A stretch of DNA of 18,378 bases from Alphaproteobacteria bacterium UBA6411 (GTDB lineage: Bacteria; Pseudomonadota; Alphaproteobacteria; CAAGCB01; CAG-977). The notes under the pieces were generated by a model, which had not been told where the DNA came from, ran no database searches, and saw only the letters and a program-made list of their open reading frames with translations. The translations under genes and the position numbers were made by a program. Shown here piece after piece: positions 1 through 18,378 of this stretch. The stretch spans positions 14,308-32,685 of the forward strand of contig DJPN01000015.1 of NCBI GenBank assembly GCA_002438565.1, in the 5' to 3' direction. Within the stretch, counting starts at the first letter, position 1. Each line of letters begins with the position of its first letter.

Positions 1-3
1 TTA

Positions 4-78
4 TGGTGGGCGCAGCAGGGATCGAACCTGCGACCCCTACCGTGTGAAGGTAATGCTCTACCGCTGAGCTATGCGCCC
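4..78 (-). tRNA. tRNA-Val (anticodon CAC)
   Basis: The reverse complement reads GGGCGCA-TA-GCTC-AGCGGTA-GAGC-A-TTACC-TTCACAC-GGTAG-GGGTC-GCAGG-TTCGATC-CCTGC-TGCGCCC-ACCA. This is a complete 75-nt cloverleaf with a 7-bp acceptor stem, T-loop TTCGATC, anticodon CAC in a 7-nt loop and an encoded CCA. Confidence 0.92.
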
Positions 79-120
79 AATAGGAGTCGGGTTTTCTTAT
101 AGCCTTTTGCTGTTAGTTCG

Positions 121-867
121 TCAATCATAAAATTTGGCGTTTTTGTTATCGGACGTAACGGGGCGGGATGACAAATCATAAGTTTCCACATAAAAATTCA
201 GCGGATTCTTAAGCTGTTCATCCCTATTCGGATACTTGCGAGGCTCTCCGCCGAAACCTGTCGTCATCAGCACGCGGTATCGTTTTACGGTCGGTTCTTC
301 CTTTTCCGGAGAATGTTCTATCACGTCGAATTCGGCCAACCACAAGCCGGCAAAGACACGCTCAACAAAACGAATTTTAACTTCCGCCGTAACACCGTCC
401 AGCAATCGCGCGTTGTAGATTTTCGTTTCGTTCATAAACTGCCCTAAAATATTGTTTGAAGAAGCCCACCGAATAAAACTTCTCCCTCCCCAACGGGCTT
501 TCATTTCGTCAATATCGGGAACAATCGTGTGCCGCATTGTAATATATTGCTTGATATACTGTTCCATCAGCAATTCATTGGGGTTTCCCCAGACCATTGA
601 CTTTTCAATCGGATCCAGCCGATAGAACCGCTTGTTGATTGACAGTAAATTCGGATCGCTGCGCACCATCGGCGCCAGCAGATAAATCAATAATCCCCAA
701 ATAATCGCACCGCACAGCAATCCCGCCGCCACAAAAGCCATCACCCGCGACGTTTTCAAATAGCGGCGTTCCGGCATGGCATTGACATGAACACGCTCCG
801 GATATGCCCCCAGTTTGTCATTGGTGCTTTCGTCGATTGCCGAAAACAGAAATTTAAAAATATTCAT
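121..867 (-). CDS. VirB8-like type IV secretion component (bitopic inner-membrane protein)
   Basis: 248-aa ORF with a short cytoplasmic N-terminus, a single TM (VMAFVAAGLLCGAIIWGLLIYLL) and a ~180-aa periplasmic domain. LLMEQYIKQYITMRHT resembles the VirB8 helix-1 region. The C-terminal NPLNFYVETYDL resembles the conserved NPLGF-x-V-x-x-Y motif of VirB8. No other T4SS genes are in the window. Confidence 0.5.
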   Translation of the reverse strand: MNIFKFLFSAIDESTNDKLGAYPERVHVNAMPERRYLKTSRVMAFVAAGLLCGAIIWGLLIYLLAPMVRSDPNLLSINKRFYRLDPIEKSMVWGNPNELLMEQYIKQYITMRHTIVPDIDEMKARWGGRSFIRWASSNNILGQFMNETKIYNARLLDGVTAEVKIRFVERVFAGLWLAEFDVIEHSPEKEEPTVKRYRVLMTTGFGGEPRKYPNRDEQLKNPLNFYVETYDLSSRPVTSDNKNAKFYD

Positions 868-961
868 AGAGCCTCTCTATCCCGCAGGATAGCCGATTAT
901 ATTTTAAAAGGCGGTTAATTTTTTAATTTCTTTTTAACGCAAAATATTTTACAAAAGCGTT

Positions 962-1435
962 ATGTTAAAAGTTCAGTATATCAAATCGCACTTGGTGCAG
1001 TTGCTTTCCATCTTGACAGTCGGTTTTCCGTTCGTCGGATATAAAATTCTTATCGGATTGCTGATTCGCAATCTGTACGAAGGGCCGTTCGCCTTATGCG
1101 CCGCCCTGCTGTTTATCCTGTGGGGGTTGATTGACCTTGTGCTGAACACAATTTGCCTGCACGCGATAACCTGCCGCGGAAACACACACTATCCGTCCTG
1201 CCTGCTGGCTTTGATTTTCCGGAAATGCAAACGCTTGGGATATTGGGAGGATCTGGGCGAAGCGCTGGACGTCATGCTGTCGTTCGTGTTGGTCGCCTAT
1301 TACGTCGGCGGCGCGATGTACGGCTATCTGGACGGATCGCAGGTTAAAGTTTGGAACATCTGCACGGTTTTCAACGTATTGGGCGCGGGCATTGCGCGCA
1401 TCAATTCGTCGTTTACAAGTAACCGCAATCCTTGA
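962..1435 (+). CDS. hypothetical multi-pass membrane protein
   Basis: 157-aa ORF with about four hydrophobic segments and an AT-rich upstream region. Its 3' end overlaps the convergent radC 3' end by 23 nt. No family recognised. Confidence 0.5.
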   Translation: MLKVQYIKSHLVQLLSILTVGFPFVGYKILIGLLIRNLYEGPFALCAALLFILWGLIDLVLNTICLHAITCRGNTHYPSCLLALIFRKCKRLGYWEDLGEALDVMLSFVLVAYYVGGAMYGYLDGSQVKVWNICTVFNVLGAGIARINSSFTSNRNP

Positions 1436-2111
1436 ACGACATAAAGCCCGTTTTCGATACAATCAAATGATCCACCAAAGTCACGTTCAGCGGTTTTAAA
1501 GCATCGCGCAAAGTTTGCGTCATGGCAATGTCGGCCTTGGACGGACGCAAATCCCCCGCGGGATGGTTATGAACGATAATAATCGACATCGCCCCCAATT
1601 CCATAGAGCGGCGCGCGACTTCGCGGGGATAGACAACGGTTTGGTTAATGGTTCCCGTTTGCATGATTTCGTCTTTGATCAACCGGCATTGCGAATCCAA
1701 AAACAACACGCGCAGCGCTTCGATTTTCTTTTGACTCATTGAAGCGCGGCAATAGGCGACCAAAGAATTCCAGCTGTTGATGACGGGCGCGTCCACGATT
1801 TGGCTTTTCAGCATGCGAATCGACGCTTCGCGAACCAGAGCGAATAAAGCGACCGTCGCCTCTTTGACTCCGCTGATACGCGTCAACTCTTCGGGCTTCG
1901 CGTTCAAAGCCGCGGAAAGGCCGCCGAACGTCTGCAAAATTTCCTTGGCCAAAGGCTTGACGTCGCGGCGCGGAATCGCCGCCGTCAGCAATGCCTCCAG
2001 CAATTCGTAATCCTGCAGGGTTTCCGCGCCGAACTGTACGATTTTTTGGCGCAGACGCTCCCGATGCCCCAAATAGTGGGCTTCGGGCGCGGAATCGTTT
2101 GCATCAGCCAT
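1413..2111 (-). CDS. radC: RadC-family JAB/MPN domain protein
   Basis: 232 aa. The N-terminal helix-hairpin-helix-like region (YELLEALL...) and the C-terminal JAMM motif (IIVHNHPAGDLRPSKADIAMT) are typical of RadC/UPF0758. The start overlaps the map stop by 8 nt. Confidence 0.9.
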   Translation of the reverse strand: MADANDSAPEAHYLGHRERLRQKIVQFGAETLQDYELLEALLTAAIPRRDVKPLAKEILQTFGGLSAALNAKPEELTRISGVKEATVALFALVREASIRMLKSQIVDAPVINSWNSLVAYCRASMSQKKIEALRVLFLDSQCRLIKDEIMQTGTINQTVVYPREVARRSMELGAMSIIIVHNHPAGDLRPSKADIAMTQTLRDALKPLNVTLVDHLIVSKTGFMSFKDCGYL

Positions 2112-2910
2112 TTGCGGGCTCGATTTTGTAGGGAGGGCAATCCATTTTCTTGGGCGAGTAAGTGAAAATCTCGTATCCGTCCTTGGTTACCGCCAAAGAA
2201 TGTTCAAATTGAGCGGACAGCGACATATCGCGCGTAACGGCCGTCCACCCGTCGGACAGGATTTTCAAATCGTCCCCGCCCAAATTCACCATCGGTTCAA
2301 TGGTGAAAAACATGCCTTCTTTCAGCACCAGTCCTTCATGCGGCCGCCCGTAGTTCAAAACGTTCGGCTCGGTGTGGAAAACGCGCCCCAAACCGTGCCC
2401 GCAAAAATCCTTGACGACGGAACAGCGGTTCTTTTCCGCGTACGCCTGCATGGCGTGTCCGACATCCCCCAGAGTCGCGCCGGGCCGAACCTGTTCAATG
2501 CCGCGCCACATCGTTTCAAACGTAATATCGATTAACCGTTTGGCTTTCAAAGGAATTTTGCCGACGGTGTACATACGGCTGGTATCGCCGTACCACCCGT
2601 CCAAAATAACCGTTACGTCAATGTTTAAAATATCGCCGTTGACCAGTTTTCTGTCGCCGGGGATGCCATGGCAGATGACGTGGTTTAAAGAAATGCACAC
2701 GGATTTCGGATAGCCGCGGTATCCCAAACACGCCGACACGCCGCCGCGGGCGTTGATGAAGTCGTCGCACAGCTTGTCCAATTCGCCCGTAGTGATTCCC
2801 GCCTGCACATAGGGCGCAATCATATCCAGCGTTTCCGCGGCCAACCTGCCTGCGCGGCGCATTCCTTCGTAATCTTCGGGACCGTGAATGATAATGTCTT
2901 TTTTCGTCAT
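2104..2910 (-). CDS. map: type I methionine aminopeptidase
   Basis: Metal-ligand context typical of MetAP-I (NHVICHGIP, GDILNIDVT, GWYGDTSRMY, FCGHGLG, FTIEPM, AQFEHS). I moved the start to ATG 2910 (MTKKDIIIHGP) because the 18-codon ORF-track extension has no homology-like sequence. Confidence 0.95.
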   Translation of the reverse strand: MTKKDIIIHGPEDYEGMRRAGRLAAETLDMIAPYVQAGITTGELDKLCDDFINARGGVSACLGYRGYPKSVCISLNHVICHGIPGDRKLVNGDILNIDVTVILDGWYGDTSRMYTVGKIPLKAKRLIDITFETMWRGIEQVRPGATLGDVGHAMQAYAEKNRCSVVKDFCGHGLGRVFHTEPNVLNYGRPHEGLVLKEGMFFTIEPMVNLGGDDLKILSDGWTAVTRDMSLSAQFEHSLAVTKDGYEIFTYSPKKMDCPPYKIEPANG

Positions 2911-2923
2911 ACTTTTCACACTT

Positions 2924-3619
2924 TCAAAAACTAAACGGCAATCGTGCGGCAATCCGAACTTCATGCTCGGATACAGTACAGCCGCAACAAATAATTTCCA
3001 AGCCTTTATCGCACAAATTTTTCAAAGCGGCCACATAGTCCCCGTCCGCAATCCAGTCGGCTCTGACCCCCAAGCAGTCGATTCGCTGGGCAATCAGCAG
3101 CAAAACGGCGCGGCATCCACGTTCCAGCACGGCTTCAAGCCCGTTCAGCACATGACGGTTCGCGATATAAACGGCGTCGGGGTACAGTAAATCAACCCCG
3201 ATTTTGACGTATACGGGGGCAATCGCCGCAAAACATTCGGGATAGCGGGAATCAGCGGGAATCATCCGCAAATCCAGCGCCGTGTCATCCGCCGCGGGCT
3301 GAACGTCGGCATATCCCGACAATTCGTACAAAACACCGCTGTTGACCGCTTCCAGCACCAAAGCCGTATGAATGTCCAAATCGATTCCGACCAAAGCCCC
3401 GCCCGTCCGAACCAGTTCCCAGCGATAGCACAGCCGCTTGTCGCGCGCGCCGTCAAAAGCCAGCCAAATTTCGGATTGAGGCGCGTCCAGTCCTTTCAGC
3501 CGCGTATCGTTCGGGCAATACGCGGTTACGATTTGCCCGTTTTCCAAACAAGCGTCAGCCAAAACGTTTACCGTCCTGCTTATCAAAGCCGCCTTGTATA
3601 AAGGAGAGATGAAATTCAT
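2924..3619 (-). CDS. sfsA: SfsA-family DNA-binding / sugar fermentation stimulation protein
   Basis: About 231 aa from ATG 3619 (MNFISPLYKAALISR...). The layout matches SfsA: an N-terminal OB-like part (ADACLENGQIVTAYCPN), WELV...VGIDL, then a C-terminal nuclease-like part (YPDAVYIANRHVLNGL). The upstream 63 codons of the ORF-track call were dropped. Confidence 0.8.
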   Translation of the reverse strand: MNFISPLYKAALISRTVNVLADACLENGQIVTAYCPNDTRLKGLDAPQSEIWLAFDGARDKRLCYRWELVRTGGALVGIDLDIHTALVLEAVNSGVLYELSGYADVQPAADDTALDLRMIPADSRYPECFAAIAPVYVKIGVDLLYPDAVYIANRHVLNGLEAVLERGCRAVLLLIAQRIDCLGVRADWIADGDYVAALKNLCDKGLEIICCGCTVSEHEVRIAARLPFSF

Positions 3620-3710
3620 TTGCCCGTCCGTCTTTTTAGCGCGTTTTCTTTTTCCTAAAAACGTGATATCATTTTGCTTCAGTTTAAAAGAACCCGCCGC
3701 AAAGGTCAAA

Positions 3711-4424
3711 ATGATTAAGAAACTCGCCGCCGTCTTTTTTTGCATTGTATTCGCCCTGCCCGTTCGCGCGCAAACGGATGACACGCCGCTGCCCGAAGCC
3801 GAATACAAGCTTTCAATCCCTCATTCCGAACGCACCAAAGCCAATCTTGCCGATTCATTGCTGGATTTCCTGCTGACGAAAGCTTTTTCCCGATTGAAAG
3901 ACATTTCCGTTTCTTACGATTTTTTTGAACTGCAGCCGCAAGGCGTCCTGCATTTCACGAACTTTTCGATACAAATGAACCGCGCTTCGGCACAGGGCGA
4001 TGTCAAGTTCGCCTCTTTCACCGTCGACGCAAAGGAACTGTTATCGTTTCTGAACACGCGCGCCGTCGCTTTGGGAAAAATCGAAACGCGGGGCGTTTCA
4101 GCCGATTTGCGTGTCGGAAGCGGCAAAACAGCCGTTCAATTCGGCGCGGATTCCGTCGCTTTGACCCAAGTGCGCCTGATGTCGCTGAGCGAAGACAGCA
4201 AAAACGAAGCGATAACCGTCGAATCCGCCGTCCTGTCAAGCGTTCGCTATGTTTCAAAGTCCAAATGTCACTTCGCCCGAAATATCGCGGCGACGAACAT
4301 TCAAATCCGCGTCGAACCGCCAAAAGGCGTTTTCTTTGACTCCGCCGTCGTCGATTCCAAAACCTATGCGACCGTCGGCGAAATCGGAATCGCCACCGAA
4401 AAGGCTTGCGGAAAACGGCGTTAA
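3711..4424 (+). CDS. secreted hypothetical protein (Sec signal peptide)
   Basis: ATG 3711 gives MIKKLAAVFFCIVFALPVRA|Q, a classical signal peptide. The remainder has ordinary composition and no recognised family. Confidence 0.6.
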   Translation: MIKKLAAVFFCIVFALPVRAQTDDTPLPEAEYKLSIPHSERTKANLADSLLDFLLTKAFSRLKDISVSYDFFELQPQGVLHFTNFSIQMNRASAQGDVKFASFTVDAKELLSFLNTRAVALGKIETRGVSADLRVGSGKTAVQFGADSVALTQVRLMSLSEDSKNEAITVESAVLSSVRYVSKSKCHFARNIAATNIQIRVEPPKGVFFDSAVVDSKTYATVGEIGIATEKACGKRR

Positions 4425-4462
4425 AGGCTAATAAGGAATCAATTTCCAAAAAAGAGGATGAA

Positions 4463-5371
4463 ATGGATAACAACAACCGAATTTCTCTGACGTCAGGCGC
4501 TTTTCGCGCCGTCGTTTCCCCGTCAACGGGCGGCTCTTTGCTGGCGTGGCAAAAAACGCAGGCCGACAGCGAAACCGTCGATTTGATGCGCACCGCCCTG
4601 CCCGAAGCCGTTGAAGAGCGCGCCGCCGACAAAACCGCAATGTTTCCGCTGGTGCCGTATTCCAACCGTATCCGCGGGGGATACTTTATTTATTGGGGCA
4701 TCCGGCGCACCGTTCCGAAAAACCATCCCGTCGTTCCCGATCCTTTGCACGGCGAAGGCTGGCAAACGGCGTGGGATGTCGTTGACGCGGCCGAAAATTC
4801 GGCAACGCTTGCTTTCGACCACAACGGAAAAAGCGGCTTTCCGTTCGCTTACCGCGCCGAAGAATCGTTCAAGCTGCAGGACAATCAGCTGATTGTAACG
4901 CTGAAGCTGACCAACAAAGGCGGCATCCCGATGCCGTGCGGTCTGGGCGTGCATCCTTTCTTTCCGAAAGACGACGACACAATCGTGCGCTTTAAAAATA
5001 AAACCGTGTGGGCGCACGAAGCCGCCCCCGCGCGCGAAAAACCGATTAAAGCCCCGCCCGAATGGCAGTTTGAAAAAGGGCTGAAAATTTCCGATTTGGA
5101 ATTGGACACCTGTTTCGGCGGTTTTGACGGCAAAGCGGAAATCGTTTGGGAATCGCGCAAACGCAAAATTGACATCACGGCGTACAGCGATTTCGGACAT
5201 GTCGTGGTATGGTCTCCCGCCGGCGAAAACTTTTTCTGCGTCGAACCCGTAACCAACGCGAACGACGCGTTCAATCTGGCTTCGCGCGGCGTGGCGGGAA
5301 CGGGCATCAAAACGCTTGCTCCGTCGGAAAGCCTGCGCGAAACGATTACTTTCACGGCCAGCGAATTGTAA
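4463..5371 (+). CDS. aldose 1-epimerase family protein
   Basis: ATG 4463 is preceded by AAGAGGA. The motifs PLVPYSNRI, HGEGW, GLGVHPFF and FCVEPVTNANDAFN match the mutarotase-fold aldose 1-epimerase family. Confidence 0.8.
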   Translation: MDNNNRISLTSGAFRAVVSPSTGGSLLAWQKTQADSETVDLMRTALPEAVEERAADKTAMFPLVPYSNRIRGGYFIYWGIRRTVPKNHPVVPDPLHGEGWQTAWDVVDAAENSATLAFDHNGKSGFPFAYRAEESFKLQDNQLIVTLKLTNKGGIPMPCGLGVHPFFPKDDDTIVRFKNKTVWAHEAAPAREKPIKAPPEWQFEKGLKISDLELDTCFGGFDGKAEIVWESRKRKIDITAYSDFGHVVVWSPAGENFFCVEPVTNANDAFNLASRGVAGTGIKTLAPSESLRETITFTASEL

Positions 5372-5381
5372 GGAGTCATCC

Positions 5382-6803
5382 ATGAAGCAAATGCACTTTA
5401 CCAAAATTGTTTCCACTTTGGGTCCCGCGTCCGGTTCGCCCGAAATCATCAAAGCTTTGGCCAAAGCCGGCGTCAACGTGTTCCGGTTGAACTTTTCGCA
5501 CGGCTCGCACGAAACACACCGCCAAAACGTCGCCTACATCCGTCAAGCCGAAAAGGAAATCGGCCGCCCGCTGGCGATTTTGTGCGACATGCAGGGACCT
5601 AAACTGCGTATCGGCGTTTTCAAAGACGACTACATCGAATTGCATATCGGCGACAAGTTCCGTTTGGACATGTCCCCCGAACCCGGCGACAAAACCCGCG
5701 TCTGCCTGCCTCATCCCGAGATTTTCCAAGCCATGACGAACGGCATGGATTTGCTGCTGAACGACGGACTGGTGCATTTGCGCGTTGACGCCTTCGGCAA
5801 AGATTTCGCCGATACGACCGTTATCAGCGGCGGCCGCCTGTCCAACAAAAAAGGCGTCAACGTCCCCGGCGTTCCTCTGCCGATTGACGCGCTGACGGAA
5901 AAGGACAAAAGCGATTTGCAGGCGGCTTTGGACATGGGGGCGGACATGATCGGCCTGTCTTTTGTTCAGCGCCCCGAAGATTTGCTGCTGGCGCGTTCTT
6001 TAATCAACGGGCGCGCGTGGATTGTTTCCAAAATCGAAAAACCCGCGGCGTTGGAACATTTGGATGAAATCATCCGCTTGTCCGACGGCATCATGGTTGC
6101 GCGCGGCGATTTGGGCGTGGAAGTCCCGCCCGAAAAAGTCCCCGTTTTGCAAAAGAAAATCATCCGCGCCTGCCGCAAAGGCGGAAAACCCGTTATCGTC
6201 GCGACGCAGATGCTGGAATCCATGGTTGCAAACCCGACTCCGACCCGCGCGGAAGCGTCCGACGTCGCAACAGCCGTTTTCGACGCCGCCGACGCGGTCA
6301 TGCTGTCCGCCGAAACGGCGGCGGGGGCGTATCCCGTCGAAGCGGTCACCATTATGAATAAAATCATCATGGAAACCGAATCGCACGATTTGTACCGTCA
6401 ATATCTGGACGCGGCGCGGCTGAAGCCCGAACACACGCCCGAACACGCGATTACGGCGTCCGCCCGCGTCATGGCGGAAACGATGGAAGACGCCGCGGCG
6501 ATTGTGTCCTACACCATCAGCGGCGCGACGGCGGGGCGTGTATCGCGCGAACGGCCGTACATTCCCGTCATGTGCTTGACGCCCGACGAATCGGTCGCCC
6601 GTAAAATGAGCCTGTTCTGGGGCATCGAAAGCGTTACTTGCGAACCGCAGGATCTGCTGGTCGACGTTGCGCGCATCGCCGCCTGCAACTGCCGCAAAGT
6701 CTTTAATGCGAAAGTCGGCGACAAAATCATCATCACGGCGGGACTGCCGTTTAACATCACGGGCAACACGAACCTGTTGCACGTTTACACAATCGCCGAA
6801 TAA
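5382..6803 (+). CDS. pyk: pyruvate kinase
   Basis: ATG 5382 is preceded by AGGAG. Motifs TKIVSTLGPAS, NVFRLNFSHG, MQGPKLRIG, KIEKPAA, MVARGDLGVE, VIVATQMLESM and AVMLSAETA are diagnostic of pyruvate kinase. Confidence 0.96.
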   Translation: MKQMHFTKIVSTLGPASGSPEIIKALAKAGVNVFRLNFSHGSHETHRQNVAYIRQAEKEIGRPLAILCDMQGPKLRIGVFKDDYIELHIGDKFRLDMSPEPGDKTRVCLPHPEIFQAMTNGMDLLLNDGLVHLRVDAFGKDFADTTVISGGRLSNKKGVNVPGVPLPIDALTEKDKSDLQAALDMGADMIGLSFVQRPEDLLLARSLINGRAWIVSKIEKPAALEHLDEIIRLSDGIMVARGDLGVEVPPEKVPVLQKKIIRACRKGGKPVIVATQMLESMVANPTPTRAEASDVATAVFDAADAVMLSAETAAGAYPVEAVTIMNKIIMETESHDLYRQYLDAARLKPEHTPEHAITASARVMAETMEDAAAIVSYTISGATAGRVSRERPYIPVMCLTPDESVARKMSLFWGIESVTCEPQDLLVDVARIAACNCRKVFNAKVGDKIIITAGLPFNITGNTNLLHVYTIAE

Positions 6804-6819
6804 TCAAACAGATTATGAA

Positions 6820-6847
6820 AAAGCCCGCCGTTTGGCGGGCTTTTGTT
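6820..6847. terminator. bidirectional intrinsic terminator between convergent pyk and the lipoprotein gene
   Basis: AAGCCCGCC-GTTT-GGCGGGCTT is a perfect 9-bp GC-rich stem, flanked by an A-run upstream and TTTTGTTT downstream. Confidence 0.8.
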
Positions 6848-7636
6848 TCAGCCGTTTCTTAAAACAATGAATTCCAATTTTTCTTTGTCCGCGCGAATGA
6901 TGCGGATTTGCGCCCCGACCAAAGAAATAAAGGTCGCGTCCTTTGGAAAAGCAAGAGATTCAAAGCTTCCCTGCTCGCCGTTTGTACCGGGGACGGATTT
7001 TTTGTAAAAAAACGTGACTTGGTTGTTTTTGATGCCGTCGTACAGCACTTCATAGTCCATGAACGGACGGGAGTTTTCATAACTTGTCGCAATCCGTTTC
7101 AATCGCGGTGTTGACGGAACAAGCTTGCCCTTTTCACGGAAAACGGAAACTTTTTCCGAATCGCGGATTTGGTGCAGGAAACGCTGTTGAATCACGCCCG
7201 ACATATCCGCCAGCAAATAGATATTGCCCTGCGGCGGCAAAACGAAATACGATTCGCCGTCCAATTCAAACATTCCGAAAATCGGATATTCGCGGGCGGG
7301 CATTTTGATATGTTCGAACGCCGTTTGAAAATCTACGGGTTCCTCCAACATCATTTTGCTTTTGATATAATTCTGTTTTGTAAAGGCTTGGATTCGCAAA
7401 ACAGGTTCGCCGACATGGGCGATCATGCGCTTGTTAAGGATATAGTTGCGCTGATACACGGTTTCCGTGCCGTTAAAGATTGTTTCGGGCGGCGGCGGCA
7501 TAATCGTATAAGAACGCGCGGGCGCGGAATCGAACAGTTTGTCGTTTGACGCGTCGTTGAACCACGAATCCGGTATCAAAACGCACGCGGACAGCGCCAA
7601 AGGCATAACGGCAAGGGCGAAAACAGACTTAATCAT
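6848..7636 (-). CDS. hypothetical lipoprotein
   Basis: ATG 7636 gives MIKSVFALAVMPLALSAC, a signal peptide with an L-S-A-C lipobox. About 262 aa, no recognised family. The ORF-track N-terminal extension runs antisense through the rpmJ start and promoter region and was dropped. Confidence 0.65.
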   Translation of the reverse strand: MIKSVFALAVMPLALSACVLIPDSWFNDASNDKLFDSAPARSYTIMPPPPETIFNGTETVYQRNYILNKRMIAHVGEPVLRIQAFTKQNYIKSKMMLEEPVDFQTAFEHIKMPAREYPIFGMFELDGESYFVLPPQGNIYLLADMSGVIQQRFLHQIRDSEKVSVFREKGKLVPSTPRLKRIATSYENSRPFMDYEVLYDGIKNNQVTFFYKKSVPGTNGEQGSFESLAFPKDATFISLVGAQIRIIRADKEKLEFIVLRNG

Positions 7637-7678
7637 AAAAAAACTCCTTTTGCGGCGACAAGAATCGCCTTTTATGGA

Positions 7679-7707
7679 TTGACAATACCCGACATTCTTT
7701 GTATTGT
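7679..7707 (+). promoter_or_regulatory. putative sigma70 promoter of rpmJ
   Basis: TTGACA (7679-7684), a 17-nt spacer, then TATTGT (7702-7707), about 45 nt upstream of the rpmJ ATG. A perfect 8-bp inverted repeat GACAATAC/GTATTGTC (7681-7688 / 7701-7708) spans the two boxes. Confidence 0.45.
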
Positions 7708-7751
7708 CATCTAACTTCTTTAGAAGAACGTTAAGTTTTAAGGATTGTGCT

Positions 7752-7877
7752 ATGAAAGTTCGTAATTCCCTGAAGTCCGCCAAGCTGCGCGACAAAGATT
7801 GCAAAATCGTCCGCAGAAAAGGACGCGTTTACATCATCAACAAAAAGAACCCGCGCATGAAGGCTCGTCAGGGCTGA
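7752..7877 (+). CDS. rpmJ: 50S ribosomal protein L36 (Cys-poor, non-zinc-ribbon form)
   Basis: This ORF is below the ORF-track size cutoff. It translates to [41 protein letters not shown] (41 aa), matching the MKVRxSLK...RRKGRVYVINKxNPRxKARQG L36 pattern common in Alphaproteobacteria. Confidence 0.9.
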
Positions 7878-7904
7878 TACCGCGGACTTCGTTTTGAAGA
7901 ATTA

Positions 7905-7936
7905 AAAAGCTCGCTTTGATTAAGCGGGCTTTTTAG
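7905..7936 (+). terminator. intrinsic terminator after rpmJ
   Basis: AAAAAGCTCGC-TTTGATTAA-GCGGGCTTTTT forms a 7-bp stem (one G-U pair) followed by a T-run. Confidence 0.65.
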
Positions 7937-7965
7937 TTATGTCCGCCCTTTTGCAAACAGCCGGC

Positions 7966-8046
7966 CGCAATGACGGATCTTCCCATTTTCGTCATAACGA
8001 GGAAGGCTTTAGCCCGACGCGGTTATCCGTTTGCAGAGCGCCGATA
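7966..8046. repeat. REP/MITE-like intergenic repeat, copy 1
   Basis: CGCAATGACGGATCTTCCCATTTTCGTCATAACGAGGAAGGCTTTAGCCCGACG...TTTGCAGAGCGCCGATA. It is near-identical over the first ~54 nt to copy 2, which lies 121 bp downstream. It contains short internal hairpins (ATGAC/GTCAT, GGGC-TTTA-GCCC). Confidence 0.8.
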
Positions 8047-8086
8047 CAAACGCGGAGGCAGTGGATTGCGTTGTCGCTTCGCTCCG

Positions 8087-8168
8087 CGCAATGACGGATC
8101 TTCCCATTTTTGTCATAACGAGGAGGGCTTTAGCCCGACGAAGTGATCCATTTGCAGAATGCCGAATA
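8087..8168. repeat. REP/MITE-like intergenic repeat, copy 2 (abuts the prophage/IS110 end)
   Basis: Same unit as 7966-8046, with 2 mismatches in the first 54 nt and more divergence in the last ~27 nt. After GCCGA(A)TA, copy 1 continues CAAACGCGGAGG whereas copy 2 continues ACAGGTACGGGG. The homology therefore breaks at ~8168-8171. Confidence 0.8.
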
Positions 8169-8206
8169 ACAGGTACGGGGTTGACTGAGTCAATAGATCA
8201 ACCCAC

Positions 8207-9124
8207 TTAATCGATGTTTTTGCATTTAGCGTTTAAAATGATTATCATCTTTCGCATAACCGCCACAATGGCAACCATTTTTCTTTTGCCTTTTTGTATC
8301 AATTTTTCATAAAAAGCCCGCATAATCGGGTCTTTTTGAATTGCAACCAGCGAACAAATAAACAAAGTGCGTTTGACATCACATCGCCCGCCTATGACAT
8401 GGCGGACCTTTTGGATTGTTCCGCTGTCCTGTGCATACGGGGCAAGTCCCGCCAATGCCGCGATTTTTCGGCGGGACAGTATTCCTAATTCCGGCAGACA
8501 AGCCAGCAGAACGTTTGCCGAAGTTTCGCCGATTCCGATTTGAGAAGTCAAAGCCTGTTGTTTTTTCAGCAAAATAGGGTTCTGTTTGACAATCTCTTGC
8601 AATTCTTTGGACAGTTCATCAATTTCCGTTTGCAAAAATTCCGTATGCTTGCTTATTTCAAGGCGGATGCGCGGCACGGTTGACGGTGCGTTTAAGCGGT
8701 TTCTTTCGCTTTTCAAAATTTGTTTTAATTCCGTCAAGCGAAAAACATACGGTTTGATTTCATTTTCAATCGGCTGAAACAAAATCAATTTGTCTTGCAG
8801 TCTTTGCCCGTAATCCGCCAAAGCGCGCGCATCAATCGAATCGGTTTTAGCCAGTTGTCCGACAGCGCGCATAAAGGCTTTGACCTTTCGTCCTTCTGCG
8901 CGGTGAATGGCAAAACCGGCGCGATAAAACACATCAACGCAAGCGGTTTCGTATCCTCCGGTCAAATCTATCACCGCAAGGGTGTTTGAGCGACAATCGA
9001 TTTTTTGAACGAACTTTTCAATGTTTGCCGTGCTGTTTTTGACTTGCAACACTTCCCCGGTTTCCGACAAGAACACATCAATTTTTGTTTTAGAAACATC
9101 AACACCGATAAAGCGGGAAAACAT
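8207..9124 (-). CDS. IS110-family (DEDD / Piv-MooV type) transposase-recombinase
   Basis: 305 aa from ATG 9124 (MFSRFIGVDVSK), preceded by AAGGA. N-terminal RuvC-like DEDD motifs are GVDVSK, DLTGGYE and KTDSIDA. The C-terminal domain has IGIGETSANVLLA, AALAGLAP and the serine context YAQDSG. The 18-codon ORF-track extension was dropped. Confidence 0.9.
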   Translation of the reverse strand: MFSRFIGVDVSKTKIDVFLSETGEVLQVKNSTANIEKFVQKIDCRSNTLAVIDLTGGYETACVDVFYRAGFAIHRAEGRKVKAFMRAVGQLAKTDSIDARALADYGQRLQDKLILFQPIENEIKPYVFRLTELKQILKSERNRLNAPSTVPRIRLEISKHTEFLQTEIDELSKELQEIVKQNPILLKKQQALTSQIGIGETSANVLLACLPELGILSRRKIAALAGLAPYAQDSGTIQKVRHVIGGRCDVKRTLFICSLVAIQKDPIMRAFYEKLIQKGKRKMVAIVAVMRKMIIILNAKCKNID

Positions 9125-9268
9125 TTTTTTCCTTAAAATTATTAACGTGCGCGACAAACGGCACAGACAACCCATCAAGATAAAAAATATCGGTACGGCA
9201 CTCGATCCATTCGAGCTTTAAACTCCATTGCCACAGGTGCGCATACCGACAGCCACTTTTTCAGCGTG
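9125..9268 (-). ncRNA. structured ~145-nt leader of the IS110-family recombinase; candidate bridge/seek-type guide RNA (hypothesis)
   Basis: The inferred TSS lies just downstream of the 9272-9299 promoter. By eye, the minus-sense RNA forms a 5' hairpin GUCAC/GUGGC. It then forms a 12-bp bulged stem (plus coordinates 9237-9249 pairing with 9190-9201) enclosing a 21-nt unpaired segment and the hairpin CUCGA-AUGGA-UCGAG (9201-9215). IS110-group elements are known to encode their guide RNA 5' of the recombinase. No covariance model was run. Confidence 0.3.
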
Positions 9269-9271
9269 ACA

Positions 9272-9299
9272 ATGATATTTTATCGTTTAACGGTGTCAA
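9272..9299 (-). promoter_or_regulatory. putative sigma70 promoter for the recombinase leader
   Basis: The minus strand reads TTGACA (9299-9294), 16 nt, TATCAT (9277-9272). It sits immediately downstream of the hairpin and T-tract at 9312-9331. Confidence 0.5.
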
Positions 9300-9311
9300 G
9301 ATTGTTTGATG

Positions 9312-9331
9312 AAAAAAGCTGCCGCTTTTTG
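9312..9331. terminator. bidirectional terminator-like hairpin
   Basis: AAAAAGC-TGCC-GCTTTTT forms a 7-bp stem, with an A-run on one side and a T-run on the other, so a U-tract follows on either strand. Confidence 0.5.
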
Positions 9332-9337
9332 CTTTTT

Positions 9338-9640
9338 AAAGCTTTCAGCTTTACGGCTTGCGCCGTGTTTGTCCCCCGAAACGCCCCAAAGGGGCTTGTC
9401 TTGGTTTGTAAAGGCACAGCTTCGCATAAAAAAGCGGTATCCCCGATTTTCGGGCTTTGCCCTGCAAAACGGGAGATACCCCTCCGCTTTTTTAACCTTG
9501 ACAAACCGCTTTTTCTCATCGCCGAAGGGCTAGTTCTCAAAAGGGAACGCTGACGCTTTTCCTTTTGAGAGCCCTTTGGTTTGATGAGAAAGCTCGGCGT
9601 TCGTCGGGGACATTGTTCCCGAACGGGAGCTTTGCCCCGG
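9338..9640 (-). other. hairpin-dense non-coding region (candidate inovirus intergenic region: packaging signal and/or replication origins)
   Basis: Successive imperfect hairpins lie at 9338-9352 (AAAGCT/AGCTTT) and 9383-9395 (GCCCC/GGGGC). A branched one at 9428-9493 has outer stem AAAAAAGCGG/CCGCTTTTTT and inner stems GGTATC/GATACC and CCCGA/TCGGG. The hairpin at 9517-9586 has ~24 bp with bulges and a core CTCAAAAGG/CCTTTTGAG. The hairpin at 9606-9638 has ~12 bp. No credible ORF is present. Confidence 0.4.
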
Positions 9641-9672
9641 CATTGTCAACCTTCATTGATGGAGGAAATCAA

Positions 9673-9750
9673 ATGACCAAGCAAAGCCTGCCAACAATCC
9701 TTTTGTTGGCTCTTATCTTCTTGCTTAGCTTTGTAAAAGAAGCGATGTAA
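9673..9750 (+). CDS. 25-aa hydrophobic peptide (possible type I toxin-like or small membrane protein)
   Basis: GGAGGA lies 6 nt upstream of ATG 9673. The product is MTKQSLPTILLLALIFLLSFVKEAM, with one TM-length hydrophobic core. It is convergent with the DUF2726 gene and shares the 9759-9795 hairpin. Coding status is unproven. Confidence 0.35.
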   Translation: MTKQSLPTILLLALIFLLSFVKEAM

Positions 9751-9758
9751 GAAAAACT

Positions 9759-9795
9759 TAAGCCCCTTTGATGTTCACAGCATCTTAGGGGCTTA
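9759..9795. terminator. bidirectional terminator between the small ORF and the DUF2726 gene
   Basis: TAAGCCCCT...AGGGGCTTA is a perfect 9-bp stem with an inner GATG/CATC extension. On the minus strand it is followed by AAGTTTTTC; on the plus strand by ATTTAAAT. Confidence 0.6.
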
Positions 9796-9822
9796 TTTAA
9801 ATAACCAAGCATCTTTATATTT

Positions 9823-10326
9823 TCACATTTCCGCGCTTTTTTCAAGCAGGTTTTCGACTTGCAGGCGCAAACCGTCAAAATCGATTTTTGAAGCGGGCTT
9901 AAACCGCAAAACGGTAATTCCGGCTTGAGCCAAAAACTCGTCGCGTTCTTTGTCTTTTTGTTTTTGCTTCAAGCTGTTGTGCGTCGCGCCGTCCAATTCG
10001 ACAACACAGCATTGATTTAACGCTTTGTCGAACACGACAAAATCAACGTGAGCCGCCAGAATTTTTCCTTTCGACGGAAAATTCAAAGGTTTCAGCAGTT
10101 CAATCAAAGCGACTTGCGGAAACACATAAAAATCGGGCAGAGCTTCAGCCAATTTGAAAAAGAACGCGCGTTCGGATTTCGTCATAAAGCTTTGCGCCGC
10201 ATAGGCGTATTTTTTCTTTTTTGTAAACAGCAACGCAACGGCGAAAACAATCGCCAGCAGAATAAATAAAGGCAAAAATTGAGATAAAGGCGCAATCAAA
10301 GTTTGAATCATTTTAAAACCTTTCAT
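9823..10326 (-). CDS. membrane-anchored DUF2726 (restriction-endonuclease-like fold) protein
   Basis: An N-terminal TM (LPLFILLAIVFAVALLF) is followed by TKSERAFFFKLAEALPDFYVFPQVAL...HVDFVVFDK...VVELDGATHN...ERDEFLAQAGITVLRF. This matches the DUF2726 pattern (L-T-x-x-E-x-x-F, VDFV, ELDD/G-x-x-H, RD-x-F, G-I/L-P/T-x-L-R-F). The second ATG at 10311 has the better RBS (AAGG). Confidence 0.8.
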   Translation of the reverse strand: MKGFKMIQTLIAPLSQFLPLFILLAIVFAVALLFTKKKKYAYAAQSFMTKSERAFFFKLAEALPDFYVFPQVALIELLKPLNFPSKGKILAAHVDFVVFDKALNQCCVVELDGATHNSLKQKQKDKERDEFLAQAGITVLRFKPASKIDFDGLRLQVENLLEKSAEM

Positions 10327-10365
10327 ATAGAAACTGTTTTAAAGTGCCCGTTTTAACTTCAAATG

Positions 10366-11496
10366 TCAATTCTCCACTTTTTTGATTTCCAGGCTAAGGA
10401 TGATTTCTGTTTTGTCGTTGGTATTGGATTTAGAGCCGAAGAAGTCGGGGAGGAAGGACAAGCCGGCTTTTGAACCCGTGTTTTTGGTTTCGTTCAGACC
10501 GCCGAGGATGACGGTTTCGCCGTCGTTTGCGGTGATTGTGGTTTTGATTTCCCGCTTGGTCAAAGTGGGCGAGCCGTTGACCCCGTTTGCGGTTTCCCCG
10601 AAGTTGCTCATTTCCTGCCGGACGGTCAGCGTGATGCTGTTTTCGTAGATTTCGGGCGTCAGTTCGAATATCAGACCGCTTGAGCGGTAAACGACCGACT
10701 GGACGGGCTGTCCGTCCTGATACGTCACGCTGCCGAGCGTCGGAACGTCCGCGCCGACCGTCAAAGTCGCCGTTTTGTTCGCCTGTATCCTCAAGCTCGG
10801 TTCGCTAATCAGTTTAAAGCGGTCGTCCTTGTCCAATGCGCTAAAGTAAGCGTTGACGTGGCTGTCCTTGAACGACAAAAAATTGACCAGCCGGCTGCCC
10901 GAACTGACGGCAAGCCCCGCGTTTTTGAACACGTCCGCGATGATGCTCAGACTGCTTGCGTCCGTTGTCTTTTTGCTGACCTCGTAGATTTTGCCCCGCA
11001 CGACCAATTCGGCAGGTTTTGTATCGAACGTTTTGAGAATTTTCCGCAGCTTTGCCGTTTCCGCCTTTGCGCCTTTAAAGACAATCTGCCGTTCGTCCCC
11101 CGCAAACTGCCCCGCGAACATTCCGCCCAAAGCCTGCCGCAGCTGTGCCACGGACTTATGTTTCGGCGCGTACACGACAAAATCCAAGTCCTCGACCTTG
11201 TCCGCTTTGCCGATGTAATCGACCCCGTTCCTCGTTTCGACCTTATAGCCCATGGACGACAAAAACGCCGCCAGTTTCTTTTTGTCGCGGAAGTCGTAAA
11301 CCCGTATGTTGACCGTCCGTTCGTCCGTGACGACTTCCGGTTCAAGCACGTAATCCGTCCCCAGCGTTTCCTGATAGACGGTCCTCAAAAACGCGCTGAT
11401 TTTGATATTGTCGAATGACAAACTTGTCAGCGGCGCGTTCGTTTCGGCGGGGGCGGCTATCAGCAAAACCGCAAGGCAAAGAATCAACTTTTTCAT
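10366..11496 (-). CDS. secretin, filamentous-phage pIV-like export channel
   Basis: Signal peptide MKKLILCLAVLLIAAPAETNA. The C-terminal secretin domain reads VGADVPTLGSVTY...SSGLIFELTPEI...TLTKREIKTTITANDGETVILGGL...LSFLPDFFG. The start overlaps the Zot stop (ATGA). Confidence 0.88.
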   Translation of the reverse strand: MKKLILCLAVLLIAAPAETNAPLTSLSFDNIKISAFLRTVYQETLGTDYVLEPEVVTDERTVNIRVYDFRDKKKLAAFLSSMGYKVETRNGVDYIGKADKVEDLDFVVYAPKHKSVAQLRQALGGMFAGQFAGDERQIVFKGAKAETAKLRKILKTFDTKPAELVVRGKIYEVSKKTTDASSLSIIADVFKNAGLAVSSGSRLVNFLSFKDSHVNAYFSALDKDDRFKLISEPSLRIQANKTATLTVGADVPTLGSVTYQDGQPVQSVVYRSSGLIFELTPEIYENSITLTVRQEMSNFGETANGVNGSPTLTKREIKTTITANDGETVILGGLNETKNTGSKAGLSFLPDFFGSKSNTNDKTEIILSLEIKKVEN

Positions 11497-12518
11497 AGCA
11501 TTAGACCGCCTTTCTTATCTTCCGCTTTAAAGTCGCCCGAGAAGTAGGTCACCTTTTCCCCGTCGACGTATCCCGTCATTTTCAAGCCCGTATTTGTAAA
11601 ATTTTGCGGATGCTCGAACCGCATTGCCCCGTTTTTGTCGACAAGGACGACATACCGTTCCGTTCCGCTTCTCAGCACGCCTTGAATCCGCCAGCGTTTG
11701 GACGTGTTGTCGAACTTCCGCGGCGGAGCTTGAACGGTTTGCGCCGCCGGTTGCGTCGCTTTGTTTGCTTTTTGCTTGATTTTGTTCGTGTCGAAGATTC
11801 CGAAGAACGCTTTGAACATTATCGGCAAAAACGTCAAAAATCCAACCGCCAGAGCGATGCGGAACGGCGTAAACGCATTTTGACGCGTATCCGTTACCGC
11901 CTGTCTGCCGCCGCTTTTATAAAGCTTGAAGATTTCTTCCTGGTACTTAAAAAAGCTCGGACCGGAAAGTCTTAATCCCGTTTCGACCTCGTGCACCGTG
12001 ACCGAATAGCGATTTCGCATGCCCAAAAACTTCAGATTCCGCATACTGTAAGTGTTTTCGGTCGCGTCCCTTATCAATTTCGGCAAATCGCTAAATCTTT
12101 GGCACAGCAGCACAATGTCCGACCCGACGTCCTTTTCCGTCGTATAATGTCGATGTTTGCGGAAGTATTTAAAATCCGCCTTTTGAACCTTTTCACCCTG
12201 CAGATAAAAGTTTTGCGCTTCGTCGATGACGACCAAGTCCCCCGGCTGGACAATCGACCAAGTATCCGTTTCGGATGTCGGAAAGAATCCCGGTTTCGTG
12301 ATGTCGTCGTCGTCGACCTTTAAAATCGAACCGAACTTCAAGACGGTTTCGACATCTCCGCCCGCGGGTTCAAGGTATCGTTCAATCGCCCGTTCGTCGA
12401 TGCCGTCGATGTTGGTGACGATTCTTCGTCCCGTCTTAAACGCGGGCAAGATGACATTTTTGACGACCTCGTAACTTTTGCCCGATCCGGGGCGACCCGT
12501 ATAAACCGATATTGCCAT
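11493..12518 (-). CDS. Zot / pI-like phage assembly ATPase
   Basis: N-terminal Walker A (YTGRPGSGKSYE), Walker B (LVVIDEAQ) and a central TM (FRIALAVGFLTFLPIMFKAFFGIF). The position immediately upstream of the secretin is the classical gI-gIV arrangement. Confidence 0.9.
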   Translation of the reverse strand: MAISVYTGRPGSGKSYEVVKNVILPAFKTGRRIVTNIDGIDERAIERYLEPAGGDVETVLKFGSILKVDDDDITKPGFFPTSETDTWSIVQPGDLVVIDEAQNFYLQGEKVQKADFKYFRKHRHYTTEKDVGSDIVLLCQRFSDLPKLIRDATENTYSMRNLKFLGMRNRYSVTVHEVETGLRLSGPSFFKYQEEIFKLYKSGGRQAVTDTRQNAFTPFRIALAVGFLTFLPIMFKAFFGIFDTNKIKQKANKATQPAAQTVQAPPRKFDNTSKRWRIQGVLRSGTERYVVLVDKNGAMRFEHPQNFTNTGLKMTGYVDGEKVTYFSGDFKAEDKKGGLML

Positions 12519-12521
12519 GCT

Positions 12522-12809
12522 TTACCCCAAGAACGGAACGCGGCGAACCATAAACCGCAGCAAATACGCGCTTAAAACCATGCTGAACCCGTTTGAGAAC
12601 TGCATAATGTCCAGAAAGTACCACAATCCCGCGGGCAATCCGCCGAACAGCTCGTCGAACCCCGCGAACGTCGGCAGTTTGTCGGCGATAAAGCCGATAA
12701 ACTCGTGGACGACAAAATACAATCCCGCGAACAGCACAAACTTGATGACCACGGTTTTCAAAAACCAGGTCAATCCCGTAAATATCGCAGAATACAGCAA
12801 TCCGTACAT
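12522..12809 (-). CDS. pVI-like minor coat / membrane protein
   Basis: 95 aa with about three hydrophobic segments. It lies between the pIII-like and Zot genes, as gVI does in Ff and ace in CTXphi-type phages. The call rests on position and composition. Confidence 0.55.
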   Translation of the reverse strand: MYGLLYSAIFTGLTWFLKTVVIKFVLFAGLYFVVHEFIGFIADKLPTFAGFDELFGGLPAGLWYFLDIMQFSNGFSMVLSAYLLRFMVRRVPFLG

Positions 12810-12813
12810 TTTT

Positions 12814-14577
12814 CTATGCTTTCAAAAACACGAACAGCGCGGCGATTGCCCATATCACCGAACACACGGATTTCAGCAAATCCCGATGTTGCTCCAGCAA
12901 ATCGCAATGGCTTTCGATGACGTATTCCTTGCCCCAAAGCTCAAAAGTCGGGCGATAACATGCGCTTTCGTGGTCAGGAACTTGGTAATTTTGAAGCGCG
13001 GGGAACAGGTCGAATATCGGCTGCAGTATCGCCGACGCTTCCACGGGTTCAAGTGTCGGTTCCGCCGCTTCCGGGTATTGTCCCAAGTCCAGATTGACGT
13101 TCACGTCAACGTCGATGTTGCCGTCCTTGACTGTTCCCGTGCTGTTTCCCGTTCCCTCGACCTTGCCCGCGTCGACGTTCGGCGACGTGTTCTTTATCGG
13201 GTCTTTCACGCCGTCCGTGTCGGGGTTTGTCGGCGTTTCCGTCAAGCTTCCCGTCGACGTGTCCGTTTTCAATCCCGTTCCGGGGCGCACGCCCGAACCG
13301 CTCGCCGTGTCGACTATCGTTTCCCGCGCGTCCCCGATTGTCGGCAGGTTCGGCGCAAGCTTTTTCACATCCTCCGCCGTCAGTTTCTTGCTTTCGTCAT
13401 ACGGCAAGCCGTCGTATCCCTCGGCGGATGTCGCGTCCTTATAAAGCTTGTTGACCGCGTCCGCGACAAACTGCGCGGGCAGTTCGTTTTCCAGCGTTTT
13501 GGAATCAAGCCCTTTCAGATACTCCGTCAAAGGCTGATTGAGCGTTTTTGTACTTGTCCCGTTCAGCTTGTCCGCCGCTATTTTGTTGATGTTCGGGCTG
13601 TTCAGCGTTTCCTTGTCGGTATAACTGCTTAACCATTCCGCCACGTTCTCACAGTAGTAGTTGTAGGCAAACTGTCCGTCGCCGCAATACTCCAAAAACG
13701 CCCCGCGGTGCATATAAATAAGAATGTATCCCGTTTGCTCTTCCGTTCCGTCCTTGGACAAGTATCTGACTTCCGCCAAATACCCTTGAAACACTTTTTT
13801 CGTATGGTCGTACTGACTTTCATAATCCCAATACGGCTTCAGTTCGCCCGTAAAGTAAAACGATTCCACCGACACGTCGCCGTTGTACAGTTTAAGCGTG
13901 TTGTATCCGTTGTTTTTATAGTTTGAATCGCCGTAGAATTTCGCCTGCAGATACTTTTGCGCTTCCGCGACCGTCCAAAACACGCCGTCTTGCGCATACT
14001 TTGTAATTCCCCAACCCGAACCCTCAAAGTCCGTTGTAATCTTGCCCGTTGTTTGCGGGTCGCCTTGTTCAAAATTATACGTTACTTCCGTTCCGTCGCC
14101 TTTGACGTAACTTCCGCTTTTTACCGCCGTCGGCAAACTCGCGACTGCTTCAACCGTATAAACGGCGTTTGTGATCGTTTGTGTCGTCGTTTCGACGACG
14201 GGCACTTCGTCGTTTTCCGTTTCTTCCGTCGCGACGATGATTTCCCCGCTGTCGTCCTTGGCCAGCCAAACCTTGATTTTTTCCCCGAGCTTCAGCAGGT
14301 AATTCCCCGCAACGTCCGTAATCAAATATCCCGCCAGCAGATACAGCCATGACACGGGACCGCCGAACACCGCCGTTGCCGCTGTCGCCGCCGTCGAAAG
14401 AACCGTGCTCGACCCCGTCACCAGTCGCAAACACCTGTTGTCGTTCGCGGGTATCGGCGCGCAGATTTTGGTTACCCCGCGCGACACGATTTGACGAACC
14501 GCCGCCGCTTGGAACGACGCCCATGCGCTCGATGTCAGCAGGCAAACGATGACAAATACGGCAACGACCTTACGCAT
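12814..14577 (-). CDS. pIII-like adsorption / minor coat protein
   Basis: 587 aa with an N-terminal signal peptide (MRKVVAVFVIVCLLTSSAWA). A low-complexity Gly/Thr/Asp/Pro linker (ASGSGVRPGTGLKTDTSTGSLTETPTNPDTDG...) precedes the C-terminal domain. The C-terminal membrane anchor is VCSVIWAIAALFVFLKA. It is the largest gene and sits downstream of the major coat gene. Confidence 0.65.
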   Translation of the reverse strand: MRKVVAVFVIVCLLTSSAWASFQAAAVRQIVSRGVTKICAPIPANDNRCLRLVTGSSTVLSTAATAATAVFGGPVSWLYLLAGYLITDVAGNYLLKLGEKIKVWLAKDDSGEIIVATEETENDEVPVVETTTQTITNAVYTVEAVASLPTAVKSGSYVKGDGTEVTYNFEQGDPQTTGKITTDFEGSGWGITKYAQDGVFWTVAEAQKYLQAKFYGDSNYKNNGYNTLKLYNGDVSVESFYFTGELKPYWDYESQYDHTKKVFQGYLAEVRYLSKDGTEEQTGYILIYMHRGAFLEYCGDGQFAYNYYCENVAEWLSSYTDKETLNSPNINKIAADKLNGTSTKTLNQPLTEYLKGLDSKTLENELPAQFVADAVNKLYKDATSAEGYDGLPYDESKKLTAEDVKKLAPNLPTIGDARETIVDTASGSGVRPGTGLKTDTSTGSLTETPTNPDTDGVKDPIKNTSPNVDAGKVEGTGNSTGTVKDGNIDVDVNVNLDLGQYPEAAEPTLEPVEASAILQPIFDLFPALQNYQVPDHESACYRPTFELWGKEYVIESHCDLLEQHRDLLKSVCSVIWAIAALFVFLKA

Positions 14578-14653
14578 CCAAGCCTTTCACCGCCGCCCAT
14601 CCGCAGCAGATGCCCAATGCAAAAAAACACAAATACCACCATTCAACCAGCAT
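14570..14653 (-). CDS. 27-aa hydrophobic ORF between the major coat and pIII-like genes
   Basis: Below the ORF-track cutoff as an independent start. GAAAGGGG lies 7 nt upstream of ATG 14653. The product is MLVEWWYLCFFALGICCGWAAVKGLDA. Its stop overlaps the pIII-like start by 8 nt. The size and hydrophobicity are reminiscent of the pVII/pIX class. Confidence 0.35.
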   Translation of the reverse strand: MLVEWWYLCFFALGICCGWAAVKGLDA

Positions 14654-14742
14654 GCCGTTGCCCCTTTCCGCTTGTCCAACGCGCGCGCCGCTCCCGCCGC
14701 GCACTTTGGACAAGCGGGACGTGTGCACCCGTCCCCCTCGCC

Positions 14743-14991
14743 TTAACCGCGGAACATGCTGAACAGTTTGCGAACGCCCCACACCAGGACCAACAAACCC
14801 ATAATCACGCCCGCAGCGTACAAGATGCCGCCTTTCGCGTCCGACACGTCAATCGCTTTCGCCATATCGGTCAAGGTCGTTGCGGTGGTTCCGCCCGCCG
14901 GATCTTCCGCGTGCGCCGCCCCCGCCATGAACGTCGATGCCGCTACCGCGGTCATTGCCAGTTTGTTTTTCAGATTTTCCAATTTAACCAT
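14743..14991 (-). CDS. major coat protein (pVIII-like) precursor
   Basis: The signal peptide is MVKLENLKNKLAMTAVAASTFMAGAAHA|E. The 54-aa mature part has an acidic N-terminus (EDPAGG), a hydrophobic core (ILYAAGVIMGLLVLVWGV) and a basic C-terminus (RKLFSMFRG), the canonical inovirus coat architecture. Confidence 0.78.
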   Translation of the reverse strand: MVKLENLKNKLAMTAVAASTFMAGAAHAEDPAGGTTATTLTDMAKAIDVSDAKGGILYAAGVIMGLLVLVWGVRKLFSMFRG

Positions 14992-15050
14992 TTTTCTTTT
15001 CCTTTGTTTGTTTTTCCCCGGATTCGCGTCCGGTCCGCTTCCCGCTTCTT

Positions 15051-15677
15051 TCAGCGGAAACTTTTCATCACTTTCTTTGCTCCGAACGCCAATATCGCAA
15101 CTGCCAGCATCGTTCCCGCGCCGTACAAAACCGCATCCGTAGCGTCCGCCAAGCTCAATCCCTCAACCATTCCCGTCAAACTTTCCGTTTTCGTCGGCGG
15201 TGTCCAGTTCGCCAAATCCCTGTTCGCGTATTCGCGCTGCAAATAATCAACCTCCAGACGACCATCAACCAACCATTTTCCGTTGGAATACACACCTACA
15301 TTTAAAAGTGTCTGCCGAACCCAATCGCCGTCGAGATTGTTTAAGCAAGTGCGCGCTCCTTTAGAAGGCCCGTCAAAACATCGTGGGTCTGTCGCGGCCT
15401 TGTAAAATAAACTGTTTGGATGTTCTTCAACTTCAGATTTGGGAACTCGCCGGTTTATTGCCGATAGTTCAAACTCATAGTCCGGCATTTCCGGCGATAT
15501 TTGATAATTCCGATCCGAAAAACACGAAACTTGCGCGCAAAAATCACCGGAATATATGCCCTCGTATAGAGCTTTCACAGTCGCATCGTCCGCTCCTGAA
15601 ATATTAAAATCGCTGGAAAGCGTATACTTTGAATCTCGCCCCTTAAGGTTGATTAACAGTCCCGCGTAATCGGTCAT
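15051..15677 (-). CDS. 208-aa protein with a C-terminal major-coat-like domain fused to a ~165-aa Cys-containing N-terminal domain
   Basis: The last 43 aa (SLTGMVEGLSLADATDAVLYGAGTMLAVAILAFGAKKVMKSFR) align without gaps to the mature coat protein of 14743-14991, with 14 of 43 identical. The hydrophobic core and basic tail are in the same positions. The start has an ATGA overlap with the upstream gene. No N-terminal signal peptide is evident. Confidence 0.6.
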   Translation of the reverse strand: MTDYAGLLINLKGRDSKYTLSSDFNISGADDATVKALYEGIYSGDFCAQVSCFSDRNYQISPEMPDYEFELSAINRRVPKSEVEEHPNSLFYKAATDPRCFDGPSKGARTCLNNLDGDWVRQTLLNVGVYSNGKWLVDGRLEVDYLQREYANRDLANWTPPTKTESLTGMVEGLSLADATDAVLYGAGTMLAVAILAFGAKKVMKSFR

Positions 15678-15910
15678 TCTTTAATCTCCGCCTTGAACAG
15701 CCGGATCATCGCCCCCGCGCCCGCCGCTATCAGATAACAGCACAGCACGGGACCGAACCCCGCCGCGAAAAACTCCGCTGCCGTTGACGCGTCAAAGATC
15801 GTCGGATCGCTCGAATATATATACCCCTCGACAAGCTTTAGCCCTTGTCCCTCCGGGCATATCCCCAATTCGTCCGACAGTCCTTCGACACACGTCAACA
15901 CCCGCTGCAT
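15674..15910 (-). CDS. 78-aa protein with a coat-like C-terminal TM segment (possible minor coat protein)
   Basis: The C-terminus DASTAAEFFAAGFGPVLCCYLIAAGAGAMIRLFKAEIKE shares the D-A...[FY]-A-A-G...hydrophobic...R-x-F-K pattern with the two downstream coat-like genes. It lies 3 nt after the upstream gene. Confidence 0.5.
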   Translation of the reverse strand: MQRVLTCVEGLSDELGICPEGQGLKLVEGYIYSSDPTIFDASTAAEFFAAGFGPVLCCYLIAAGAGAMIRLFKAEIKE

Positions 15911-15913
15911 CGC

Positions 15914-16231
15914 TTACAGCTCCGCCTTGAATTCCGCCACTTTTCGCAAATCGGCAATCCGCCCGTACAGCTTGTTGCCTTTGCCCTCGACGTATTCGAT
16001 TTTTGCGTCGTAATATCCCGGCGTCACTCCCGCAACCATTTGCGCCTTTTCGTTCATGAACGATGTTTCCGCGCTCACAAACCCGTTGCCCTTGTCACCC
16101 TGCGGACGCGCTTCCAAGTAGTTCAGTTTCCGCCCGAACACTTTTTCACCCGTCCCTTTGTCCACAAAGTCAAACACGTCCACGCCCGTCACCAATATCC
16201 GCTTCGTCCGCGTCATCCCGTTTTCACTCAT
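15914..16231 (-). CDS. putative ssDNA-binding protein (gV-like; by size and position only)
   Basis: 105 aa, soluble, with a beta-rich-looking Gly/Lys/Val composition. It lies between the replication module and the coat genes, where inoviruses place gV. AGGAAG RBS. No motif-level support. Confidence 0.4.
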   Translation of the reverse strand: MSENGMTRTKRILVTGVDVFDFVDKGTGEKVFGRKLNYLEARPQGDKGNGFVSAETSFMNEKAQMVAGVTPGYYDAKIEYVEGKGNKLYGRIADLRKVAEFKAEL

Positions 16232-16327
16232 CTTTCTTCTTCCTTTTCTCTACTTTCCATTTTTTCCCGTCCTCTCTCTCCCGTTCCCATGCCCGAGGAC
16301 CTCAAACATGCGGGGATTTTTTCTGGG

Positions 16328-16585
16328 TCACAAATACTTGTTTCGTATAGCGTCCCGCCGCGAAATCTCGGCTTTCAAAGACGCGATTTTCTTGTCTGCC
16401 GCCCTTATTTGCTTGTCCTTAGCCCTTATTTGCTTGTCCTTAGCCCGTAGTTCAAACATCCCGGCAATCAACCGCCAGCCTCTGATAACCAGCAAAATCG
16501 TTAAAATACAACTTGCCGCCAGCAATATCGCCGTCGTCACGTCTTCCATGTGCATGCTTGCCAATACCGTTTCTGTTAAGTTCAT
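16328..16585 (-). CDS. 85-aa TM plus coiled-coil protein with an internal heptad duplication
   Basis: An N-terminal TM (AILLAASCILTILLVI) is followed by RAKDKQI-RAKDKQI-RAADKKI, encoded by the 21-bp tandem repeat at 16401-16446. Confidence 0.5.
   Translation of the reverse strand: MNLTETVLASMHMEDVTTAILLAASCILTILLVIRGWRLIAGMFELRAKDKQIRAKDKQIRAADKKIASLKAEISRRDAIRNKYL
16401..16446. repeat. 21-bp in-frame tandem repeat (about 2.2 copies)
   Basis: GCCCTTATTTGCTTGTCCTTA occurs at 16401-16421 and again, identical, at 16422-16442, followed by a partial GCCCG. A degenerate copy lies just upstream (CTTGTCTGCC). Confidence 0.9.
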
Positions 16586-16588
16586 TTC

Positions 16589-16972
16589 TTAAAACCTTTC
16601 AAAACTGTAGCTTTTCAGCTCGTAATTCGACGACCTCGCGTAACTTTTAAAGCCGTTTCCCGACAGCGTTTTGCGGTATGACCACATATCCGCCGCCCGT
16701 TCCCGTCGCTCCAGCTTGTCAAGTTGTCGTTCCTTGTAAGCCAGATACCGCTCCGAATACGCCCGTTTGCGCGCTTGATACGCTTCCCGTTCCGCCCGCG
16801 CTTTCTTCTTTGCCGCCTTGTCCCTCGCCTTTTTGTCCGCGTCAAACAAAGCCATTATCGCGACAAATCCGAACAGCAGTATTTGCACAAACGACAGCTG
16901 TTTCGCCGTTTCCAGCAACGCCGAAATCACATCCGGCACCGCTTGCGCGATTATGTCACCTAAGCTCATCAT
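16589..16972 (-). CDS. 127-aa TM protein with a highly charged Lys/Arg/Glu-rich C-terminal region
   Basis: TM segment FVQILLFGFVAIMALF, then KKARDKAAKKKARAEREAYQARKRAY... The start (ATGATGA) overlaps the Rep stop. No family recognised. Confidence 0.5.
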   Translation of the reverse strand: MMSLGDIIAQAVPDVISALLETAKQLSFVQILLFGFVAIMALFDADKKARDKAAKKKARAEREAYQARKRAYSERYLAYKERQLDKLERRERAADMWSYRKTLSGNGFKSYARSSNYELKSYSFERF

Positions 16973-18378
16973 GCTACCGCCTCGCCTACAAACTTATACC
17001 GTTCCGCCGCAGCATCGCATTTGTCCGCGTGCTGTTTGTCGCTTTTGATTTGTCGGTAAACCTTGCCGAAAATAACTTCGACCTGCCTTTCATCGTAAAG
17101 CCCGTAGTTCACCAGAACCGACAAAGACCTTACGTCCCCGGCAATCCGCTTGATTGCCTGTGCCGCCAAAACCTGCCGTTGTCCTGTCACATATCGTCCG
17201 ATTGCAAGCCCGTAATTGCCGCAGAAAAATTGACGCCGAACGAATGTGTAAAGCGGATGATATGCCCAGCGGCTTCGGTTTTTGTCGGAACTCGGCACGG
17301 TCAAGCGGCGGATATTCAACGCTTCGCTGATCAGTTCGTTGCGGAACTCTTCGAATTGCTCAAACGTCAATATGCCGCGATTGCGCAAAAATTCGCTGAA
17401 AAACCTCACTTCAAACCGCCAAATGTTCGCTTTTGCGACCATGCCCCAAAGCTTGTAAAAGTATGTTTTGCCTGAAGCTTGTTCGATTTCTTTCGCTTTG
17501 TCGTAAACTTGCAGCTGCAAGCTTTTCTTTGTCCCGATTGTCAGCGTGTCCAATCGCCCCGATTGGATGTACATGCTCAACAGTTCATCATTTCGCGCCT
17601 TGCATTTTGCAGGCAAAACAAGCCCGTCCAGTATTGACGGCTTCAAGCATTCCGCGAATTTTTCGCTGTAAAAGTCGGTTGCAACGTCGATACGGCTTAA
17701 CCGCGCGTAATCCGCCGAACGCGGCACGCTGATTTTATCCAACAGGCGGAAAATTTGGTCGCGCAAAGCTTCTATGCCCCACTCTATCAGCCCCGCCGAC
17801 AGATAACGCACCGAAACCGCCCAATCGTTTGCCGGATTGCTGATTAAAAGCATCACGTCGTCCGTTTGAAGCATATAGGTAAATCCTTTTGCCCCGCGCG
17901 GGCTGATTTGAAATTCCGACGCACCGAATTTCAAACTCGGAATCGTGATGTCGTGCCCGACATATTGCGCCTGTTCTTGATACTGTTTCAGCTGTTCGAC
18001 ATAACATTCTTTGATTGATACGTTGAAACATTCTTGAATGGAATCGTACCCCGTCCATAACGGTTTGAAAAAATCTTCTTCCGGCTCTGTATCCCGCACG
18101 TCCCTTAGGTTTTTCGTTTGCGGCTTGTATTTGATGCACCCCCTGTTAGACAACGGGGGTGCAAAGTTCGACCCCGGCAAATTTTTTTTGCAGTAAAGGT
18201 TCAGTTCGGGCAAAATCCGCGCCACTCGGTCAAAATTAGAACCGTTCAAATATCTTGCCCGCTTTATCGCAAATTCGCCCCGTTCGCTTAAATGCGCAAA
18301 TTCGTATGTCGTATATGCCGCGATTTCTTCGTCTGTGAAAAAGTTTGCCAGAAATTCCGGTTTGTCTTCCTGCAGGTT
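16969..18378 (-). CDS. rolling-circle replication initiator, Rep_trans-like (gII functional analogue); start uncertain, possibly 5'-partial
   Basis: The motifs RIDVATDF, LTIGTKKSLQLQVYDKAKE and WRFEVRF resemble the replication initiation factor (Rep_trans) family. The ORF track starts it at TTG 18249, which has no convincing RBS. The same frame has no stop from 18250 to the window edge and no ATG in the first 125 codons after 18249. The true start may therefore lie beyond 18378. Confidence 0.7.
   Translation of the reverse strand, partial: NLQEDKPEFLANFFTDEEIAAYTTYEFAHLSERGEFAIKRARYLNGSNFDRVARILPELNLYCKKNLPGSNFAPPLSNRGCIKYKPQTKNLRDVRDTEPEEDFFKPLWTGYDSIQECFNVSIKECYVEQLKQYQEQAQYVGHDITIPSLKFGASEFQISPRGAKGFTYMLQTDDVMLLISNPANDWAVSVRYLSAGLIEWGIEALRDQIFRLLDKISVPRSADYARLSRIDVATDFYSEKFAECLKPSILDGLVLPAKCKARNDELLSMYIQSGRLDTLTIGTKKSLQLQVYDKAKEIEQASGKTYFYKLWGMVAKANIWRFEVRFFSEFLRNRGILTFEQFEEFRNELISEALNIRRLTVPSSDKNRSRWAYHPLYTFVRRQFFCGNYGLAIGRYVTGQRQVLAAQAIKRIAGDVRSLSVLVNYGLYDERQVEVIFGKVYRQIKSDKQHADKCDAAAERYKFVGEAVA

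What the first reader, a model, noticed from the sequence alone, without database searches (positions are those of the whole stretch)
7966..9124. IS110-family DEDD recombinase at the prophage terminus, inserted against a host REP-like repeat: candidate phage integrase
The recombinase gene is co-oriented with all phage genes. Only non-coding, hairpin-rich DNA separates it from the last phage gene, and its 3' end lies ~37 nt from the point where a host intergenic repeat is interrupted. No tyrosine or serine integrase is visible, and only a half dif-like site is present. Two precedents support the idea. Neisseria Nf/MDA filamentous prophages carry a Piv/IS110-family transposase and sit in dRS3 repeats. 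Stand-alone IS110/IS1111 elements are known to target REP sequences. This looks like the same strategy in an unrelated lineage. The prediction is that the continuation of the interrupted repeat (resembling CAAACGCGGAGGCAGTGGATTGCG) lies at the other prophage end beyond 18378.
Basis: partly seen in the sequence, partly recalled or inferred. Interest (0 to 1): 0.75.

Follow-up and report, generated by a model that had tools for sequence, protein, structure and literature searches.

The report
Filamentous phage integrase guided by bridge RNA
A filamentous prophage of an uncultured gut alphaproteobacterium ends in an IS110-type recombinase gene with its own guide ("bridge") RNA, whose loops match the host repeat it sits in and the phage end, so the recombinase looks like the phage's own RNA-guided integrase; this extends a strategy already proposed for Neisseria and Thermus filamentous phages.

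Summary
Window 8207-9124 (-) encodes a 305-aa IS110-family recombinase. It is the last gene of an inovirus prophage (Rep, coat genes, Zot, secretin, DUF2726) and abuts a host REP-like repeat downstream of rpmJ.

The element ends 10 nt after the stop codon (GTGGGTTG-AT, 8197-8206), not ~37 nt. The identical recombinase, still joined to phage DNA, lies at three different host sites.

Upstream (about 9125-9265, -) is a two-loop bridge RNA:
- One loop matches the host flank. With its left guide it matches 17 nt of a REP motif (CTGTGGCAAT|CCATT).
- The other loop contains the last 7 nt of the element.
- Eleven relatives keep the fold with compensatory changes, and their guides differ along with their insertion sites.

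Relatives 69-70% identical show both junctions. L070 reads sodB|GTAAAGTT-AT|phage...GTGGGTTG-AT|hpnE, with the guide matching 10/10. L061 holds a whole 8.8-kb phage. So the mobile unit is the phage, not a 1.1-kb IS.

Caveats:
- This prophage's own left end was not recovered.
- Near-identical phages without the recombinase exist at another locus.

IS110 transposases as inovirus integrases are already proposed (Neisseria Nf, Thermus), so this is a new member of a known kind. The explicit guide RNA is the new part.

The parts
7966..8196 (.). Host REP-like repeat downstream of rpmJ. There are two units; the second is cut by the insertion at ...GAGTCAATAG|AT.
   Evidence: Direct repeat D1. Intact copies in L040 read ...GGAGTCAATGG-AT-TGCTTCGTCG. 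The same repeat family flanks L021 and L065.
8197..8206 (-). Right end of the element (5'-GTGGGTTGAT-3' on the - strand). The last AT (8197-8198) is the core dinucleotide shared with the target.
   Evidence: Copies at three host sites are identical up to this point and unrelated after it. The end is conserved in relatives 68-97% identical.
8207..9124 (-). IS110-family (DEDD plus Ser) bridge recombinase, 305 aa.
9125..9265 (-). Bridge RNA, about 140 nt. Its 5' end is inferred from the promoter and its 3' end runs into the recombinase RBS and AUG.
   Evidence: The single-sequence MFE gives two stem-loops with internal loops (z = -2.9). Across 11 relatives 95% of cells are paired and 5 pairs have compensatory changes, against 40-55% paired when partners are slid. 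No Rfam family matches.
9189..9250 (-). Target-binding loop module: outer stem 9237-9250/9189-9201, left target guide 9227-9235 (UGUGGCAAU), inner hairpin 9213-9225, right target guide 9205-9212 (GAAUGGAU), handshake CG 9203-9204.
   Evidence: The reverse complement of the right guide is ATCCATTC and the flank here is AT|CTATTG (6 Watson-Crick pairs plus 1 G-T). LTG plus RTG equal CTGTGGCAAT|CCATT, which is found intact in the repeat beside L021.
9124..9187 (-). Donor-binding loop module: outer stem 9177-9187/9124-9134 (covers RBS AAGGA and the A of AUG), left donor guide UGGGUUG 9168-9174, inner hairpin 9147-9164, right donor guide region GUUAAUAAUUUU 9135-9146.
   Evidence: UGGGUUG equals the last 7 nt before the core at 8199-8205. 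GUUAAUAAU is the complement of ATTATTAAC, and the left ends of relatives read AT|TATTACT.
9272..9299 (-). Sigma-70-like promoter TTGACA-16-TATCAT (11/12) for the bridge RNA, complete in the integrated state.
9300..9822 (-). Phage intergenic region, strongly structured as ssDNA (presumed origin or packaging signal). On the opposite strand it contains a conserved 25-aa hydrophobic small ORF (9674-9751, +).
   Evidence: z = -7.2. The region is conserved in L022, L024, L046 and L048.
9823..10326 (-). DUF2726 (nuclease-fold) protein, 167 aa. It lies next to the intergenic region and recombinase module wherever enough upstream DNA is available.
10366..12518 (-). Secretin (10366-11496) and Zot-type assembly ATPase (11493-12518).
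12522..16972 (-). Inovirus structural and accessory genes: DUF2523-like 79 aa (12522-12761), 587-aa putative adsorption protein (12814-14577), 82-aa protein (14743-14991, not assigned here), and the 208-, 78-, 105-, 85- and 127-aa ORFs.
   Evidence: gene calls and Pfam DUF2523 on L011.
16969..18378 (-). Replication initiator (Rep_trans-like). The full protein is 508 aa, and its start lies about 117 nt beyond the window end.

Best explanation
The last 1.1 kb of this inovirus prophage (8197-9299, - strand) is an IS110-type bridge-recombination module that serves as the phage's integration system.

Proposed mechanism:
1. A promoter at 9272-9299 drives a ~140-nt bridge RNA that runs into the recombinase 5' UTR.
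2. The first internal loop (guides UGUGGCAAU and GAAUGGAU) pairs with a host target of the form CTGTGGCA-AT-CCATT. This motif occurs in a REP-like intergenic repeat.
3. The second loop (UGGGUUG and GUUAAUAAU) pairs with the two ends of the phage genome as they are joined in the circular replicative form (...GTGGGTTG-AT-TAT...).
4. The DEDD/Ser recombinase exchanges strands at the shared AT core. The whole circular phage is therefore inserted, with the recombinase gene at its right end, 10 nt from host DNA.

What is shown:
- Family membership of the protein.
- The exact right junction.
- Linkage of recombinase and phage at several host sites.
- A conserved two-loop RNA with covariation.
- Guide-to-flank complementarity here, and to both flanks in relatives.
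- Whole-phage cargo in relatives.

What is inferred:
- That the RNA is made.
- That the reaction follows the IS621 chemistry.
- The position of this prophage's own left end.
For: Protein: Pfam, NCBIfam and PDB IS621 hits.

Right junction:
- 10 contigs carrying the identical protein diverge exactly after GTGGGTTGAT into three host contexts.
- They stay 99.1-100% identical to the window over all the phage DNA each contig holds upstream of the junction (1.4 to 6.2 kb).
- The bridge-RNA sequence has identical guide loops in all of them; L007 alone has one stem change, C to T.

RNA:
- Promoter.
- MFE gives two stem-loops.
- 34 pairs are 95% paired in 11 relatives, with 5 compensatory pairs, against 40-55% for slid controls.

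Guides:
- RTG against flank gives 6 Watson-Crick pairs plus 1 wobble out of 8 here.
- Relatives with other RTGs sit at other flanks: GUCAAGAU at ATCTT..., GCGGGUAU at ATATCTCC. A shuffle test gives p about 0.012 on 11 pairs.
- LTG matches the left flank 10/10 in L070 and L048 and 8/10 in L061.
- The window's LTG plus RTG equal the intact REP motif CTGTGGCAATCCATT in L021's flank.
- L021, L065 and L047 LTGs (UAAAGCAAU, UGAAGCAAU, GGAAGCAAU) match intact L040 repeats ...AAAGCAAT|CCATTG and ...GAAGCAAT|CCATTGAC.

Donor loop:
- UGGGUUG equals the right end.
- GUUAAUAAU is invariant in the 11 relatives, and the left ends of L061, L047 and L070 read AT|TATTACT.

Whole-phage cargo:
- L061 holds 8,820 nt between two AT cores, and its flanks join into an open 102-aa ORF.
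- Contig L047 begins at the core T and ends 3 nt after the right end.
- L070 lies on a 36-kb contig with sodB and hpnE on either side.

The mechanistic frame comes from PMC11208160 and PMC11208158.
Against: - The window stops inside Rep, and this prophage's left junction was not recovered.
- In the MAG that holds the same right junction (L001), the only left side found for the identical Rep (L074) reads LprI-IG'-X-regulators-Rep. That is the arrangement of recombinase-less siblings, so two copies or a rearrangement cannot be excluded.
- Phages with 96-100% identical Rep or Zot lack the module (L046, L072, L078/79).
- The hsdR and 75-aa-gene sites match the right guide only over the core plus 3 nt, and their left halves were not seen. 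An 81%-identical HsdR continues ...ERL-DC..., which allows ...GCA-AT.
- The left donor guide does not pair with the core (UC where AU is expected).
- The covariation rests on few independent lineages.
- There are no expression or activity data.
Confidence: 0.85

Rival explanations
1. An ordinary IS110-family insertion sequence that happened to land at the end of a prophage and moves on its own. The phage would integrate by other means.
For: - The module has the size and layout of an IS110-group IS (short right end, ~175-nt left non-coding region with RNA, 918-nt gene).
- Sibling phages lack it.
- A 2.4-kb derivative without morphogenesis genes exists (L048).
Against: - At every one of the different right-flank sites with enough upstream DNA, the upstream sequence is phage intergenic region plus DUF2726, never host.
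- Both junctions in L061 and L070 enclose phage genes.
- L048 sits at the same sodB/hpnE site as the 5.6-kb L070. Its left end is an internal phage sequence (TTG-AT-TTTTACT in L063), so it is a deletion derivative.
- The promoter -35 box lies in phage DNA.
Confidence: 0.04
2. The module is phage-borne, but the arrangement in this window is a composite. A recombinase-bearing right end at rpmJ would be joined, by assembly or by homologous recombination between two prophage copies, to a phage body whose left end sits at the LprI/PPIase locus.
For: - In GCA_002431425.1 the phage is split over contigs that break inside it (L001 starts in the secretin gene and L074 ends after Rep).
- The same body connects to two alternative right ends in metagenomes.
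- No contig in the index spans the whole window.
Against: - L005 links the 587-aa gene to the host repeat, and L011-L013 link Rep to the secretin gene, at 99.8-100% identity.
- This would not change what the recombinase module is or how the right junction arose.
Confidence: 0.08
3. Integration by host XerCD at a dif-like site (CTX-phi style), with the IS110 gene as a bystander.
For:
- The recombinase-less siblings must use some other route.
Against: - The phage-host boundary is exactly the conserved recombinase end plus AT core at many unrelated sites, including inside hsdR and at the 3' end of hpnE.
- The flanks match the RNA guides.
- No dif search was done here.
Confidence: 0.03

Closest known systems
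IS621 / IS110-group bridge recombinases (Durrant et al. 2024, PMC11208160; Hiraizumi et al. 2024, PMC11208158)
   Same: - DEDD plus Ser two-domain recombinase.
- Guide RNA encoded just upstream of the gene.
- Target loop first, donor loop second.
- 9-nt left guide ending in the core.
- Short right guide followed by a 2-nt handshake.
- Short right end and a preference for REP-type repeats.
   Different: - The core is AT, not CT.
- The cargo is an 8.8-kb (L061) to an estimated 12-13-kb filamentous phage instead of nothing.
- The promoter is complete without circularisation.
- The donor-loop stem covers the recombinase RBS and AUG.
- About 25-30% protein identity.
Neisseria Nf / MDA filamentous prophages with a Piv/IS110-type transposase inserted in dRS3 repeats (Kawai et al. 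2005, as cited in PMC7058167)
   Same: - Inovirus with the recombinase as the terminal gene.
- Insertion into a dispersed host intergenic repeat.
- Variable chromosomal sites.
   Different: - Host class differs (Alphaproteobacteria versus Betaproteobacteria).
- Target repeat and core differ (AT versus the CT motif of dRS3).
- A phage-encoded secretin and DUF2726 are present here.
- A guide RNA is identified here. I found no paper in the library linking Nf integration to a bridge RNA.
Thermus inoviruses phiOH16 / Zuza8 / Zuza27 (PMC11437467)
   Same: - IS110-family transposase at one prophage end.
- A near-identical sibling phage without it (phiOH3), as with L046 and L072 here.
   Different: - 27-29% protein identity.
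- No guide RNA or target analysis is reported there.
REP-targeting stand-alone IS110 elements such as ISPpu9, ISPpu10 and ISPa11 (PMC12288879 and the preprint listed)
   Same: Insertion at a fixed position of a REP-like palindromic repeat through RNA guides.
   Different: Those are 1-2-kb elements flanked by host DNA on both sides. This one was never seen without phage DNA.

Membership tests
IS110-family bridge (RNA-guided) recombinase system | N-terminal DEDD RuvC-like domain and C-terminal Tnp domain with a catalytic Ser | tested here: met
   PF01548 and PF02371. NF033542 scores above its cut-off. The IS621 alignment keeps D9, KTDxxDA and the SG serine; the IS621 Glu position is Asp here.
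IS110-family bridge (RNA-guided) recombinase system | Non-coding RNA next to the gene with two stem-loops, each carrying an internal loop | tested here: met
   MFE fold. 34 pairs are 95% paired over 11 relatives, 5 with compensatory changes, and slid controls give 40-55%. Caveat: few independent lineages.
IS110-family bridge (RNA-guided) recombinase system | Target loop complementary to both halves of the insertion site around a shared core | tested here: met
   Right half in the window: 7/8 counting one G-T. Both halves in L070 and L048 (10/10 left; core plus 3 right) and in L061 (8/10 left; 7/8 right with wobbles). The window's left half could not be tested.
IS110-family bridge (RNA-guided) recombinase system | Donor loop complementary to the two element ends | tested here: inconclusive
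   The left donor guide UGGGUUG equals the 7 nt before the core in the window (met). The right donor guide GUUAAUAAU against AT|TATTACT matches 7 contiguous nt in L061, L047 and L070. The window's own left end is unknown, and the LDG does not pair with the core.
IS110-family bridge (RNA-guided) recombinase system | Circular intermediate joining right and left ends | not testable with these tools
   No contig with GTGGGTTGAT followed by a phage left end was found. Reads would be needed.
Stand-alone IS110 insertion sequence | Unit of about 1.1-1.5 kb flanked by host DNA on both sides, usually multi-copy | tested here: not met
   The upstream flank is always phage. The smallest unit seen is 2.4 kb and derives from a prophage.
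Inovirus (filamentous phage) prophage | Rolling-circle Rep, Zot-type ATPase, small coat genes, structured intergenic region, genes in one orientation | tested here: met
   A secretin is also encoded.
Nf/MDA-type integration (inovirus integrated by its own IS110-family transposase into a host repeat) | Recombinase as terminal gene, prophage bounded by the recombinase's recognition ends, dispersed repeat as target | tested here: met
   Right end in the window; both ends in L061 and L070; REP-like target in the window, L021, L065 and L047/L060. This is membership by mechanism only; sequence relatedness to Neisseria PivNM was not tested.

The most novel reading that the evidence does not exclude
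This may be the first explicit case of a virus whose lysogeny is directed by a self-encoded bridge RNA.
- Sibling phages carry naturally reprogrammed target loops (UGUGGCAAU, UAAAGCAAU, GGAAGCAAU, GUAAAGUUAU, GGAAAAAAAU) that send them to different host sequences.
- The donor loop stays fixed on the phage ends.
- The promoter is constitutive, with no need for circularisation.
- The donor-loop stem also masks the recombinase start site.
- Natural cargo of 9 kb (seen in a relative) to an estimated 12-13 kb is delivered from a circular replicative form.
Probability: 0.7. Interest if true: 0.65.

Novelty: new member of a known kind. Interest (0 to 1): 0.55.

Why it matters
- It gives a mechanistic reading to a 20-year-old inference. 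Filamentous phages were proposed to integrate 'by their own transposase'; here the guide RNA, core, target motif and both ends can be read from sequence.
- It shows bridge recombinases naturally carrying a whole virus.
- It offers a set of closely related natural guide variants with known insertion sites, which are useful for understanding specificity and off-target use. The same guide is also found inside hsdR and next to a 75-aa gene.
- The hosts are uncultured gut Alphaproteobacteria, for which no genetic tools or phage biology exist.

Tried and rejected
1. Looking for the far prophage end through the 140-aa regulator. Its homologues lie in a conserved chromosomal islet between His_Phos_1 and Pro_isomerase, so this was a dead end.
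2. Looking for the intact hsdR allele. The search was swamped by distant HsdR proteins. Only an 81%-identical homologue was usable, and only at the protein level.
3. Viral contig scans with the right-end sequence, a left-region sequence and the protein found nothing.
4. Look-ups with rpmJ gave other species. Only L040 was useful, for its intact repeats.
5. The look-up with Zot found no contig longer than 10 kb.
6. I first read L011's left part as proof that the module is an IS inserted into the phage intergenic region. Later L046 and L074 showed that IG-X-regulators is the normal order of recombinase-less siblings. What precedes the regulators in the recombinase-bearing form stays open.
7. A supposed third regulator module (L012, L017) was just a truncated view of module ii.
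8. A candidate left junction in L074 (GAAATGGC-AT|TATAATAAG) was rejected. The same sequence follows the LprI 3' fragment in L046 and L072.
9. A TG core was considered and rejected in favour of AT. Intact repeats read GCAAT|CCATT, and the extra pairing is explained by the handshake positions.
10. Rfam has no matching family.

Full report
**What is in the window.**
- All phage genes lie on the - strand. They are Rep (16969 to beyond 18378; the full protein is 508 aa), several small ORFs, a 587-aa protein, a DUF2523-like protein, Zot (11493-12518), a secretin (10366-11496) and a DUF2726 protein (9823-10326).
- Next comes 9300-9822, which has no long ORF. As single-stranded DNA it folds far better than shuffled sequence (z = -7.2), as expected for an inovirus intergenic region.
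- The last gene, 8207-9124 (-), encodes a 305-aa protein. It hits DEDD_Tnp_IS110 and Transposase_20, NCBIfam 'IS110 family RNA-guided transposase' above its cut-off, and the bridge recombinase IS621 among solved structures (E 9e-27, catalytic Asp and Ser positions aligned).
- To the left are host genes: rpmJ at 7754-7879, pyruvate kinase, and tRNA-Val at 4-78.
- Between rpmJ and the recombinase lie two copies of a 79-nt repeat.

**Where the element ends.**
- The exact recombinase protein occurs on at least 22 public contigs.
- Ten were aligned. All are identical through ...TAA GTGGGTTGAT and then fall into three unrelated contexts: the rpmJ repeat (as here), the coding sequence of a type I restriction subunit hsdR (truncated after ...NGTEGERL), and the stop codon of a 75-aa gene.
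- Upstream, every contig stays 99.1-100% identical to the window for as far as it reaches, from 1.4 kb to 6.2 kb of phage DNA.
- The boundary is therefore 8196/8197, 10 nt after the stop codon and not ~37 nt.
- What moved into those sites included phage DNA.

**The spacer encodes a bridge RNA.**
- A near-consensus promoter (TTGACA-16-TATCAT, 9299-9272) precedes a ~140-nt stretch. On its own it folds into two stem-loops, each with an internal loop.
- I collected the same region from ten relatives, 68-97% identical in protein, found in genome and metagenome collections.
- On that alignment the 34 proposed pairs are 95% paired. Five pairs carry changes on both sides, and slid controls give 40-55%. 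The changes come from few lineages, so this supports the fold rather than proving it.
- The layout follows IS621 as described in PMC11208160 and PMC11208158: target loop first, then donor loop; a 9-nt left guide ending in the core; a right guide followed by two 'handshake' bases.
- Rfam has no family that matches.

**The guides match the DNA.**

*Right guide.*
- In the window the right target guide is GAAUGGAU, the complement of ATCCATTC. The host flank reads AT|CTATTG (six Watson-Crick pairs and one G-T).
- L021 and L065 have the same right guide and flanks AT|CCATTG and AT|CCATTT.
- Relatives with GUCAAGAU sit at AT|CTTTTG. L061, with GCGGGUAU, sits at AT|ATCTCC.
- A shuffle of guides against sites gives p of about 0.012. 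That is modest, because there are few distinct classes.

*Left guide.*
- L070 is a 36-kb contig. Its left flank is GTAAAGTT-AT and its guide is GUAAAGUUAU, a 10/10 match.
- In L061 the match is 8/10.
- The window's left guide plus right guide spell CTGTGGCAAT|CCATT. This is found intact in the copy of the same repeat family next to L021's insertion.
- Intact repeats in L040 read ...GAAGCAAT|CCATTGACTCC, matching the guides of L065, L047 and L021.

*Core and donor loop.*
- The core is AT.
- The donor loop contains UGGGUUG, the seven bases before the core at the right end.
- It also contains GUAAUAAU-type sequence GUUAAUAAU, which is invariant in all eleven sequences and is the complement of ATTATTAAC.

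**The mobile unit is the phage.**
- In L061 the left junction is ...GTCGAAAAAG-AT|TATTACTTG..., about 95 nt upstream of Rep. The right junction is ...GTGGGTTG-AT|ATCTCC....
- The 8,820 nt between them hold a complete inovirus gene set. The joined flanks give an open 102-aa frame. By itself that frame is weak evidence, and it has no Pfam hit.
- Contig L047, 92% identical to that phage, starts at the core T followed by TATTACT and ends three bases past the right end.
- L070 has sodB on one side and hpnE on the other. It contains Rep' (truncated), Zot, secretin, DUF2726, the intergenic region, the bridge RNA and the recombinase between AT|TATTACTTGA and GTGGGTTG-AT.
- L048, at the same site, keeps only DUF2726, the intergenic region and the recombinase module (2.4 kb).
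- L048's left end equals an internal phage sequence, TTG-AT-TTTTACT, which lies between the secretin and DUF2726 genes in L063. It is therefore a deletion derivative, possibly made by the recombinase at a donor-like internal site.
- I found no copy of the 1.1-kb module with host DNA on both sides.

**What remains open.**
- The window stops 117 nt short of the Rep start, and I could not recover this prophage's left junction.
- The phage body is assembled in short contigs that break where variants diverge.
- The same body (Zot 100%, Rep 96-98% identical) is also found without the module. That form ends in a 69-aa ORF which is a copy of the 3' end of a host LprI-like gene, and it sits at a fixed PPIase-LprI/His_Phos_1 locus (L046, L072, L078/79).
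- In the MAG that holds the window's right junction (L001), the only left side with the identical Rep (L074) has that LprI arrangement. That genome may carry two copies, or the window may join parts of two.
- This leaves the nature of the module and of the right junction unchanged, but it keeps the full structure of this particular prophage unproven.
I do not think it refutes the idea, because the same pattern is reported for Thermus phiOH3 versus phiOH16.

**Comparison with what is known.**
- Integration of filamentous phages by their own IS110-family transposase was proposed for Neisseria Nf phages (Kawai 2005, cited in PMC7058167). They target dRS3 repeats with a CT motif.
- It was also proposed for Thermus inoviruses (PMC11437467).
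- Many gut inovirus records carry such genes, 22-32% identical to this one.
- Bridge RNAs were described in 2024 for stand-alone IS110 elements, several of which target REP sequences.
- In the searchable library no paper connects a bridge RNA with inovirus integration. Absence from that library is not proof of absence.
- I therefore file this as a new member of a known kind, in a new host group (uncultured gut Alphaproteobacteria). The added value is that guide, core, target and ends can all be read from sequence.

**Verdict.** The best mechanism is bridge-RNA-guided integration of the whole phage at an AT core inside a REP-like motif (confidence 0.85). Interest is moderate (0.55).

Noticed in passing
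L002 2425-2439 (also L007, L009, L054): One insertion of the identical phage end lies inside the coding sequence of a type I restriction subunit (hsdR). It cuts off roughly the last third of the protein, so the phage has inactivated a host restriction gene.
   Followed up: partly
L046 17529-18972; L072 17832-19289; L074 6077-8727; L025, L027, L029, L034 around 9000-10800: Near-identical phages without the recombinase sit at a fixed PPIase-LprI / His_Phos_1 locus. They end in a 69-aa ORF that copies the 3' end of the host LprI-like gene. Phage-free genomes keep a two-gene islet there, flanked in L027 and L034 by inverted copies of TTTTGCTTGCAATCCATAGAGAGA, which itself resembles the recombinase target (GCAAT|CCAT).
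   Followed up: partly
L048 5965-8399 (recombinase-forward orientation); L063 about 2030-2050: A 2.4-kb mini-element (DUF2726, intergenic region, bridge RNA, recombinase) has a perfect left-guide match at its left junction. It starts at an internal phage site that looks like a second donor end (TTG-AT-TTTTACT). This suggests a site-specific internal deletion, perhaps made by the recombinase itself.
   Followed up: partly
window 9124-9134 with 9177-9187: The outer stem of the donor loop pairs the U-run and UCUU with AAGGAAAAAAA. That sequence is the recombinase ribosome-binding site and the first base of its AUG, so RNA folding and recombinase translation may be coupled.
   Followed up: no
window 9674-9751 (+); L074 about 7665-7745; L048 about 6725-6805: A 25-26-aa hydrophobic ORF (MTKQSLPTILLLALIFLLSFVKEAM) lies on the strand opposite to the phage genes at the start of the intergenic region. 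It is conserved at the protein level in diverged relatives (...FLLSFIKEAM, ...FWFCFIKELS) and is followed by a hairpin.
   Followed up: partly
window 9823-10326; L014 1181-1750: The phage family carries two different DUF2726 (nuclease-fold) genes: one always next to the recombinase module and one (189 aa) in the divergent regulator module upstream of Rep. Their role is unknown.
   Followed up: no
L061 (recombinase-forward) 1-940: DNA left of the L061 insertion is 31% G+C, against about 50% for the phage and host. It is either another mobile element or a chimeric assembly. The interrupted 102-aa ORF has no Pfam match.
   Followed up: partly
L022 1-2726: This short contig from Alphaproteobacteria bacterium UBA6324 shows a Rep fragment followed after about 700 nt by the intergenic region and the recombinase, so it is another decayed or miniature form. 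Its left guide (GGAAAAAGAU) matches the L061 insertion site better than L061's own guide does.
   Followed up: no
window 121-867 (-): A lone VirB8-domain gene lies next to tRNA-Val at the far host end of the window.
   Followed up: no

What the first reader, a model, noticed from the sequence alone, without database searches (positions are those of the whole stretch)
9125..9299. Own promoter plus a ~145-nt structured leader upstream of the phage-borne IS110 recombinase: possible bridge/seek guide RNA
On the minus strand, TTGACA-16nt-TATCAT (9299-9272) follows a terminator-like hairpin (9312-9331), so the leader appears to be a separate transcription unit. By eye the leader folds into a 5' hairpin, then a 12-bp bulged stem (9237-9249 with 9190-9201) enclosing a 21-nt unpaired strand and a small hairpin (9201-9215). 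This stem, internal loop and stem-loop layout is what IS110-group guide RNAs use. Two short identities link the leader to the recombinase-distal junction. GGTACGG at 9192-9198 equals 8172-8178, right at the repeat/prophage break. This extends to ATATC-GGTACGG versus ATAACAGGTACGG. GATCCATT at 9204-9211, in the small hairpin, equals 8145-8152 in host repeat copy 2, and copy 1 differs there (TATCCGTT). A second AATGGA lies in the unpaired strand. Matches of 7-8 nt between segments this small are individually near chance expectation, so this is suggestive only. I am not aware of a guide-RNA-programmed integrase being described for a filamentous phage.
Basis: partly seen in the sequence, partly recalled or inferred. 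Interest (0 to 1): 0.8.

Follow-up and report, generated by a model that had tools for sequence, protein, structure and literature searches.

The report
Bridge guide RNA in filamentous prophage
The leader in front of this filamentous prophage's IS110-type recombinase is very probably a real bridge RNA, one loop matching the phage's own end and the other the host insertion site, so the whole phage seems to integrate by an RNA-programmed recombinase, which I could not find described for such phages.

Summary
The ~145 nt between a near-consensus promoter (9299-9272, minus strand) and the recombinase ATG (9124) fold into a 5' hairpin plus two stem/internal-loop/hairpin modules. Fifteen homologous leaders support this fold: 97% of cells paired, 11 compensatory pairs, 0 of 500 shuffles as good.

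The first loop varies between near-identical phages and tracks the flanking DNA. Its 3' side is complementary to the bases after the element's right end (83% own versus 26% cross-paired). Its 5' side equals the bases before the left end (74% versus 22%).

The second loop is conserved. It matches the right end TGGGTTG in the window and the left end TATTA in related phages, with compensatory changes in plain-IS relatives.

The true right junction is GTGGGTTGAT| at 8206-8197, not 8172-8178. Its GATCCATT match is the right-target guide.

The recombinase aligns end to end with IS621 transposase.

Unlike IS621, the RNA has its own complete promoter and lies more than 9 kb from the left end. The window's left junction lies outside it, and expression is untested. 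No paper found links bridge RNAs to filamentous phages.

The parts
9272..9299 (-). Sigma-70-type promoter of the RNA: TTGACA (9299-9294), 16-nt spacer, TATCAT (9277-9272).
   Evidence: scores it 11 of 12. The same position carries TTGACT-16-TAACAT or TACACT (9 of 12) in related phages.
9252..9270 (-). 5' hairpin (GUCAC...GUGGC). The transcription start is not determined.
   Evidence: Minimum-free-energy fold. A hairpin at the same place in relatives (GCCG-AAAG-CGGC) is seen by eye; it was not included in the pair count.
9189..9250 (-). First module, the target-binding loop. The outer stem pairs 9250-9237 with 9201-9189.
   Evidence: RNAalifold and pair counts: 12 pairs, 7 with compensatory changes, 95.6% of cells paired.
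9226..9236 (-). 5' side of the first internal loop, CUGUGGCAAUG. This is the left-target guide: CUGUGGCA at 9236-9229 plus core AU at 9228-9227.
   Evidence: Positions 9-10 are AU in 21 of 23 RNAs. In relatives this side equals the DNA left of the element: L036 10/10, L038 9/10, L116 7/7. The window's own left junction is outside the window.
9213..9225 (-). Inner hairpin of the first module, GAGUUUAAAGCUC.
   Evidence: 4 pairs, one compensatory (G-C to A-U).
9202..9212 (-). 3' side of the first internal loop, GAAUGGAUCGA. This is the right-target guide: AUGG at 9210-9207 pairs with RT CCAT, and core AU is at 9206-9205. C9204 is complementary to the G that precedes the core at the element's right end, which is the position of a handshake guide.
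   Evidence: Own guide versus own flank matches 60 of 72 positions, against 26% for cross pairs; 69 of 362,880 permutations do as well. The window flank CTAT matches 3 of 4. AUC is present in 22 of 23 RNAs. The handshake concept comes from PMC11208158.
9126..9186 (-). Second module, the donor-binding loop. The outer stem pairs 9186-9177 with 9134-9126, and the inner hairpin is 9165-9146. The recombinase Shine-Dalgarno AAGGA (9134-9130) lies in the 3' arm.
   Evidence: helices 3 and 4 are 99% and 96% paired. The module is almost invariant among phage relatives.
9166..9176 (-). 5' side of the second loop, GAUGGGUUGUC. This is the left-donor guide; UGGGUUG (9174-9168) equals the right-end terminus TGGGTTG (8205-8199).
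   Evidence: Read directly. L037 has UGAGUUG in the RNA and TGAGTTG at its right end, a compensatory change.
9135..9146 (-). 3' side of the second loop, GUUAAUAAUUUU. This is the right-donor guide; its reverse complement is AT-TATTAAC.
   Evidence: The left ends of related phages start AT|TATTAC (L035, L002, L116, L079). Plain-IS relatives covary: UAACA with TGTTA, and GAACA with TGTTC. The window's own left end is not in the window.
8207..9124 (-). IS110-family recombinase, 305 aa.
   Evidence: Pfam DEDD_Tnp_IS110 plus Transposase_20. It aligns with IS621 transposase 8wt6 at E = 9e-27 over residues 4-296. D9, D53, D95, D98 and S234 align with IS621 D11, E60, D102, D105 and S241.
8197..8206 (-). 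Right-end terminus of the element, GTGGGTTGAT, with core AT at 8198-8197. The prophage/host junction is 8197|8196.
   Evidence: The terminus is shared by all homologues and sequences diverge directly after it. The identical recombinase and RNA sit at three different flanks that diverge exactly here.
8193..8196 (-). Right half of the target actually used, CTAT; the guide predicts CCAT.
7966..8165 (+). Two 79-nt REP-like host repeats (7966-8044 and 8087-8165). Copy 2 carries AT-CCAT, the right half-site for this RNA.
   Evidence: The homologous repeat next to the 97% relative L004 carries the full predicted 14-mer CTGTGGCAATCCAT.
9823..18378 (-). Filamentous-phage genes that form the cargo: DUF2726-like gene, pIV secretin, Zot-like ATPase, a 587-aa protein, small proteins, and a replication gene that runs off the window.
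   Evidence: PHROGs. Gene content of related contigs.

Best explanation
The segment 9270-9125 (minus strand) encodes a bridge RNA of the IS110-group type. It programmes the downstream DEDD/Ser recombinase to integrate the whole filamentous phage.

Proposed mechanism, each step marked shown or inferred:
1. A complete promoter (9299-9272) transcribes an RNA of about 145 nt that abuts the recombinase ATG. The promoter motif is shown. Transcription and any processing are inferred.
2. The RNA folds into a 5' hairpin and two stem/internal-loop/hairpin modules. This is shown by covariation.
3. The conserved second loop pairs with the phage's own attachment site on the double-stranded circular replicative form. 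Its 5' side equals the right-end terminus TGGGTTG, which is shown in the window. Its 3' side is complementary to AT-TATTA at the left end, which is shown in related phages and is untestable in the window.
4. The variable first loop pairs with the host target. Its 5' side CUGUGGCA-AU equals the left target. Its 3' side is complementary to AT-CCAT, the right target. The predicted site is therefore CTGTGGCA-AT-CCAT. The pairing rule is shown statistically across relatives. For the window only the right half can be checked: AT-CTAT, 3 of 4 non-core positions.
5. The recombinase exchanges strands at the shared AT core and joins the right end to the right target. This is inferred from homology to IS621.
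6. Point changes in the first loop retarget the phage. Closely related phages differ mainly in this loop, and their flanks differ accordingly.

The targets appear to lie in REP-like host repeats.
For: Protein: IS110-family domains, a full-length match to IS621 transposase, and conserved catalytic positions.

Structure: 15 leaders give 97% paired cells and 11 pairs with compensatory changes. None of 500 shuffles does as well, and slid controls give 34-53% pairing.

Architecture: a 5' stem-loop followed by a variable loop and then a conserved loop. This is the order described for IS621, and the RNA ends at the ATG as in IS621.

Right-target guide versus flank: 60 of 72 positions match for own pairs, against 26% for cross pairs; 69 of 362,880 class permutations do as well.

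Left-target guide versus left flank: 43 of 58 positions match, against 22% for cross pairs; 1 of 120 permutations does as well. L036 matches 10 of 10.

Donor guides: UGGGUUG equals the right end in the window. Compensatory variants are UGAGUUG with TGAGTTG (L037), UAAUA with TATTA (phages), UAACA with TGTTA (IS-A, IS-B, L037) and GAACA with TGTTC (L038).

The whole phage is the mobile unit. Contigs L035 (8,618 nt), L002 (10,156 nt) and L116 (8,634 nt) run from TATTAC to GTGGGTTGAT plus 2-3 nt. L079 shows host DNA abutting TATTAC.

Mobility of this exact element: the identical recombinase and RNA occur at three different right flanks.

The predicted 14-mer occurs exactly once in 656 kb of fetched loci, in a host repeat beside the 97% relative.

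First-loop columns are enriched for variation among close relatives.
Against: There is no expression, processing or binding evidence.

The window's left end and left target lie outside the window, so the left-target and right-donor pairings are not verified for this copy.

The window's own right target matches only 3 of 4 non-core positions. Other insertions of the identical element match 3 of 4 and 2 of 4, so specificity looks looser than reported for IS621, or some flanks were later rearranged.

The 5' side of the second loop does not match the AT core (UC in the window).

Two loci fit poorly: L007 right flank 1 of 4 and L120 left flank 2 of 8 non-core positions.

Rfam 15 gives no hit. My model built from this clade does not reach IS621, so the link to IS621's RNA rests on architecture and on protein homology.

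Related recombinase-less phage variants exist (L140, L135), so the module is accessory to the phage.
Confidence: 0.85

Rival explanations
1. The RNA and recombinase form a stand-alone IS110-type insertion sequence, or a small mobile module, that merely sits at the edge of the prophage. In that case the RNA guides only the module's movement and not phage integration.
For: A 2.4-kb mini-element (DUF2726 gene, RNA and recombinase) with its own left end exists in L036 and L006. Related phage contigs L140 and L135 lack the module altogether. Plain IS relatives with 42-50% identical recombinases exist. The window's left end is unseen.
Against: No left-end-like sequence (ATTATTAC and near variants) lies between the RNA and the window end. 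Three phage-length contigs are bounded by TATTAC and GTGGGTTGAT, and L079 shows host DNA next to the phage's left end, with that flank matching its left-target guide at 7 of 10 positions. The right-donor guide of the phage clade (UAAUA) matches the phage left end TATTA, not the TGTTA of the plain IS elements.
Confidence: 0.07
2. The leader is an ordinary structured 5' UTR that controls recombinase translation, for example by sequestering the ribosome-binding site. It has no guide function, and the sequence matches to flanks are coincidental.
For: The Shine-Dalgarno sequence lies in the last stem. There is no Rfam hit.
Against: Loop-to-flank agreement across independent insertions and lineages far exceeds permuted pairings. 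There are compensatory changes between loop sides and element ends. Hypervariability is confined to the first loop. A translational role could coexist with guide function.
Confidence: 0.04
3. The system is a relic. The RNA was once a bridge RNA, but this prophage copy is fixed and no longer mobile.
For: The right-target match is imperfect (3 of 4). Contigs often break inside the phage. The window's left end is unknown.
Against: The recombinase ORF is intact with its catalytic residues. The promoter scores 11 of 12. The identical protein and RNA are found at three distinct chromosomal flanks in different assemblies.
Confidence: 0.04

Closest known systems
IS621 / IS110-group bridge RNA with its bridge recombinase (Durrant et al. 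2024, PMC11208160; Hiraizumi et al. 2024, PMC11208158)
   Same: The recombinase is a DEDD RuvC-like plus Tnp (Ser) protein, E = 9e-27 to 8wt6. The RNA lies directly 5' of the gene and ends at the ATG. It has a 5' stem-loop, then a variable target-binding loop, then a conserved donor-binding loop. The 5' loop sides have the sense of the top strand, and the 3' loop sides are complementary to it. A dinucleotide core is shared by target and donor. There is a conserved handshake-like base next to the right-target guide. Targets lie in REP-like repeats.
   Different: The core is AT, not CT. The left-target guide is 8+2 nt and the right-target guide 2+4 nt. The RNA is about 145 nt, not 177 nt. The RNA has its own complete promoter rather than one assembled across the circle junction. 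The left end lies at least 9 kb away, beyond a whole inovirus genome, instead of tens of nt upstream. The left-donor guide does not match the core. My clade model does not detect IS621's RNA.
Plain IS relatives found here: L038, IS-A (L120-122), IS-B (L123-126)
   Same: They have the same RNA family by covariance model (E from 7e-07 to 4e-14). They share the right end (G/C)TGGGTTGAT and the same loop-to-flank rules.
   Different: They are 1.1-1.6 kb elements. The left end lies 20-80 nt upstream of the RNA. The reconstructed circle junction forms TTGATT-17-TATAAT, TATATT or TATAAA (9-10 of 12). The equivalent in the phages is weaker, 8 of 12.
Filamentous phages that carry IS110-family 'transposases': Neisseria Nf/MDA (targets dRS3 repeats, CT motif; PMC7058167), Acinetobacter Af1 (PMC11209303), Thermus phiOH16/Zuza and human 'Inovirus D_HF' records
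   Same: They are inoviruses whose last gene is an IS110-family recombinase. They insert into repeats and occur in several copies per genome.
   Different: Those recombinases are only 22-32% identical to this one. The papers found describe a transposase or integrase and a target repeat, but no guide RNA.
seekRNA of IS1111-group elements
   Same: It is an RNA-guided member of the IS110 family.
   Different: In IS1111 elements the RNA lies 3' of the recombinase, in a long right end (PMC11208160). Here the right end is only 10 nt past the stop codon and the RNA lies 5' of the gene.
XerCD/dif hijacking by CTXphi-type inoviruses (from my own knowledge)
   Same: It is a route by which a filamentous phage integrates site-specifically.
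   Different: That route uses host tyrosine recombinases and a folded single-stranded attP. It involves no phage recombinase and no guide RNA.

Membership tests
IS110-group bridge RNA system | An IS110-family recombinase (DEDD RuvC-like domain plus Tnp domain with catalytic Ser) is encoded next to the RNA. | tested here: met
   Pfam PF01548 plus PF02371. Full-length alignment to IS621 transposase 8wt6. D9, D53, D95, D98 and S234 align to D11, E60, D102, D105 and S241. The second acidic residue is D rather than E.
IS110-group bridge RNA system | [quoted passage not shown] | tested here: met
   The layout is as described in PMC11208160.
IS110-group bridge RNA system | First loop: the 5' side equals the left target (top strand), the 3' side is complementary to the right target, and both covary with insertion sites. 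| tested here: met
   Across relatives the right-target match is 83% versus 26% and the left-target match is 74% versus 22%. In the window itself the right target matches core plus 3 of 4. The left target is not testable because the left junction is outside the window.
IS110-group bridge RNA system | Second loop: its sides match the joined right-end/left-end donor. | tested here: met
   UGGGUUG (9174-9168) equals TGGGTTG (8205-8199) in the window. The right-donor guide matches the left end in L035, L002, L116 and L079, and compensatory variants occur in L037, L038, IS-A and IS-B. The window's left end is not available.
IS110-group bridge RNA system | A core dinucleotide is shared by target and donor and is represented in all four guide segments. 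| tested here: inconclusive
   AU/AT is present in the left-target, right-target and right-donor guides and at both junctions. The left-donor guide has UC, CU or UU at the core position. L038 has GT at its left junction and AT at its right junction.
IS110-group bridge RNA system | The promoter for the RNA is assembled across the right-end/left-end junction of the excised circle. | tested here: not met
   The RNA has a complete promoter at 9299-9272, and the left end is not within 9 kb. Plain IS relatives do assemble a 9-10 of 12 junction promoter. The phage junction scores only 8 of 12 and would face the replication gene.
IS110-group bridge RNA system | Match to a published or curated covariance model of bridge RNAs. 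| not testable with these tools
   Rfam 15 gave no hit in the leader at gathering score or at E <= 10. I could not establish whether Rfam holds a bridge-RNA family. The Durrant et al. models are not available here.
IS110-group bridge RNA system | The RNA is expressed, is bound by the recombinase, and is required for recombination. | not testable with these tools
   This needs RNA-seq or Northern blots, binding assays and recombination assays.
IS1111-group seekRNA system | The RNA is encoded 3' of the recombinase in a long right end, with long subterminal inverted repeats. | tested here: not met
   The right end finishes 10 nt after the stop codon. The RNA lies 5' of the gene.
Inovirus (filamentous phage) prophage | Zot-like assembly ATPase, pIV-type secretin, small coat-like proteins and a replication initiator, in one orientation and about 8-10 kb in size. 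| tested here: met
   PHROGs phrog_197 (Zot-like) and phrog_1012 (protein IV). Related 8.6-10.2 kb contigs carry Zot, Secretin and DUF2523.

The most novel reading that the evidence does not exclude
Filamentous phages of several unrelated lineages may have captured bridge-RNA recombinases as programmable integrases. This clade is the worked example; the Acinetobacter-like L012-L017 group and Neisseria-type saliva inoviruses are candidates. Such phages would choose, and could evolve to change, their chromosomal attachment site by mutating about a dozen RNA nucleotides that usually match host REP-like or dRS3-like repeats. To do this, the RNA was uncoupled from the circle-junction promoter and given its own. 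This would explain the long-known multi-site, repeat-directed integration of Nf/MDA-type phages. It would also provide natural bridge systems that already move 8-10 kb cargos.
Probability: 0.45. Interest if true: 0.8.

Novelty: new variant of a known kind. Interest (0 to 1): 0.7.

Why it matters
Bridge RNAs have been described for small insertion sequences of 1-2 kb. Here the same RNA and recombinase logic appears to move an entire 8-10 kb virus.

The regulatory wiring is changed. The RNA has a constitutive promoter of its own, and the donor site is split from the RNA by the whole phage genome.

The finding offers a mechanism for how IS110-carrying inoviruses pick repeat-type attachment sites. 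It shows natural retargeting between near-identical phages. It also points to compact, cargo-tolerant bridge systems, with an AT core and an 8+2/2+4 guide layout, that could be tested as genome-engineering tools.

It yields directly testable predictions: donor GTGGGTTG-AT-TATTAC and target CTGTGGCA-AT-CCAT.

Tried and rejected
- Rfam at gathering score and at E <= 10 found nothing in the leader; the only hits were a tRNA elsewhere and weak terminator-like matches.
- Nucleotide search of the phage database with the region found no match. The conserved 22-mer of the second loop has no match in IMG/VR, so this clade is absent from the viral collections.
It is possible in the window only (CUCGA/UCGAG) and is not conserved in L002-type leaders.
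- RNAalifold's extra pairs GUUG/UAAU inside the second loop were dropped as probable guide segments.
- I searched the window for a left end, using GATTATTACT with up to 2 mismatches, and found nothing meaningful.
- I tried to reach the window's left junction through exact-protein look-ups. The contigs break inside the phage. L140 and L135 turned out to be recombinase-less variants, not left junctions.
- The clade covariance model does not detect IS621's RNA.
- I downgraded the idea that the phage circle junction forms a strong promoter for the replication gene. It scores only 8 of 12, against 9-10 of 12 in plain IS relatives.
- Neisseria-type inovirus L128 was inspected by eye only, and no guide/att assignment was achieved.

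Full report
CONTEXT. On its minus strand the window carries a filamentous prophage. PHROGs identifies a Zot-like ATPase (11493-12518) and a protein-IV secretin (10366-11496). There are further phage-family proteins and a replication gene that runs off the window end. The last phage gene is a 305-aa IS110-family recombinase (9124-8207). It has Pfam DEDD_Tnp_IS110 plus Transposase_20. It aligns over residues 4-296 with the IS621 transposase of PDB 8wt6 (E = 9e-27) and with ISCro4. The residues aligned with IS621's catalytic D11, E60, D102, D105 and S241 (PMC11208158) are D9, D53, D95, D98 and S234. All five are invariant or nearly invariant in 23 relatives. Host DNA follows, with two REP-like 79-nt repeats and, farther on, a tRNA.

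OBSERVATION. The promoter TTGACA-16-TATCAT at 9299-9272 is real and scores 11 of 12. The leader folds more stably than shuffles, z = -2.8. The terminator at 9312-9331 is weak and is not called.

HOMOLOGOUS LEADERS AND STRUCTURE. I recovered loci whose recombinases are 93-97% identical (L001, L004, L127), 68-71% identical (L002, L005, L006, L007, L035, L036, L079, L116-L119) and 42-50% identical (L037, L038, L120-L126). Several are phage-length contigs with Zot, secretin and DUF2726 genes. Fifteen leaders align well. RNAalifold and an explicit pair count support the following fold:
- an outer stem (window 9250-9237 with 9201-9189);
- an 11 + 11-nt internal loop around a hairpin (9225-9213);
- a second module (9186-9177 with 9134-9126), again with an internal loop around a hairpin (9165-9146).

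Overall 97% of cells are paired and 11 pairs carry compensatory changes. None of 500 shuffles does as well, and slid controls give 34-53% pairing. This layout is a 5' stem-loop, then a variable loop, then a conserved loop, ending at the ATG. It is the layout described for IS621's bridge RNA. I verified the IS621 RNA and its position before the IS621 gene in E. coli.

WHERE THE ELEMENT ENDS. All homologues share stop codon plus GTGGGTTGAT and diverge directly afterwards. The identical recombinase and identical RNA occur at three different right flanks that diverge exactly after GAT: CTATTGAC (window), CCAACCGT (L130) and TCAAACTT (L131). The junction in the window is therefore 8197|8196, not 8172-8178. 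Phage contigs L035, L002 and L116 begin at (AAAAAAT)TATTAC and end at GTGGGTTGAT plus 2-3 nt. L079 shows host DNA abutting TATTAC. The mobile unit in these relatives is therefore the whole phage, running from AT|TATTAC to GTGGGTTG|AT.

GUIDE LOGIC. Durrant et al. state that the left guides pair with the bottom strand and so have top-strand sense. The right guides pair with the top strand, and the core is included. I applied that rule to 23 RNAs aligned by a covariance model built here.
1. The 3' side of the first loop, read as its reverse complement, is G-AT-NNNN. The four bases after AT match the element's own right flank at 60 of 72 positions, against 26% for cross-class pairings. Only 69 of 362,880 label permutations do as well.
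2. The 5' side of the first loop carries AU at positions 9-10 in 21 of 23 RNAs. Its first eight bases match the DNA left of the element at 43 of 58 positions, against 22% for cross pairings; 1 of 120 permutations does as well. Examples are L036 GTAAAGTTAT| at 10 of 10, L038 at 9 of 10 and L116 at 7 of 7.
3. The 5' side of the second loop contains UGGGUUG, which equals the right-end TGGGTTG. L037 has UGAGUUG in the RNA and TGAGTTG at its right end.
4. The 3' side of the second loop is complementary to AT plus the left end. The pairs are UAAUA with TATTA in phages, UAACA with TGTTA in IS-A, IS-B and L037, and GAACA with TGTTC in L038.
5. The base after the core complement in the right-target guide is C in 22 of 23 RNAs. 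It is complementary to the invariant G that precedes the core at the right end. That is the position of the handshake guide described for IS621.

Among close relatives, the first-loop columns are the most variable part of the RNA. For example, window CUGUGGCA, L001 CUGCGGCA, L004 CUAAAGCA and L127 CUGAAGCA sit in otherwise near-identical RNAs.

THE WINDOW COPY. The left-target guide is CUGUGGCA-AU (9236-9227). The right-target guide is AUGG plus AU (9210-9205). The predicted target is CTGTGGCA-AT-CCAT. The flank actually used is AT-CTAT (8198-8193), so the core and 3 of 4 positions match. The exact 14-mer occurs once in the 656 kb of fetched loci. It lies in a REP-like repeat 46 bp from the right end of the 97% relative L004. 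The window's own repeats carry the AT-CCAT half only.

Its GGTACGG (9192-9198) lies in the stem and is a chance match. The left end is outside the window: nothing like ATTATTAC lies between the RNA and 18378. Attempts to reach it failed.

DIFFERENCES FROM IS621-TYPE ELEMENTS. In the plain IS relatives the left end lies 20-80 nt upstream of the RNA. Their reconstructed circle junction forms TTGATT-17-TATAAT, TATATT or TATAAA, scoring 9-10 of 12. That is the junction-promoter arrangement known for IS110 elements. In the phages the RNA has its own promoter at a conserved position, scoring 11 of 12 in the window and 9 of 12 in the other lineages. The left end is separated from the RNA by the whole phage genome. 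The junction motif scores only 8 of 12 and would face the replication gene. The core is AT. The guides are 8+2 and 2+4 nt. The left-donor guide does not cover the core. The Shine-Dalgarno sequence lies in the last stem.

LITERATURE. Inoviruses with IS110-family 'transposases' are known. They include Neisseria Nf/MDA integrating into dRS3 repeats and Acinetobacter Af1. Thermus phages and human 'Inovirus D_HF' records also carry such genes, all at most 32% identical to this one. No paper in the searchable library mentions bridge RNAs or bridge recombinases together with filamentous phages, dRS3 or prophage integration. A second inovirus lineage (L012 versus L014-L017) has a two-module leader with five compensatory pairs in its first stem, which suggests the arrangement is general.

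VERDICT. The leader is a bridge RNA of the IS110-group kind, and here it acts as the guide of a phage integrase. The fold and the guide rules are shown by comparative data. Expression, processing, catalysis and the window's own left junction remain inferred. I rate it a new variant of a known kind, with interest 0.7.

Noticed in passing
window 7966-8044 and 8087-8165: Two 79-nt REP-like direct repeats, 90% identical. Copy 2 carries the AT-CCAT half-site of the RNA's predicted target. The related repeat in L004 (2289-2302, minus strand) carries the full predicted 14-mer. The phage seems tuned to a host repeat family.
   Followed up: partly
L130 2428-2440; L131 2606-2620; window 8197: The identical recombinase and identical RNA are found at three different chromosomal right flanks (CTAT, CCAA, TCAA after the AT core). 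This exact element has therefore moved, and its right-target specificity is loose.
   Followed up: yes
L036 5950-8400 (also L006); L002 about 7705-7716: A 2.4-kb mini-element (DUF2726 gene, RNA and recombinase) has its own left end TTTTAC. Its left flank matches its left-target guide 10 of 10. The full phage L002 carries an internal donor-like GTTGAT|TTTTAC at the same place, a possible alternative left end.
   Followed up: partly
L140 1-100; L135 1-40; window about 9405-9311: In related phage contigs, the sequence upstream of the RNA promoter continues directly into the phage's left arm (..GCGACAGCTTTTT|ACAACG..) with no RNA or recombinase. The integration module is therefore an accessory insertion whose upstream boundary lies near window 9311.
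   Followed up: partly
L012 4462-4647; L015 6257-6442; L019 about 6600-6797; L128 1255-1475: Distant inovirus lineages with IS110-type genes (24-32% identity) also have two-module leaders. L012 versus L015 show five compensatory pairs in the first stem, with differences in the loop. L019 and the saliva Inovirus D_HF6_34 look similar by eye.
   Followed up: partly
L120, L121, L122: Three contigs of the same plain IS: L122 combines the left flank of L121 with the right flank of L120. This suggests either recombination between IS copies or a chimeric assembly.
   Followed up: no
window 9126-9134: The recombinase Shine-Dalgarno AAGGA lies in the 3' arm of the donor-binding module's outer stem. Folding or protein binding of the RNA could therefore gate translation.
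   Followed up: no
window about 9427-9490 (minus strand): By eye (not folded), a long G+C-rich hairpin followed by a T run lies about 130 nt upstream of the RNA promoter (GCGGAGGGGTATCTCCCG...CGGGGATACCGCTTTTTT). The same sequence recurs in L001, L004 and L005. It is a better candidate than 9312-9331 for ending upstream transcription, or it may belong to the phage intergenic region.
   Followed up: no
window 7-78 (minus strand): A tRNA gene (68.5 bits), unrelated to the integration site.
   Followed up: no
L004 (record title): The 97% relative sits on a contig labelled Limosilactobacillus gorillae, whereas other relatives are labelled Alphaproteobacteria MAGs. The contig is probably mis-binned.
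   Followed up: no

What the first reader, a model, noticed from the sequence alone, without database searches (positions are those of the whole stretch)
14743..15910. Three tandem genes share a major-coat-like C-terminal module, including a 208-aa coat fusion with no signal peptide
The 82-aa gene is a textbook pVIII precursor. The upstream 208-aa protein ends in a 43-aa segment that aligns without gaps to the mature coat, with 14 of 43 identical (LT-M, DA, LY-AG, L, G, K, FR). The hydrophobic core and basic tail are in register. The 78-aa protein upstream of that ends with DA...FFAAG...hydrophobic...IRLFK. The 208-aa protein thus carries a ~165-aa domain with four Cys (FCAQVSC, RCFDG, RTCLNN) in the position of the coat's surface-exposed N-terminus, like a natural phage-display fusion. 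An even Cys count suggests an exported, disulfide-bonded domain, yet no N-terminal signal peptide is visible. How it crosses the membrane is unclear, as is whether it is incorporated along the filament or at a tip.
Basis: seen in the sequence. Interest (0 to 1): 0.6.

Follow-up and report, generated by a model that had tools for sequence, protein, structure and literature searches.

The report
Coat-derived display protein of a filamentous prophage
A filamentous prophage of a gut bacterium carries an optional 208-residue protein made of an unknown, swappable 160-residue domain fused, with no export signal, to a diverged copy of the phage's own coat protein; it looks like a natural version of laboratory "phage display", but whether it sits on the particle is untested.

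Summary
All three ORFs exist as described. The last 48 residues of the 208-aa protein are truly homologous to the mature major coat: 15/47 identical without gaps, z 9-12 against composition-preserving shuffles, hhalign 97.5% (E 5e-12). They are closer still (21-23 of 42-46) to the coat of a related phage.

The 78-aa protein is not coat-like by any test. The third coat-like module in this phage is instead the N-terminus of the 85-aa gene at 16328-16585 (hhalign 56%, E 1e-4).

The 160-aa N-domain:
- folds confidently (pLDDT about 90) but has no sequence or fold relative;
- is acidic, with exactly four Cys in all seven known members;
- has no signal peptide and no possible upstream start.

The gene is accessory. 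The slot between the p78-type gene and the coat gene is empty in some relatives. In others it holds an unrelated Cys-rich protein of the same design. The p78-type gene and a 27-aa ORF are kept in every relative in which that position was read.

Best reading (about 0.5): a signal-less protein with its N-terminus outside the inner membrane, assembled at low copy into the virion through its coat-derived helix. The main rival is a cell-resident periplasmic protein.

The scan noted a similar coat-anchored design, with a signal peptide, in another gut inovirus (e1-705422).

The parts
15051..15677 (-). p208 gene: the accessory protein made of an orphan domain plus a coat-derived helix. Its ATG overlaps the p78 stop (ATGA).
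   Evidence: ORF. Seven homologues, all from metagenomes, with conserved neighbours. N-domain dN/dS is 0.2-0.35.
15198..15677 (-). N-domain, residues 1-160. Acidic (pI 4.7), four invariant Cys arranged CxxxxC and Cx6-10C, no signal peptide.
15054..15197 (-). C-module, residues 161-208: a diverged copy of a mature major coat protein, with amphipathic acidic segment, hydrophobic core and a KK-K-R tail.
   Evidence: In the tree it forms one clade (100/100) nested within the coat proteins, on a long stem of 0.95.
14743..14991 (-). Major coat protein pVIII precursor: 28-aa signal peptide plus 54-aa mature protein.
   Evidence: PHROG 2186 at E 1.5e-11. Conserved in all related loci.
15674..15910 (-). 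p78: a signal-less small protein with a beta-hairpin holding two invariant Cys (C7, C18) and one long helix. It is not coat-like. It is kept in all lineages read and is a candidate tip protein of the pVII/pIX kind.
   Evidence: Similarity tests fail. Family alignment. Model has strands 2-9 and 22-29 and helix 41-77. Present in loci that lack p208. PHROG 3679 at E 1e-6.
16328..16585 (-). p85: an N-terminal coat-like helix without a signal peptide, followed by a C-terminal heptad-repeat tail. This is the likely third coat-derived module in the phage.
   Evidence: Pfam Phage_Coat_B at E 0.029. z 3.6-5.5 against five coat types. The coat profile hits it in the own genome at E 0.0047. hhalign 55.6%, E 1.2e-4, in register to the C-terminal end. 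A 57-aa variant occurs in L020.
14570..14653 (-). 27-aa hydrophobic ORF overlapping the pIII start. It was found in all six loci read at this position (the window, L001, L003, L010, L015, L017); in L026 the same peptide is the end of a 72-aa open frame. Candidate second tip protein.
   Evidence: The pattern is M-x3-WW/F-Y-x2-FF-x-x-G-x2-C-x-WAVVKGL(D/N)A.
15914..16231 (-). gV-sized gene (105 aa) upstream of p78. It marks the canonical gV-(VII-IX)-VIII position.
   Evidence: Gene order is conserved in the relatives.
12814..14577 (-). pIII-like adsorption protein (587 aa) with a signal peptide and a C-terminal anchor.
   Evidence: PHROG 7187 at E 2e-41. Its middle domain is swapped in L003.

Best explanation
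p208 is an optional structural accessory of this inovirus.

Shown:
- Its last 48 residues descend from a major coat protein of this phage group.
- Its first 160 residues are a separately evolving orphan domain that has been exchanged as a cassette.
- It has no signal peptide.
- Its gene is translationally coupled to p78 and lies in a slot that other lineages leave empty or fill with a different protein of the same design.

Inferred:
- The coat-derived helix inserts into the inner membrane as coat and tip proteins do, with the basic tail in the cytoplasm. The acidic N-domain is carried across without a leader, by a YidC-type route possibly helped by Sec.
- The two Cys pairs form local disulfides in the periplasm.
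- Because the module keeps the coat's amphipathic segment, core and DNA-facing basic tail in register, it is taken into the growing filament beside pVIII at low copy and displays the N-domain on the particle.
- The most likely place is the leading end, next to p78 and the 27-aa protein. Coat N-termini point that way, and a 160-residue domain would meet the least steric hindrance there in the secretin.
- The N-domain would then bind something outside the cell, or on the next host, and its exchange between phages would change that specificity.
For: - **Homology of the module.**. The family profile finds a 78-aa signal-peptide coat protein (P0010) at E 1.2e-5 among 1.84 billion representatives. 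Identity to P0010 is 21/42 to 23/46, against 15/47 to the resident coat. The tree gives a single origin inside the coat diversity. Nine of the 18 residues invariant in the coat alignment are identical in the module and five more are conservative.
- **Topology cues.** Four acidic residues lie before the helix and four basic residues after it. The N-domain has pI 4.3-4.7, and every member has exactly four Cys whose second pair varies in spacing (6, 8 or 10 residues between). The host has three DsbA-type genes and YidC.
- **A real, selected protein.** N-domain dN/dS is 0.2-0.35 and the model has pLDDT about 90.
- **Accessory slot.** It is empty in L010-L012. It holds an unrelated protein of 179-182 aa with eight conserved Cys, no signal peptide and a C-terminal helix with basic tail in L015, L016 and L026. 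The p78-type gene is present in every relative read, and the 27-aa ORF in each one read at its position.
- **Coupling to p78.** The ATGA overlap is present in all seven loci.
- **Cassette exchange.** N-domain dS is saturated where p78, the C-module and pVIII have dS 0.2-0.5.
- **Experimental precedent.** In M13, pVII and pIX lack signal sequences, and folded scFv and scTCR domains are displayed on them without any leader (PMC3044770, PMC5155289). pIX insertion uses YidC and tolerates N-terminal extensions (PMC3193035). pVIII N-termini point to the pVII/pIX end (PMC10175506).
Against:
- The C-module is less constrained than the true coat. Median pairwise dN/dS is about 0.5, against about 0.15 for pVIII (only 48 codons, so noisy). 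That fits a low-copy or anchor role better than a lattice role.
- AlphaFold gives the module pLDDT below 50.
- Moving a 160-residue N-terminal domain across the membrane without a leader is unusual. In the M13 experiments signal-less display was low.
- Only 3-6 linker residues separate the domain from the helix.
- The four Cys could instead bind a metal in the cytoplasm.
- The family is tiny (7 sequences), so covariation tests are impossible.
Confidence: 0.5

Rival explanations
1. p208 is a cell-resident inner-membrane protein. It uses the coat-derived helix only as a leaderless membrane anchor or to reach the assembly site. Its periplasmic N-domain acts in the producing cell, for example by blocking a receptor or co-receptor for superinfection exclusion or by modulating the envelope, and it is not packaged.
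For: The gene is optional. The N-domain is exchanged as a cassette independently of the pIII receptor-domain type. The C-module has relaxed dN/dS relative to pVIII. From general knowledge of Ff phages, periplasmic pIII domains confer exclusion.
Against: A mere anchor would not need to keep the coat's amphipathic surface segment and the spacing of its basic tail in register over 47 columns. The tight coupling to the conserved p78 and the position inside the structural block also point to the particle.
Confidence: 0.28
2. The N-domain stays in the cytoplasm. The four Cys form a metal site, and the protein is tail-anchored at the assembly site as a morphogenesis or DNA-handling factor.
For: No signal peptide is present. 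A 160-residue domain predicted to fold well could fold before export. GST fused to pIX aggregated in the cytosol (cited in PMC5155289).
Against: The charge distribution around the helix (-4 before, +4 after) and the homology to coat proteins of known orientation argue for the N-terminus outside. The Cys spacing (4, then a variable 6-10) is unlike the usual CxxC knuckles. The N-domain is acidic, like virion surfaces.
Confidence: 0.1
3. p208 is this phage's essential pIX or pVII equivalent, the leading-tip cap protein, simply enlarged.
For: The gene sits between the gV-like gene and the coat gene, has no signal peptide, and is coupled to the preceding small gene as gene IX is in Ff (PMC10175506).
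Against: Closely related phages with the same p73-78, coat, pIII, pVI, Zot and secretin genes lack it entirely (L010-L012). Two other small hydrophobic proteins, the p78 type and the 27-aa ORF, recur in the related loci read and can fill the two tip roles.
Confidence: 0.07
4. The similarity to the coat is only the shared composition of two membrane helices.
For: Single-pass helices with basic tails often look alike, and the p78 case shows this.
Against: z is 9-12 against segment-preserving shuffles. hhalign gives 97.5%. There is a database-wide hit to another phage's coat. The match extends 19 residues into the non-hydrophobic segment (LT-M, DA).
Confidence: 0.01

Closest known systems
Major coat protein pVIII of this inovirus group (PHROG 2186 / 6548 type; functional analogue of Ff pVIII)
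   Same: The C-terminal 48 residues are homologous to the mature coat, with amphipathic acidic segment, hydrophobic core and basic tail in the same register.
   Different: There is no cleavable signal peptide. The first six or so mature residues are replaced by a 160-residue folded domain. The module sits on a long branch with relaxed constraint. The gene is optional.
Ff (M13/f1/fd) tip proteins pVII and pIX, and engineered signal-sequence-independent pVII/pIX display (PMC3044770, PMC5155289, PMC3193035, PMC10175506)
   Same: The gene lies between the ssDNA-binding-protein gene and the coat gene and is translationally coupled to its neighbour. The protein has no signal peptide and a predicted N-terminus-out single helix. 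The engineered fusions show that a folded domain can reach the virion this way.
   Different: pVII and pIX are 32-33 residues long, essential and not coat paralogues. No sequence similarity to them was found (the Pfam scan found nothing). Here the fusion is natural and optional.
Engineered hybrid ('type 88' / '8+8') pVIII display, in which a second gene VIII copy carries a foreign domain beside wild-type gene VIII (own knowledge of phage-display practice)
   Same: There are two coat-type genes in one genome, one wild type and one carrying a large N-terminal domain. Low-copy incorporation is expected.
   Different: Engineered versions keep the signal peptide. Here it is absent and the coat copy has diverged (32% identity to the resident coat).
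Ff pIII adsorption protein
   Same: Variable N-terminal domains that are swapped between phages, attached to a C-terminal membrane and virion anchor (for this phage's own pIII).
   Different: pIII has a signal peptide, its anchor is not coat-derived, and it sits at the trailing end with pVI. This phage has its own separate pIII (587 aa).
Earlier scan note e1-705422: a coat-anchored receptor-type module in another gut filamentous prophage
   Same: An extra protein that ends in a copy of the phage's coat helix.
   Different: That one is reported to carry a signal peptide and a pIII-like receptor domain. This one has neither. I did not examine that locus.

Membership tests
Inovirus major coat protein (pVIII, PHROG 2186 type) | Sequence homology of the mature part | tested here: met
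   hhalign 97.5%, E 5e-12. The coat profile hits the module at E 1.2e-8. Nested in the coat tree.
Inovirus major coat protein (pVIII, PHROG 2186 type) | Cleavable N-terminal signal peptide (for this coat type) | tested here: not met
   No hydrophobic N-terminal stretch, and a stop two codons upstream of the ATG.
Inovirus major coat protein (pVIII, PHROG 2186 type) | Small size (about 45-55 residues when mature), allowing close helical packing in every lattice position | tested here: not met
   208 residues, with a 160-residue folded domain.
Inovirus major coat protein (pVIII, PHROG 2186 type) | Present in every genome of the group (essential) | tested here: not met
   Absent from L010-L012. 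Among 28 genomes of the order it was found only in G000.
Inovirus major coat protein (pVIII, PHROG 2186 type) | Physical presence in the virion | not testable with these tools
   Needs proteomics or immuno-EM.
Ff-type leading-tip proteins pVII/pIX | Gene between the ssDNA-binding-protein gene and the coat gene, coupled to its neighbour | tested here: met
   The ATGA overlap is conserved.
Ff-type leading-tip proteins pVII/pIX | About 30-residue single hydrophobic helix without a signal peptide | tested here: not met
   No signal peptide, but 208 residues with a globular domain.
Ff-type leading-tip proteins pVII/pIX | Essential and conserved in all relatives | tested here: not met
   The slot is empty or differently filled in relatives.
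Ff-type leading-tip proteins pVII/pIX | Sequence similarity to Ff pVII or pIX | tested here: not met
   No Pfam hit at E <= 0.1 and no relevant PHROG hit.
   z -0.25 and p 0.58 against the coat. hhalign 0.25% and 6%.

The most novel reading that the evidence does not exclude
This group of gut inoviruses has a natural, leaderless phage-display system. A recombination slot just after the conserved p78 gene accepts interchangeable orphan domains: at least three diverged forms of type A and an unrelated Cys-rich type B. Each is attached to a C-terminal coat-type helix that carries a folded domain of 150-160 residues across the inner membrane without a signal peptide and mounts it on the leading end of the filament. 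This would give the particle a second, exchangeable binding function besides pIII.
Probability: 0.3. Interest if true: 0.75.

Novelty: new variant of a known kind. Interest (0 to 1): 0.58.

Why it matters
Filamentous phages are the basis of phage display. Even so, I found no description of a natural phage protein that consists of a foreign-looking domain fused to a copy of the major coat (paper searches; the library is limited).

If p208 is on the particle, three things follow:
- Nature already uses hybrid-coat display.
- Inovirus particles can carry a second, swappable ligand.
- A large N-terminal domain can be exported without a leader through a coat-type helix, which bears on how YidC- or Sec-dependent translocation of N-terminal tails is limited by size.

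If it is not on the particle, it is a coat mimic acting in the cell, which would be a new kind of accessory function for these phages.

Either way the N-domain is a confident orphan fold worth solving.

Tried and rejected
- **Upstream or alternative start supplying a signal peptide: rejected.** In the window a stop lies two codons before the ATG. In relatives the possible 22-residue GTG extension is not hydrophobic.
- **Internal start at Met169 giving a 40-residue pIX-like peptide: rejected.** That Met is Ile or Leu in four of the seven relatives.
- **Frameshift fusion of p78 with p208: not pursued.** I saw no typical slippery heptamer in the overlap region when reading it and ran no motif search; p78 has no signal peptide either.
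- **Relatives of the N-domain: none found.**
  - Pfam, PHROGs and PDB sequences.
  - 1.84 billion representatives. The 695-aa repeat protein P0009 matches a 45-residue stretch 12 times and looks spurious.
  - An HMM against all ORFs of the fetched loci, including the pIII proteins.
- **Scans of viral contigs and genome contigs:** no relatives. The annotated phage collection gave no match for p208 and only marginal ones for p78 and pVIII.
- **Other N-domains on the same C-module:** none. A region-restricted search found only family members.
- **Coat-fusion proteins elsewhere in the class:** of the hits outside G000, one is an ordinary ~83-aa coat-sized frame in a same-family genome (G003, E 2.3e-8) and six are weak (E 0.001-0.01). 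The four of those six I opened (L031, L033, L034, L035) are transporters, a flagellar hook protein and the like.
- **Type B slot protein against the coat:** not significant (0.16%). Against p208, a weak match in the C-terminal 56 columns (22%, E 1e-3) that I treat as suggestive only.

Full report
**Setting**

The right half of the window is an inovirus-type prophage on the minus strand. Its gene order is:
- rolling-circle Rep, 16969 to beyond 18378;
- a 127-aa membrane and coiled-coil protein;
- an 85-aa protein;
- a gV-sized 105-aa protein, 15914-16231;
- p78, 15674-15910;
- p208, 15051-15677;
- the signal-peptide coat pVIII, 14743-14991 (PHROG 2186, E 1.5e-11);
- a 27-aa hydrophobic ORF, 14570-14653;
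- a 587-aa pIII-like protein;
- a DUF2523 pVI-like protein;
- Zot/pI;
- a 376-aa ORF at 10366-11496, in the position where the relatives have a Pfam Secretin gene.

The finding therefore lies exactly where Ff phages have genes VII and IX.

All three ORFs and the quoted motifs are present.

The C-terminus of p208 aligns without gaps to the mature coat, with 15 identities in 47-48 columns. The score of 89 lies 9-12 standard deviations above shuffles that preserve the composition of the amphipathic, hydrophobic and basic segments. None of 5000 shuffles reach it. Further support:
- Profile-profile comparison of the two families gives 97.5% probability, E 5e-12, over 47 columns.
- A search of the host genome with p208 finds the coat gene (E 8e-4).
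- A coat profile finds the p208 module (E 1.2e-8).
- A profile of the p208 family, run against 1.84 billion representative proteins, retrieves a 78-aa signal-peptide coat protein of another phage (P0010, E 1.2e-5).

The match covers mature coat residues about 7-53, so nearly the whole mature coat is present. Of the 18 residues invariant in my coat alignment, 9 are identical and 5 conservative in the module.

The p78 protein does not share the module. Its score equals that of shuffles (z -0.25 against the coat, p 0.03 against p208), and hhalign gives 0.25% and 6%. Its conserved part is the N-terminal 45 residues, with invariant C7 and C18, not the helix. The model shows a beta-hairpin followed by one long helix.

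The third coat-like module of this phage is instead the N-terminus of p85:
- Pfam Phage_Coat_B at E 0.029;
- z 3.6-5.5 against five coat types;
- the coat profile at E 0.0047 in the genome;
- hhalign 55.6%, E 1.2e-4, in register to the very end of the coat.

**What is p208?**

The family is very small. Seven full-length members and one fragment were found, all from metagenomes or MAGs. None is in the phage, viral-contig or species-genome collections. Among 28 genomes of the host's order, only this one has it. All members show the same neighbourhood, p78 then p197-210 then pVIII, with the ATGA overlap to p78.

The N-domain (residues 1-160):
- is under purifying selection (dN/dS 0.2-0.35);
- folds with pLDDT about 90 from only seven sequences;
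- has no detectable relative by sequence or fold.

It is acidic (pI 4.3-4.7), has no hydrophobic stretch, and has exactly four Cys in every member. They are arranged as CxxxxC plus a second pair whose spacing varies (6, 8 or 10 residues between). In the window a stop two codons upstream excludes a longer N-terminus.

**Origin and evolution**

The module is more similar to coats of related phages (21/42 to 23/46 identities with P0010) than to the resident coat (15/47). In a tree of 13 coats and 7 modules, the modules form one clade (100/100) inside the coat diversity, on a long stem of 0.95. This indicates a single capture or duplication of a coat gene followed by fast change.

Between phage backbones whose p78, module and pVIII differ by dS 0.2-0.5, the N-domain is saturated at synonymous sites (dN 0.5-0.8). 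The N-domain has therefore been exchanged as a cassette, and I count three types. These types assort independently of the variable middle domain of pIII.

The module itself is less constrained than the true coat. Median pairwise dN/dS is about 0.5 against 0.15. With only 48 codons this is noisy.

**The slot is variable, so p208 is accessory**

Relatives share p73-78, coat, pIII, pVI, Zot and (where the contig reaches that far) secretin genes. In the six loci where I read the stretch before pIII, the 27-aa ORF is there too; in L026 the same peptide ends a 72-aa open frame. These relatives differ in what lies between p73-78 and the coat gene:
- nothing, only a 72-nt spacer (L010-L012);
- only a p127-like gene (L013, L014);
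- an unrelated 179-182-aa protein (L015, L016, L026; cut short to 103 aa in L017).

This third protein has eight invariant Cys and no signal peptide. It ends in a hydrophobic helix with a basic tail and is also tightly coupled to p73-74. It is not significantly coat-like. It shows only a weak match to the last 56 columns of p208 (22%, E 1e-3).

The p78 type and the 27-aa ORF recur across these lineages. They are the better candidates for the two essential leading-tip proteins.

**Mechanism**

Shown: the chimeric architecture, the lack of a leader, the optional status, the coupling to p78 and the cassette exchange.

Inferred:
- Orientation is N-terminus outside. The coat homology, the -4/+4 charge split around the helix, the acidic N-domain and the even, locally paired Cys all point that way. 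The host has DsbA-type genes and YidC.
- Leaderless export has experimental precedent in M13. pVII and pIX have no signal sequence (PMC10175506). pIX uses YidC and tolerates N-terminal extensions (PMC3193035). scFv and scTCR domains are displayed on pVII and pIX without any leader, though at low level (PMC3044770, PMC5155289).
- From my own knowledge, E. coli ProW translocates an N-terminal tail of about 100 residues without a signal peptide. I could not confirm that in the library.
- Because the module keeps the coat's surface segment and the spacing of its basic tail, I think co-assembly with pVIII is the likeliest use. It would be at low copy and probably at the leading end beside p78, since pVIII N-termini point to that end (PMC10175506).

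I put this at about 0.5. The main rival, at about 0.28, is a periplasmic protein that stays in the cell, for instance for exclusion, and uses the coat helix only for insertion or targeting. The relaxed constraint on the module fits that rival.

**Comparison and novelty**

p208 works like an engineered hybrid-coat or pIX display fusion. It fails the membership tests for a major coat (no leader, large size, not universal) and for pVII/pIX (size, not universal, no similarity).

I found no description of a natural coat-fusion protein. I did not check that note.

I class this as a new variant of a known kind.

Noticed in passing
window 16328-16585 (-): The p85 protein starts with a coat-like helix that lacks a signal peptide and aligns in register with the coat's C-terminal end. 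It then continues for about 40 residues as a KDKQIRA heptad-repeat tail. A coat-like helix extended on its DNA-facing side should not fit a virion, so this may be an assembly or exclusion factor. The gene is missing at this position in L001 and L003. L020 has a 57-aa form with fewer repeats.
   Followed up: partly
window 14570-14653 (-); L001 4398-4481; L003 5516-5599; L010 5621-5704; L015 ~5999-6082; L017 4894-4977: A 27-aa Trp/Phe-rich ORF overlapping the pIII start occurs in all six loci read at this position, with the pattern M-x3-WW/F-Y-x2-FF-x-x-G-x2-C-x-WAVVKGL(D/N)A; in L026 the same peptide ends a 72-aa open frame. Together with the p78 type it is a good candidate for the pVII/pIX-type tip pair.
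   Followed up: partly
L015 4684-5223; L016 620-1159; L026 2129-2677 (-); L017 4025-4336 (cut short): There is a second, unrelated kind of slot protein. It is 179-182 aa long with eight invariant Cys (including CNCCxxGxC), no signal peptide, and a C-terminal helix with a basic tail. It occupies the same place after the p73-74 gene.
   Followed up: partly
window 16589-16972 (-); L013 5228-5629; L015 ~5226-5590; L026 1795-2139 (-): The p127-type gene (an N-terminal membrane helix plus a basic Arg/Glu-rich coiled coil) changes position between lineages. In the window it lies between Rep and gV. In L013, L015 and L026 it lies between the slot and the coat gene.
   Followed up: no
L001 2823-3137: In L001 the gV-sized gene is replaced by a 104-aa protein with no obvious similarity to the 105-aa one of the window, while the flanking genes stay closely related. 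This looks like a replacement of the presumed ssDNA-binding protein by an unrelated gene.
   Followed up: no
L003 5592-7382 compared with window 12814-14577: The middle 240 or so residues of pIII are only about 30% identical in L003, while both ends are 76-100% identical. The presumed receptor-binding domain appears to have been swapped, independently of the p208 N-domain type.
   Followed up: partly
P0009 (695 aa, from the representative library): A highly repetitive protein matches residues 100-145 of the p208 profile 12 times (repeat YCLKNIxGEWRRP...). It is probably a spurious low-complexity or repeat hit. Its origin is unknown.
   Followed up: no
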